Below the pieces are notes generated by a model. That model did not search any database and had not been told where the DNA came from. It saw nothing but the letters and a program-made list of their open reading frames with translations. The translations under genes and the position numbers were made by a program. This document shows positions 1-48,827 of a stretch of DNA of 48,827 nucleotides, one piece after another. This DNA is from a virus (lineage: Duplodnaviria; Caudoviricetes), in IMG/VR virus record IMGVR_UViG_3300028536_000021, positions 1-48,827 of that record; one strand, written 5' to 3'. Positions within the stretch are counted from its first letter, which is position 1. Every line of letters begins with the position of its first letter.

Positions 1-195
<195 letters not shown>

Positions 196-329
196 GGAAG
201 GATTTTAAAATGAAGGCCAAGGGAAGATCCAGCCCAGGGCGCCATTGACCGATCGGTTCGAAAAGGTCCCCGGCCAAGCCAACGGAAGGCCCAGCCAAGC
301 CCAGGGCGCATAGCAGCCCCGACAGGATT

Positions 330-347
330 GCATTTGATTGTGACAAC
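330..347 (+). promoter_or_regulatory. Repeated 18-bp intergenic motif, copy 1 (GCATTTGATTGTGACAAC)
   Basis: 17/18 identical to 2125-2142; partial copy GATTGTGACA at 837-846. Confidence 0.55.
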
Positions 348-481
348 GCAAAGGCCCAGGGTCGAGCGGTCAGGCCGAGGAAGCAGCAGGAACGGGAAGC
401 TAGGGAAACCAAAGGCACTGCCCGAACCGAGAGAAGCCCCCTACCGGTCCTCGGCCTGACGCCAACCAGAGGAGACAGAGC

Positions 482-589
482 ATGGAAGATGATTGGGCCG
501 AATGGATCCAGGCCACAGCCGACGACGCAGTGATCCGAGAGGCTTGGCGGCTGCAGGCCGAGCAGGCCACCAGGGAGGCAGAGCGGTGA
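482..589 (+). CDS. Small early protein, 35 aa (MEDDWAEWIQATADDAVIREAWRLQAEQATREAER)
   Basis: AGGAGA Shine-Dalgarno (SD) upstream of ATG; below the ORF-track size cut-off. Confidence 0.55.
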   Translation: MEDDWAEWIQATADDAVIREAWRLQAEQATREAER

Positions 590-691
590 GGGCAGGGGAG
601 GTCCCCCTGCGGCCAAGGAAAGACCAAGGGAGGAAATTCCTCCCCTGCGATACGGCCACGCCCTGCGACCAAACAACAAGGAGAACCATAC

Positions 692-844
692 ATGACCCCA
701 CACAACGCCAACACAACGCTTCCCTGGCCACCCATCTACCGCAAGATCGGCGGACTGCATTGGCTCCGGCTCGGGCGGCTTCGGCTGGCATGGTGCATTG
801 CGAAGGTGGACCAACTACGCTCACCCTCTCGTGATCGATTGTGA
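692..844 (+). CDS. Small early protein, 50 aa (…YRKIGGLHWLRLGRLRLAWCIAK…)
   Basis: AAGGAG SD; protein-like beta-hairpin pattern. Confidence 0.6.
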   Translation: MTPHNANTTLPWPPIYRKIGGLHWLRLGRLRLAWCIAKVDQLRSPSRDRL

Positions 845-864
845 CAGCCGACCGTCACATACAT

Positions 865-987
865 GAACCCCAGCTGAACAACTCTCACAAAGCAGTGATC
901 GGGCGCGGGACAGAGCAGCCAAGCCCTTGGAAACACTGCGCTTCTTGCCCGATCACAGATTGTTACAAAACCGAACGAAGCCGGAAC
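865..987. promoter_or_regulatory. Two candidate alphaproteobacterial LexA boxes (GAAC-N7-GAAC) at 865-879 and 973-987
   Basis: Exact matches to the GTTC-N7-GTTC consensus, read on the other strand, within one intergenic region. Confidence 0.35.
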
Positions 988-1047
988 CCAAGCTGGACAA
1001 CGCGGATGCCAAATGCTATCATCTTCCTGCCCCAAAGGAGCAAGCAA

Positions 1048-1182
1048 ATGGACCTCTACGAATTGACTGACGAGCAAGCCCAGGCGGTGATTGAATACGT
1101 CGTGCAGGCCCGCGACGGCCTGATCACCAAAGGCGAAATGGCCAACAAAATCGAAAGCCTTGTTGGACCGATGGAAGCGTAG
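1048..1182 (+). CDS. Small hypothetical protein, 44 aa (MDLYELTDEQ…)
   Basis: AAGGAG SD before ATG 1048; 3' part of track ORF 841..1182. Confidence 0.65.
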   Translation: MDLYELTDEQAQAVIEYVVQARDGLITKGEMANKIESLVGPMEA

Positions 1183-1263
1183 GCCGGAGCTTAGGGAGTA
1201 ATCAAGGGAGTAGCCCCGGGGAGGATCCATTTCCTCCCCCTTCTCCAGAAAAGGCAAAATAAC

Positions 1264-1479
1264 ATGATCGACAAGAAAACCATCGAGAATGCAAAAGCCC
1301 TTATTCGAGCGGAGCTCCAGGCACATGATGATTGGTTGAACAACCACACAACAACAGAACTCCGTGCAATGCTGGAAAGTCTTACCAAAGAACTTCTCGC
1401 ATCCGGCAATGCACCGAGCGGAAGTTTACTATGGAAAGACCTAACTGCACTTATCGCCAAAAGGGAAAGGGAACACTGA
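1264..1479 (+). CDS. Hypothetical protein
   Basis: Helical 71-aa ORF in the early gene run. Confidence 0.65.
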   Translation: MIDKKTIENAKALIRAELQAHDDWLNNHTTTELRAMLESLTKELLASGNAPSGSLLWKDLTALIAKREREH

Positions 1480-1581
1480 ATGGACCCCGATGCCCTCATC
1501 GGCTACCTGTACCTCGCGTGGATTATCTTCGCCACGATCGGCCTCCTGATCACCCTCTCGCGGAGAATTAACAATGACTAA
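1480..1581 (+). CDS. Single-TM micro-protein, 33 aa
   Basis: MDPDALIGYLYLAWIIFATIGLLITLSRRINND; abuts the upstream stop and overlaps the next start. Confidence 0.55.
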   Translation: MDPDALIGYLYLAWIIFATIGLLITLSRRINND

Positions 1582-2026
1582 ACAAAACATAACTCGCTTA
1601 CCGTCCATTGACGAACTCGAACAAGCCCTCGAACTCGCCTTCAATACTCCAATCCGGATTGTTGGCGCCCACAAGATCACAATCTCCGGTGACGAAATCT
1701 CGCTCTCTTTAAAAGCAAAACTCACAAATCAAAACCAACGGCCAGACGCGAAAGAAACGCCAGAAGAAGCACCACCGACTGACGAAGACGATACTGAATA
1801 CGACCCGCTGAAATCGCGTCCTCCATCTTCCCGCGAGAAAATGATGATGCAAGTAATCCTTGACGCACTTCCAGACAATCTAACAATCGAACAAATCCGC
1901 AATAGATACCGTGAAGCAGGTGGGGATATGAACAACTTCAAAAAAGTCATTCGAAATCTACGTAAAAAAGACATGATCTTCATCACGCCTGATAGAGCAG
2001 TACACGTCAAACATTTCTCAGACTAA
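1574..2026 (+). CDS. Hypothetical protein with possible C-terminal winged-helix DNA-binding domain
   Basis: GGAG SD; acidic linker, then a helix-helix-helix-beta-hairpin pattern (LTIEQIRNRY…FKKVIRNLRKKDMIFITPDRAVHV). Confidence 0.6.
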   Translation: MTKQNITRLPSIDELEQALELAFNTPIRIVGAHKITISGDEISLSLKAKLTNQNQRPDAKETPEEAPPTDEDDTEYDPLKSRPPSSREKMMMQVILDALPDNLTIEQIRNRYREAGGDMNNFKKVIRNLRKKDMIFITPDRAVHVKHFSD

Positions 2027-2128
2027 GTCCAAGAGGCCCTCACGCAGGGATGGGCCGGGAGTGTTGTCCGCAGCTCCGAGTCATGCACCCTACGCATGAC
2101 TCCTCCCCGATCTATGCAAAATGAGCAT

Positions 2129-2157
2129 TTGATTATGACAACCGACTATGGGATAAT
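2129..2157 (+). promoter_or_regulatory. Sigma70-like early promoter TTGATT-N17-GATAAT, overlapping motif copy 2 (2125-2142)
   Basis: Canonical spacing; intergenic; upstream of ORF 2184. Confidence 0.6.
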
Positions 2158-2183
2158 CCCCTGGTTCGAACGGAGAAAGCCCA

Positions 2184-2339
2184 ATGCTAGACATCCCCAG
2201 CGCCAACACGATCGAGGTCCGCATTGAGAAGGCTCCCGAAGGCCTCAAGCTCTGGGTCAACATCGATGGCCAATGCCACCTTCGCGCCCAGCGAATTGAC
2301 TTGGTTGTGGTTGAGGACGGCAGATTGACCCTCGATTGA
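2184..2339 (+). CDS. Small hypothetical protein, 51 aa (MLDIPSANTIEVRIEK…)
   Basis: GGAG SD; lies directly downstream of the promoter. Confidence 0.6.
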   Translation: MLDIPSANTIEVRIEKAPEGLKLWVNIDGQCHLRAQRIDLVVVEDGRLTLD

Positions 2340-2449
2340 CCCTCGAGGATTGAAGACTAGGGGAGAGCCGCCGCAGGAGGAGACTAAACTCTCGCCTGCC
2401 GCCGCGCCCTCCCCCGGCCTGCAATTCCGCAGGAGGAGACCAACCACCC

Positions 2450-3091
2450 ATGGCCATCTACGAAATCCCCGTCAACAAGGCCGGCAAGCGCCTCATCGCC
2501 ATCGACACTGGCGAGACCGCAATGCCCGCCGATGTCTACAAGGCCGTCCTGTTTGAAGGCCTCAAGCACTTCATCAACCTCGGCACCTCCAAGCTCAAAC
2601 AGGCCGACTTCGCCACCCTCAACGAGTTCGAAGCTGCGGCCTGGGCAATCGCCGAGGCCCAGCACACCAAGCTCAAGTCCGGCGACATCAAGCGCCGGGC
2701 AGTCGGGCCAAAGGCCAAAGGAGCCGGGGTCGAAATGACCGAGGCCCTCCGCCAAGCCAAGATCTCCGCTAAGGAGCAGTACAAAGTCCTCGCGGCCACC
2801 GACAAGTCCATGCCTCGCTTCTCACTCATCAACGCAAAGCAGTGGACCGCTTCTGCCCAGGCAATGGTCAACTCCGACCCTGACACCTGGCTCGCCGTGG
2901 CCCGAGAAAGCCTAGCCCGTGCTTCCGAAGCCCCGAAGGCCTCCGCGGACATCTTCTCCCAACTCCGCGCTGATCCCAAGCTGGTCCAGGCCGCAGCCAG
3001 CGCAAAGAAGAAAGCCCCCGCCAAGCCCGCCGCCCAAGCAGTCAAGGCAAAGAAAGGCAAGACCACCTCGACCATCCAGCCTCAGGCTTGA
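2450..3091 (+). CDS. Early protein with Lys/Ala/Pro-rich (histone H1-like) C-terminal tail
   Basis: AGGAGGAG SD; strong codon bias; tail AKKKAPAKPAAQAVKAKKGK. Confidence 0.8.
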   Translation: MAIYEIPVNKAGKRLIAIDTGETAMPADVYKAVLFEGLKHFINLGTSKLKQADFATLNEFEAAAWAIAEAQHTKLKSGDIKRRAVGPKAKGAGVEMTEALRQAKISAKEQYKVLAATDKSMPRFSLINAKQWTASAQAMVNSDPDTWLAVARESLARASEAPKASADIFSQLRADPKLVQAAASAKKKAPAKPAAQAVKAKKGKTTSTIQPQA

Positions 3092-3177
3092 CAACGGCAG
3101 CCTGAACTCCCACTTGGATGGGGCTGGCAAGACAAACCCCCGGCCCCATCCACCCCAACCCAGGAAGGAACTCTACC

Positions 3178-3915
3178 ATGACCCTCGATGAACAAGGCCG
3201 CGAAATCTTCACTTTCCCAGTGACCACCGTCAACCTCTCACCCTTGACCGGAACAGAGACCCTCACGCGGAACATTGCCCCTAGCCTCCTGGAGAACCCC
3301 GAAATGTTGCGCTCCACCTTCGCGCTCGTCGCCAACTCCATCGTGGAAGCCTCCGACCTCGCCGCGGAGGTCAAGGCACTGCGAAAGGCTGTGGACGAAA
3401 TGACCTTGGCCCTCCGCGTTGCCGACGAACGAGAAGCCCGCGCTTACATCGAACGCAACGAAGCCATCACCGCTCGCGACCTTGCCCTTCGCTCCAAGGA
3501 ACTAGCCGACGCAGCCTACGACACGGTCAACGGCCAACGCATCTCCGCCGAAGCCGAAGCCCAGGACCTCCGCCGCGCCCGCAACGAGGCCCAGGACGCT
3601 GCCGCCGCCATGTCCCTCGACCTCACCGCGGCGCTGTCCAAGGTCGCCGAACTGGAAGCCGAGATCCTCCGCCTCCACGGCCACCAGACAGGAGTTGTGC
3701 TTGAACTCGACGACAAGCTAACCGACGCCCTTGCCAAAGCCCGCGACTTCGAAGACCTCTACGCCCTCGCACAGGAGGACAACTCCAAGCTCACCTCGGA
3801 CCTCATCGCTGCCCACCGCGACCGCGACTACTGGCAGGGCGAATACACCTCCCGTGCCACAACCCTTGGCAAGTCCCTCGACACCCTAGCCTCCATCCGC
3901 GACCTAGTCGGCTGA
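3178..3915 (+). CDS. Long coiled-coil protein
   Basis: AGGAAGGA SD before ATG 3178; heptad-like Ala/Glu/Leu composition. Confidence 0.8.
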   Translation: MTLDEQGREIFTFPVTTVNLSPLTGTETLTRNIAPSLLENPEMLRSTFALVANSIVEASDLAAEVKALRKAVDEMTLALRVADEREARAYIERNEAITARDLALRSKELADAAYDTVNGQRISAEAEAQDLRRARNEAQDAAAAMSLDLTAALSKVAELEAEILRLHGHQTGVVLELDDKLTDALAKARDFEDLYALAQEDNSKLTSDLIAAHRDRDYWQGEYTSRATTLGKSLDTLASIRDLVG

Positions 3916-3928
3916 GGACCAACGACTG

Positions 3929-3973
3929 AGGGCAGGGTCAACTCAAGGGCCACTCCTCCTGCCCTTTCTTTTT
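3929..3973 (+). terminator. Probable intrinsic terminator
   Basis: AGGGCAGG…CCTGCCCT stem followed by TTCTTTTT. Confidence 0.55.
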
Positions 3974-4020
3974 AGGTAAAAATAGTTCTCTGTAAAAGGA
4001 ACTATTTTGACCTTTGTGTA

Positions 4021-4049
4021 TTGACTTTCGACGCAAAATATGCAATAAT
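4021..4049 (+). promoter_or_regulatory. Sigma70-like promoter TTGACT-N17-AATAAT
   Basis: AT-rich intergenic island with canonical spacing. Confidence 0.65.
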
Positions 4050-4120
4050 GGTTTTGTTATCATCGAGGAGGCTATATGGAAAGCAGCGTCCCCGACTTTG
4101 ACAACTGAAAGGCCCCACCA

Positions 4121-4276
4121 ATGACCTGGCTCCTTGTCCTCTACTTCTACTCTGGCGGCACCGCTGTCCACGGCGAGTACCGCACACAGCAAGAGTGCCT
4201 CTACCACGCCTACCGCATCCAATCCAACGACCGCGACGTGAGCCGAGTGCGCTGCGTCCGTAAGGAGCCCCCATGA
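4121..4276 (+). CDS. Small protein, 51 aa, with hydrophobic N-terminus and a Cys pair
   Basis: MTWLLVLYFYSGG…EC…RCV; ATGA overlap with the next gene. Confidence 0.6.
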   Translation: MTWLLVLYFYSGGTAVHGEYRTQQECLYHAYRIQSNDRDVSRVRCVRKEPP

Positions 4277-4560
4277 TCGATTGGCCCAAAGTCCTCACAG
4301 CCATCCGCGCTAGCTGCTCCGCAACCAGTCACGTCCTAAACGACGACCGCGACCAGATGCTCGCCCTAGCCGCATGGTTCCAGTCCCAAGACATCGACGC
4401 CCTGAAGGCCGGAACCATCATGCCCGTGATGCTCGGGCTCATGCTCGGTGCAAGGGCAAACCACGAATTGGATTTACTAGAGGCACAAGATCTAGTAGCT
4501 AATTGCATCGCCATTAACGCCGTCTGTGAACTCAGGAGAAAGACCAATGCCCGAACCTAA
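4273..4560 (+). CDS. Hypothetical protein
   Basis: AAGGAG SD; translationally coupled operon. Confidence 0.7.
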   Translation: MIDWPKVLTAIRASCSATSHVLNDDRDQMLALAAWFQSQDIDALKAGTIMPVMLGLMLGARANHELDLLEAQDLVANCIAINAVCELRRKTNART

Positions 4561-4924
4561 CGGCTTCGACATGCCCCGCGACCTCAACCCCCCTTGGCAA
4601 CGCCAAGACAACGTTATTCGGTGTAAGAAAACAGGCAAGGCCCTCGCCACCAAACTGGGCGGGGGCGATTGTGCTTGCACTGGAGAATGCACGGAGGAAT
4701 TCGTCGAACCCCCAGAAATCCCCACTCTCTCCGAGGACCAACTGGCTGACCCCCTCCGCTCCATTGCCACCCTGATCCTAGCCCTGCCCTGCAACCAAAT
4801 GTGGCGGATGGTTGGGGACGACGGCATGCGGAAGCCCGAGCTCGACAAAATCTTCGTGGCTTGGGCAGAGGCGTACTTGGCCGGCCAGCCAATGGCCGAT
4901 ATCACCCAGGGGAGGCGAGCATGA
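4547..4924 (+). CDS. Hypothetical protein with Cys cluster
   Basis: AGGAG SD before ATG 4547; C…CxCxxxC. Confidence 0.65.
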   Translation: MPEPNGFDMPRDLNPPWQRQDNVIRCKKTGKALATKLGGGDCACTGECTEEFVEPPEIPTLSEDQLADPLRSIATLILALPCNQMWRMVGDDGMRKPELDKIFVAWAEAYLAGQPMADITQGRRA

Positions 4925-5139
4925 CAGGTCACCTAGGCATTCCCCACTTCAACGGCAGCATCGCCGACCTCCTAGAGACCGACGAGGCTTGGCTTGGGGT
5001 CCTTCGAGGCAAACACCTCTACACCCTCGCCCTTGAGAATGGCGAAAGCTATGCCGTCATCGCCGACCTCTCCCTAGCTGACCTGAGAAAGCTCGGAGAG
5101 GACCTGATCGCCCTTGCAGCCAGCGAGGCCCAGCCATGA
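4921..5139 (+). CDS. Hypothetical protein (MTGHLGIPHF…)
   Basis: GGAGG SD; ATGA overlaps on both sides. Confidence 0.65.
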   Translation: MTGHLGIPHFNGSIADLLETDEAWLGVLRGKHLYTLALENGESYAVIADLSLADLRKLGEDLIALAASEAQP

Positions 5140-5288
5140 CCCCCGATCGCCACTGGCAATGCGTCCACTGCGGCGAAGTCACCAACGCCCCGACTGAACC
5201 CAAGGCCAGCTTATGGTGCGATGACAACCTTCCGCAGGATGCCGGACACGAATGGGAAGAAGTCGATCCGCCAAAGGATTGGGAGTAA
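5136..5288 (+). CDS. Small Zn-ribbon-like protein, 50 aa
   Basis: WQCVHCG…C…GHEW; ATGA coupling. Confidence 0.6.
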   Translation: MTPDRHWQCVHCGEVTNAPTEPKASLWCDDNLPQDAGHEWEEVDPPKDWE

Positions 5289-5385
5289 CAGCAACCAAAA
5301 GGAGAATTATAATGCTTGAAACAAAATTAGGAACGCAACACTACAAGTCGAAGACACGGATAAATGGACGATACAATTAGCGCCA

Positions 5386-5649
5386 ATGGACCTCCCCGAC
5401 CCACCCGAAGGCTGGCGGCTCAAATCCCTGATCGACGATGGGGGCTGCTGGCTGGCCTACCTCTATTCCGCCACCGAATGGGTCCAAGCCGCCGGTTCAT
5501 CCCCGCGGTTTGCCATGCTCGACGCCCTGGCGCGGATTGAGGCCGGGGCAGTCTACGCCAAACTGAGCGGAATGCAAGCTCGGCACGCTACCTTTGACCT
5601 GCTTAACGTCTTGAAGATCCAACCCGCTAAAGTGGAGCGCCGCGAATGA
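5386..5649 (+). CDS. Hypothetical protein ending in shared C-terminal tag FDLLNVLKIQPAKVERRE
   Basis: 87-aa ORF coupled to the next gene. Confidence 0.75.
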   Translation: MDLPDPPEGWRLKSLIDDGGCWLAYLYSATEWVQAAGSSPRFAMLDALARIEAGAVYAKLSGMQARHATFDLLNVLKIQPAKVERRE

Positions 5650-5729
5650 CCCACAAACTCCTTCCCTTCGCCATCGCCATCGGCATAGGCATGATCCTCG
5701 GCATTGCCTACTTGGAGTGGCTAGGATGA
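5646..5729 (+). CDS. Single-TM micro-protein, 27 aa
   Basis: MTHKLLPFAIAIGIGMILGIAYLEWLG; ATGA overlaps on both sides. Confidence 0.5.
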   Translation: MTHKLLPFAIAIGIGMILGIAYLEWLG

Positions 5730-5923
5730 CCATGCCTAGGATGACCATCGATCCCGAGGACCTGGTGCTTTTCTCAACCATCGCCAACCGCCGGCCAATT
5801 TCCTCCAAGCACTCCCTCGCCGCGCGGAAGAACATGGCCCAGGCAAACCAAGGCAGCCGCAGGTCCCCGAAGTGGTTGCGGCAACTGAAGAGGAAACGCA
5901 ATGGCAATCCGCCTAGACTATGA
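5726..5923 (+). CDS. Basic hypothetical protein
   Basis: GGAG SD; exact start uncertain because of the CTAGGATGACCAT duplication. Confidence 0.5.
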   Translation: MTMPRMTIDPEDLVLFSTIANRRPISSKHSLAARKNMAQANQGSRRSPKWLRQLKRKRNGNPPRL

Positions 5924-6131
5924 GACCAAGGCCGGTGCGTTCTCCCGCGCCGACACTGAGATGCAACTCATGGAGCACCTCCGCCTTGCCGCCGAGTGTT
6001 GCTACATGATCGGCCACGACATGAAGGCCGACGGAGACGAACTTCGCGGCCAAGGCTTCCTCGCCATGGGCCAGATGTTCGAACGGAACGTCCTGACCAT
6101 CATCAACGGACTCGCAAGGATGACCAAATGA
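5901..6131 (+). CDS. Hypothetical protein
   Basis: GAGGA SD; typical codon usage. Confidence 0.7.
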   Translation: MAIRLDYETKAGAFSRADTEMQLMEHLRLAAECCYMIGHDMKADGDELRGQGFLAMGQMFERNVLTIINGLARMTK

Positions 6132-6643
6132 GCACCTACATCCTCGAACGCCTGGAAGGTGACGAGTGGATTGCGGTCTGGCAAAGCACCGATCCCTTCA
6201 AGGTCGCCTCTCACCGTGGCCTTGCACAAGTCGCCGATCCCAACCACGAATACCGGACCCGCCGGACATACGACCTCTTTCCTCGCATCACCTCCGCCAC
6301 CATCTCGGCCGACCTGCCAGAATGCATCCAATGCCTCAAGCTCGCCGGGATCCGCATTCGAAAGCAGGAAACAACAATCCGGGCTCTAGCCCAGGAGATT
6401 GAGAGACTTCACGAGTGTCTTGGTCCGCGGGGCCTTGTGGTCATTACGATCGGCGACACCAGCCATTACGTGAGCGAATCCGTGGCTACCCACATCGCCG
6501 AGCTTGAAGTTGAGCGCGACGACATCAGGGAAAAGACGATCGAGGAGTGCGCACAAGCGGCTGATGATGCTGCCGGATTGGATAACACCGGAAGCGCTGC
6601 GCTGGCGGCGGAATTCATCCGCGCCCTCGCCAAGGAAGAGTAA
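6128..6643 (+). CDS. Hypothetical protein, mosaic of common phage modules (…EECAQAAD…AAEFIRAL)
   Basis: ATGA-coupled start at 6128 (MSTYILERLE). Confidence 0.7.
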   Translation: MSTYILERLEGDEWIAVWQSTDPFKVASHRGLAQVADPNHEYRTRRTYDLFPRITSATISADLPECIQCLKLAGIRIRKQETTIRALAQEIERLHECLGPRGLVVITIGDTSHYVSESVATHIAELEVERDDIREKTIEECAQAADDAAGLDNTGSAALAAEFIRALAKEE

Positions 6644-6663
6644 TCAACCCATCAGGACCCCCA

Positions 6664-8823
6664 ATGAACCCAACCGAAGAACAATCCGCCATCGTCTCCT
6701 TAGCCGACGACCCCGCCAACCTGCAAATCATAGCTTTCGCTGGCTGTGTAGCCGCAGGTAGCATGATAAGAATACGAAGGGGCAACGGTCCAACTGTTAA
6801 AAATCGTATGATAGAAAAATTGCTGTATATAAAAAACCCAGAAACTCCCGTCTTAGTTCAATGTGATGTCGATGGGTTCTCTCAATATGTTCCGATGCTA
6901 GGCTGTCAATTCTCAGGAGTAAAATCTACTCTTCGCCTAGAAACCACGCTGGGGGAAGTAATAGCAACCCCCGACCATGAAATCAAAACTTCGAATGGTT
7001 GGAAGGCCTTGTGTGATGTGTGTCTAGGCGACGGTATATTAGCTAGAACGACAGCTTTCCCGGGAAGAAAAGAAGGAAGAGTTATAATCTACTCTGTTCG
7101 TCATCATCCACATGCACATCAACACAATGTCCAGGAATATGGCAACTATGGACGCGTACCCCGCGCAAAATTGGTCGTTGAAGCGGAGATGAATCGACTA
7201 TCTCTTGAAGAAATGATATTAATCGTTCGCCACGATCCATACAAAGCAGCAACATTGACTTATCTTGCACCGGAATATGACATTCATCACAAAGATGAAG
7301 ATCCGGCCAACGATGATATAAGAAACTTGGAGGTTCTTACCAAAGTTGAACATCGGCTACGACACAAAATGCACCTAAACCACACTCGTCTGGGTTTAAC
7401 GAAGGTAATCCAACTATCATCGGCAGGGCGCCGCTTAACTTACGATATAATGATGCCTGGGCCACACCACAACTTTCTTGTAAATGGTCATGTGGTCCAC
7501 AATTGTGGGAAGACCTCGACCCTGGAAATGTTCGACCGCACGGCTATTCCTGGCCCCCGGCTCTGCTTGGCGTTCAACAAACGGATCGCGGAAGAAGTCG
7601 CCAAGCGCCTAGCCCCGACCACAGAGTGCCGGACCTTCAACTCCCTTGGGCACAGGATCTGGTCCGCCGCCATTGCGCCAAAGCTAGTCCTGGAGCCGAA
7701 GAAAACCCAAGGGCTTTTCAAGGAAACCGTAACCAAGCTCCGAAAGCCCGACCGTGACGCTGCCTGGGAAGAGTACGGGGAAGTCTGCACCGCAGTGAAC
7801 CTAGCCAAGGGCCGCGGCTACATCCCTCAGGGCGCCAACTGTTGGTCGCGGCGGCTGATTGGAGAGGAGTTCTTCGACGGTCTGGAAGACCCCCTTTCCA
7901 AGAACGGCAAGGACATGGTCAACGAAATCCTCGACGCCTCGATCGGCGCCTCCTATCGCGGCTTGATCGACTTCAACGACCAACTCTACATGCCGACCCT
8001 GTTCGGCGGCAGCTTCCCACGCTTCCCCTGCGTCATGGTCGATGAAGCCCAAGACCTCTCGCCGATCAACCACGAAATGCTGCGGAAGCTCTGCAAGTCC
8101 TCGCGGCTTGTGGCGGTCGGTGATCCTTTCCAATCGATTTACCAGTTCCGAGGAGCAATGCAAGATGGCATGGCAATCCAACGGGCCGCTTTCCAGATGC
8201 ACACCAAGGCGCTCTCGATCTCCTTCCGTTGCCCCAGCGCCATTGTCGCAAATGCCCGATGGCGAGCGCCTGGATTCCGCGCGCTCAACCATGGTGGAAC
8301 AGTATCCAGCCTTAAAGAGTTGGCATGCGATGGTATCGCAGATGCTTCCGCAATCATATGTCGAAACAACGCCCCGCTGTTTGCCCTCGCCTGCCGCCTC
8401 CTCGCTGCTGGCCGGTCTTGTCGAGTGGCAGGAAGCGACGTTGGGCCGAAGCTTATCAATTTGCTTCGACGCCTCGGGGACGAGAACTTACCTAGATCCG
8501 CAGTTCTGGCATGTATCGACACATGGGAAAGTCGGAAGGGCGATTCTGGATCAGCTTCCGACTTGGCAGCCTGCATGCGAATCTTCGCCAATCTCGGTGA
8601 CACCCTCCGCGATGCCATTTCTTACGCTGAGCACGTTCTTCGACAAGACGGCAGGGTTCTTCTCACGACTGGCCACAAGGCTAAAGGGCTGGAGTGGGAC
8701 ACGGTCTACTTCCTCGACCCGTGGCTGATCGGGAAGTCAGAGCAGGAGCTGAACCTGAAATACGTTGTGGAAACAAGAGCAAAGGAGAACTTGTTCTATG
8801 TCGACTCGCGGGACATTGCCTGA
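6664..8823 (+). CDS. SF1 UvrD/Rep-like DNA helicase precursor containing an intein
   Basis: Q motif PTEEQ; Walker A AFAG|CGKT split by the intein; LAFNK; TFNSLG; VDEAQD; VGDPFQSIYQFRGA; SFRCP; TGHKAKGLEWD; YVVETRAK. Confidence 0.92.
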   Translation: MNPTEEQSAIVSLADDPANLQIIAFAGCVAAGSMIRIRRGNGPTVKNRMIEKLLYIKNPETPVLVQCDVDGFSQYVPMLGCQFSGVKSTLRLETTLGEVIATPDHEIKTSNGWKALCDVCLGDGILARTTAFPGRKEGRVIIYSVRHHPHAHQHNVQEYGNYGRVPRAKLVVEAEMNRLSLEEMILIVRHDPYKAATLTYLAPEYDIHHKDEDPANDDIRNLEVLTKVEHRLRHKMHLNHTRLGLTKVIQLSSAGRRLTYDIMMPGPHHNFLVNGHVVHNCGKTSTLEMFDRTAIPGPRLCLAFNKRIAEEVAKRLAPTTECRTFNSLGHRIWSAAIAPKLVLEPKKTQGLFKETVTKLRKPDRDAAWEEYGEVCTAVNLAKGRGYIPQGANCWSRRLIGEEFFDGLEDPLSKNGKDMVNEILDASIGASYRGLIDFNDQLYMPTLFGGSFPRFPCVMVDEAQDLSPINHEMLRKLCKSSRLVAVGDPFQSIYQFRGAMQDGMAIQRAAFQMHTKALSISFRCPSAIVANARWRAPGFRALNHGGTVSSLKELACDGIADASAIICRNNAPLFALACRLLAAGRSCRVAGSDVGPKLINLLRRLGDENLPRSAVLACIDTWESRKGDSGSASDLAACMRIFANLGDTLRDAISYAEHVLRQDGRVLLTTGHKAKGLEWDTVYFLDPWLIGKSEQELNLKYVVETRAKENLFYVDSRDIA
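6745..7503 (+). mobile_element. Intein (253 aa) with HNH homing endonuclease
   Basis: Starts C-VAAGS; block B ATPDHEI; ends HNFLVNGHVVHN followed by +1 Cys; internal IHHKDEDPANDDIRNLEVLTKVEHRLRH; visibly more AT-rich than its flanks. Confidence 0.92.
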
Positions 8824-8862
8824 TTGGCGCAACGATCCGACCTACAACATAAGGAGGAAGAA

Positions 8863-9354
8863 ATGAAGAACTTCTTGAGAAGACTTCTAGGGCTCGACGC
8901 CTTGGAAAACCAGTTGGACTATGTAATAGCCAAGCAACGCCAAAATCACGATTCAATGCTTGGAGGATTCGAAATAACCCACAAAGCCATGCACGTGCAG
9001 ACCGAAGCCATCGGCAAGATTCTCGTCCAGGTCCATCCTTTGCTTGCTGTGCCAGAGCAGCAACCAACCGCTGGCCAACGCCGGCTTGACACTGATCTAG
9101 GTCATATAAAGCTTCATCTTGCTAGCGAAGCCAAAATGTTGAGCGAACTTGATAGAAAACTTCGCGCGCAAGCTGAAGCCCTTGGAAAAATCCTCGCCCA
9201 GGTCCAGCCTTTGCCAGAAGAGTCACCAACCGCTGGCCAACCAGACAACGGCTGGGCGGAGCGAAAGGCCGAGAGTGATCGGCTTGGAAATGAGGTAATC
9301 GCACGCCTCGAAGCCGAGGACCAGGCCCGACAGCACGCAGAAGGAAAGGTCTGA
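8863..9354 (+). CDS. Hypothetical protein with internal duplication
   Basis: AAGGAGG SD; repeat QxEAxGKILxQVxPL…PTAGQ. Confidence 0.75.
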   Translation: MKNFLRRLLGLDALENQLDYVIAKQRQNHDSMLGGFEITHKAMHVQTEAIGKILVQVHPLLAVPEQQPTAGQRRLDTDLGHIKLHLASEAKMLSELDRKLRAQAEALGKILAQVQPLPEESPTAGQPDNGWAERKAESDRLGNEVIARLEAEDQARQHAEGKV

Positions 9355-9705
9355 ATGCCCGCCTCCTATGACCCAGCGGCCTACGCCGACTGCTTCGGCC
9401 TGTTTGACCTAGCACTAGGGTCCGACCACGGTATTCGTAAATTGTTTCCGAGTTACGATGAAGCCTATAAACTCCAAGCGCGGATGAATAATGCGCGCAC
9501 AGCAGATAAGGTGGTGAACCGAAAACTCCACCCGCCCGAAGATCCTATGCACGGGTCCAGCATCTACATGCAGATCCGTGTGCGCATATACGTCGGGAAT
9601 GGCGGGTGGTATTTGCACTTGGAGAAAGTCACCTCCGACATGCTCAGCGACGGCTGGGAGGAGATCGGAGAGGAGGAGGAAAACCTGCCCCATGGACCTA
9701 GCTGA
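9355..9705 (+). CDS. Hypothetical protein
   Basis: Abuts both neighbours in the operon. Confidence 0.75.
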   Translation: MPASYDPAAYADCFGLFDLALGSDHGIRKLFPSYDEAYKLQARMNNARTADKVVNRKLHPPEDPMHGSSIYMQIRVRIYVGNGGWYLHLEKVTSDMLSDGWEEIGEEEENLPHGPS

Positions 9706-9937
9706 CCTCTGGCCCCTCGCTGCGGCCCAAGCCGTCGGTCTTGTCGTCAAGGCACGGTACGACGAAGGGGAAACCCCACAGGACCTCGTGGCCCTGCTCG
9801 AATCCGCCCGCAGCGACGACCCAGAGCGGTGGAAGTTCGCGATCCAAATCAAAGGGCAGGAGGTTTGGATTGTGCGGAAGGGAAACCTGCCGGAAGTCAG
9901 GCTCGATGGAGCTTACAAACCTTTGGAGGAATCATGA
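9692..9937 (+). CDS. Hypothetical protein (MDLADLWPL…)
   Basis: GGAGGA SD; ATGA coupling to the next gene. Confidence 0.7.
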   Translation: MDLADLWPLAAAQAVGLVVKARYDEGETPQDLVALLESARSDDPERWKFAIQIKGQEVWIVRKGNLPEVRLDGAYKPLEES

Positions 9938-10137
9938 GCGACCCAGTCCTTGAAGCCCTAAACCGCGCCGCGGAGGAAATGTCCCCGGCCGATATCGACG
10001 TCGTTATCGCCTACCTTCGCAAGACTAAGAAGTCCTTCGACTTCGGCGCCAAGCCGAAGAAAGAGGGAGCGGATGTGGACCTGACGAAAATCCTGAACAT
10101 TGGCCGGTCCAACGAGTCAGTAGAAAGACGTGACTAA
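9934..10137 (+). CDS. Hypothetical protein ending in shared C-terminal tag VDLTKILNIGRSNESVERRD
   Basis: GGAGGA SD before ATG 9934. Confidence 0.75.
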   Translation: MSDPVLEALNRAAEEMSPADIDVVIAYLRKTKKSFDFGAKPKKEGADVDLTKILNIGRSNESVERRD

Positions 10138-10349
10138 TGAAATACGGTGACTATATTGATCAAAGCAAGGTTTGTGCGATCTTGAAGTTGGTGCAGAGTC
10201 TCGAAGGCAACACAGGAGATGCAATAATCCTGTTGTTGGCCGCAGTCAAGACTATAGACCTTCAATACCGACAGACAGGTAGTATCATGCCATTAAATGA
10301 GATTGTGGTTGATATGCTAGACTCTCTAGAAGCGGAACCGTTGCAATGA
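10137..10349 (+). CDS. Hypothetical protein
   Basis: TAATG coupling; more AT-rich than neighbours. Confidence 0.6.
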   Translation: MKYGDYIDQSKVCAILKLVQSLEGNTGDAIILLLAAVKTIDLQYRQTGSIMPLNEIVVDMLDSLEAEPLQ

Positions 10350-10435
10350 TCTGGCCCATACTCGCCGCCTTCTTCATCATGGCGATCTACGCCTCAATCT
10401 ACAAACCACAGCCTCCAGAGGAGGACGACCTATGA
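10346..10435 (+). CDS. Single-TM micro-protein, 29 aa
   Basis: MIWPILAAFFIMAIYASIYKPQPPEEDDL; ATGA overlaps. Confidence 0.5.
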   Translation: MIWPILAAFFIMAIYASIYKPQPPEEDDL

Positions 10436-10493
10436 GACCCGCCTCTTCCTACCGCCAGGCCCGCAGGAACGCAAGTTCGGAGCTTAGACACCT

Positions 10494-11531
10494 ATGGAAC
10501 TCGAACTGGTACCACGAAGCCCACACGAAGACCGAGCCAACCTACCGCCCCTCGAGGATAATCCGCTTGGAGCAGCGCCGAATTCGGTACCTGAAGCGCC
10601 GTCTCCTTTCATTGAGGGCACAAACATCCAGCATTCCTGGGATTCGACGTGCTTAGGCCTCTTTAAGACCTGCCCTCGCAAATACCAATACAAAATCCTC
10701 CTCGGCTGGACCCGCAACACCGGCATACATCTGCGCTGGGGCGCCGAACTCCACTCAGCCCTCGAAGACTACGACCGTTCACGAACCGCAGGAGTCAGAC
10801 ATGACGACGCAGTGCATGACGTTGTACGAGCTTTGCTTGCGCGGATCGAAGACTGGAATCCAGAGCCCAAGACGAAGAGCGAAGAACTCAAAACTAAGGC
10901 CAATCTCCTCCGCGCGGTTGTTTGGTACCTTGACCATTACCACCCCGATCCCGCGGAGACGGTAGTGCTGGCAAACGGGAAGCCAGCGGTGGAGTTGAGC
11001 TTCCGGTTCGAGCTTGACTTCGGCCCAAGGTTAGGCGAGACCTTGCGAAACGCGCGGCCCTACTCCCTCTGCGGTCACCTCGACCGCGTTGTGTCGTACA
11101 ACGGCGACCTGTTCGTCATGGACCGGAAGTCCGCCTCCTCCACCCTCGGCACGTACTTCTTTGAGAAGTTCGACACCGACAACCAAATGTCCCTCTACAC
11201 CCTTGCCGGGCAGGTCCTGCTCAAATCCCCAATCCGCGGAGTGATCATCGATGGCATTCAGGTTGCTGTTGGCTTTTCTCGTTTCGTGCGGAGTTTTACT
11301 TTTCGCACTCCTGACCAACTCGACGATTGGCTGGCCGACACACAGCGCTGGCTTAGGGCCGCCGAAGCTTGTGCAGTGGAAGGCTACTGGCCAATAAACG
11401 ACACCTCTTGCGACAAGTTCGGCGGGTGTGAGTTCCGCCAGATTTGCAGCAAATCGCCAATGGTCAGGGAGAGGTTTTTGCAAGCAGAGTTCAGAAAGGA
11501 AGAGCCATGGAATCCACTTCGGACCAGATAA
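10494..11531 (+). CDS. PD-(D/E)XK Cas4/RecB-like exonuclease with probable Fe-S ligands
   Basis: TCPRKY; WGAELHSALE; E…GHLDRV…MDRKS; QMSLY; C-terminal CDKFGGCEFRQIC. Confidence 0.88.
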   Translation: MELELVPRSPHEDRANLPPLEDNPLGAAPNSVPEAPSPFIEGTNIQHSWDSTCLGLFKTCPRKYQYKILLGWTRNTGIHLRWGAELHSALEDYDRSRTAGVRHDDAVHDVVRALLARIEDWNPEPKTKSEELKTKANLLRAVVWYLDHYHPDPAETVVLANGKPAVELSFRFELDFGPRLGETLRNARPYSLCGHLDRVVSYNGDLFVMDRKSASSTLGTYFFEKFDTDNQMSLYTLAGQVLLKSPIRGVIIDGIQVAVGFSRFVRSFTFRTPDQLDDWLADTQRWLRAAEACAVEGYWPINDTSCDKFGGCEFRQICSKSPMVRERFLQAEFRKEEPWNPLRTR

Positions 11532-11698
11532 TCCCCTCATGGCAGCGCTGGCCGCCAAACTGTTGCGAAACCTGCCAAGGTCCATGGGAACGGATCTCCG
11601 AGTACGATGGCAAGTGTCGCAACGCAGCGTCGTTGAACTACGGCGAAAGTACTGACTCTAGATTTCGCTGCCAAGACTTTAGGAGGAAAAATGCCTAG
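11507..11698 (+). CDS. Small Cys-rich protein
   Basis: AAGGA SD; CCETC…GKC…CQDF. Confidence 0.55.
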   Translation: MESTSDQIIPSWQRWPPNCCETCQGPWERISEYDGKCRNAASLNYGESTDSRFRCQDFRRKNA

Positions 11699-12500
11699 CC
11701 TGTCCAACCACCAAAGTCGTGAGTTCACGAAAATTCTCTTGATCGGCGAAGCCAAATCGGGCAAGACCGGTGCCCTAGCCTCCCTTGTGACCGCCGGATA
11801 CAAGCTCCGGATCCTCGACTATGACAACGGGCTCGACATCCTGTCCCAAGCAGTTCGTCGAACCTGCCCAAAGCTAATTGATAACGTTGAGTCTCGCACA
11901 CTCCGCGATAAGTGGAAGATGACGCAAGCAGGCCCGATCATCGACGGCACACCAACGGCCTTTATCAACGGCATAAAGATGCTCGACGATTGGAAGTACA
12001 TAGAAGGCGAGCACAAGATTGACCTCGGCGTTCCATCTAAGTGGGGACCGGAATGCATTCTAGTCCTCGACTCTCTGACCTTCTTCTCTGACGCCGCCTT
12101 TGCCTATCGTGAAGCCATGGCGCCGCGGAGCAAATCCGGCGGAGAGTATGATCGCCGAGCTGTCTACAAGGACGCGCAGGACGCCGTTGAGAACACCTTG
12201 GCTATGCTGACTGGGCGCTCTTTCGGCTCTAACGTCATCGTGATCTCCCATGTCGATTACCAAGACAACCCGGATGGAACGCGGAAGGGCTATCCGGTGT
12301 CGGTCGGTAAAAAACTAAGCCCAAAGGTTCCGGCCTATTTCAACAACTACTTCCGCTTTGTGATCAAAGGAGGCAAACACAAGATAGAATCGCACTCTAC
12401 CGCGATGTTCGACCTCGCCAACGCCCGCCCGTTTGACATGCCGAAGGAGTTCGACTTGGAAGATGGACTGGCGAAGATCTTTGAACTCCTACGCAAGTGA
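11691..12500 (+). CDS. Sak4/AAA_24-like P-loop ATPase (single-strand annealing)
   Basis: GEAKSGKT; ILDYDNG; LVLDSLT; VIVISH; lies between the nuclease and the SSB-like gene. Confidence 0.8.
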   Translation: MPSLSNHQSREFTKILLIGEAKSGKTGALASLVTAGYKLRILDYDNGLDILSQAVRRTCPKLIDNVESRTLRDKWKMTQAGPIIDGTPTAFINGIKMLDDWKYIEGEHKIDLGVPSKWGPECILVLDSLTFFSDAAFAYREAMAPRSKSGGEYDRRAVYKDAQDAVENTLAMLTGRSFGSNVIVISHVDYQDNPDGTRKGYPVSVGKKLSPKVPAYFNNYFRFVIKGGKHKIESHSTAMFDLANARPFDMPKEFDLEDGLAKIFELLRK

Positions 12501-12510
12501 GCAAACCTTC

Positions 12511-12948
12511 ATGAACACACCCAACTTTTCCTCAATCCTTGATGCTCAAGCCTCCACCATCGAACCGCCCAAGAACCTCCCTGCCGGCAGCTATGTCTGT
12601 GTGGTCAACGGCCGCCACGAGACCGGAGAAAGCAGCCAGAAGAAGACGCCGTACGTGCGGTTTGAGCTAAAGCCAACCGAGGCCATAGACGTGGATCAGG
12701 AAGATCTGGAAGAGGCCGGAGGTTTTGGCGACAAATCCATCCGCGCCGACTTCTACCTGACTGTACCCTACCGACTCAGGGAGTTCCTGGAACACTGCGG
12801 AATTGAAGCTGAAGGCCGAACCTTACGCGAGATGCTGGACGATGCACCAGGCCAAACGGTCGTGGCTACAATCCGGCAAGAGAGCGCCAATGACGGTAGC
12901 AACCGGATCTTCACGCGGCTGAGCAGGACTTCACCTTACAACGAGTAA
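12511..12948 (+). CDS. DUF669-like ssDNA-binding protein
   Basis: LPAGSYVCVV…SSQKKTPYVRFE…RLREFLEHCG pattern; follows the Sak4-like gene. Confidence 0.7.
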   Translation: MNTPNFSSILDAQASTIEPPKNLPAGSYVCVVNGRHETGESSQKKTPYVRFELKPTEAIDVDQEDLEEAGGFGDKSIRADFYLTVPYRLREFLEHCGIEAEGRTLREMLDDAPGQTVVATIRQESANDGSNRIFTRLSRTSPYNE

Positions 12949-12955
12949 GCAACCT

Positions 12956-12985
12956 GGAGGGAGAGCAATCTCCCTCCGTCTTTTT
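12956..12985 (+). terminator. Intrinsic terminator
   Basis: GGAGGGAGA-GCAA-TCTCCCTCC followed by GTCTTTTT. Confidence 0.8.
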
Positions 12986-13081
12986 GGAGGAAGCCATGTC
13001 ATTTAGCCGCCCACCTTATGATTGGATCGAGGTCGTTTGGGACTACAAGAAGGTAATTGAACGAGAGGTGAGTAAGTAACC

Positions 13082-14128
13082 ATGGCCCAAATCGCAATCA
13101 TCGGCGAAGCTTGGGGCGAAGCCGAGGCCAAAGCCCGCTCGCCATTTATTGGTTGGAGCGGCCAGGAACTCACCCGTATGCTCGCGGAAGCCGGAATCCA
13201 CCGGACCGATTGCTTCCTGACCAACGTCTTCAACCTCCATCCGCCAGGCAACGACCGGAGCTTCTTCTGCGGGCCGAAGGAAGAGCGCCTGGAGGGCTGG
13301 CCCAAACTCCTCCACGGACTGGAAAAGGGCATGTCCAACTACCGCGGGGACTACGTTCGAAAGGACTTCGCCCCAGAACTCGAAAGGCTTAGCGATGAAC
13401 TGGTGGATCTTGACCCTAATATCATCATTGCATTGGGCAATACAGCTTGCTGGGCGCTACTTGGTACGACTTCGATATCAAGACTTCGAGGAACCACCCA
13501 GCTATCAACTCATTGTGCAAGTGGATTCAAGGTCCTCCCGACCTATCATCCTGCTGCAGTTCTTCGACAATGGGACCTGCGTCCAGTTACCGTTGTAGAC
13601 CTCGCCAAAGCCCACCGCGAATCCGCCTTCCCCGACATCCGCCGGCCCTTCCGAGAGATCTGGATTGAGCCCGACCTGAAAGACATCCATGACTTTCTTG
13701 CACAACATGTCGCCCCGGCTTCGCTCTTATCTGTCGATATTGAAACGAGCGGAAGACGTGTTACGTGCATTGGATTCGCTCCTTCCCCACGAACGGCACT
13801 CGTTATTCCATTCACTCACCCAGGCCGACTCGGAGGAAATTACTGGCCTACTGAGTCACTTGACCGTCAAGTCTGGGGACTTGTTAAAGGAATTCTTGAA
13901 AATCCGCATCCGCCGAAGCTCTTCCAGAACGGCCTCTACGACAGCGCCTTCCTCTACCGCGGCTACGGGATCAGGGTCGCCGGTGCGGCCGAGGACACAA
14001 TGCTGCTCCACTACTCACTCCAGCCGGAAAGTCCGAAGGCCTTAGCGTTTCTGGGATCGGTCTATGCGAATGAAGTGAATTGGAAAGACATGCGGCAGAA
14101 GAAGACAACCATCAAGAAGGATGACTGA
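13082..14128 (+). CDS. Family-4-like uracil-DNA glycosylase domain fused to the N-terminal part (ExoI, ExoII) of a DnaQ-like 3'-5' exonuclease
   Basis: IIGEAWG, PFIGWSG, TNV, ALGNTA, TYHPAAVLR; then SVDIETSG and FQNGLYD…EDTMLLH; no ExoIII motif. Confidence 0.88.
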   Translation: MAQIAIIGEAWGEAEAKARSPFIGWSGQELTRMLAEAGIHRTDCFLTNVFNLHPPGNDRSFFCGPKEERLEGWPKLLHGLEKGMSNYRGDYVRKDFAPELERLSDELVDLDPNIIIALGNTACWALLGTTSISRLRGTTQLSTHCASGFKVLPTYHPAAVLRQWDLRPVTVVDLAKAHRESAFPDIRRPFREIWIEPDLKDIHDFLAQHVAPASLLSVDIETSGRRVTCIGFAPSPRTALVIPFTHPGRLGGNYWPTESLDRQVWGLVKGILENPHPPKLFQNGLYDSAFLYRGYGIRVAGAAEDTMLLHYSLQPESPKALAFLGSVYANEVNWKDMRQKKTTIKKDD

Positions 14129-14131
14129 CAA

Positions 14132-14281
14132 ATGCAAAACTTCTTAGCCGACCTCCCCAAACTCCTCGTCCTCACTGGCCTAGGCCTTGTCGACATATTC
14201 TGGGTCTCTCAGTACAACCCGCCCTTGGCCATCGTGGGCTTCCTCGTGTTGTCTTTTATCAGCTCGCAGGTTATTCAATGA
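14132..14281 (+). CDS. Two-TM micro-protein, 49 aa
   Basis: MQNFLADLPKLLVLTGLGLVDIFW…AIVGFLVLSFI; ATGA coupling. Confidence 0.5.
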   Translation: MQNFLADLPKLLVLTGLGLVDIFWVSQYNPPLAIVGFLVLSFISSQVIQ

Positions 14282-14505
14282 GCAAGCTCGAAGCTCGCGA
14301 TCGCCTCCACGAACACATGTTCCGGATGCACCAACAAGGTATGACTTGGTCGCAGATCGGAGAGTTCTTCGGTCGCCGAGGGCCAAGCATCAAACGGTCC
14401 ATTCAAATCTGGATAGCAAAGCATGGCCAGGATTATCAACACAGCGAAGATGGCCCCAGAAAGGTTGAAGGCGTGGGAAAGGGATCAAATTTACAACGGT
14501 CTTGA
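14278..14505 (+). CDS. Small HTH protein
   Basis: QQGMTWSQIGEFFGRRGPSIKRSI. Confidence 0.55.
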   Translation: MSKLEARDRLHEHMFRMHQQGMTWSQIGEFFGRRGPSIKRSIQIWIAKHGQDYQHSEDGPRKVEGVGKGSNLQRS

Positions 14506-15967
14506 TTGCTGCGTGACAATGGAGGTTTTCGATGTCTTGCGGCCACAACTGGACGCTACTACGCGGGCCACCTATTCTTTCTCCAAAGAACTCCAAGGTC
14601 CTGTGCTTGAAATGCGGCTGCGTGGAGTCCTTGTTGACCAAGAACGCAAAGCCGAAGTCTTCGACCTCTACTTCGAACGACTCGATCGCCTCGAATCCCA
14701 GCTCGAACGGATCGTCCGAGAAGGTGTCGGGATGCACGGATTCAACTGGCAAAGCCCAAAGCAACTAGCGGAGCTGTTCTATGATCGTCTTGGAATTCCA
14801 CCCGTGCGATATCGAGGAAATGTCACAGTCAATCGGGGAGCTCTTGAGAAGTTGGAATCATATCTTGTGGCTAGACCAATTATCAATCACCTTACAGCCA
14901 TGCGAGACATCGGAAAGAAAATCAGCGTTCTTAAAACTGACATTGACTCCGACGGGCGTATCAGAACCTCGTACAATATCGGAGGCACGAACACTGGTCG
15001 CCTTTCTTCTTCACTGTCAGAATTTGGCACCGGGGGTAATCTTCAAAATATTGAAGACCTCCTCCGTTCCATCTTCGTCGCCGATCCAGGAATGAAGATG
15101 GCCTACATCGATGCCGAACAAGGCGAAAGCAGAGTTGTCGGAGGGATTGAGTATGCACTGTTCGGTGATGGTCGTTATTTGGATGCATGCGAGAGCGGTG
15201 ACCTTCATACAACGGTGGCTAAGCTCGTCTGGCCCCGATTGCCTTGGACAGGGGACATTGATCGAGATATGGATCTCGCCGAACAACCGTATTATCGGCA
15301 CTATTCAAGACGGTTTATGTGTAAGAAAATTGGACATGGAACTAACTACGCTGGTCAGCCACGGACGCTTGCTGAACAAGCCAAGGTCGATGTGGAGCTG
15401 ATCGAAGAATTCCAGCCCATCTACTTCCGCGCCTTCCCCGCGCATTTGAAATGGCACGCCAATGTCCAAACCCGACTCGAATCCTCCGGCACTCTCACCT
15501 CCCTCCTCGGCCGAAGACGCCAGTTCTGGGGCCGCCGGAACGACCCCGAAACTCTCCGCGCGGCAATCGCTTATGATCCACAGGGAAGCCTTGCTGATAT
15601 CGTCAATCGAGGAGGACTTCAGCTTTGGAAGGCGAAGCTCTGCCAGATCTTAATGCAAGTCCATGACGCCTGGGTAGTGCAGTATCCAGAGAAGCAGGAG
15701 GATGAGATCTTGCCAAAGATCGTTGCGGCTTTGCGTTACCCGGTCGAGATTAGCGATCGGCAGTTGGTCATTCCCTACGATATAAAAACCGGATGGAACT
15801 TCGCCGAATATTGCTGCGGCGATCGAACACGGCCTGAATGCAAAGAATGTAGGAAAGAACAAAATCTCCATGGGCTCAAGAAATACCGCGGAAAAGACAA
15901 ACGGCAGCGCCCAGCGGCAGTGCATTTCCTGGATCGAATCATTCGTAAAGTGGGGAGCGGAACTTGA
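14423..15967 (+). CDS. polA: Family A DNA polymerase (ExoIII plus polymerase domain)
   Basis: YNGLD (ExoIII); GVLVD; FNWQSPKQ; TNTGRLSSS; NLQN; motif A YIDAEQGESR; motif B RFMCKKIGHGTNY; motif C QVHDA. Confidence 0.93.
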   Translation: MARIINTAKMAPERLKAWERDQIYNGLDCCVTMEVFDVLRPQLDATTRATYSFSKELQGPVLEMRLRGVLVDQERKAEVFDLYFERLDRLESQLERIVREGVGMHGFNWQSPKQLAELFYDRLGIPPVRYRGNVTVNRGALEKLESYLVARPIINHLTAMRDIGKKISVLKTDIDSDGRIRTSYNIGGTNTGRLSSSLSEFGTGGNLQNIEDLLRSIFVADPGMKMAYIDAEQGESRVVGGIEYALFGDGRYLDACESGDLHTTVAKLVWPRLPWTGDIDRDMDLAEQPYYRHYSRRFMCKKIGHGTNYAGQPRTLAEQAKVDVELIEEFQPIYFRAFPAHLKWHANVQTRLESSGTLTSLLGRRRQFWGRRNDPETLRAAIAYDPQGSLADIVNRGGLQLWKAKLCQILMQVHDAWVVQYPEKQEDEILPKIVAALRYPVEISDRQLVIPYDIKTGWNFAEYCCGDRTRPECKECRKEQNLHGLKKYRGKDKRQRPAAVHFLDRIIRKVGSGT

Positions 15968-17075
15968 GACCCCGGAGATCTTCCGGCAATGGGGCGCGAT
16001 CGCCATGGTTTCAGCGGTCCTGGAGCAGAAGGCCTTCTTCTTCAACTCGGGGATCGTCTACCCAAACCTATTCGTGATGTTAATCGGCGGCCCTGGGGTC
16101 GGAAAGAGCCGGACGATCCGGCCGCTTCGGGCCTTGGCCAAGGAACTCAAAGGCTTCCACATCAGCCCCGACGATATGACCGGGGCGTCGTTGGTCGACG
16201 CCATGGTCAACGCCACAAGGACCATCGATGCAAGTATCCTCGACAACCGGCCAGCCGTGTACTTCAATTCCCTCTTCGCAATGGTCAGCGATCTCCAATC
16301 GACCATGCACGACTACAACAACGAACTCGTTGCGAAGATGACGATCTTCTACGACTGCGACCCGTTTATGCAAGCTCGGCGGGGGATCAAGGAGAACGCG
16401 AGCATCGACTCACCGCAGTTATCAATGCTGACCGGCACGACCGACTCGCACCTGATAAAGACCCTTCCCGAAGGTGCGTGGGAGCAGGGGTTCATGTCGC
16501 GGACGATAATGGTCTACTCGGCCGCTCGGGCAATGAAGGATGATTTCTTCGAGGAAAAGCCCAAACCAATTCCAAAGGAACTAGAACATGATCTTAAAGC
16601 AATCTTCGGCCTTCACGGCCAGTTTAGCGCTGATGATGATTTTCGCGCTGCCTTTAATAGCTGGCGACGAGAGGGACACAAACCTGCTCCTGATCACCAA
16701 AGGCTCAAAAGCTACTGCGCCAGAAGAGAAATCCACTTGCTCAAGCTGGCCATGGTCTCCAGCGCCGACCGCGGAGATTCCCTCGGTATGGATCTGCAAG
16801 ACTTCAACCGGGCTAAGACTTGGTTGGAATCTGCGGAACGGGCAATGCCCATGGTGTTCGAGCAAGCAGTGTCAGTCGACTCAAAGCTCATGCTTGAGGT
16901 AGCCGACTCGATCGGGTCCAAAGGGGTAATGGAACACACCTTCATGCGGAGGATGGCGGGAAAATTCCCCGGCCACGCCGTTCGCAGGGTCGTGGAGTTG
17001 ATGGTCGACTCGAAGATGATCGAGTTCTCCAACGGCAAAGGTGTACAGAGGTGGGTTAGGAAGGTTGATGGATAA
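15870..17075 (+). CDS. DUF3987-like AAA+ ATPase, putative replicative helicase
   Basis: YPNLFVMLIGGPGVGKS; LSMLTGTT; QGFMSR; HLLKLAM; start codon uncertain. Confidence 0.75.
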   Translation: MGSRNTAEKTNGSAQRQCISWIESFVKWGAELETPEIFRQWGAIAMVSAVLEQKAFFFNSGIVYPNLFVMLIGGPGVGKSRTIRPLRALAKELKGFHISPDDMTGASLVDAMVNATRTIDASILDNRPAVYFNSLFAMVSDLQSTMHDYNNELVAKMTIFYDCDPFMQARRGIKENASIDSPQLSMLTGTTDSHLIKTLPEGAWEQGFMSRTIMVYSAARAMKDDFFEEKPKPIPKELEHDLKAIFGLHGQFSADDDFRAAFNSWRREGHKPAPDHQRLKSYCARREIHLLKLAMVSSADRGDSLGMDLQDFNRAKTWLESAERAMPMVFEQAVSVDSKLMLEVADSIGSKGVMEHTFMRRMAGKFPGHAVRRVVELMVDSKMIEFSNGKGVQRWVRKVDG

Positions 17076-17382
17076 TGCCAATCCCTCGGCGGAGTTCATC
17101 ATACCACTGCTCAAGCTTGCCGACCCTACGGTCCAATCCTGTAGCCCGCTCTCGATCAACGGCAAGGGACTCCATTCGGATCTCAAGGCTCTCAACGCGC
17201 TGGTCGATCTTTTCCGAGACTGTCTTAAGCGCTGTGAGTTCTCTTGTTTGTTGCTCGCCGATGAGTTGGAATGACGTTAGCACCTGCCCCAGCTTAACAG
17301 ACAACATCACCACAGCCCAGACAACCGCACCGACGACTGTGGTGATACCTATTCCCAATGCAACCCACGCTTCCGGATTCAT
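17056..17382 (-). CDS. N-terminal TM plus coiled-coil protein (holin- or i-spanin-like)
   Basis: AWVALGIGITTVVGAVVWAVVMLSV followed by heptads; last gene of the late arm. Confidence 0.65.
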   Translation of the reverse strand: MNPEAWVALGIGITTVVGAVVWAVVMLSVKLGQVLTSFQLIGEQQTRELTALKTVSEKIDQRVESLEIRMESLAVDRERATGLDRRVGKLEQWYDELRRGIGIIHQPS

Positions 17383-17401
17383 TTCCAGATCTTTCAACGG
17401 A

Positions 17402-17426
17402 GAAAAGGGAGGGCCGAAGTCCTCCC
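17402..17426 (-). terminator. Probable terminator after the OMP gene
   Basis: GGGAGGAC-UUCG-GCCCUCCC-UUUU on the minus strand (one mismatch). Confidence 0.55.
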
Positions 17427-17444
17427 GAAGTCCTCCCCAAGTCG

Positions 17445-18080
17445 TCAGAACTTGTAGTTCAACGAGAGCTTTATGATATCGTCAGTCTTCTGAGTGGTCG
17501 ATCCATCCGCTAGGGTGTTCGCCCCGTAGACAGCATGGATGTAATCCAATTTCCCAAACCACCTGGCGCTGACGTCGAAGGCAATGCCCGCTCCTGTCGC
17601 CCATGCCGATCCCCATGGCCTCTCGATCGCGCCGAGCTTGATGTATGGTGATAGTGTCGAGGCGAGAAGGCTCGCCGGGAGTGTGCCCGGGATGGTCGGC
17701 GTGGTGCCGAAGATGCCACTGAGGGGCATCCCAAGATCCACGAACTCCCCGAACATGTAGCCTGGGTTGATGGCGGCAGGGAGGGCATTGGCCACTCCTG
17801 CATTCTGGAACATGTAATCCCCGAAGACCTCTGCTCCGAAGTACACCTTGGAATCCCAGTACTGGTAGCCGGCGTTGAGGCCGAGGCCGCCGCCATTGGC
17901 GAAAATGCCACCTCCGGCCACATTGAGTCCACTGCCAACCCCGGCGACGTTGAAGCCACCGTAGAAGCCGGAGCAGGCAGTGGTGGTGCAAGGGACGTAG
18001 GTCGAGGCTTTGGGAAGGTCTGCGCCAAAGCTAGGACTAACCAACACCGAAAGGCCAAGGGCAACGAGTAGGTTACGCAT
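17445..18080 (-). CDS. Omp25/Omp31/RopB-like 8-stranded outer-membrane beta-barrel protein
   Basis: Signal peptide then ADLPKA; SGFYGGFNV; AGYQY; YFGAE; PYIKLG; WATGAGI; C-terminal beta-signal LSLNYKF; GGAGG SD. Confidence 0.85.
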   Translation of the reverse strand: MRNLLVALGLSVLVSPSFGADLPKASTYVPCTTTACSGFYGGFNVAGVGSGLNVAGGGIFANGGGLGLNAGYQYWDSKVYFGAEVFGDYMFQNAGVANALPAAINPGYMFGEFVDLGMPLSGIFGTTPTIPGTLPASLLASTLSPYIKLGAIERPWGSAWATGAGIAFDVSARWFGKLDYIHAVYGANTLADGSTTQKTDDIIKLSLNYKF

Positions 18081-18267
18081 CTTTCCCTCCCGTCGGTGCA
18101 TTGAGCGCCTTCATATGCATCGCCACCCCAGCCACCATAGTGGCCGCAGTGCCAAGATCCGCAGCAATGGCCGTCATCTGATCGCCGGACAAGTGGTACC
18201 TGCCGGCCACCCACGACAGCCCTGCCGTTGCCGCGTAGCCTGCAATCGGCTTGAACATTTCAAACAT
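18073..18267 (-). CDS. Small two-helix membrane protein, putative holin
   Basis: Two moderately hydrophobic segments; AGGAGG SD; TAATG coupling. Confidence 0.5.
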   Translation of the reverse strand: MFEMFKPIAGYAATAGLSWVAGRYHLSGDQMTAIAADLGTAATMVAGVAMHMKALNAPTGGKDA

Positions 18268-21200
18268 TACCGTCCTCCTTCTATGACCCGAAGCCCCCGC
18301 TCTACGAGGTCCGGGCGGTTGTCCCTTGGGCTCATTTCTCCCTTAGTCAGTCCTCGATACCAGTCTTTCAAAGACCTGGGCCGGGCTTTTCCTGAATGCA
18401 AATCCGTCAAGAACTCTGCGACGTTGCCGAACTCGCCCGCAAGACCGGTCCCAATGCCAATGGCTGTGATAGCATGTTTGACAGTCTTGCCTGCGTGTTG
18501 CTTGTTCAGGCCGTAGCGACCTGACGCCGCGTCACGGATCAGGTCTGTTAGGGGTTTGGCTTCTGTGTTGGCCAGGCCAAAGCTCGGGTCCTTTCCAGCG
18601 GCAATGGCGTTGGCTACATCCCGAACAAGCGGCCACGGAGCGGCCAAGGACTTCAAGCCTCCCTTCGCGACCTGCTTCTCAAAGGACTCCTTTTCGCCGC
18701 TCGAAGGCGTCACCAACTCTTCGAAAACTGCAACAGCGAGAACCGAAACAGTCAGGCCCAAGGCTAGCTCAGGGACGTTCTTCAAGGCCTCAGCTGTCTC
18801 GCCCTTCGAAGCCAGCCCCGCTGTCTCCTTCGCCTTGACCGCCAGCTCGTACTGACGGTTTGCGATACGATTCATGAAGCTGTACAGCGATGCAATCCAA
18901 GGACCACCTATGCCAGCAAACCCTCGCCGCATGATCTCCGGCCGATAGGTGATCGCAGTCGATCCGTGTGCCCTAGCGACTGCCCGGTTGCCTGCGTAGA
19001 TGGCATCGGCTGGAGACCGACCTTCCTCAGTAGCCTTAGTGAAGGCCGCAATGGCCGTCGGCACCGCGGAAGCCAAGTCGAGATAGGCAATTGGTTTGGT
19101 CTGCAGGCTCAACAGCTGTCGTCGCCAATCTTGTCCGATTAGGGCCGACTGCTGAGCGCCGCTAATCGTCTCCATCCAATTCTGGTGCCGCCGCTGGAGT
19201 TCTTCAAAAGTGTCCATCGCCCAGTTCCATTGCTTCTTGGCGGAAGCTGGATCGGTCGTCCAGACGCTATGGAAGGCGTCTTTGAAATAACCAAACCCCA
19301 CCTCTTCAGCAGATCTAAGGCCAGCAGTGAGAGTGTGCTTTTCAATAGTCCTTGGGTTAAATCCAACCAACATGCCGATAGTGTTCTGTCGCGTGAACTC
19401 GGCCCAACGCGCGAAGGCCTCCTGGTTAACCGTCGTGACGTTGGCAGAGTTCGCGATGTCCTGAAGCCAAGGGATGAACAGGCCCTCGAACTCCTTCCCA
19501 TAGCTTGCCCGCATCTGATTACGGAACTTCGGCTCGTAGATGATCTTGCTGGCGTTGATCACGGCCTCGCGGAAAGCGATGTCATGGATCTCGTGATAGA
19601 AACGCCCAGGGACTTCATCCAGCTCCAAGCTCAACGGATATTCGACTCCTGTTCGCGACTTGGAATAGCCAGCTGGCGTCGAGGCACGGGTGTAACCTTT
19701 GGTGAAAAGGTCCTCGTCCTGTGGCCTTCGCTCTGTGGGTTTGACGTAGAGCTTGTCTTCGATCAACGGATGATACCAGCCAGGATAGGTGCCGAATGGG
19801 GTCTGGATCGGGGTGAGTTCGAGGGACTCCGGCGCCTCTCCGCTCAACCGCCGATACATGTTCTGCGCCTGCTTCCACAACCCACCGAACAAATCCCCAT
19901 GTGCCTGGGCCCAATCCCAATCGGCCTTGGTCGCGATCTGATGGACCCACTGCATGACCTGCGCAGGCTCGAGCTTGAAGCCATCAGCTAGCTTCTGGCG
20001 GTTGCTGGCGTTACCGACGTTGAGCAACACTGCGCGGAAGTTCCTCTTTGTCATTGCAACGAAGGGCTGTCCTTCGAAGTTGAACTCCGGATCTGGCCGC
20101 CGGAACAGGTTGTTCGGCACCGAGGCGTTCAGATCTTCCGGCGACAACTGCCCTGGCAACTGACCGTAGGCCTTGGCCGTGTCCCGGTCGAGCTTGGCTG
20201 CGTAGTTTCCTGCCTCAAACAGTGGCCGCCCGACGTATTGATTAAAAAAGCCAAAGGGATCGAAGTGATCCATGCGGTTTAGGATGTTGTCCACACTCAG
20301 AGTCACGGCAAGGTAGCTCCGCCCGAACTTCTTGAGCTCGGTCCAAGGGCCTTTCTGGTAATTCAAATCCTCCGCAGGCCCTGTGATCTCCCGGGACTTT
20401 ATGATCTGCGCCTTGGCCTTGTCTAGCGCCTCGGCCTTATCTAGTGACTGACCAGCGGATATGATCTTACCCTCGTCGCGGCCGTTCTTGATCAGGGAGT
20501 TCACAGCGCCCATTGCCTGCCGAGCCTCGCGGACCGACAGCTCCTCGATTGGCTTCTTGAAGCTCGGGTCAAGAAGGAACTCAGGAATGGAGAATTCCCG
20601 TCCCTCGGTTTTCTTGGAGTCGATGAAAGCCCCAAGGCTCGTGTCAGCCGATGCCTGGATCTCCGCCGCCAAATCCCCCTCAGTCCGCGCCACTGTCCGT
20701 CCAAGCCGCATGAGGATGTCCTGAACCCAGCGCTTGTACGGAGCAGTTTCCTCAGTGTTGAAGCCTGAGACTTCCCGATCCCGGAAGCGATTGGCTTGCC
20801 GGTCGAAGAGCTTGGCTTGTCGTTCGATCTTCCGCGCATCCTTGGCTATCTGCGCTGAGATGTATTGGGCCTGAGCGTTCTGGAAAGCCACCAGAGGATC
20901 ATCAGCAAGCAAGGCCTTCTCCAACCGCCGCCCAGCCTTCCCCGCCTCCCGCAAGTACCGGTCCGACTTCATTGCGCCGAAGACTTCCTCGTCGAGGAGC
21001 TTCGCGGCCCCGAAGTCCACGGCCTGCTTGGTCAGCGGAACTTCTGCGCCAACACGAGAAGCTAGCTGCACCATCTGCTCGTGAAGCATCTCCATCTGTG
21101 TGATCGAAAGCGCGTGGTCTTTGGCCTCCGCCAGCCGTTCCTCTGCCGACTCCCCGAGCTTCTCATTGACCCGGCGGAAGACCTCGGCGTCGGTCAGCCG

Positions 21201-23192
21201 CTTGACGATGTCCCCGCGGAACCCGGCGGCCTCTCGCTCTGTTGCCGCAAGGGTTCGGATCAGATCTTCGCCGTCCGCAAAGCCCCAGAGATTCGCCACA
21301 TCGTCCGGGTCCATACCACGGTCGGAGACGAACCGATCGGGAAGCTGGTCGATCTGCTCATCGGTGAGGCGATCGCGAGCTAGCTTTGGCCGGCGACCAA
21401 GCTTCTGTCCCATGTACTGACCGTCGTCGAAGAACTTAAACGCGGCGATGTCAGGCCGTGAACGGACCTCATCTTCGACCTCCAAGCGGATCCGCTCCGC
21501 CTCGGCCTTCCAGTCGGTGGTGTTCTCGCGGTGTGCCTGGGCCTCAGCACGCTTCAGCCGCCACTCTACATCTTCGGCGTCGCGCTGGGCTATCAGCTGC
21601 TCGTACTTTGTCATCTCCCGTCCGGTTCGGCCAATTGCAGACCTGGCCAATGGCACACCAGCACCGAGGGGCCTAGGTGGCTCATCTTCACGGCGGATCA
21701 AAGGCTCTTCGAACGAAGGCTGTCCAATCAAGTCCTTGGAGTCTAAATCAGCGTTGCGATATTCCTTGGGCCTCGTGTATTGCCCCGCATCTTCGGCGAT
21801 TTTAGCGGCTTCTTGCCTGTTTACATACCTGCCTTTCGAAGTAACAAACCCTTGATCCTCTTCTGGAATATATCCAACCTCACTACCGAGCCGACGCTCT
21901 AGATCGTCAACAATAGTCGGGTGAGTCGCGCCTTCATGCACCTCCCCTTGGTATCTTATCGCGGCGCCAACTACTCTTTCCGGTGGCTCCAAGCTCGAGG
22001 CCTGGCGGATGGTGTCGAGGACTGGATCAACTGGCTGGACTGGTTGAGGCGTGGCTTCCTTCAGCTCCTTGACTTCGTTCGTCGATAGATCATCTCCAAT
22101 CGCCACATCGTCTTCGATCGCCTTGTGCTGGTCCTTCTCGAGCCGAAGAAGGTCCTTGACCTGAACGCCGACACTTCCCGGGTCTTGGAGGCGCTCCGGC
22201 GAGACTCCAAGGGCCTCCGCCACGTCAGGGTTCTTTGCCAAGACTTCGGTGGGGATCCTAGCCGTCTGAGGCACCACGTGGTCCATTAGCTCCGAGAACT
22301 TGTCCGGGCTGCGTTGCTTGAGAACCGACTTCTCCCCTGCGTCAAAGGTCTCCTTCAACAGCGCTTTGTTCTGCTCAGCCTGATGCTCATAGAGAAGGTC
22401 GGTCAGAGGATTGGCGCCGGGCGGTGGGCGCTGGCCTGCTTCCAGATAAGGCCCGAGTTCTTGAACCAGCCGCCGGCCGAAGTCTCCTGGGGGACTACCT
22501 TCGGCCGGCGGACTGACTTCCCCAGAGGCAGGTGGGGCGGGGGAAGCCTCGTGGGGAACTCTTGGTGCCTCAGGCTTCATAAGTTCGTATTCGACCAACC
22601 CCGCAAGATCGTTCGAGAACTTCTCCGAGGCTTGTTCGCTCAGGCCCATGTCCTTGGCGTATTGGTTTGTGAACTGCTTCACAAACCCAACGCCTCCGGA
22701 GAAGGCACGGGCCATGGTCTCGAAGGGGACACCTAAGGTCAATGCAGCGGCACGGGCAAGATGACCGGCCTGAGGCATCTTCTCTTCGATGAACTGGGTT
22801 GTGGGCTGCCCAAACCCTGCGCCGAAGCCCTCTTTGAAGCCCCTAAACCCTGCCTCAGCCGCGTGCTTGCCGTTGAGCCGCTCCATGGCCTTGGTGAAGG
22901 TGTCGAGGTTGCCGACATCGTCGTTGATCAACTGGCCGTGGAGGGGATGAGCGTTGACGAAGCCGGTCAGCGCGGGGTTCTGATTGAGGATCTGTTGGCC
23001 AAGGTACTGCTTATGGGCTTTCTCTATCTCATCAGGATTGGCCGCCGCAGTTTCCGGCGATAGGCCAGTGGCGGAAGAGACCTGGAAAGCCCTAGCGGCA
23101 TCGTCAGCAGAACCCTCACCGACCAACGCCTGCCCGGCGGTCTTGTACTGGCCCATCACTGAGTCGATTACGTCGAAGTCTTCCGCCATCAC
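18267..23192 (-). CDS. Large internal virion (ejection) protein, T7 gp16 position
   Basis: 1641 aa, helical, last of three ejection-type genes. Confidence 0.75.
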   Translation of the reverse strand: MMAEDFDVIDSVMGQYKTAGQALVGEGSADDAARAFQVSSATGLSPETAAANPDEIEKAHKQYLGQQILNQNPALTGFVNAHPLHGQLINDDVGNLDTFTKAMERLNGKHAAEAGFRGFKEGFGAGFGQPTTQFIEEKMPQAGHLARAAALTLGVPFETMARAFSGGVGFVKQFTNQYAKDMGLSEQASEKFSNDLAGLVEYELMKPEAPRVPHEASPAPPASGEVSPPAEGSPPGDFGRRLVQELGPYLEAGQRPPPGANPLTDLLYEHQAEQNKALLKETFDAGEKSVLKQRSPDKFSELMDHVVPQTARIPTEVLAKNPDVAEALGVSPERLQDPGSVGVQVKDLLRLEKDQHKAIEDDVAIGDDLSTNEVKELKEATPQPVQPVDPVLDTIRQASSLEPPERVVGAAIRYQGEVHEGATHPTIVDDLERRLGSEVGYIPEEDQGFVTSKGRYVNRQEAAKIAEDAGQYTRPKEYRNADLDSKDLIGQPSFEEPLIRREDEPPRPLGAGVPLARSAIGRTGREMTKYEQLIAQRDAEDVEWRLKRAEAQAHRENTTDWKAEAERIRLEVEDEVRSRPDIAAFKFFDDGQYMGQKLGRRPKLARDRLTDEQIDQLPDRFVSDRGMDPDDVANLWGFADGEDLIRTLAATEREAAGFRGDIVKRLTDAEVFRRVNEKLGESAEERLAEAKDHALSITQMEMLHEQMVQLASRVGAEVPLTKQAVDFGAAKLLDEEVFGAMKSDRYLREAGKAGRRLEKALLADDPLVAFQNAQAQYISAQIAKDARKIERQAKLFDRQANRFRDREVSGFNTEETAPYKRWVQDILMRLGRTVARTEGDLAAEIQASADTSLGAFIDSKKTEGREFSIPEFLLDPSFKKPIEELSVREARQAMGAVNSLIKNGRDEGKIISAGQSLDKAEALDKAKAQIIKSREITGPAEDLNYQKGPWTELKKFGRSYLAVTLSVDNILNRMDHFDPFGFFNQYVGRPLFEAGNYAAKLDRDTAKAYGQLPGQLSPEDLNASVPNNLFRRPDPEFNFEGQPFVAMTKRNFRAVLLNVGNASNRQKLADGFKLEPAQVMQWVHQIATKADWDWAQAHGDLFGGLWKQAQNMYRRLSGEAPESLELTPIQTPFGTYPGWYHPLIEDKLYVKPTERRPQDEDLFTKGYTRASTPAGYSKSRTGVEYPLSLELDEVPGRFYHEIHDIAFREAVINASKIIYEPKFRNQMRASYGKEFEGLFIPWLQDIANSANVTTVNQEAFARWAEFTRQNTIGMLVGFNPRTIEKHTLTAGLRSAEEVGFGYFKDAFHSVWTTDPASAKKQWNWAMDTFEELQRRHQNWMETISGAQQSALIGQDWRRQLLSLQTKPIAYLDLASAVPTAIAAFTKATEEGRSPADAIYAGNRAVARAHGSTAITYRPEIMRRGFAGIGGPWIASLYSFMNRIANRQYELAVKAKETAGLASKGETAEALKNVPELALGLTVSVLAVAVFEELVTPSSGEKESFEKQVAKGGLKSLAAPWPLVRDVANAIAAGKDPSFGLANTEAKPLTDLIRDAASGRYGLNKQHAGKTVKHAITAIGIGTGLAGEFGNVAEFLTDLHSGKARPRSLKDWYRGLTKGEMSPRDNRPDLVERGLRVIEGGR

Positions 23193-25327
23193 TTTGGCTT
23201 TCCGTAGAGCTTTTGGTACAACTCACCGGTGAAGATCTGCTGAACCTGTTCTGGCGTGGGTTTGATCCCGGAGCGTTTCATGACACGTTGCTCGATGTCG
23301 CTGTATTCCTCACTAGGAGGACCAACGTCGAACAATCTACCTTTGTGGCCGAACACCCACTCGCCTGTGTATGGAGTTGCCTTCTTGAGGTCTTCTCCAT
23401 AAGGCAAAGAAAGCTCTCCGACTAACCTAGAGGCCATGTCCTGAAGATCTTGGCCCTTCGGAAGAGTCTTGTAGACGCCTTCGTAGAGCTTCAGTTGTTC
23501 TTGTAAAGCCCCGCGGAATTTATTAACGGAATCTTTGTCCTGGAGGACATCGTCGGGAATTTGGTGTTTGACTTGGTTGAAGAACAGCGTCACCGAAGGA
23601 TCGGCAATGGACTTCTGGCGCAGGCGGTTCTGTAAGTCTCCGAAGTGTTTCTTGTCAGCAAGGGAAAGCTTGGGATTGCCGACAATGTCTTCCTCGAGAA
23701 ACTTTGGAATCCCTTCATCGTGCGTCGACTCTCCAGCAAGGCGGAAGCGTTCGTTGATATCGGTGATGGGGTTTTTTGTGATCTGGCGAGTCAACTGCTC
23801 CTGCATCTTGGCGGGAAGTTGGTTCCAAGCACCAGCGGCCCCAGGAACCTTGAGCAAATCCCCCACAGTCGTCGGTGCGTTCTGGCCGTTCAATGTCTCC
23901 AAGATAGTGCTGACGTTGGCTTGGTCTTGTTGGCGATCGTATTGGAAATTGCGATTGTAGAGCTGTGTCGCCTCCTGCCGCACCCGCTCTTCCATCTCCG
24001 GTGGGGCATTGGGCAGCGCCGATCGCATCTGGCCAACCGCGCCTTCGACGTAGTCTTTCTCGGGGATATCGTAGGCCCGAACCCGCCGAAGCGGAGCACC
24101 GCCAGAGAGCTGAACGTGGTTTGGGTCCCGCTGCCCAACACCGCCAGAGAGGAACTCCAGGCCGTACTTGGCGGCCGTGGTCTGGCCCTGGGCGTCCGAT
24201 TGCTTCAGCCAATTGGCGAACCCACTATCCACATCAGCGGCTTGCCCAAACTCGTGCCGAGAAGTTCCAGGCTGTGCGGCAGGATGAGCGAACACTCCGC
24301 CAGGCATTGCCTCATGGCGCGCCCGGATCTCGGCCTGTTCTTCATAGGTGCGGACGAGGGAGTCGATTTTGGCCGTTTGCCCTGTGGATCGCTCGTAGGC
24401 CGTGATGGCCGCAACCATGTTCTGGCCGAACTGCTGATCTACGCCCCGAGAGCGCACATCAGCGCTCAGTCCTCGACGGGCTAGAAAGGTCTCGGGGTCA
24501 TCGAAGTTCTTCTGGTTCTTGTCAACGAATGACCGAGCGCCGGTGGACATCAGATGTGAGTGAACGAATGACTCAACTCGATCACGATCTTGACCATGAA
24601 GCTTGCCGGATTCAATCGACTCGTCGAGCATCTTCCTTGCCGCGACTGGGTCGGTGCGAGCGGTATTGTCGATCCGATTTGCAATGGCCTTGGATTGGTT
24701 CTTGAAGGTCAGCTGAGCAATGGAGTCCGCGTCCATGCCGGCAAGGTCCCCGAACTGCTGGGTCCGACCTTGGATTGTTCGGAGGTGGCCGGCGAACTCA
24801 TTGTCGTCGGCAGCATAGGCCGCGGAGTCTTGCGCGGCTTCGATAGCTGTCGTGGCGGAAGTGGCTGCGGCTTGGCGGTTCTGGCTAGCAGCGTGATCGG
24901 CGCCAGCGATGATAGCGCGATTAGTGACGGAAAGGGCAGTGTGGTCGAACATCTTCGCCGCAGCAGGATTGGACATCCCATCGCGGATTTGCTGGCGAAG
25001 TTGGTCGTTGGAGTCACGGAAGCCTGCGTAGCCGTCGACCGCGTTCTTTCCACGGGAGTCGAGGTACTTGACACGGAGATCCCCGCTCTGCCGCTCTAGG
25101 GTGCTCAGTGCATCAGTGGCCTCGGTCTCATTCCGAAGCTGCTGCATTGCTACAGCACGGGTGGCAAGCTCTCCTCCAACCTGCTCCTCGGTTGAACCAA
25201 GGTGCTCGATGGCTTGAGCAATAGTCGACCCGAAGGCCGCAGGAGGGGCATTGACGGCCAACCGAGGCGGTGAGCGAGGCTGCGGGGAGACATCCGGGAC
25301 GGGCTGATAAGGCACCTGAACCATCAA
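23189..25327 (-). CDS. Internal virion protein (gp15 position) with M15 Zn-peptidase domain
   Basis: SLVRTYEEQ…AAQPGTSRHEFGQAAD…DPNHVQL. Confidence 0.82.
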   Translation of the reverse strand: MMVQVPYQPVPDVSPQPRSPPRLAVNAPPAAFGSTIAQAIEHLGSTEEQVGGELATRAVAMQQLRNETEATDALSTLERQSGDLRVKYLDSRGKNAVDGYAGFRDSNDQLRQQIRDGMSNPAAAKMFDHTALSVTNRAIIAGADHAASQNRQAAATSATTAIEAAQDSAAYAADDNEFAGHLRTIQGRTQQFGDLAGMDADSIAQLTFKNQSKAIANRIDNTARTDPVAARKMLDESIESGKLHGQDRDRVESFVHSHLMSTGARSFVDKNQKNFDDPETFLARRGLSADVRSRGVDQQFGQNMVAAITAYERSTGQTAKIDSLVRTYEEQAEIRARHEAMPGGVFAHPAAQPGTSRHEFGQAADVDSGFANWLKQSDAQGQTTAAKYGLEFLSGGVGQRDPNHVQLSGGAPLRRVRAYDIPEKDYVEGAVGQMRSALPNAPPEMEERVRQEATQLYNRNFQYDRQQDQANVSTILETLNGQNAPTTVGDLLKVPGAAGAWNQLPAKMQEQLTRQITKNPITDINERFRLAGESTHDEGIPKFLEEDIVGNPKLSLADKKHFGDLQNRLRQKSIADPSVTLFFNQVKHQIPDDVLQDKDSVNKFRGALQEQLKLYEGVYKTLPKGQDLQDMASRLVGELSLPYGEDLKKATPYTGEWVFGHKGRLFDVGPPSEEYSDIEQRVMKRSGIKPTPEQVQQIFTGELYQKLYGKPK

Positions 25328-25854
25328 ATCACCCCCTCGCCCTGGAACTTCGTGAACTTACTCCCAAAGCTCCCCGCGGCGCCAAGGATCGACGTGAAGC
25401 CACCGATCAGCCCGGCCGTTTGGGAATTACTCGCCGCCATAGTGTCAACCTGGCCCTGAGCAGTGTCGTTGGCCGCCTGGACCTCGGCGCTATAAGCGTT
25501 GAAGGCAGCGTTGGAACGGATCAAGGCTTGGTCCTCAGCGCCGATCTCGGCCTCGGAGGCTCGGACTTGGACGTTAGAGCCAGAGTTCACATCAAGTCCC
25601 GAGGCGCCCTGCTGAGCTCTAGTCTGGCCAATCTGAGCACGGGTCTTCATCCCCTGCTGTTGGGCCTGGACCTCACCAACGGCGGTATCGTAAGCGGCGG
25701 TTTGCTTAGCAATCTGGGCGTTCATCGCCGCAATGCCAGCCTGGTAGTTGTACATAGCGGCGCTGGACTGGCCGCCGAAGATGCTACCGACGGCGCTGGT
25801 TATACCACCTAAAGCCGTGGCGCCAAGACTAGCGCCCGCTACTGCTGTTGCCAT
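25324..25854 (-). CDS. Internal virion protein (gp14-like)
   Basis: Gly/Ala-rich hydrophobic ends; QGASGLDVNSGS. Confidence 0.78.
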   Translation of the reverse strand: MATAVAGASLGATALGGITSAVGSIFGGQSSAAMYNYQAGIAAMNAQIAKQTAAYDTAVGEVQAQQQGMKTRAQIGQTRAQQGASGLDVNSGSNVQVRASEAEIGAEDQALIRSNAAFNAYSAEVQAANDTAQGQVDTMAASNSQTAGLIGGFTSILGAAGSFGSKFTKFQGEGVI

Positions 25855-26264
25855 CGAGATATCCTAAATCCCACATGCTCGCCACTACCGCTACCATCAA
25901 ACTTAGCGCCAAGCCATTCCAGCCATCGGCGGCCAGGATCATTATCACACCGACAGAGGCCAATAACAGACGGGTACAATTCAAGAATCTCGGCGACAAC
26001 TTTCCGACTCCACCGCATGAAGCGCAGCGGGTGCTGGACGCAAAGCCTCGTAGAGATCATCCAGAGGTACGGTTCGGAGGAGAATAGCGTGGCTGGGATA
26101 AGGCCAATCGCCACAGCTTCAACCCCGTCCGCCCTACCAAGCCAAATGACACTGCTACGACGAACACAATCGCCGTGGCTATCAATAACAGAAGAAGGAC
26201 AATCGTGGCCAAGAAGGTTTCGAAGGTTGAAGCTGCTGACGCGTTCAATTGTCACCTCCATCAC
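25839..26264 (-). CDS. GNAT-fold tail assembly protein (T7 gp13-like)
   Basis: PYLWMIS…RRWLEWLGAKF; follows tubular protein B. Confidence 0.68.
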   Translation of the reverse strand: MMEVTIERVSSFNLRNLLGHDCPSSVIDSHGDCVRRSSVIWLGRADGVEAVAIGLIPATLFSSEPYLWMISTRLCVQHPLRFMRWSRKVVAEILELYPSVIGLCRCDNDPGRRWLEWLGAKFDGSGSGEHVGFRISRWQQQ

Positions 26265-28870
26265 TTGTCTCCGACGACGTACTCGGGAATGATCCCAAGA
26301 ATGCTGGCCGGAACCGGGTCATCGATCTGGAAGCAAACCTGCCCAGGCACGTCCCAGAGCGGATCGACAACCACGCGGGTATCGCCAGAGATCAGCGGGA
26401 TCGGGGTCCCAATCGGCACGGAGATGTTCATGTCCTTCATTGAGACCAAGGTGGAGAAGGTCCGGCCAGCCTTCAACCCTCGGGAATCCGCAAGCTTGAA
26501 GTTCAGTGCCCCGATCTTCTTGCGCTTGCCTTGGATGCTAGGCTCGCCGAGGTCCAGCGGCATGGTCTTGCCCTGGCATTGGAAGCCAAGCCCGGCGGTC
26601 ACTTTGGTCGCAGGGGAGGCAAGGGTTATCGAGCCGTCCGCCGCAACCACCTGTGGAGCAACCACACCACCATCGGCGAGGATAGAAACGGACTGGCCGA
26701 TCAGGTAGTCAAGGCCCCAGAACTGAGTCGCCGGCTTCGCAATCGACCAAGAGCCGGCAGCGACCGGTACCGGAACCGAAGGGGAGATATCAGGAATGAC
26801 CAAGGTCGGGGTCTGGGAGACCGTCGCGGTGACCTGGGTCGGTGAGACGAAGGCGGTGACGAGGAAGATGCCGAAGTCAGCCCGGAGGACCTGCCCGACA
26901 CTGGCGAGGCTAAAGACCGCGGCGCTTGCCAAGACCGTCACCGTTCCAGAGGCGCCGGAGATAGTGATCGTTGCGTTCGGCGTCGGCAGGGACGATTGGA
27001 TCCCACAATCCATACACCAAGCGTCTTCGATCCCATAGTCGAACTGCCTCTCCATCTGCCGCTCAATGAACTGGACGAAGTTCCCGTTCACAAACCTCTG
27101 AACAACGAAGTAAGTAGCGTCTACCGCGCCCTCCTGCACAGCCGTCACGGATTGGTAAAGGCCTTGCGTGTCGTGCCTTGCCCAACCGGAAATCTGTTGT
27201 TCCTTCATGAAGGTCAGTGACAGCGCCACACCGTCGTTCCTGATCGCCCAGACTATCTTGAAGGGCTCCTCGGAATAGGCCCACTGGAGAATCTGCTTTC
27301 GATAGAAGAGGTGGTTAGATTTGATTGAGATATCGGTTCCGGTGTAGATCGCCGCGTAGATGTTGTAGGCAAGATCGCGTACGATAGAACCCTTCGCCTG
27401 GACATAGAGGATGTCTTCATTGACCACGATTGGCGGAACACTGCTGGCTCCGTTGTAGGCCTGGGGAACGATGGTGGCGTTGGACGGAGTCACGGCTAGA
27501 GTGGCGTTGGTGCCTTGGCCTGTGTTGAGGGTGAAGGCAGCCCGACCGGTCAGCATAATCAGCCCTCCAGGCATCGGCAGCATCGATTGGATGGAGTTTA
27601 GCTGGGTCGAGACGATCGTCCCAGTGATCTCATCGTCGGCCTGGATCGGGTCGGAGGTGTTGAAGTTGTTAAACGCCCCGGGCTGAGAGCCCCAGAAGGT
27701 GGCTTGTTGGGTATTGGTAGAGGCGTACCACGCGCGCTGTTGGAAGAACACCACGCAGCCGGGGTTGTTGCCATTGGCGAAGGGCATGTTGTTGGTGACG
27801 GGTGGAGTGGTGGAGAAGTCTGGGGAGATGTTGGAGTCGATAAAAGAAGTCCCGGCATTTCCATTAGTTAGACCAACAAAACCATAAGCAACTCCGGCTG
27901 GTACCTGTGTAGTTGGTTGAAAATTCCAACTGGATTTATAGATATTATATCCAATTGCTCCAGTCACAGCCGCCCATGTTAATGTAATAGTACCAGTGGT
28001 TACACTGATTGGGACTACATTATCAATGTAAGCAGGCGTGGAGGCGAGGCTTTCCTGACCGTTAGAATCAACCGCCGTGACTACATACGAGAAATTCGCA
28101 AGCGGACCGGTGTAACTTCCTGGTACTGGTGTAGAAGATAATGCAAGACCCGTCGGCGACGCAATAGTAGTCCCGAACTGAATCTGCGTGAAGAACCAGT
28201 TCGTCGGACCTGCAAAGGTCAGAGTCTCCGGCGGATAGCTCGGATGGGTGATGTAGAGAACACTCACGCTCTCTACAAACTTGATCAGCGCAAGATCCGC
28301 CGCGGCGTAGGGCGAGGCAATTGTGTAGACGCGGGACGCAGTCGCCCCACCAGTGTAAGCTCCGAAGGCCGAAGTATCGAGCGGAATAGCGCCGTTCGTT
28401 GTCAGCAGCGTCACCACCCCACCAGACGAGGACCCGACCTGGAGGTACCTGCCGTTGGCCTGAGGCATCCCGTTGGTGCCAATGAGGAAGATCCAATCCC
28501 CTGCCGCGAAGTTGTTCCCGGGCACCACGGCCTGAGCAGCGGTTGAGCGGGTGATTGAGGAGACGGAGAACGGAGCTTCAAGGACCGGAGCGCCGTTGTT
28601 GATAAAGCGGCAGTACTTGTCGCCGAACTCGATCACATAGGTGGTGGTGACGGAGACGGAGAAGCCGATCAAGCGGACAGGAGTAGAGGACTTAAGGGAC
28701 TGGATGACAAACTTCGTCCCTGATCGCGAGGAGATCCCGGAGCGATAGTCCACAAAGAAGTTCCGGCAGGTCACGAGCCCTTGATGATACGACGCAAGGT
28801 CGGTCCTCGCATACATGCTAGGCGCTAGCTCACCGGCGGAGAAGGATGTCTGGGCTAGGTTGTCAGAAAT
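26261..28870 (-). CDS. Tail tubular protein B / nozzle (gp12-like); probable AUU start at 28870, first ATG at 28816
   Basis: QTSFSAGELAP…RTD N-terminus; VIEFGDKYCRF; FFQQR; GWARH; AWCMDCG. Confidence 0.85.
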   Translation of the reverse strand: MSDNLAQTSFSAGELAPSMYARTDLASYHQGLVTCRNFFVDYRSGISSRSGTKFVIQSLKSSTPVRLIGFSVSVTTTYVIEFGDKYCRFINNGAPVLEAPFSVSSITRSTAAQAVVPGNNFAAGDWIFLIGTNGMPQANGRYLQVGSSSGGVVTLLTTNGAIPLDTSAFGAYTGGATASRVYTIASPYAAADLALIKFVESVSVLYITHPSYPPETLTFAGPTNWFFTQIQFGTTIASPTGLALSSTPVPGSYTGPLANFSYVVTAVDSNGQESLASTPAYIDNVVPISVTTGTITLTWAAVTGAIGYNIYKSSWNFQPTTQVPAGVAYGFVGLTNGNAGTSFIDSNISPDFSTTPPVTNNMPFANGNNPGCVVFFQQRAWYASTNTQQATFWGSQPGAFNNFNTSDPIQADDEITGTIVSTQLNSIQSMLPMPGGLIMLTGRAAFTLNTGQGTNATLAVTPSNATIVPQAYNGASSVPPIVVNEDILYVQAKGSIVRDLAYNIYAAIYTGTDISIKSNHLFYRKQILQWAYSEEPFKIVWAIRNDGVALSLTFMKEQQISGWARHDTQGLYQSVTAVQEGAVDATYFVVQRFVNGNFVQFIERQMERQFDYGIEDAWCMDCGIQSSLPTPNATITISGASGTVTVLASAAVFSLASVGQVLRADFGIFLVTAFVSPTQVTATVSQTPTLVIPDISPSVPVPVAAGSWSIAKPATQFWGLDYLIGQSVSILADGGVVAPQVVAADGSITLASPATKVTAGLGFQCQGKTMPLDLGEPSIQGKRKKIGALNFKLADSRGLKAGRTFSTLVSMKDMNISVPIGTPIPLISGDTRVVVDPLWDVPGQVCFQIDDPVPASILGIIPEYVVGDK

Positions 28871-28902
28871 TTTAGCCTCCCTAGTTCAATCATACATTCT
28901 CC

Positions 28903-29718
28903 TCACCCGTAACTCGGCAACAAACCGCCGAAATCAACCAGCCCCCAACCAGGAGTCACGGCAAAGTCCCACGAGAAGTCCACCCCGCGGGTCCGAAGCC
29001 AGTCCGGGGTGATGTCATTGATCGTCAGGCCCTCGTTACCATCAGCCGCCCGGGCGATCTGGATAGTCTCGTTCGCGTCCTTTATCCGCATATTGGCCAA
29101 GGCCTTGTCGCCGGTCAGGTCAATCGCCAACATGGACGACAGGTAGCTTGACCAAGCGCCCTGGAGCAAATCGTCCATGACGCTAGGATCGGTGACGTCC
29201 TTAAGGTAGCCAAGGATGGCGAACTCTTGGTTGGTCCAAATGACCTTCACATCCGGACCACCAACCGCCGGCACACCATTGACGACCTGATCGATCCCAA
29301 CGGCGAACTTGACCGGCGGCCCTGTCCAAAACGCCGGGGCGCCACCGGTGACCGCGGTGGTGATCGGCACCCCAGGCGCGAAGCCAGTGTTGAACTGTGG
29401 GACGATGTAGATTGGTCGGACACAATCGGCCGGATAGGCGTACTCATAGCTCCAGGGCGGTGGCGGCTGGCCTTTCTGCCAAGTGACCGTGCCGCCAGAA
29501 GGGTTCTCCGGCGTCCCTGGCGCCGCGGCGATCAATGCCAAAACGTTGAAGTTCTTCGCTGAGTTCCACGGGGCCATCCGAAGAAGCCGCCGACGGCAGG
29601 TGTCGATCCACTTGTTCACAGCCAGCGCTTCGTTGGACTGTTCGTCCAACGAAGCAATCTGCGATCGGGTGCCAATCAAGCTCAGCGCCTGATTGGCAAT
29701 GTCGACTTGGGAGGTCAC
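28903..29718 (-). CDS. Tail tubular protein A / adaptor (gp11-like)
   Basis: GTG start; VDIANQALSLIG…PWNSA…YAYPADC…PDWLRTR. Confidence 0.82.
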   Translation of the reverse strand: MTSQVDIANQALSLIGTRSQIASLDEQSNEALAVNKWIDTCRRRLLRMAPWNSAKNFNVLALIAAAPGTPENPSGGTVTWQKGQPPPPWSYEYAYPADCVRPIYIVPQFNTGFAPGVPITTAVTGGAPAFWTGPPVKFAVGIDQVVNGVPAVGGPDVKVIWTNQEFAILGYLKDVTDPSVMDDLLQGAWSSYLSSMLAIDLTGDKALANMRIKDANETIQIARAADGNEGLTINDITPDWLRTRGVDFSWDFAVTPGWGLVDFGGLLPSYG

Positions 29719-29931
29719 CTAGTGCTTCCCTTGCGTCCCACAGCACCGAACGGAGTCGCCCCCAAGGCCGACCATGCCGGAGGTCTGTTTGGATTCAGAG
29801 TAAGGGCCTTGCGAACCTTGCTTCCCACAGTTATCGCCTTGCAGACCGGGAGCCTGAGCCTCGTCGATGTTCCTTGGGCCTTTGGGCGCCTGGTAGTTCA
29901 TTGTGGTTGTGGATGAGCGACCTTGTTTCAT
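29719..29931 (-). CDS. Small Gly-rich protein, paralogue of 30089-30325
   Basis: MKQGR…CGTQGKH. Confidence 0.7.
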   Translation of the reverse strand: MKQGRSSTTTMNYQAPKGPRNIDEAQAPGLQGDNCGKQGSQGPYSESKQTSGMVGLGGDSVRCCGTQGKH

Positions 29932-30065
29932 TCTTCGTCCTCCTCAACGCCCGCCACCGCAGCGATCAGTGACTGCCGCGCCGCAGCGTGGACCTGCGCC
30001 AACGCCGGATCACCGGCCGTTCCATTCAACACCGCTACCATTGCCGCCAAATCTAACCAGTTCAT
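29928..30065 (-). CDS. Small protein, 45 aa (MNWLDLAAMVAVLNG…EEDEE)
   Basis: AAGGAG SD; ATGA coupling. Confidence 0.6.
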   Translation of the reverse strand: MNWLDLAAMVAVLNGTAGDPALAQVHAAARQSLIAAVAGVEEDEE

Positions 30066-30088
30066 CCTTGTCTCCTTTGAGAGTTGCC

Positions 30089-30325
30089 TTAGTACTGTCC
30101 TTGAGAACCACAGCTCTTTACTTTCCTGTTGGCCCCTGGCCCTTGGCCCATGCCATCGGTCGGACCATTGTGCGCTGCAGCATAGCCCGGCCCGTCATGG
30201 AACTTCTCGGCCGCCTTCGGGTCGATCGCTGAGCCGAGCTGTGAGGGGAAGTTCTGATTGATCGCATAGGGCCGAGGTTCGACCTTCGGAGCCGAGGTGT
30301 TGGAGCTAGCTCTACCTTGCTTCAT
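30089..30325 (-). CDS. Small Gly-rich protein
   Basis: AAGGAG SD; MKQGR…CGSQGQY. Confidence 0.72.
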   Translation of the reverse strand: MKQGRASSNTSAPKVEPRPYAINQNFPSQLGSAIDPKAAEKFHDGPGYAAAHNGPTDGMGQGPGANRKVKSCGSQGQY

Positions 30326-30725
30326 TGGAGTTCTCCTTTGGCTTGCCTAATTGCCTCGTGTGATCCCACCGATTGTCTGGGTCCTTGGCCATCTCCCGCC
30401 GGACTTTCTCGAACACGCCGCCGTCGGTATGGGCCTCTTCGAGAAGTTGGCGGTACCGGTCGTCGCAGCGTTCCATTTCTCGCAGGATATGTTGCGGAAC
30501 CGGAAGCCCACGCTCTTCGTGCATGTTCACGATGTCATGAACATCATGGCAGTACATAATAAACCGCCGCATCTTCTCCGAGACTTCCTTCTCGGCCTCT
30601 TTCATGTAGAAGACAACATCCTGCATCATCTTCTTGACTGATTGCATCTCCTGAGCGCCACGCAGCGTGTTGGTTTGGATCTGGGCGAGAACTTCAAGAA
30701 GTTTGTTGAATTGTTCCTCAGACAC
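30312..30725 (-). CDS. Hypothetical helical protein (GTG start, MSEEQFNK…)
   Basis: GGAGGG SD before GTG 30725. Confidence 0.68.
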   Translation of the reverse strand: MSEEQFNKLLEVLAQIQTNTLRGAQEMQSVKKMMQDVVFYMKEAEKEVSEKMRRFIMYCHDVHDIVNMHEERGLPVPQHILREMERCDDRYRQLLEEAHTDGGVFEKVRREMAKDPDNRWDHTRQLGKPKENSNEAR

Positions 30726-30918
30726 TTGCCGACCCTCCTGTTCCCCCAGCGCCTCCAGGGCCTTGGAGGCGCTTCTTCTTCCGGAGAATTCCGGTCTTCG
30801 CATCAGCGCGGTTGAAGTCCTTCCCGACTGACTGCGGGACCCCGGCTTTCTTCGCGAAGGCTGGGCTGTGCGCAACGGCTGCCATGAGCCTGGCTTGAGA
30901 TTTGCTGGTGCTGGGCAT
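30718..30918 (-). CDS. Conserved small phage protein (MPSTSKSQARLMAAVAHSPAFAKKAGVPQSVGKDF)
   Basis: N-terminus resembles a common small podovirus protein; TAATG coupling. Confidence 0.75.
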   Translation of the reverse strand: MPSTSKSQARLMAAVAHSPAFAKKAGVPQSVGKDFNRADAKTGILRKKKRLQGPGGAGGTGGSASV

Positions 30919-32750
30919 TAGATGAAGAGCTCCGAGAAGTTCATATTACCACCGTTGATTGTCATACCGCCAGAGTTACCAGCGCCGAAGTTTATAGAGT
31001 AAGTCGCTGAGGCTCCGGGCACATCGAAGGCTGATAGCGAGGCCAAGGAGCCAAAGACGGTGTAGCTGACCCCTGTGTTGGTAAAATTGAAGCTGTTTGA
31101 TGTTATCTGCGTTCCTCCGCGAAATATAGCAGGTGCGAAGGTATTACTACTAGCGCCAACAAGGAATTCAACACCAATCTGCGCCTCAACCTTCACCACG
31201 TTGCAAGGACTAACTAGCGAAAGAGGCACAGAGGTAGAGCCGGAGTTGAATTGGCACTTGACCAAATCCCCCGGCTTCTTCTGCCCAGGGCCAAACAGCT
31301 GGACCTTGCTCGGCGCCGTCGCCCAAGTCCCTGCGGTGGCTTGAGTCGATTCGATGTAGCCAATGATTCGGAAAGCCCGAGAGGTCTGTGAAGTCGCCGC
31401 GTACCAAGTCTGTGTAGAAGTCGAGCCAGCGGAGATCCCAGTCGGGCTCGGAGCAACACTTTCGTCCCAAGCAACGATCTGGGAAGAAGCCGCCAGCAGG
31501 GAGTTGTAGACGCCGAGAACAGGTCCGGAGACGCCATCAAACACCCCAACCCAGATCCGATTTGGCAAGCCGGAGACGGTGCCCAGGGTTGCACCGACAG
31601 GAACGGTGATCGAAAGGGGCGTGGTGATAGCGCGAGTGACTGAGTTCCCGCCTGCCGAGACGGTGTAGAGGACTGGCGAGGACGGAGTCGGATCATTCCC
31701 ACTCCAGTCCTTGATGGCAATGGTCAGGGCGTTCGAGGCAACAGTGGCGTTAAGTTGGAGATTCAGCGGCGCGTTGAGGCCTGTCCGCTGGCCGAAGTCA
31801 ATAAACCAAGCCCCCGCCGCGTTGGTCTGAACAAATACCGTAACCCCCGGCGGCAATGTCAGGCCTTGTCCTGTCGGAGCCCCAACAAAGTTGTCCGAGG
31901 CGTTGATTGCCAGGGTGACTGCAAAGCCATTCGTTTGAATCCAGAACCCAAAGCTGGGGAATAGCGTCGAGGAAAGCGGAAAGGTGTAGGTTATTGGGGC
32001 AAAGACCTGACGTCGAGTGAGATCAAAGCCAGCCACAACAGACTGATTAACAGCATCAGCAATAAACCCAAAAACAACTCTCGCGTTTCCGGCTCCATCG
32101 TCCTGAAGTCCTGCGCCGATGCCTTCCGTTGCCATAGCCCCAAGGCCAAAGGCAGTTCGGCCGGCAGCGAGGGTAGCAGCGGCTACGACAGGAGCCATGG
32201 CAGAGGAGACAGGCGAGTTAGCCCCACCACCTGCGGAGGCTGTTGGGTTGCCGCTAGAATCCCAAGTGAAGAACAATCCGGCCCTCGCGGCAACAGCGGG
32301 AACAGGGCCCGGAGTTGGATCAGAGACTGAGACCACTAGGGCTCGGTTCTGGATCTCAAGGATCTGCTGCGAGGTCATCATCTCGTAGTCGAGGGCCTCC
32401 TCGACCACAGGCTGCCAGAGGGTTCCTTGGTTAGCCAAGGAGGTGTTCTGCTGAAGCGGAAGAGCGCGGAGGATGGTGAGGAAGGAGCCGAAGGGAATCG
32501 GCGAGCCAGGATTGTAGGTGACGCTGCCGCCGACCGGAGTTGGATTGGTGCCGGTGGGAGGGTTCACGATGAGGATGTAGGCAGTCGGCGCGAGCAGGCT
32601 CACCACGCCAGAGGTATTGGTGAAGTAAACCTGGATCTGCGCGGATTGTTGCGTCAGAGTGCCTGCGGGCACGTCGAAGGTGAACGGAAAGACCGTCGCC
32701 GAGGCGTTGCCGGGGTAGATGATTTTGTTCAGGGTTGTGGAGACGGTCAT
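30918..32750 (-). CDS. Tail fibre protein with T7 gp17-like N-terminal anchor
   Basis: MTVSTT…YPGNASATVFPFTF…EEALDYEMMTSQQ; ARTAFGLG-type motif; beta-rich body. Confidence 0.82.
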   Translation of the reverse strand: MTVSTTLNKIIYPGNASATVFPFTFDVPAGTLTQQSAQIQVYFTNTSGVVSLLAPTAYILIVNPPTGTNPTPVGGSVTYNPGSPIPFGSFLTILRALPLQQNTSLANQGTLWQPVVEEALDYEMMTSQQILEIQNRALVVSVSDPTPGPVPAVAARAGLFFTWDSSGNPTASAGGGANSPVSSAMAPVVAAATLAAGRTAFGLGAMATEGIGAGLQDDGAGNARVVFGFIADAVNQSVVAGFDLTRRQVFAPITYTFPLSSTLFPSFGFWIQTNGFAVTLAINASDNFVGAPTGQGLTLPPGVTVFVQTNAAGAWFIDFGQRTGLNAPLNLQLNATVASNALTIAIKDWSGNDPTPSSPVLYTVSAGGNSVTRAITTPLSITVPVGATLGTVSGLPNRIWVGVFDGVSGPVLGVYNSLLAASSQIVAWDESVAPSPTGISAGSTSTQTWYAATSQTSRAFRIIGYIESTQATAGTWATAPSKVQLFGPGQKKPGDLVKCQFNSGSTSVPLSLVSPCNVVKVEAQIGVEFLVGASSNTFAPAIFRGGTQITSNSFNFTNTGVSYTVFGSLASLSAFDVPGASATYSINFGAGNSGGMTINGGNMNFSELFI

Positions 32751-32885
32751 TCTTTCTTCGCCTCTTCAACATTAGTGAACCGATTTCACATCCGTAGATG
32801 CGACGGGCCATGGAGAACCATCGTAACAGCGACCAAAGGCGCATGAGAAGTTCAAGTCGAGATCACGCGCCGATGCGAACCGCTC

Positions 32886-35216
32886 CTATTGATTCTCGTA
32901 CACACCGCTTAGTTCGTAGTGCTCGCTGTTAGAAAAATTGCTGTTGTCAGCCCGACTGCATGACACGCTTGTGGCTCCCGATGAAGCGGTACAACTTAGC
33001 CCTCTCCCATTCAAAGCAACTTCACGCCCATTAATAGCTATTGCCGAATTTGAAGTGTTCGGTATATTCCAGGTAATAGAATTTGCAGCCACCGTCCCGG
33101 CTGCGCTGATTGTAAAGTCAAGAGCAAGTTGCGTAGTATGACGAAGCGTCTTTACCCGAGCTGTGTTGACAGTGAAAGTTGCTGTTTGCCCCCAAGTGAT
33201 GGCCGGTGTAAAAACCTGCGGGATGCCTTCAACAGTCAGACCAGCAGCATTGCTGAATTCCGTCGCGTATGTCTTGACCAGATTGTCCGAGACCACACCG
33301 TTAAGAGAAGCCCCATTTATTGTGATGCCGGTGCCACTGGCCGCGATGTTAACGAGCGTATTGCCAAGGAACGTAAATCCACTGATTGCAAGGTTCGTAC
33401 CCCCGGCATATCCGGTGAAGACATTTCCTCCGATCGCCCAGCGCTGGTTAATGGTCGAGACTTCGGCGGCGTAAATACCATAGCCGCTGGCATTCGAACC
33501 ACCGCCGTGACAGACATTTCCTGTAATCGTGACATCATTGTCGGCGAGGAAACCGTGGCCGCCAACATTATTGTCAACGAAGTACATGCAGGTGCCGCTG
33601 TAGCCAACACCGAGAGCTGATGAGGTTGCCTGCTGAACCTCGTTCCCGACGATCGTCAGACCGGACGAATTTTCCTCGAAGTGCATTGCGTTTTGCTGAT
33701 ATGTACCTTCAAGCATGTTGCCTGCAATGGTGGCGTTCGTGATATTTGAAAGTCCGATCGGCAGATCGTTGGCGTTGTTCAGACCAACAGAACCCATATG
33801 AATGCCTTCGATCACAAGCCGGTCGAACGTTCCACTCGGGCTATTGATGTTGAGGTGACCGGTGATGTTCTGATTGTAGAAGCCGCCACGGAAGGTGAAG
33901 CGCCGGTTGGTCGTTGTTGTTGCATTCGCCTTGAGCAGCACATAATTCCAACCGGATACATCAGCGTTTTCTGCACGAAAATCATTAACCTCTATACCCG
34001 TCTGCGGAATGTTCCAGACGACAGTTGTTGCCGATGGACCGATTATCATCGTCTCGGTGGCGGCGCCCGTCACCGATGTGGTGTAGGATGCCGACGGGAC
34101 CACGTTATCTGACTGAGCGATACTGACGAACGAGCCAACGGCCGTGGCAACGATCCCGGCGCCTGAAATCGGGCCATTGGCATTGATTGCAGCGGCGAGC
34201 GCGGTCGCCATCTGCGCCGTGGTCTCCGCCGTGGTGATCGGCGATGAAATCGTGATTGGCGATCCGGCCAGGCCGGTTGAGGTGAAGATGACTCTGATCG
34301 CATCGCCATTCGTTGCCGAGCCACCAATCAACACGCCTTCGACGGCGTTCGATGTTAGCGCGACGTTCTGAAACTGGAAGTCACTCGCCCCCGGCTGGAA
34401 CAGAATGCCCTGCTGCGTTCCCGTGCCGTCACCGTTGAGCTGGATCGTCAAGTTACGGAAAATGACGTGCGGGTTGTTGAGGAGAAATGCCGTCGCCAAC
34501 GGTGTGCCGGTAAGAGATAGTTTCAGAATCGATGTGTTCTTGCCAGCGCCTTCGATAATGGTATTACTACCCGGCGTAGCAAGCGACGTAGCTGATGGCA
34601 GTGTGACGGCAAAGGTTCCCGCGGGGATGTAAATCTTGTTTCCCGAGCCTGCGGTAAACGCGCTCTGAATGGCGGTGAAGTTATTCGTAACACCATTGCC
34701 AACTGCGCCATAGGCCGGATCGGCGATGTTCACGACCGGATAGTTGCAGTCCTGCGGCGGGCCCGAGCCGGCGGCCGAATTGCACTTCATAGTCTGATTC
34801 GCCATGTTGGCGAGATTGGAATTGGCAACCGTGGCGCTGGCGATGTTGCCGCCCGTGATCGTACCAGAGGCAACCTGCGTGCTGGTGATCGTAGCAGCCG
34901 CGATACCCACCGCTGTCAGCGCCTGATATGCCGGATCAGCACCAGTGCCATTGCTCACCCACGGAAGGCCAGTGGTTCCGGGGACAGTGCAGGCCCAACC
35001 AGCCACGGCTCGCTCAAGGATCCCCCCACGTGTCGAGCAGAACGCCGCATCGAAAGCCGCAGAGAGGTTCGTCGGCGAAGCAATGTTCTGTTGGACGAAC
35101 TGCGTCGAAGCAATCCGATTAGTGCTATCGGCGACTGGCGCAGTGGTCGTGGTCGTGGCGAATTGGGCCTCAGCAGGCGAGGCCAGGAGCAAAGCAAAAG
35201 CAATAAGGCGTTTCAT
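32886..35216 (-). CDS. Beta-helix tailspike / polysaccharide depolymerase with N-terminal signal peptide
   Basis: MKRLIAFALLLASPAEA|Q; fibre-type motif APVADSTNRIASTQFV; pectate_lyase_3-like YGAVGNGVTNNFTAIQSA…IYIPAG; repeated ITGN/IVGN rungs. Confidence 0.82.
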   Translation of the reverse strand: MKRLIAFALLLASPAEAQFATTTTTAPVADSTNRIASTQFVQQNIASPTNLSAAFDAAFCSTRGGILERAVAGWACTVPGTTGLPWVSNGTGADPAYQALTAVGIAAATITSTQVASGTITGGNIASATVANSNLANMANQTMKCNSAAGSGPPQDCNYPVVNIADPAYGAVGNGVTNNFTAIQSAFTAGSGNKIYIPAGTFAVTLPSATSLATPGSNTIIEGAGKNTSILKLSLTGTPLATAFLLNNPHVIFRNLTIQLNGDGTGTQQGILFQPGASDFQFQNVALTSNAVEGVLIGGSATNGDAIRVIFTSTGLAGSPITISSPITTAETTAQMATALAAAINANGPISGAGIVATAVGSFVSIAQSDNVVPSASYTTSVTGAATETMIIGPSATTVVWNIPQTGIEVNDFRAENADVSGWNYVLLKANATTTTNRRFTFRGGFYNQNITGHLNINSPSGTFDRLVIEGIHMGSVGLNNANDLPIGLSNITNATIAGNMLEGTYQQNAMHFEENSSGLTIVGNEVQQATSSALGVGYSGTCMYFVDNNVGGHGFLADNDVTITGNVCHGGGSNASGYGIYAAEVSTINQRWAIGGNVFTGYAGGTNLAISGFTFLGNTLVNIAASGTGITINGASLNGVVSDNLVKTYATEFSNAAGLTVEGIPQVFTPAITWGQTATFTVNTARVKTLRHTTQLALDFTISAAGTVAANSITWNIPNTSNSAIAINGREVALNGRGLSCTASSGATSVSCSRADNSNFSNSEHYELSGVYENQ

Positions 35217-35219
35217 CTC

Positions 35220-35567
35220 TCACCCCGCGGACAGATTAATGTTATAGTTCTGTGGCACCGCGCTGGCGCCATAGAGGTACTCGATCACCGAGACCTTCGC
35301 CCCCGCCGCCGAGCCAATCGCGTTCCACGCAGTGAGGGCCTGGTCGCCGAAGACGTCGAACTTCTCCCCTGGCGACAGTGGGATTCCAGTGTCCGCAACT
35401 GCGACCGTCGGCGCCTGAACCAGCCAGACGTTCTGTTGGCCAGCGATGTTGGCGTTGATGAAGGTCAGCTTGCGCCTAGCAGCCTGCGGAGTGGTCGCTC
35501 CAACCACAGGGTTGGCCGCAATCACCTGCGTGCTGGCCGTGCCAACCGTTGTGGTTGTGAGTGCCAA
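35220..35567 (-). CDS. Small beta-sandwich virion-type protein (TTG start, MALTTTTVGTAS…), no signal peptide
   Basis: GGAGG SD before TTG 35567; RRKLTFIN…GIPLSPG pattern. Confidence 0.65.
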   Translation of the reverse strand: MALTTTTVGTASTQVIAANPVVGATTPQAARRKLTFINANIAGQQNVWLVQAPTVAVADTGIPLSPGEKFDVFGDQALTAWNAIGSAAGAKVSVIEYLYGASAVPQNYNINLSAG

Positions 35568-35569
35568 GG

Positions 35570-36094
35570 CTACCTCCGATCGGTCAGCTTGCCCAGAAGC
35601 TGGGTGTTCTGCGCCATCACCTGCGCCAACATCGCCAAGGTCTCGGTCAGCTGGTCGTTGACCGGCGGCGGGGCCTTCATCTCGTCCTGCATGGTCAAAA
35701 TCATCCGCTCCGCGAAGGTCATCCCGTCGCCAAGCTCGAAGAACCTCGTCGGGTCGTGCCACTGGAAGGTCGCCGAGATGGCCTTAGCCTCATCATCGAT
35801 CGGCTCCATGTCCGGCGTCGGGTCGCCGATGAAGACATAGTCGTGGGGCTCGCCGTGGCCTTGGTGGCACACGGTGATGAAGCCCTCATCAAAGGAATTG
35901 CCGCCGCGAGCTATGTTGGCCGAAGACGAGCCGGGTTTGTTGTTCCAATCCGCCGCGCAGTGCGGGTCGAGGTGGATCGGGACGGGGTACTTTCGCTTCT
36001 TCTGCCGACCAGAGATCCGGTCGACCTCGGTTTGTTCCCAGAAGACATCGGGGGAGCGAAGGTAGTGGGACTGGACGAGAAGCCAACGGGCCAT
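35570..36094 (-). CDS. Hypothetical protein (MARWLLVQSHYL…GDPTPDMEPIDDEAKAIS)
   Basis: AGGAG SD before ATG 36094. Confidence 0.75.
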   Translation of the reverse strand: MARWLLVQSHYLRSPDVFWEQTEVDRISGRQKKRKYPVPIHLDPHCAADWNNKPGSSSANIARGGNSFDEGFITVCHQGHGEPHDYVFIGDPTPDMEPIDDEAKAISATFQWHDPTRFFELGDGMTFAERMILTMQDEMKAPPPVNDQLTETLAMLAQVMAQNTQLLGKLTDRR

Positions 36095-36104
36095 GAGAGT
36101 TCTC

Positions 36105-36635
36105 CTAGAGTTGATAGCCCCAAGCCGACACAGCGGTGACTCCACCAAGGCCGGCTGCGGCTGAGTTGATGGCGATCGAGGTGTTCAGGGCAGAGGCTGG
36201 GATGCAAGGCGAGAAGGTCTGCGGGAGCTGGTAGACGCCAGGAAGCGCAGAGATTCCCTGGACGTAGTTGAGCGAGCCGGAGATGGTGCCAGAGACCGTC
36301 GCAGTGCCGCTAAGGCCTAGGGTTGCGGAAGAGGTGATGGTGAAGCCGCAGAGGTAGGTGGTCTTAGCGGCCGCCGCGGCAAGGGTCGCGGTGACAGAGG
36401 CGATTGTGCCTGTGGCGGAGGCAGTGAGGGGAGTGGAGCCGGCGGGATAGGGCCCAGGCAGGGACACCGGTAGTGGATTCGCGGTTGTGCAGGGCACCCA
36501 GTGATTAGTGCCGTCGTTGCACATAACCACCCGACTCTCAATGTTTATTCCATTAGGAGACGGAAAGGAAGCTTGGGCAAGTGCCCCAACAGACAAAAGC
36601 GAAAGAGCTGATGCAAGGAGGAGCTTGTTCATCAT
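36105..36635 (-). CDS. Signal-peptide beta-sandwich protein, 4 Cys
   Basis: MMNKLLLASALSLLSVGALA|Q; TAATG coupling. Confidence 0.78.
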   Translation of the reverse strand: MMNKLLLASALSLLSVGALAQASFPSPNGINIESRVVMCNDGTNHWVPCTTANPLPVSLPGPYPAGSTPLTASATGTIASVTATLAAAAAKTTYLCGFTITSSATLGLSGTATVSGTISGSLNYVQGISALPGVYQLPQTFSPCIPASALNTSIAINSAAAGLGGVTAVSAWGYQL

Positions 36636-37057
36636 TAGAATTGCCCCCAGTAGATGGTATAAGTGACATTCGTAGCAGTTATAACACACAAATTTGTTTG
36701 CGTATTAGGCGGCGTAGCTGCAGCATTAGTGGTCGGAGCAGAAGTGAAAGCGTAAGTTCCATGATCAATAAATGTTCCGACTGGTAATCCAGACCAATTA
36801 ACAATATTAACTGTATTCGCCGCACATGCAACACCAGTGCCGTATACTAATTGAAATGCAGCAGCTGTTGTAGTACCATTGACATCCCAACCGCAAACAA
36901 CAATATTTCTACCAACAATAGCTGTCGCTATTGATTGAGCTACAGCGCTTTGTGTTGCTTGATTGCAGAGGATCGGATTCGGCGCCCCGATCCCCTGGGC
37001 CCAGCCCTGCCCGCATAGCGCGAGAAGGGCGAAGGCAGCGAGAAGAAGCTTTCTCAT
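36635..37057 (-). CDS. Signal-peptide beta-sandwich protein, 4 Cys in mature part; likely paralogue of 36105-36635
   Basis: MRKLLLAAFALLALCGQGWA|Q; GRNIVVCGW versus AKTTYLCGF; ATGA coupling. Confidence 0.78.
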   Translation of the reverse strand: MRKLLLAAFALLALCGQGWAQGIGAPNPILCNQATQSAVAQSIATAIVGRNIVVCGWDVNGTTTAAAFQLVYGTGVACAANTVNIVNWSGLPVGTFIDHGTYAFTSAPTTNAAATPPNTQTNLCVITATNVTYTIYWGQF

Positions 37058-37539
37058 CGAAGCTTGTACCAAGCGTTGGTTGCCAGGAGGTAACGATATT
37101 CCACACTCGCTCCTGCCGCAAGCGTAGCCAAAGCAACACCAGTTGCCCCATTCACGATGGTTGATCCATCGGTGGTGGCAATGGTGGCGCCAGTGAAGGC
37201 CGCACCAGATCCATTGACCCACTCAAAGATCTCACCGTCCCAAGGAATAGGTGGAAGCTGAATGGCCAAGGCTGACGATGCAGCAGTGGAGATCAAAGTG
37301 GCAGGGCTCTGATTAACAAGAGTTAGCGTGCCAGTGGTTAGTGCTGTGCTTTGAACTCCCTGACTATTTCGCATCTGAGAAGTGGCAGCGTAGAAGCTTG
37401 TTCCGCCAATGCCGGCTTGAAGAAGAACAACTTCGCTCCCTGTTAGAGTTCGAGAGGTCAGCTGCTGAGCAACTGCAAGCCCGACCCCAACCAAGGCAAG
37501 GGCCGCAGCCCCTGCCAACAAGTACCGCTTCATAATCAT
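37054..37539 (-). CDS. Signal-peptide protein with fibre-type LP…G…W domain
   Basis: MIMKRYLLAGAAALALVGVGLAVA|Q. Confidence 0.78.
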   Translation of the reverse strand: MIMKRYLLAGAAALALVGVGLAVAQQLTSRTLTGSEVVLLQAGIGGTSFYAATSQMRNSQGVQSTALTTGTLTLVNQSPATLISTAASSALAIQLPPIPWDGEIFEWVNGSGAAFTGATIATTDGSTIVNGATGVALATLAAGASVEYRYLLATNAWYKLR

Positions 37540-37850
37540 TATGGCCCCCATTCGTTTGCCGCGAGTTTTCTAAAGATCAATGTCTGCTGTGACTGACCAT
37601 GTGAAGATATTCCACTGCGAAAGGAGTCGCCTGTGGAGCAGTAGATTGTAACCTCACCATTAATATCGGAATATACCTCGATCACATCTCCGATATCAGA
37701 ATCGCTTGGGAGCAATAACCCCGGCGAAGGACCACCACCATTAGTCCTAACTATCGTTGTTCCATGATGTGTTGGGATAAGAGCAGCAGTAGACTGATCC
37801 GTTCCTGTAGCAGTAACATCAACGATAATGACTTCGGTTACAACCGTCAT
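37539..37850 (-). CDS. Small fibre-type beta domain protein, no signal peptide
   Basis: GGAGG SD; LLPSDSDIGDVIEV…NEW. Confidence 0.7.
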   Translation of the reverse strand: MTVVTEVIIVDVTATGTDQSTAALIPTHHGTTIVRTNGGGPSPGLLLPSDSDIGDVIEVYSDINGEVTIYCSTGDSFRSGISSHGQSQQTLIFRKLAANEWGP

Positions 37851-37860
37851 GCTCACCTCC

Positions 37861-38316
37861 TCAGCTAACAGCCACACAGAGCCAGTTAAACGTAGTCGTC
37901 GTCGCCGTCTGGTTGAAGGTGAAGCCTGTCGTCGCGGCCGCAGTCACAAACGTAGTGGCTGCTGTCGCATTATTCGGCGTCACCAAGCAACGAGGAGCAG
38001 TGCCATAAGTCTGGCCAAAAACAACGGCACAAGTGGCCGCAGTAGCACCAGTTACCTGCCCAGAGAAGTCAGTAGAACCAGCAGTGAGAGTTCCACCGGT
38101 GCAGGTACCAAGGGTAGGTGGGGTGGAGGTAGTTTGGGCATTGAAATGGCGATTGTTAAACATCACCAAATTGCCAGAACTATCTACACCAAAGTTGCCA
38201 CGAGCATCCTGCGACAACTGAAGCGAGGAGGTAATAGTCTGTGCAACTACCAACCCACCAGCAAAGAATGCACCACAGGCAAGGGCAGTGGCAAGTCTCT
38301 TTAGAACCGATTTCAT
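37861..38316 (-). CDS. Signal-peptide Thr-rich beta protein (fibre-tip / lectin-like), 4 Cys in mature part
   Basis: MKSVLKRLATALACGAFFAGGLVVA|Q; VFGQTYGTAPRCLV…FNWLCV. Confidence 0.75.
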   Translation of the reverse strand: MKSVLKRLATALACGAFFAGGLVVAQTITSSLQLSQDARGNFGVDSSGNLVMFNNRHFNAQTTSTPPTLGTCTGGTLTAGSTDFSGQVTGATAATCAVVFGQTYGTAPRCLVTPNNATAATTFVTAAATTGFTFNQTATTTTFNWLCVAVS

Positions 38317-38326
38317 CCTTCCCTCC

Positions 38327-38887
38327 TCAGTTTGCGATCACAACGCCAGCGGGATAGCCGGACAGTATGCCAGTCTGCGAGCCGATCTGGTCGAACCGAT
38401 CGAGGACGAGCGTGGCTTCCAGCGCGCCACCAGTCGAAGCAGCACCAGCGATGATGTACTGCATACGAAGGAACCTCGGCACCGGCTGGCCCTCAGGATA
38501 CCGCGGCAGGTCGACCTCCAACAGCCGCTGACCAGCCACGCCAAGCTGGGCACCAGTCACGAAGGTATAAACCGGCGAGAGGATCATGTCGTACCAAGTA
38601 CCAGGGAGACCAGAGCCGTTGTCTGGCGCGCCCTGGATCTTGACTTGAAGGGTAGTGGTGCCAGAGGTGCCAGTCAGCGCAGCGGTGAGCTGAGCCAGCA
38701 CCTTCATCGCTGGATCGTCGCCAACGCCGAGGTCGCGAGCGCCACCGCCAGCCGAGGAGGGTGGAAGACCGGAGATGCCAAGGTCGAGGACGTTAGCGCT
38801 GGTCAAAGTGCCAATAGCGCCAACCAAGGAGTCAGACGGCGCGGCCGAACCGGTGCCGGTGAAGAAGAGTAGACCATCTAGAATCAT
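38327..38887 (-). CDS. Capsid cement/decoration protein (Bbp16-like)
   Basis: MILDGLL…SANVLDLG…RDLGVG…RFLRMQY; directly after the major capsid gene. Confidence 0.82.
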   Translation of the reverse strand: MILDGLLFFTGTGSAAPSDSLVGAIGTLTSANVLDLGISGLPPSSAGGGARDLGVGDDPAMKVLAQLTAALTGTSGTTTLQVKIQGAPDNGSGLPGTWYDMILSPVYTFVTGAQLGVAGQRLLEVDLPRYPEGQPVPRFLRMQYIIAGAASTGGALEATLVLDRFDQIGSQTGILSGYPAGVVIAN

Positions 38888-38909
38888 GATTGCACCTCAG
38901 GGAGTTAAG

Positions 38910-39953
38910 TTACGTCAGTGCTGCTTCATTGTTCAGGATCGCGTCGCAAGTTCGGATCGGAATCCCGCGGAACGTGGTGATAGGCTTCCCATCGAACTCC
39001 TCGAGCCGAAGCAGGACGTTGGTTTTGTTCATGGCCTGGAGGTCCAGGTAGGTCCGAATCACTCGGTTGCAGTAGATAATCGTCCGGCCCATGTTGGCCC
39101 GGACCTGCGGAGTGTCGGAGGTCTGGATGGTCGTCGCAGATGCCGGCGCAGTGGGGAGCTTGTACAGGCCGCGGACCAGCAGGTTGATCAGGTTCGCGGC
39201 CGACACACCGGTGAGTTGGGTGATGTCGATGTTCGCTAGCCGACAGACATAGCGCCAGTCGCGGAGGACATACCCGATCTCCCACTTGAAGTGATCGCGG
39301 TAGGCTTGGTAGGTGTTGCCCGCCGAGTCCAGCACTGGCCATTCGCCCATATCGCGGTGTTGCAAGCCGGTGATCTTGCCTTTCGGAAAGGTCACATGGG
39401 CCGTGTCGTTGCCCCAAACGTGGAGCCAAATGGAGGTGTTGGTTGAAGCAGTGCCACCACCAGACAGGACGTTGTTCGCCGTCTGCGAGTTCGCGGTGTT
39501 GATCGTCGAGTAACGCGGCGCAAAGCCGGTGAAGCGCTCAGGGTTGATGCCCTGATTGCCGTAGATCATCGTGGCCGCAACCTGCTGGGACATCCCTTCA
39601 AGGAAGGCCATCACCTCCGAGAGCCGGAACTCCTGGGTGTTGCCATTCAGATCCGCGATGTCCTTGTCGATAACCGCGTAGGTCTCAAGGTTCCCGCAGG
39701 TGTCAACGATCTGCGCGGTGGTGGACTTCGCGTTCGGAACGCCGGTGTTCAGCAAGCGCCACGTGGCCTGCGGAAGGCCAGTCCGGACTGTGGTCTTGTG
39801 GCCGGTTGGAAGATTGCCCTCGATGACGTACATGTCTTCGAGGATCTCGTTGGTCTGGGACAGCATCTCGATGATCGTGGCGATCTTGTAGCCGTCGTCG
39901 AGACGCTTGGCCCAGTCGGCGTAGGTAATGGCGGTAGTGCCAAGAGTTGCCAT
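38910..39953 (-). CDS. Major capsid protein (BPP-1 Bbp17-like)
   Basis: IIEMLSQTNEILED…GNLPTGHKTTVRTGLP…FRGIPIRTCDAILNNEA. Confidence 0.92.
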   Translation of the reverse strand: MATLGTTAITYADWAKRLDDGYKIATIIEMLSQTNEILEDMYVIEGNLPTGHKTTVRTGLPQATWRLLNTGVPNAKSTTAQIVDTCGNLETYAVIDKDIADLNGNTQEFRLSEVMAFLEGMSQQVAATMIYGNQGINPERFTGFAPRYSTINTANSQTANNVLSGGGTASTNTSIWLHVWGNDTAHVTFPKGKITGLQHRDMGEWPVLDSAGNTYQAYRDHFKWEIGYVLRDWRYVCRLANIDITQLTGVSAANLINLLVRGLYKLPTAPASATTIQTSDTPQVRANMGRTIIYCNRVIRTYLDLQAMNKTNVLLRLEEFDGKPITTFRGIPIRTCDAILNNEAALT

Positions 39954-39956
39954 TGG

Positions 39957-40670
39957 TTAGGTTCCTGAAGGAAGGTGGGGATACATAGCGGCGCCAGGGC
40001 TCGGGCGAGCGGAGTTGCCCTTCACTGGACCGCCAGCGGGGTAGTCTGTGCCTTCGGTTACCTGCTTGGCCAAGGCATGTAGAACCCGAACAAAGGCTGG
40101 GTTGTCGCCCGCGCCAGTCAGGTTCATTGCGTCCTTGAAGTCAGAGATAAGCTTCGGGTTCTGCAGGCCGGTCAGGGCCCGATCGATTGTGGAGACCAGC
40201 GGCGAGTCCGGGCCGAAGTTGCCGTCCTTGCCGGTCAGCTTCCCAAGATCTGCGTCGGACTTCATCTGCGAGCGCCAATCGTTGCGCTGCTGCTGCCAAG
40301 CATCCAGGGCCTCCTTCGATGAGGCCATCGCGTGCTTAGTGTAGAAGTCCACCAGCCGCTGGGATTGGTCTTGGTTGAGGCCAAGTTCTTTGAAGATCGG
40401 CGCGGCCTCCGCGGCAACGCCAGCGTCAAGCTCATAACCTTCCGGTACGGTCCAGGCCTCGTACTTCTCGGGCACCGCAGGAGGCTTATCCTCAGGCTTC
40501 GATGCAGGGTCACCAGCGGGCTCGCCCGGCTTCGTGGTCCCATCGCCAAGGGCAGACGCGAGGCCCTCATTCGTATGGCCCGTCGCCGTCGCCGATCCAT
40601 CGGCCGGCGTCGTCGTAGTTCCTGGGGTCGTCATGGTCACGTCGGTCGAGGACGGAGTCTCGTCTGCCAT
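39957..40670 (-). CDS. Capsid scaffolding protein
   Basis: Disordered N-terminus; VPEKYE; KELGLNQDQSQRLVD; GDNPAFVR; AAMYP. Confidence 0.82.
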   Translation of the reverse strand: MADETPSSTDVTMTTPGTTTTPADGSATATGHTNEGLASALGDGTTKPGEPAGDPASKPEDKPPAVPEKYEAWTVPEGYELDAGVAAEAAPIFKELGLNQDQSQRLVDFYTKHAMASSKEALDAWQQQRNDWRSQMKSDADLGKLTGKDGNFGPDSPLVSTIDRALTGLQNPKLISDFKDAMNLTGAGDNPAFVRVLHALAKQVTEGTDYPAGGPVKGNSARPSPGAAMYPHLPSGT

Positions 40671-40962
40671 CTGCTTGTTCCTTCATCATCTGGATATAGG
40701 CTTCGGGGTAGGCCCGCATGACTCCCGCAAGAAGTCGAAGGCCAATTGATCGCTCACCCTCTCGAAAGACGGTGGACAGGGCCTCACCGGTGTAGGAGGC
40801 GTGGAAGATGTGACAGGCTTCCAAAAGCTCGCGCATCCACGAGCGGCCAGCGATAGAAGCCATGAGAGACTGTATGACCGCGTCATCCTGTGCCTCCCGA
40901 GCCCTGGATTCCTTCTCCTGTCGCCGTTGCCACCGTCGTTCCTCCGGGGTCAGATCGTCCAC
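40567..40962 (-). CDS. Bbp19-like head-module protein
   Basis: LMASIAGRSWM…FREGERSIGL. Confidence 0.75.
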   Translation of the reverse strand: MDDLTPEERRWQRRQEKESRAREAQDDAVIQSLMASIAGRSWMRELLEACHIFHASYTGEALSTVFREGERSIGLRLLAGVMRAYPEAYIQMMKEQADGRRDSVLDRRDHDDPRNYDDAGRWIGDGDGPYE

Positions 40963-41524
40963 GCGCTATCTCCATGCTTGCATCGGCGATCCTAGCCGAA
41001 CGGTGAAGCCAATCGTTACCGAAGTACTGGAAGCCCTTCGACTCGTGGTAGACTTCCTGCCGCCGAATGAAGAAGGCGTGGATGGTGGCGGCGGCAGAGG
41101 CCGGAAGGATAGAGCCAACTGCCGCCGCCGTCTTCGGACCCCAAACGCCATCCACAGCAAGGCCCAAGACATGCTGGAGGATCTTGATGGCTTCCGTCGA
41201 TCCCTCGTTGACTGCGGAATCAAAGAAGGAGAGGTCGAGGCCCGGAGGGAGAGCGGGAGAATGAGGGAGCCAGTACGAGTTGTAGTAGATCGAATGGCCT
41301 TCGGATTCGGAGATCAGCTGGACTGGTTGCACGGGAAGGTGGTGGTGTTTGCGCCAAGCGTCGTACTCGCGGGCGGTGATACCACACATGGTCTTGCCGC
41401 CAGGGTCGTGGCGGTCGTTGGAGAAGTTGCGGTGGACGTCGGACCAGACGAACGGATCGTGCCAAAGGACCTCCTCGCGGAGGACAAAAGGGAGGCAGGC
41501 GTAGAAGCGAGCGGGTTCGGTCAT
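40883..41524 (-). CDS. Endolysin, glycoside hydrolase family 108
   Basis: SNDRHDPGGKTMCGIT; IYYNSYW; FDSAVNEG; VDGVWGPKT; FGNDWLHR. Confidence 0.85.
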   Translation of the reverse strand: MTEPARFYACLPFVLREEVLWHDPFVWSDVHRNFSNDRHDPGGKTMCGITAREYDAWRKHHHLPVQPVQLISESEGHSIYYNSYWLPHSPALPPGLDLSFFDSAVNEGSTEAIKILQHVLGLAVDGVWGPKTAAAVGSILPASAAATIHAFFIRRQEVYHESKGFQYFGNDWLHRSARIADASMEIARGRSDPGGTTVATATGEGIQGSGGTG

Positions 41525-41715
41525 CGAGCGCCCGGAAAGTTGCCGTTACGGAAGATCGACATGCGACGATCACGCTCAACTATAAGTCGCTGCATCAAAG
41601 CTTCCACATTATCCATCTTCGGAGACCACTGAGACAAGGTGCGAAGGCAGAGGTCGCATCGAGCGATCTCGTAGTGAAGTTGCTCATCAGTCAGCAATTG
41701 AAGATCGTCGGTCAT
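41521..41715 (-). CDS. Hypothetical protein
   Basis: ATGA overlaps on both sides; GGAGG SD. Confidence 0.6.
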   Translation of the reverse strand: MTDDLQLLTDEQLHYEIARCDLCLRTLSQWSPKMDNVEALMQRLIVERDRRMSIFRNGNFPGAR

Positions 41716-43502
41716 GCAGCCCTCCCCATCGCAAGTTGCAGGGCGTTCTGACCGCCACCGACCTCAGTCTGCGAGAGGGTCTGGGCACCAGTCGCAACCT
41801 TCTGAGCCGTGTCGGCTTGCTGAGCCGCGGCTTGCTGTTGCTGGGCCTGCTCTCGATTCTGGCGGATCTGGGCGATCGCAGGGTCCTGCCGGATGATCAG
41901 CGGATCGTTGTTCATCAGGAAGTTGTACCGCTTCATGAAGTAGTCGAAGTCAATCACGTCCATGATCTGCGGATCAACGCCGGCGAGATTGCCGGCCAGT
42001 TGGAGAATCCGGTCCATGCCAGAGGTCTTCGAGGCCTGCTGGGCGATGGAGAGCATGGAGATGTACTGGACGGACAGCTCGGCCCCAGCGATCTGGCCTG
42101 GGGCCTGCGGGAGGATGCCAGCGCGGGAGGCGATGGAGAAGGTCCGTTCAATGGCCGGAGCGAGCAGTTCGATCTGAAGACGTTCGAGAACCGGGCCGAG
42201 CATGATCAGGGACTCAGCACGGCGAGCGTTGATCTCCTCTGCAGTCACGTTCGATCGGGTCTGGTATTGAGAGATGGTCTGGAAAAGGTTGTTGAAAAAG
42301 ATCTCCTTGATCCGACCGCGGACGAGCTCAAGGTTCTCGTTCATTGCTGCGAGGTCGGGCTTCCACGAGCCGTAGGCCGGAGTCATGCCGGGGTTGGCCG
42401 AGGACATCAGGCCGGCGATGTAGGTAATGCCGCCGGGGATAAACTGGGTCGGTTGGTTCTTGAGCTGTTGATCGGCGAGGAGCGGCGGGTTAACGTGCTT
42501 GTCTATGCCCTGGGCCTGTCGGCGGACCTGGAGTTGGAGTTGCTTGCAGTCAGGCAGCGCGTCCATGGCTGGGCTTCGGCCGTAGGCGTCGTTGGCCACG
42601 GTGTCCCAGCGTGGATTGAGGTGGGGCGCCTCGTAGAAGCCGCGCTTCTCAAGCAGGCCGGGGGCAAAGCTAGAACCGCCCTGCGGGCTAGCGCTTCCAC
42701 CCCATTCCCAATAGACCTCGCGGTAGGCAAACTTGCTCGGCACTCCGTACTTCTGGGCTTCGTAGTTCGGCTCGATGGCGTGGGCGATGATCAGCTCTCT
42801 GGTGAGGCCAGAGCCCTGCTGTTTGTACAGGGCCGCGACGGAGGGACTGACGTTCTCGACGCCCCAACGCTCGACGGTCTGTTGGATGGTGTAGGTGAAC
42901 TCGCGGTAGAAGACGTCATTGCGGTTCAGCTTGGCATTGCAGTCGACGTAGTACTCGCCGAAGCACGGATTGACGCAGTTGATAACGTTCTCGTGGTCCT
43001 CGTAAATGATCATCGACCCTGTGCCGAAGATGACCAGGTCGAAGTAGAGGATCGCTAGGGCTTGGTAGAAGTTGGATTCTTGGAAGATCTGGAAGATCAC
43101 CGCTTCGACTTGGGCGAGCCAGATCGAGACCGGATCGGTGCCGGCGGAGTTCCACTTGCCGAGAGACAACCGGAACCATGGAGTGGTGGGGTTGGTCACG
43201 CCGTACATTATGCCCGAGGCGAGGTTCCTGGCGGCCAAAGACGGCGTGGAGTCGAGGATGTGTTGGTTGATCGGTGAGCCGCGGCCCATCTGATTCGGAG
43301 TAATGAGCCACTTGTATCGGCGAGGAAGGAAGAAGTCAGCCAGTTCTCGCGCATGGACCCACCAGGAGTAGCGGTTGATCCGGAGGCCAAGCAGCCGACC
43401 TTCGGTGTGCTTGCGAAGCGCGAGTTCCTTCTCCGTCGGCTGCCGGGCCAAGGCCTGGGCGTCGGAGAGTTCTTTGTTGGTGAGTTTGACTCCGTCAGCC
43501 AT
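41712..43502 (-). CDS. Portal / head-tail connector (Bbp21 / T7 gp8-like)
   Basis: ILDST…LASG; PWFRL; SNFY; FGTG; YGRSPAMDAL; TAEEINAR; LGPVLERL. Confidence 0.93.
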   Translation of the reverse strand: MADGVKLTNKELSDAQALARQPTEKELALRKHTEGRLLGLRINRYSWWVHARELADFFLPRRYKWLITPNQMGRGSPINQHILDSTPSLAARNLASGIMYGVTNPTTPWFRLSLGKWNSAGTDPVSIWLAQVEAVIFQIFQESNFYQALAILYFDLVIFGTGSMIIYEDHENVINCVNPCFGEYYVDCNAKLNRNDVFYREFTYTIQQTVERWGVENVSPSVAALYKQQGSGLTRELIIAHAIEPNYEAQKYGVPSKFAYREVYWEWGGSASPQGGSSFAPGLLEKRGFYEAPHLNPRWDTVANDAYGRSPAMDALPDCKQLQLQVRRQAQGIDKHVNPPLLADQQLKNQPTQFIPGGITYIAGLMSSANPGMTPAYGSWKPDLAAMNENLELVRGRIKEIFFNNLFQTISQYQTRSNVTAEEINARRAESLIMLGPVLERLQIELLAPAIERTFSIASRAGILPQAPGQIAGAELSVQYISMLSIAQQASKTSGMDRILQLAGNLAGVDPQIMDVIDFDYFMKRYNFLMNNDPLIIRQDPAIAQIRQNREQAQQQQAAAQQADTAQKVATGAQTLSQTEVGGGQNALQLAMGRAA

Positions 43503-43768
43503 CAGGGTGTCTCCCCATGCCGAACGGAGCTCCGGGTCCGAGAAGCTGCGACCTCAGCAGCATCGGAGGCCTCATTGCCCCGACGGTCCTCGACCTGGCC
43601 TTCGACGGGATCGAGGCGAGAGGCGAAGGTGCCTGCGTCGAAGATAGGCCGGTCGAACTTCCCAAGTTTTTTCATCACCGAGAGAGCCATGAGGTAGTCA
43701 GTCTCCGAAGGCTTGGAGATTGGCATTGGGACAGGCATATTGGGCGAGCCAGGGACGCGAAGGGGCAC
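43502..43768 (-). CDS. Hypothetical protein
   Basis: TGATG coupling to the portal gene. Confidence 0.55.
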   Translation of the reverse strand: MPLRVPGSPNMPVPMPISKPSETDYLMALSVMKKLGKFDRPIFDAGTFASRLDPVEGQVEDRRGNEASDAAEVAASRTRSSVRHGETP

Positions 43769-43771
43769 GGC

Positions 43772-44065
43772 TTATTCTTCGCCTCCACTCTTCTTTCTCA
43801 GTTGAATTTGCTGACCGATGCTCATGTCTGTCACCCGTCGGTGTTGAGCATCAGCGTTCTTGTTCGACCTTTCGATCTCCCTCGCCGAGTCCATCAGACG
43901 TATCTCATCGAATGTAACCATATGATCCCAAGTCATACCACTATGAAGACCAGGAAGCCAAAATTCCCCTTCAATAAGAGTAGCCTTGCAAAGGCGTACC
44001 TGATTGTCTTTCATGTGCTGTTGAGCAAAACCCAATTCTACTTCACGACGCGTAAACTTGGCCAT
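43772..44065 (-). CDS. Hypothetical protein
   Basis: GAGGA SD; more AT-rich than neighbours. Confidence 0.6.
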   Translation of the reverse strand: MAKFTRREVELGFAQQHMKDNQVRLCKATLIEGEFWLPGLHSGMTWDHMVTFDEIRLMDSAREIERSNKNADAQHRRVTDMSIGQQIQLRKKSGGEE

Positions 44066-44529
44066 TGTTCATTCCTCTTCATTTCAATTCGAGCCAGAAG
44101 CCTGTTACAACCATCGCGGAGTTGTTGAAGTTCAAGCCCTGAGAGCTCCGACAAATCCATATTGTCCAAGGAATACACCAGCCCGGGAATTAAACTGCAC
44201 TCCTTAAGAAGCTTGGAATTGGTTCGTTGGACTGCACGGACCTCCCGTTCGAGGTTAGGCTCATCAGGCAAATGCGTCACACGTGACGTTTTTGAATGCG
44301 CAATCTGTGACATCGTCTTTGTTTCGTCACGAGCTAATTCCATATAGCGCTGTGCTTGACGCTTTCCAAACTCCGGAAAGTGATGCTCAAGATATTTCCC
44401 GAATTGTCCATGAGGCACAAGCTTTTTTGCCTCAAGCATCAGCTGACCCCATTCAACATAGTCCTTCTCGACTCGATCATAGATGATGATGGCTGCTTCT
44501 GTTATCTGTTCTAATGTTCTCATCTTCAT
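44038..44529 (-). CDS. DUF3102-like protein
   Basis: WGQLMLEAKKLVPHGQFGKYLE…RQAQRYMELAR. Confidence 0.72.
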   Translation of the reverse strand: MKMRTLEQITEAAIIIYDRVEKDYVEWGQLMLEAKKLVPHGQFGKYLEHHFPEFGKRQAQRYMELARDETKTMSQIAHSKTSRVTHLPDEPNLEREVRAVQRTNSKLLKECSLIPGLVYSLDNMDLSELSGLELQQLRDGCNRLLARIEMKRNEQWPSLRVVK

Positions 44530-44723
44530 TCTCCAAATCCCGTGAACCAACCCGCGCCCCCAAGCGGGCTCACACAGCCCCGAGTCGGATCGTCCTGGAC
44601 CTTTGGTCTCGGCGGGGCCCGCAGGTCAATCTCGCGCATCCTCGCATGCCAGGCGTCGGTCTGGGCCTGACCGGCAGCGGCGACTCGAAGGGCTTGAGCG
44701 GCTTGGTCGATTGGTTCTGTCAT
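44526..44723 (-). CDS. Hypothetical protein
   Basis: ATGA couplings on both sides. Confidence 0.5.
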   Translation of the reverse strand: MTEPIDQAAQALRVAAAGQAQTDAWHARMREIDLRAPPRPKVQDDPTRGCVSPLGGAGWFTGFGE

Positions 44724-44917
44724 TGGCCTAACAGGGTTTTGGTTCCGACATTAGTTGGGTTGCCTTGGCCCATGACCGTCGAGCCCCAGCCAGCATTCGA
44801 AGCCGCAAGCTGCTGTTGGCGCTTGCCCGCGCCTGCGGTGTTCGAGCCACCAAACATCGGCGGGTTCGGCGGAGGGGGCGGAGCGACCGGCGGCGGTGGA
44901 GTCGGGGCGGAGATCAT
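44720..44917 (-). CDS. Small Pro-rich virion protein typical of the pre-portal position
   Basis: PTPPPPVAPPPPP…GWGSTV…KTLLGQ. Confidence 0.72.
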   Translation of the reverse strand: MISAPTPPPPVAPPPPPNPPMFGGSNTAGAGKRQQQLAASNAGWGSTVMGQGNPTNVGTKTLLGQ

Positions 44918-46443
44918 CAGTTCAGAGCTCCATGTGGGTGGTAATCGGCCTGGGCCCCGGTGGACTCGACACCACCGAGCGAGGCATAGGGGTGATAGTC
45001 GGTCGGGGCTTCCTGTGGCCCCACGTCGTAGCCCCCATGCCGCACGGACTTTGGGTCCAGGGGAAAGGCGAAGGTACAGGCCAAGGCGTCCAGGTCATCA
45101 GGGCTTGGCTTGCCCTCGCGCATCATGACCTCCTTCGAAGTCAGCAGGATCTGGTCGCGGTTATTGAAGGTGTAGGTGATCGATAGCAGTTGAGCCCGGA
45201 GGTCTGTGTCCTTCGGCAACGCGCCGGTCTTCAGCCACGCCCTGACCGAGCCGTACATCTCCGCGCGCTTGTTGGCGTAGGACTCCCGATCGGTGCCGGT
45301 CTCGCTCCAGCCCGAAGGTTTCCCACCGAACTGCACGCCGAAGCAATGCAGTTGCATGTGACGGACCTGGTCCACGACGCCGCCACCAACGCCGCCTTCG
45401 TCGATCATGATCCCGTCGGCCCGGAGGTCACGGTTGGCCCGGGAGACCTCCGCTGCGAGGTCGACGGTCGATAGGCCCTGGAACTTCCGCCGGGGGATCG
45501 AGCAAGCATCGCGGCCTCGTCGGGGATAGATGACGGAGAAGTTCGCGCCGAACCTGGCCACATCAACTCCGAGGGCAAGGGCTCCGAAGGCAGGCTCGAC
45601 CTCCCGGGCCATCGCTGCGTCAACCTCTTCGGCATTGAAGAACTCCAGCTCGCCGGTCCGGGGGAATTCGCCTTTGATCCTGATCCGCGCGAAGTCGCTG
45701 TCGTCGCCATAGGACTTCAGCCACGAGGCGATTTGGTCTTTGTTGGTGAAGGAAACAGTGCGGGAGTCGACGCGGGTCTGGAACCACTCGGAGTCAGGGT
45801 CGAAGCAGGCCTTGAACCGGCCGGAGTTGCGGGTTGGGTTGCCAAAGACTGCGAAGATGATCTGGGTGTCGGCGTCGGTCAATGCGCCTTCGGACACCTC
45901 CCAAATGGCGTCGGGGATCGCGGAGGCCTCGTCGAATAGGACCAGAATCCGTCGGCCCTGGTTGTGCATGCCAGCAAAGGCCTCGGTGTTGCGCTCAGAC
46001 CACGCGATCATGTCGATGCGCCAAGTCCGTTCCTTGTCACGGTCGGCGGAGTAGATGGCGGTCGGGGTAAGTTTGAATAGGTGCTTGGCTATGAATAGGT
46101 TGTACCAACGACCGAGTTCGGCCCAGGTCTTCGTCTTGAGCTGTGCCTCGGTGTTCGCGGTGACGTAGCCACGAGTGTCGGACCGGGTTGAGATGGCCCA
46201 AAGGATCAGCCAAGCACAGAGGGCTGACTTGCCAACGCCGTGGCCAGAAGCCGTGGCGAGTTTGATCGCAGCGGGAAGGGGCAAGCCATCACGGACAGCC
46301 TCCAGGACCCGTCGTTGCCAATCCTCTGGGCCAGCAGACCGGGCAAGGATGCCCTGGCCCCATTCGAAGGCGCCAAGGACAAAGGCGTAGGGATCGTCGC
46401 CTACGGAGGCCAGCCAGTCGAGAAGGGCGTCGTCGGGGGACAT
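44917..46443 (-). CDS. terL: Terminase large subunit
   Basis: ASGHGVGKS; VLFDEAS; GNPTRNSGRF; LGVDVARFG; SPDDLDAL. Confidence 0.95.
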   Translation of the reverse strand: MSPDDALLDWLASVGDDPYAFVLGAFEWGQGILARSAGPEDWQRRVLEAVRDGLPLPAAIKLATASGHGVGKSALCAWLILWAISTRSDTRGYVTANTEAQLKTKTWAELGRWYNLFIAKHLFKLTPTAIYSADRDKERTWRIDMIAWSERNTEAFAGMHNQGRRILVLFDEASAIPDAIWEVSEGALTDADTQIIFAVFGNPTRNSGRFKACFDPDSEWFQTRVDSRTVSFTNKDQIASWLKSYGDDSDFARIRIKGEFPRTGELEFFNAEEVDAAMAREVEPAFGALALGVDVARFGANFSVIYPRRGRDACSIPRRKFQGLSTVDLAAEVSRANRDLRADGIMIDEGGVGGGVVDQVRHMQLHCFGVQFGGKPSGWSETGTDRESYANKRAEMYGSVRAWLKTGALPKDTDLRAQLLSITYTFNNRDQILLTSKEVMMREGKPSPDDLDALACTFAFPLDPKSVRHGGYDVGPQEAPTDYHPYASLGGVESTGAQADYHPHGALN

Positions 46444-46444
46444 T

Positions 46445-46837
46445 AGACGTCCACCGAAAAGAAACTGGTTCCCAGCGGGCGTTTGCGATCACGGAAGAAG
46501 TCCGAATGATCGTAGGGACGCCGCGCTGGTGGCAGGGACGCAAACAGTAGACATAGCCTGCCTGTCTCTGACATGACTATCAGCCCCGGATTTGATCCCG
46601 GACGGGTCGCTCTGCCCAATGGGCCACGCTCATGCACTCGCGAACACCGCTGCCTCAGGCGCCGTTTAACGTCTGCCTCATCGACGCCGGCCGCACAACT
46701 GCCTCCCTCGCCAAGCCGGGCGGCACAAGGCCGCTCAGTCGGACGGTGCGGAGGTGCAATCAGCATTTGTGCTACCTTATCCCCCAGGCAATCGCCAGGA
46801 GGTCTTCGATCAGCCCTCTTTTCGGAGCCTATTAATC
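46445..46837 (-). other. ~390-nt terS-terL spacer: candidate structured RNA and/or 132-aa ORF (46443-46841)
   Basis: Dense hairpins, including an interrupted 21-bp stem at 46472-46529. The ORF has atypical composition but is coupled at both ends. Confidence 0.4.
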
Positions 46838-47374
46838 TCATGCCCGACGCTCCACTTCCAGCTCGATCAGCCGCCCCGCACCGAACGGCCCGAGCCGTGT
46901 CCTGCCAGCTTCCTTCGCCCGCTCGATGGCCCGGTCCAGCCGCGTGCCCAAGTCGGCGTTCACATTCAGCCGCGTCTCCATCCGCCCCAGACCTGTTCGG
47001 TCATTCGCGTCCGCGGCCAGCGCCAGCAGGTCCTTGGTCGACAGGCCCCCCGGATCGTCGCGGAGCCGGCGGTTCAGCTCGTCCAGGGCCAAAAGGGCGT
47101 TGTGGTTCAGGCGCTCGGACGATTCGGCGAGGAAGGTGGCTTGGCCTGCCTTGGCGTCCTCGGCGTACTGCGCGATCAGCTCGGCGTTCGCGGGGTTCTC
47201 CGCCCACGCCTTGACGCCAGCGCCGGTCATCCCGAGCAGCCGGCCTACCTGCGCATAGGACCGGCCCTCCGCGACCAGCCGGGCTCGGAGGTGATGGCGC
47301 TCACGGATCTGGGCCACGGCGCCCTTCGGCCGGCCCCGAGTGACCGGAATGGGCTCAGCGGACAGGATTTCCAT
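46838..47374 (-). CDS. terS: Probable terminase small subunit (HTH)
   Basis: EGRSYAQVGRLLGMTGAGVKAW HTH; upstream of terL. Confidence 0.65.
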   Translation of the reverse strand: MEILSAEPIPVTRGRPKGAVAQIRERHHLRARLVAEGRSYAQVGRLLGMTGAGVKAWAENPANAELIAQYAEDAKAGQATFLAESSERLNHNALLALDELNRRLRDDPGGLSTKDLLALAADANDRTGLGRMETRLNVNADLGTRLDRAIERAKEAGRTRLGPFGAGRLIELEVERRA

Positions 47375-47522
47375 CGGCCTTAGTCCCTGCGGGCGCTTCG
47401 CCGGAGGTGGGCAGATCCGCGACCTTCCCTGGCCGCAGCTCTAGCCGCCGGTCTTCGAGGCCCTTGGCGATCCAGGCGGCCCAGCCCCTGCGGAGGATCT
47501 CCTCGGTCAGTCTGGGGCGCAT
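47355..47522 (-). CDS. Small hypothetical protein (MRPRLTEEILRRGW…)
   Basis: GGAGG SD before ATG 47522. Confidence 0.55.
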   Translation of the reverse strand: MRPRLTEEILRRGWAAWIAKGLEDRRLELRPGKVADLPTSGEAPAGTKADGNPVR

Positions 47523-47698
47523 GGCCGTGACCTCCGGGGCGGCCTGGCATCGAGCACCACCAACCGCCCCCCGACCCACAGATGCGGCCGGCAGTGGGCC
47601 TCGTGGGCGCCCTGGAACCTCCGGCGGGCAGTGGGCCGCGGGCGGAACCGTGGCCGCTCGCGCAAGTTTCGGGCCTTTCGGATGTCTTCGATCTGCAT
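47507..47698 (-). CDS. Arg-rich 63-aa protein, first gene of the late arm
   Basis: GGAGA SD; MQIEDIRKARNLRERPRFRPRPTARRRF. Confidence 0.55.
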   Translation of the reverse strand: MQIEDIRKARNLRERPRFRPRPTARRRFQGAHEAHCRPHLWVGGRLVVLDARPPRRSRPCAPD

Positions 47699-47762
47699 TG
47701 CTGTTCTCCGTGCCTTTGGCGGCCTCAGGGAAGTCCTTCCCGCGCGCACCATGTTCGGGGAC

Positions 47763-47791
47763 AGCTTAGCATGCCTTGTGGGTTGTGTCAA
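47763..47791 (-). promoter_or_regulatory. Sigma70-like promoter for the virion arm, TTGACA-N17-TAAGCT
   Basis: Near-consensus hexamers with 17-bp spacing, ~65 nt upstream of the first minus-strand gene. Confidence 0.75.
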
Positions 47792-47927
47792 CGGCCTGGG
47801 GCCTACTCCAGGTTGTAAAAGTCATGCTTCTTTGTGGGGTCTGGGTTGCAAGAAATGCATAGCTCCAACCTCATATTTGACACAATCATATGCCATGATC
47901 AGCAATCAACCATAAGGAGACCCCACC

Positions 47928-48263
47928 ATGCAAGAACTTTTTGATCTCGGCTTCATTGAACTAAGAAATCGCCCATCCGGTATATATGCCTTGTGTCGTG
48001 GCGACGAGGTAATCTACATAGGCCAATCCGTCAATGTCTATTCGCGCGTACGTGAGCACTACAACCACCGTCAACAAAAATACTGGGATCGCGTATTCGT
48101 CCTCTGGTGCTCTCCAGTAGACCTCAACCGCACCGAAACACAAATGATCCACCATTTCCGCCCGGAACACAATCGCCATATCCCAACAGGCGATACCGCG
48201 CCTACATTCGATCTTCTGGCCGCCCTGGGCTTGCAAACCCCGCGCCTTGAGCGGCGAGATTAA
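47928..48263 (+). CDS. GIY-YIG nuclease-domain protein ending in shared tag FDLLAALGLQTPRLERRD
   Basis: GIYAL…VIYIGQS…RVREH…E…RPEHN; TAAGGAG SD. Confidence 0.85.
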   Translation: MQELFDLGFIELRNRPSGIYALCRGDEVIYIGQSVNVYSRVREHYNHRQQKYWDRVFVLWCSPVDLNRTETQMIHHFRPEHNRHIPTGDTAPTFDLLAALGLQTPRLERRD

Positions 48264-48550
48264 TTGTGTTGAAATTGTGAAGAGTTGATCTCATATTTTT
48301 TGGTAGAAAGGCCTCAGCGGCGCGTGCAAGCCGGACTTTTTGCCCCCGGGGTGGGGTCGGCGCGGAATGACCCCAGCAAGGGCGAGGAAATAGAAAAAAA
48401 GATCATGGCGGAAGTAAGGCGATCCTGTGACAAGAGTGAGAAATAGATTTGTCAAGTGTGGCAAGAATGTCACACTAGCGATAGGAAAATCCCTACCCCT
48501 TGACAAAATAAGGCAAGCCTTAATTGTAGCTAAGTCGGCCGATAGGAAGC

Positions 48551-48616
48551 GAGCTATGGCCAGGACGCATAGCTCAGGACGAAACAGGCCTTAGCTATGC
48601 TAAAATGCATAGCTAA
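48551..48616. promoter_or_regulatory. Two tandem operator-like palindromes AGCTATG-N8/9-CATAGCT
   Basis: GAGCTATG-N9-CATAGCTC (48551-48575) and TTAGCTATGC-N6-GCATAGCTAA (48591-48616); half-site at 47857-47864. Confidence 0.6.
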
Positions 48617-48630
48617 AATATCCAATACAG

Positions 48631-48788
<158 letters not shown>

Positions 48789-48827
48789 TTTTTTTATTTA
48801 TTTTAAAAAAAAAGAAAAAAAAAAAAA

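Follow-up and report, generated by a model that had tools for sequence, protein, structure and literature searches.

The assembly of tailed phages is regarded as taking place entirely in the cytoplasm, and the classical beta-helix tailspikes and fibres, which are not known to bear leaders, fold there too. Filamentous phages do have virion proteins made with a cleaved Sec leader, namely pIII and pVIII, the former with periplasmic disulfides, and these proteins stay membrane-anchored and are joined during extrusion, without lysis. Some tailed-phage genes do use host Sec, among them those for T4 Spackle, the SP and SAR endolysins, the spanins and the Q-rule genes of Porphyromonas phages; as far as the sources describe them, they serve in lysis or exclusion or have no assigned function, and fibres, spikes and decoration proteins are not among them. 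In the RcGTA head spike, the Rcc01080 fibre is described as docked through a short N-terminal peptide on a pentamer of the base Rcc01079 (PMC7296036), and Cobetia phage Carin1 has a solved spike base, gp40 (PDB 8cjz, GenBank PQ119497), in the slot between cement and tail connector.

The 48,827-nucleotide stretch of DNA analysed here (the window; IMG/VR record IMGVR_UViG_3300028536_000021) comes from an uncultured BPP-1/Carin1-like podophage from soil, with the BPP-1-like order of portal, GP7 capsid, Bbp16 cement, tail tube and nozzle; with BPP-1, epsilon15 and Jess A it has portal, scaffold, GP7 capsid, cement, tail tube, nozzle and ejection genes in common order. The cement protein also has a PF21190 match that is below the cut-off (E 9e-4). 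In BPP-1 and Jess A the interval from cement to tail tube contains one short gene and none that bears a leader, whereas the window has five leader-bearing genes between cement and tail fibre (Table 1). As in RcGTA and Carin1, a gene for a small jelly-roll protein, in the window a candidate base, is followed by a fibre gene, and the position of this pair in Carin1, between cement and tail connector, recurs in the window. The fibres of RcGTA and Carin1 lack leaders and have a Leu-Gly repeat at their N-terminus, whereas the window spike has a Sec leader, paired Cys residues and a tail-fibre repeat; the Leu-Gly start is absent from it, and eight exported proteins of relatives start loosely Leu/Gly-rich. 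Given the predicted export signals and paired Cys, folding of the spike and decoration-like parts probably takes place in the periplasm of the host, and we consider it probable that the spike, fibre-tip and decoration-like proteins mature there and then dock on leaderless virion bases once the holin holes open. A literature search found no description of such an assembly route for tailed phages.

Table 1. Features of the window discussed in the text (positions in the 48,827-nucleotide window; Cys counts of leader-bearing proteins refer to the mature part).
Feature	Positions	Strand	Leader (site)	Cys	Description or match
Membrane-protein trio	17056..18267	-	OMP-like gene		From sequence: holin-like 18073-18267; OMP-like 17445-18080; TM + coiled-coil 17056-17382
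Conventional tail fibre	30918..32750	-	none	2	N-terminal tail-anchor domain; PHROG tail and tail-fibre families
Spike, 776 aa	32886..35216	-	35166-35216 (AEA|Q)	8	Mature N-terminal tail-fibre repeat
n7, 115 aa	35220..35567	-	none		Small jelly-roll; TTG start
n6, 174 aa	35570..36094	-	none		Conserved across clade
S5, 176 aa	36105..36635	-	36576-36635 (ALA|Q)	4
S4, 140 aa	36635..37057	-	36998-37057 (GWA|Q)	4
S3, 161 aa	37054..37539	-	37468-37539 (AVA|Q)	0	Beta-sandwich (likely)
n2, 103 aa	37539..37850	-	none		Beta protein, lineage-specific
S1, 151 aa	37861..38316	-	38242-38316 (VVA|Q)	4	Fibre-tip-like domain, stand-alone
Cement protein (Bbp16-like)	38327..38887	-	none	0	phrog_427, E 1e-7; synteny with BPP-1 and Carin1
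Major capsid protein (GP7/Bbp17 type)	38910..39953	-	none		PF20911, E 1e-129; 47.7% to BPP-1 Bbp17
GH108 endolysin	40883..41524	-	none called		PF05838, E 1e-16

The leaders were called with a purpose-made heuristic that looks for a basic n-region, a hydrophobic core and a small-X-small cleavage site; when applied to 4,348 windows taken from within leaderless proteins, it gave 36 false positives (0.8%). A preliminary description of this DNA had placed five Sec-type leaders with Ala|Gln sites in the module, and all five are confirmed in the sequence, as are the mature Cys counts of 4, 0, 4, 4 and 8. The best 9-residue Kyte-Doolittle means of the hydrophobic cores are 2.3-3.1, the start codons abut or overlap the preceding stop, S1 has a strong ribosome-binding site, and S4 has no alternative start within its first 60 codons. 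Each of the five proteins has the n-region, h-region and cleavage site of Sec/SPI substrates, no lipobox and no TM segment in the mature part; the lack of a mature TM segment sets them apart from pIII and pVIII, as does their origin in a lytic tailed phage. Across 80 relatives, leaders were called in 202 of 527 proteins downstream of the capsid gene versus 11 of 336 upstream, and in the window none was called on capsid, portal, cement, tail tube, nozzle or tail fibre. Gln occupies +1 in 165 of 248 leader-bearing proteins, as called by a heuristic that favours Q; the motif [AG]Q occurs in 203/248 of them versus 183/790. The homologues keep their leaders (109 of the best 120 for S4, 116 of the best 120 for S3).

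Of 85 close loci, 79 have the leader-bearing module, and 20 of 24 distant ones, BPP-1 and Jess A included, do not; a genome may encode as many as nine exported parts. Even Cys counts characterize the leader-bearing proteins (213 of 226), unlike the leaderless proteins (170 of 436), and among core virion proteins 37 of 90 are even. Cys pairs are moreover gained and lost jointly (p 5e-5 to 2e-7). Clade-wide leaders, Cys parity and paired gain and loss together strongly support the predicted export and periplasmic disulfide formation of the leader proteins, and that much of the model originally proposed stands well; its docking step is supported indirectly and for one pair, n7 and the spike. The Cys residues had also been described as often closely paired, which is mainly true of the spike, where they form four close pairs (mature 43/59, 128/140, 526/552 and 725/736).

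The name tailspike, used earlier for the 776-aa protein, is probably wrong because the tail-anchor domain lies on the leaderless 30918-32750, residues 1-140 of which match PHROG tail and tail-fibre families (E 9e-16); the spike gave no PHROG tail-anchor match and is probably a head or side spike rather than a tail-anchored fibre. Its body may well be a beta-helix; residues 97-241 weakly match the phi29 pre-neck appendage and the Sf6 tailspike (E 2e-4 to 1e-2), and no Pfam or PDB sequence match was found. Among exported spikes of relatives, matches to tailspike PHROGs occur (L153, E 3e-15 to 1e-9) and one spike carries an S74 chaperone. The fibre repeat is a known tail-fibre element, and its copy in L080 matches 386 phage records including P1 gpS. 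The spike head motif aligns with 30 relatives, and the window spike head is without the Cys loop. In the fibre repeat, the Cys pair is found in 46 of 54 leader-bearing copies versus 2 of 12 leaderless ones, and those two show leaders by eye.

Might the spike dock on a leaderless neighbour? The candidate is n7, a putative cytoplasmic spike base. In 48 of 57 dereplicated relatives the gene after n7 bears a leader, and 44 of these 48 open with the tail-fibre repeat. The AF2 model of n7 (pLDDT 77.3) has small phage proteins as BFVD neighbours (TM about 0.5-0.6); Rcc01079 and gp40 are not among the fold matches listed, all of which have Z <8, and profile comparison with Carin1 gp40 gave a probability of 0.9%, with no detectable homology. 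The window n7 is a long-branch variant. In L125 and L182/L183, the slot after n7 is taken by a leaderless spike without the Cys loop, and the starred branches place L125 within a group of exported pairs. A second adaptor (DLDQ) occurs in two arrangements, as a fusion with a leaderless fibre and on its own ahead of an exported spike, with head motifs of its own. These patterns lend indirect support to docking of the spike on n7, with the reservation that neighbouring genes are inherited together, so that adaptor-spike co-variation can be linkage alone. The other leaderless small protein that had been proposed as a base, n2, is unsupported in that role: its only cluster-mate is a near-identical copy (L001), and it gave no profile match to the S3 family. 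Both n2 and n7 do interleave with the exported genes as had been noted, but a third leaderless gene, n6, had been left out; none of its 50 members has a leader, and it has no match among cultured phages.

Of the small exported proteins, S1, S3 and S4 most resemble fibre tips or capsid decorations. The S1 profile matches several exported spikes (L143-L145, L147, L079) in their C-terminal domain, and C85/C122 is invariant in 8/8 members, with C47 and C71 both present in 7/8. S3 is likely a beta-sandwich of the T4 gp9/gp10 or StcE kind, with weak matches to T4 gp10 (E 0.14), gp9/gp10 PHROGs and PF20944; the window copy lacks Cys, and among 25 homologues two Cys pairs are jointly gained or lost (15/10 and 12/13). 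S4 is predicted to be a single, decoration-like jelly-roll (AF2 pLDDT 83.7), its top structural matches being KHP40 cement (Z 7.2), 4dmi (7.0) and the HFTV1 turret (6.9), all <8. It has 819 homologues, and all 109 leader-bearing proteins among the best 120 carry 2 or 4 Cys; C11/C35 is a co-varying pair and C58/C104 is near-invariant, and the strand order of the model is compatible with both bonds. Three S4 relatives (P0110, P0113, P0119), possibly fragments, have no leader yet 2 Cys. S5 is possibly a distant S4 paralogue (hhalign probability 21% over 20 columns). No binding partner was identified for S1, S3, S4 or S5.

The proposed route starts from what is read in the genes, the leaders, the Ala|Gln sites and the even, co-varying Cys residues. 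Export, cleavage and Dsb-type oxidation would very likely follow, perhaps with cyclisation of the N-terminal Gln to pyroglutamate as first proposed, while the leaderless n7, cement and capsid would assemble in the cytoplasm. The GH108 endolysin has no leader, which implies a large-hole holin. Lysis in the order holin, endolysin, spanin is described in PMC6116005. With such a holin and the leaderless lysin, virions and periplasm would mix while the outer membrane is still intact; no lipoprotein o-spanin was found in the window, so that the timing at lysis is an assumption. The mature N-terminal fibre repeat of the spike might then bind n7, comparable to the RcGTA fibre peptide on its base pentamer, and S1, S3, S4 and S5 may bind capsid, cement or each other as glycan- or surface-binding appendages. 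Attachment of the exported proteins to the virion is what we infer from these genes.

What else might explain exported proteins in a late virion operon? The main rival, already raised in the preliminary description and in our view unlikely, is that they are exported yet do not join the virion and act as soluble factors, periplasmic or released. They could be depolymerases clearing capsule when the cell lyses, decoys for the receptor, or former virion proteins turned to Spackle-like exclusion. Such a phage protein is known in T4, whose Spackle has its leader cleaved off and acts in the periplasm (PMC7650644). The phage also retains an ordinary leaderless tail fibre, and the module, an accessory and variable one in which GDSL esterase, BNR, pectate-lyase-like and Ig domains occur, is dispensable, L182/L183 and L154 having no leader-bearing gene in it. 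A free enzyme, however, would need neither a mature N-terminal fibre repeat, nor fixed n7 adjacency, nor interchange with leaderless spikes, and S1, S3 and S4 are small non-enzymatic folds nearest capsid decorations or fibre tips. Less probable again is remodelling of the infected-cell surface, with the proteins assembling on outer membrane or peptidoglycan together with OMP-like and O-antigen-ligase-like genes and masking receptors or gluing the cell to neighbours or soil. The window does have a sixth leader-bearing gene, OMP-like and ending in Phe, Wzy_C-like (O-antigen-ligase-like) genes directly follow a leader-bearing gene in 9/9 relatives examined, and genes of Porphyromonas phages with Q-rule leaders have been read as outer-membrane modifiers (PMC10367356). 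Against it, a lipobox in just 6 of 248 leader-bearing proteins and the absence of mature TM segments in the window's five leave no evident membrane anchor, the genes lie in the late virion operon, and none of 26 matches in GTDB species genomes is an integrated prophage of the clade.

It is very improbable that the N-termini serve as leader or chaperone peptides within the cytoplasm and that the disulfides arise through contact with air once the cell has lysed. Cysteine bonds do stabilize virion parts of Milano, Q-beta and a siphovirus tail tube, and cross-link some phage tails or capsids with no known export (PMC13576161, in which 'signal' and 'periplasm' have 0 mentions), and our calls come from a heuristic rather than SignalP; yet the n/h/c architecture and small-X-small sites are typical, the leader sequences are poorly conserved, even parity is restricted to leader-bearing proteins and ties even Cys per chain to export in this clade, and the Cys loop of the fibre repeat occurs in leader-bearing copies only. 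That virions or tails enter the periplasm as a distinct maturation compartment and are finished there well before lysis would account for efficient fitting of so many exported parts, but is the most far-fetched explanation, given the leaderless capsid, portal, cement, tail tube, nozzle and tail fibre, no transport machinery seen, and a cytoplasmic GH108 lysin that suggests ordinary lysis.

Returning to periplasmic maturation followed by docking, we give about even chances to a broader form of it, a widespread two-compartment assembly in which cytoplasmic capsid, tail and jelly-roll sockets would receive a swappable, exported, disulfide-locked kit that snaps on via N-terminal peptides at holin opening, with periplasmic glycosylation in lineages that have the O-antigen-ligase-like enzyme, and in which a fibre switches route by gaining a leader and Cys loop. 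If true, host Sec, signal peptidase and Dsb would be phage assembly factors and possible defence targets, appendages could be swapped between co-infecting phages, virion proteins could bear periplasmic modifications, and annotation pipelines would be wrongly assigning phage genes with leaders to morons or to the host. The idea can be tested directly on the n7-spike pair, for which L125 and L182 are natural leaderless controls, and on the cultured phage Yong-M4-211.

The OMP-like gene of a relative (L004) belongs to PF13505 and has top plasmid matches in Bradyrhizobium and Rhizobium, which hints at rhizobial (Hyphomicrobiales) hosts; the window's own copy gave no family match and no plasmid match. 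The leaders also fit the Bacteroidetes Q-rule (Gln at +1 in most SPI substrates). An IMG/VR contig is identical to the window at 11,902 of 11,913 bases, and a soil-run contig, possibly from the source sample, spans 31152-40000 with one difference. The clade capsid has 573 matches in IMG/VR, and the clade is common among viral metagenome contigs.

What might explain why five genes between the cement and tail fibre genes of a podophage encode predicted Sec/SPI signal peptides, here called leaders? The preliminary description had proposed that these virion-module proteins are exported, disulfide-bonded in the periplasm and docked at lysis, or else act as free secreted factors. The five ORFs (S1, S3, S4, S5 and a 776-aa spike), their leaders, Ala|Gln sites and mature cysteine counts were all recovered as given there, and none of the five has a transmembrane segment in its mature part. 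Leaders were called with our own n/h/c heuristic, not SignalP. It misses some leaders without Lys/Arg; as a control, it fired on 36 of 4,348 internal windows taken from leaderless proteins and on 28 of 2,054 taken from the mature parts of exported ones. Applied to the gene calls of the window, it was positive for the five, an OMP-like gene and one low-scoring spurious ORF. The OMP-like gene, a beta-barrel gene at the late operon end, is flanked by two small membrane-protein genes and is possibly an exclusion factor or lysis accessory.

We applied the same heuristic to 85 capsid-anchored loci, without dereplication, that share 80% identity or more and extend 3 kb or more downstream: 79 of them have one or more leader-bearing genes behind the capsid gene, and 69 have at least two. 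Of the six negative loci, three (L062, L140 and L145 in our numbering of related phages and prophages) do show leaders on visual inspection, L154 lacks a module in that position, and L182/L183 truly have no leader. Most distant loci (20 of 24 at 41-57%, BPP-1 and Jess A included) have no leader-bearing gene. Leaders persist in homologues: among the 120 best in the database, 109 have one in the case of S4 and 116 in the case of S3. In the Acetobacteraceae prophages L087 and L092 a leader is found on a spike-type N-terminal head that is leaderless in L086. Twin-arginine-like leaders on module genes of three loci suggest that part of the exported kit may leave via Tat. The cultured temperate siphophage Yong-M4-211 (deposited with Synechococcus as host) carries, after its fibre genes, a leader-bearing S4 homologue and a second leader-bearing protein of 786 aa with 10 Cys, both with even counts, and is a ready experimental model. 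Phage Ssp-JY42 has such a pair in its tail region too.

Coordinates of the features in the window and in related loci (L numbers)
Feature	Location	Strand	Detail
S1, exported	37861-38316	-	4 mature Cys
n2, leaderless	37539-37850		
S3, exported	37054-37539	-	0 mature Cys
S4, exported	36635-37057	-	4 mature Cys
S5, exported	36105-36635	-	4 mature Cys
n6, leaderless	35570-36094	-	50 members, C-terminal helical tail
n7, leaderless	35220-35567		candidate spike base
Spike, exported	32886-35216	-	8 mature Cys
Tail fibre, leaderless	30918-32750		tail-anchor domain
Small conserved genes in a row	29719-30918	-	Gly/Lys/Gln-rich, before tail tube
Part of this row	30718-30918		matches N-terminus of PHROG virion structural proteins
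OMP-like gene	17445-18080; L004:4422-5138	- (window)	leader-bearing
GH108 endolysin	40883-41524	-	between portal and scaffold
Family A DNA polymerase	13082-15967	+	two genes: UDG + 3'-5' exonuclease, polymerase
UvrD-like helicase	6664-8823	+	internal HNH domain, 19 Cys
Window ends	1-60; 48768-48827		low-complexity, AT-rich or homopolymeric
Wzy_C-like membrane proteins in exported module	L038:12515-13651; L013:13578-14693; L059; L063; L150; L081; L029; L141; L136		
n7-type base, then spike-like gene	L188:7965-10697		leaderless, 798 aa
Spike-type head with leader	L087:12875-14650		6 mature Cys
Spike-type head with leader	L092:12715-13629		
Spike-type head, leaderless	L086:12817-14463		15 Cys
Yong-M4-211 leader-bearing genes	L110:14860-17647 (OM868079)		
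Twin-arginine-like leaders	L016:6205-8454; L045:12710-14626; L185:6528-7382		
Leader-bearing module genes upstream of terminase, not after cement	L036:3092-5082; L062:1422-5144; L145:492-983		

DsbA-type oxidation in the periplasm is established. We surveyed 164 loci, whose 1,986 complete genes were reduced to 1,038 by clustering at 70%. The mature cysteine count is even in 213 of 226 Cys-containing leader-bearing proteins, whereas even counts occur in 170 of 436 leaderless proteins and in 37 of 90 core virion proteins. Among leader-bearing best homologues it is even in 109/109 for S4 and 112/116 for S3. Cysteines also come and go in pairs: S4 alignment columns 14/47 hold both in 23 rows, neither in 5 and one in 1 (n=29), and in S3 (n=25) columns 16/33 hold both in 15 and neither in 10, and columns 113/157 both in 12 and neither in 13, the rows being related, so that p-values for the pairs overstate independence. 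The plain reading of the sequences is that cysteine oxidation would be tied to export. We strongly infer that the leader-bearing module proteins are exported and oxidized, and regard this as very probable.

Gln occupies position +1 in 165 of 248 leader-bearing proteins, as called by a heuristic that favours Q. This frequency resembles the Q-rule of Bacteroidetes (PMC5837995, in excerpt); no passage on the rule in other phyla was found. O-antigen-ligase (Wzy_C)-like genes, whose products share a conserved H-N-D/E motif, are present in 11 related loci; in all 9 that were examined such a gene immediately follows a leader-bearing one. The window yielded no gene of this kind. Thr+Ser make up 22% of the residues of mature exported proteins, which makes periplasmic O-glycosylation a lead, and the Wzy_C-like genes of L038 and L013 have Thr-rich neighbours; in loci with Wzy_C-like genes it is possible that the phage itself encodes such a modification.

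What do the module proteins look like? Bar one weak S5 PHROG match, neither the five exported proteins nor n2, n6 and n7 could be placed in a family with Pfam, PHROG and NCBIfam, and sequence or profile searches of the PDB had no significant result. With Foldseek, S4 and n7 matched nothing in the PDB at E <= 0.001; the ESM Atlas offered a lead to PRD1 P5 spike-N (0.79-0.85) and otherwise just viral clusters without a name. The conserved n6 lies in or beside the module. The S4 model is a predicted single jelly-roll (pLDDT 83.7), with KHP40 cement as its top structural row (Z 7.2, rmsd 4.3, 103 aligned), followed by a metagenomic pentameric capsid protein (7.0), the HFTV1 turret (6.9), XepA (6.8) and the STIV turret (6.7), all below Z 8 and close to non-viral rows. 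S1 recurs as a C-terminal domain in exported spikes, and S3 is weakly linked to T4 gp9/gp10 and StcE beta-sandwiches and to a leaderless adaptor, DLDQ (E 0.002-0.007). The 776-aa spike weakly matches the phi29 appendage and Sf6 tailspike; since the tail-anchor domain is found on the leaderless fibre, this exported spike would need another attachment. Relatives' exported proteins match tailspike PHROGs and pectate-lyase-like, GDSL, BNR and Ig domains, and one has an S74 chaperone just below cut-off (E 3e-4). Suspected likenesses of n2 to S3 and of S4 to n7 failed in hhalign.

A candidate attachment is n7, a predicted small jelly-roll. The 94 n7 matches gave, after dereplication, 57 genes that have a neighbour downstream; this next gene is leader-bearing in 48, and 44 of these 48 start with the repeat PT-x3-D-x-[ST]N-x-x-A[ST]T-x-FV; linkage alone can give such neighbour co-variation. 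Searches with the leaderless form of the repeat reach tail-fibre PHROGs as well as 386 phage records, including P1 gpS. Two cysteines are present in 46 of 54 leader-bearing copies versus 2 of 12 leaderless copies, both of the latter having leaders by eye and two of the 54 being chance matches; the head of the window spike has no Cys loop. In L125 and L182/L183, n7 is followed by a repeat-bearing spike without leader or Cys loop, with an in-frame stop just upstream, and the n7 of L125 nests among exported pairs on starred branches of the n7 tree (drawn placement alone was used; the group table ignores ungrouped rows and was left out). Because of these leaderless spikes and this placement, exported and cytoplasmic spikes appear to replace each other behind one base type. 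The locus adds a candidate base-spike pair with natural leaderless controls. An n7-type base also precedes a leaderless spike-like gene in L188, a phage of different capsid type.

DLDQ is a second adaptor with the same pattern as n7. In five loci it is part of leaderless fibres 426-1,308 aa long, and a weaker case of such a fusion is L054, which carries an S74 chaperone. Elsewhere it is a separate gene ahead of exported spikes, whose heads show two other motifs (8 of 8 and 3 of 4 cases); in the fourth the preceding gene is also DLDQ-like by profile. In Carin1 the slot of the n7-spike pair is occupied by a head-spike base, validated by structure, and a fibre-like gene, although n7 has no homology to the Carin1 base gp40 detectable by hhalign, and a suspected likeness of the two was rejected. 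In RcGTA, a short N-terminal fibre peptide binds a jelly-roll base pentamer (PMC7296036, in excerpt).

How could exported proteins reach a virion? P22 tailspikes and T4 Soc/Hoc fit spontaneously onto finished particles. Canonical holins make micron-scale holes, endolysin then removes the wall, and the outer membrane is last to fail (PMC6116005, in excerpt); given that the GH108 lysin is leaderless, virions would meet the periplasmic contents at high concentration before that failure. We favour attachment of the exported proteins to the virion, the docking of the preliminary description, as reasonably probable. Set beside the base-spike pairs, its other proposal, that they act as free secreted factors, is unlikely, and their remodelling the cell surface more doubtful still. 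That the module proteins are not exported at all is, next to their even cysteine counts, highly improbable.

In the literature searched, largely outside subscription journals, we found no tailed phage reported to export virion appendages through Sec. Known Sec-using tailed-phage proteins are lysis or exclusion factors; other leader-bearing phage genes have unknown function (PMC10367356, in excerpt), and the lists of them in the supplements of that paper may bear on novelty. Virion disulfides occur without export (PMC13576161, in excerpt). The accessible parts of PMC9144972 and the HFTV1 preprint hold nothing bearing on exported appendages, and the supposition that HFTV1 turrets are exported was wrong, words for signal, secretion, disulfide and export being absent from the accessible text of the HFTV1 paper.

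The gene plan is that of a BPP-1/epsilon15/Carin1-type podophage: terminase, portal, GH108 lysin, scaffold, GP7 capsid, Bbp16-like cement, tail tube, nozzle and ejection genes. Capsid identity to the nearest cultured relatives is at most 54%; IMG/VR gave 573 capsid matches, of which the 80 kept are 85-100% identical. Among the datasets listed, the region is present in one run, a soil metagenome that may be its source, and in no RNA dataset. Plasmid matches of the L004 OMP-like gene, mostly Bradyrhizobium, Rhizobium and kin, hint at a Hyphomicrobiales host. Host assignment from five close GTDB matches (contigs of 1.9-48 kb, two of them Acidobacteriota) was set aside, the contigs being small and the bins of unrelated taxa. 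Neither a terminal repeat nor a lipoprotein o-spanin was found in the window. The GH108 endolysin, whose cluster among relatives has only 3 members, is distant from the holin-like genes, and the UvrD-like helicase possibly carries an intein or homing-endonuclease insertion.
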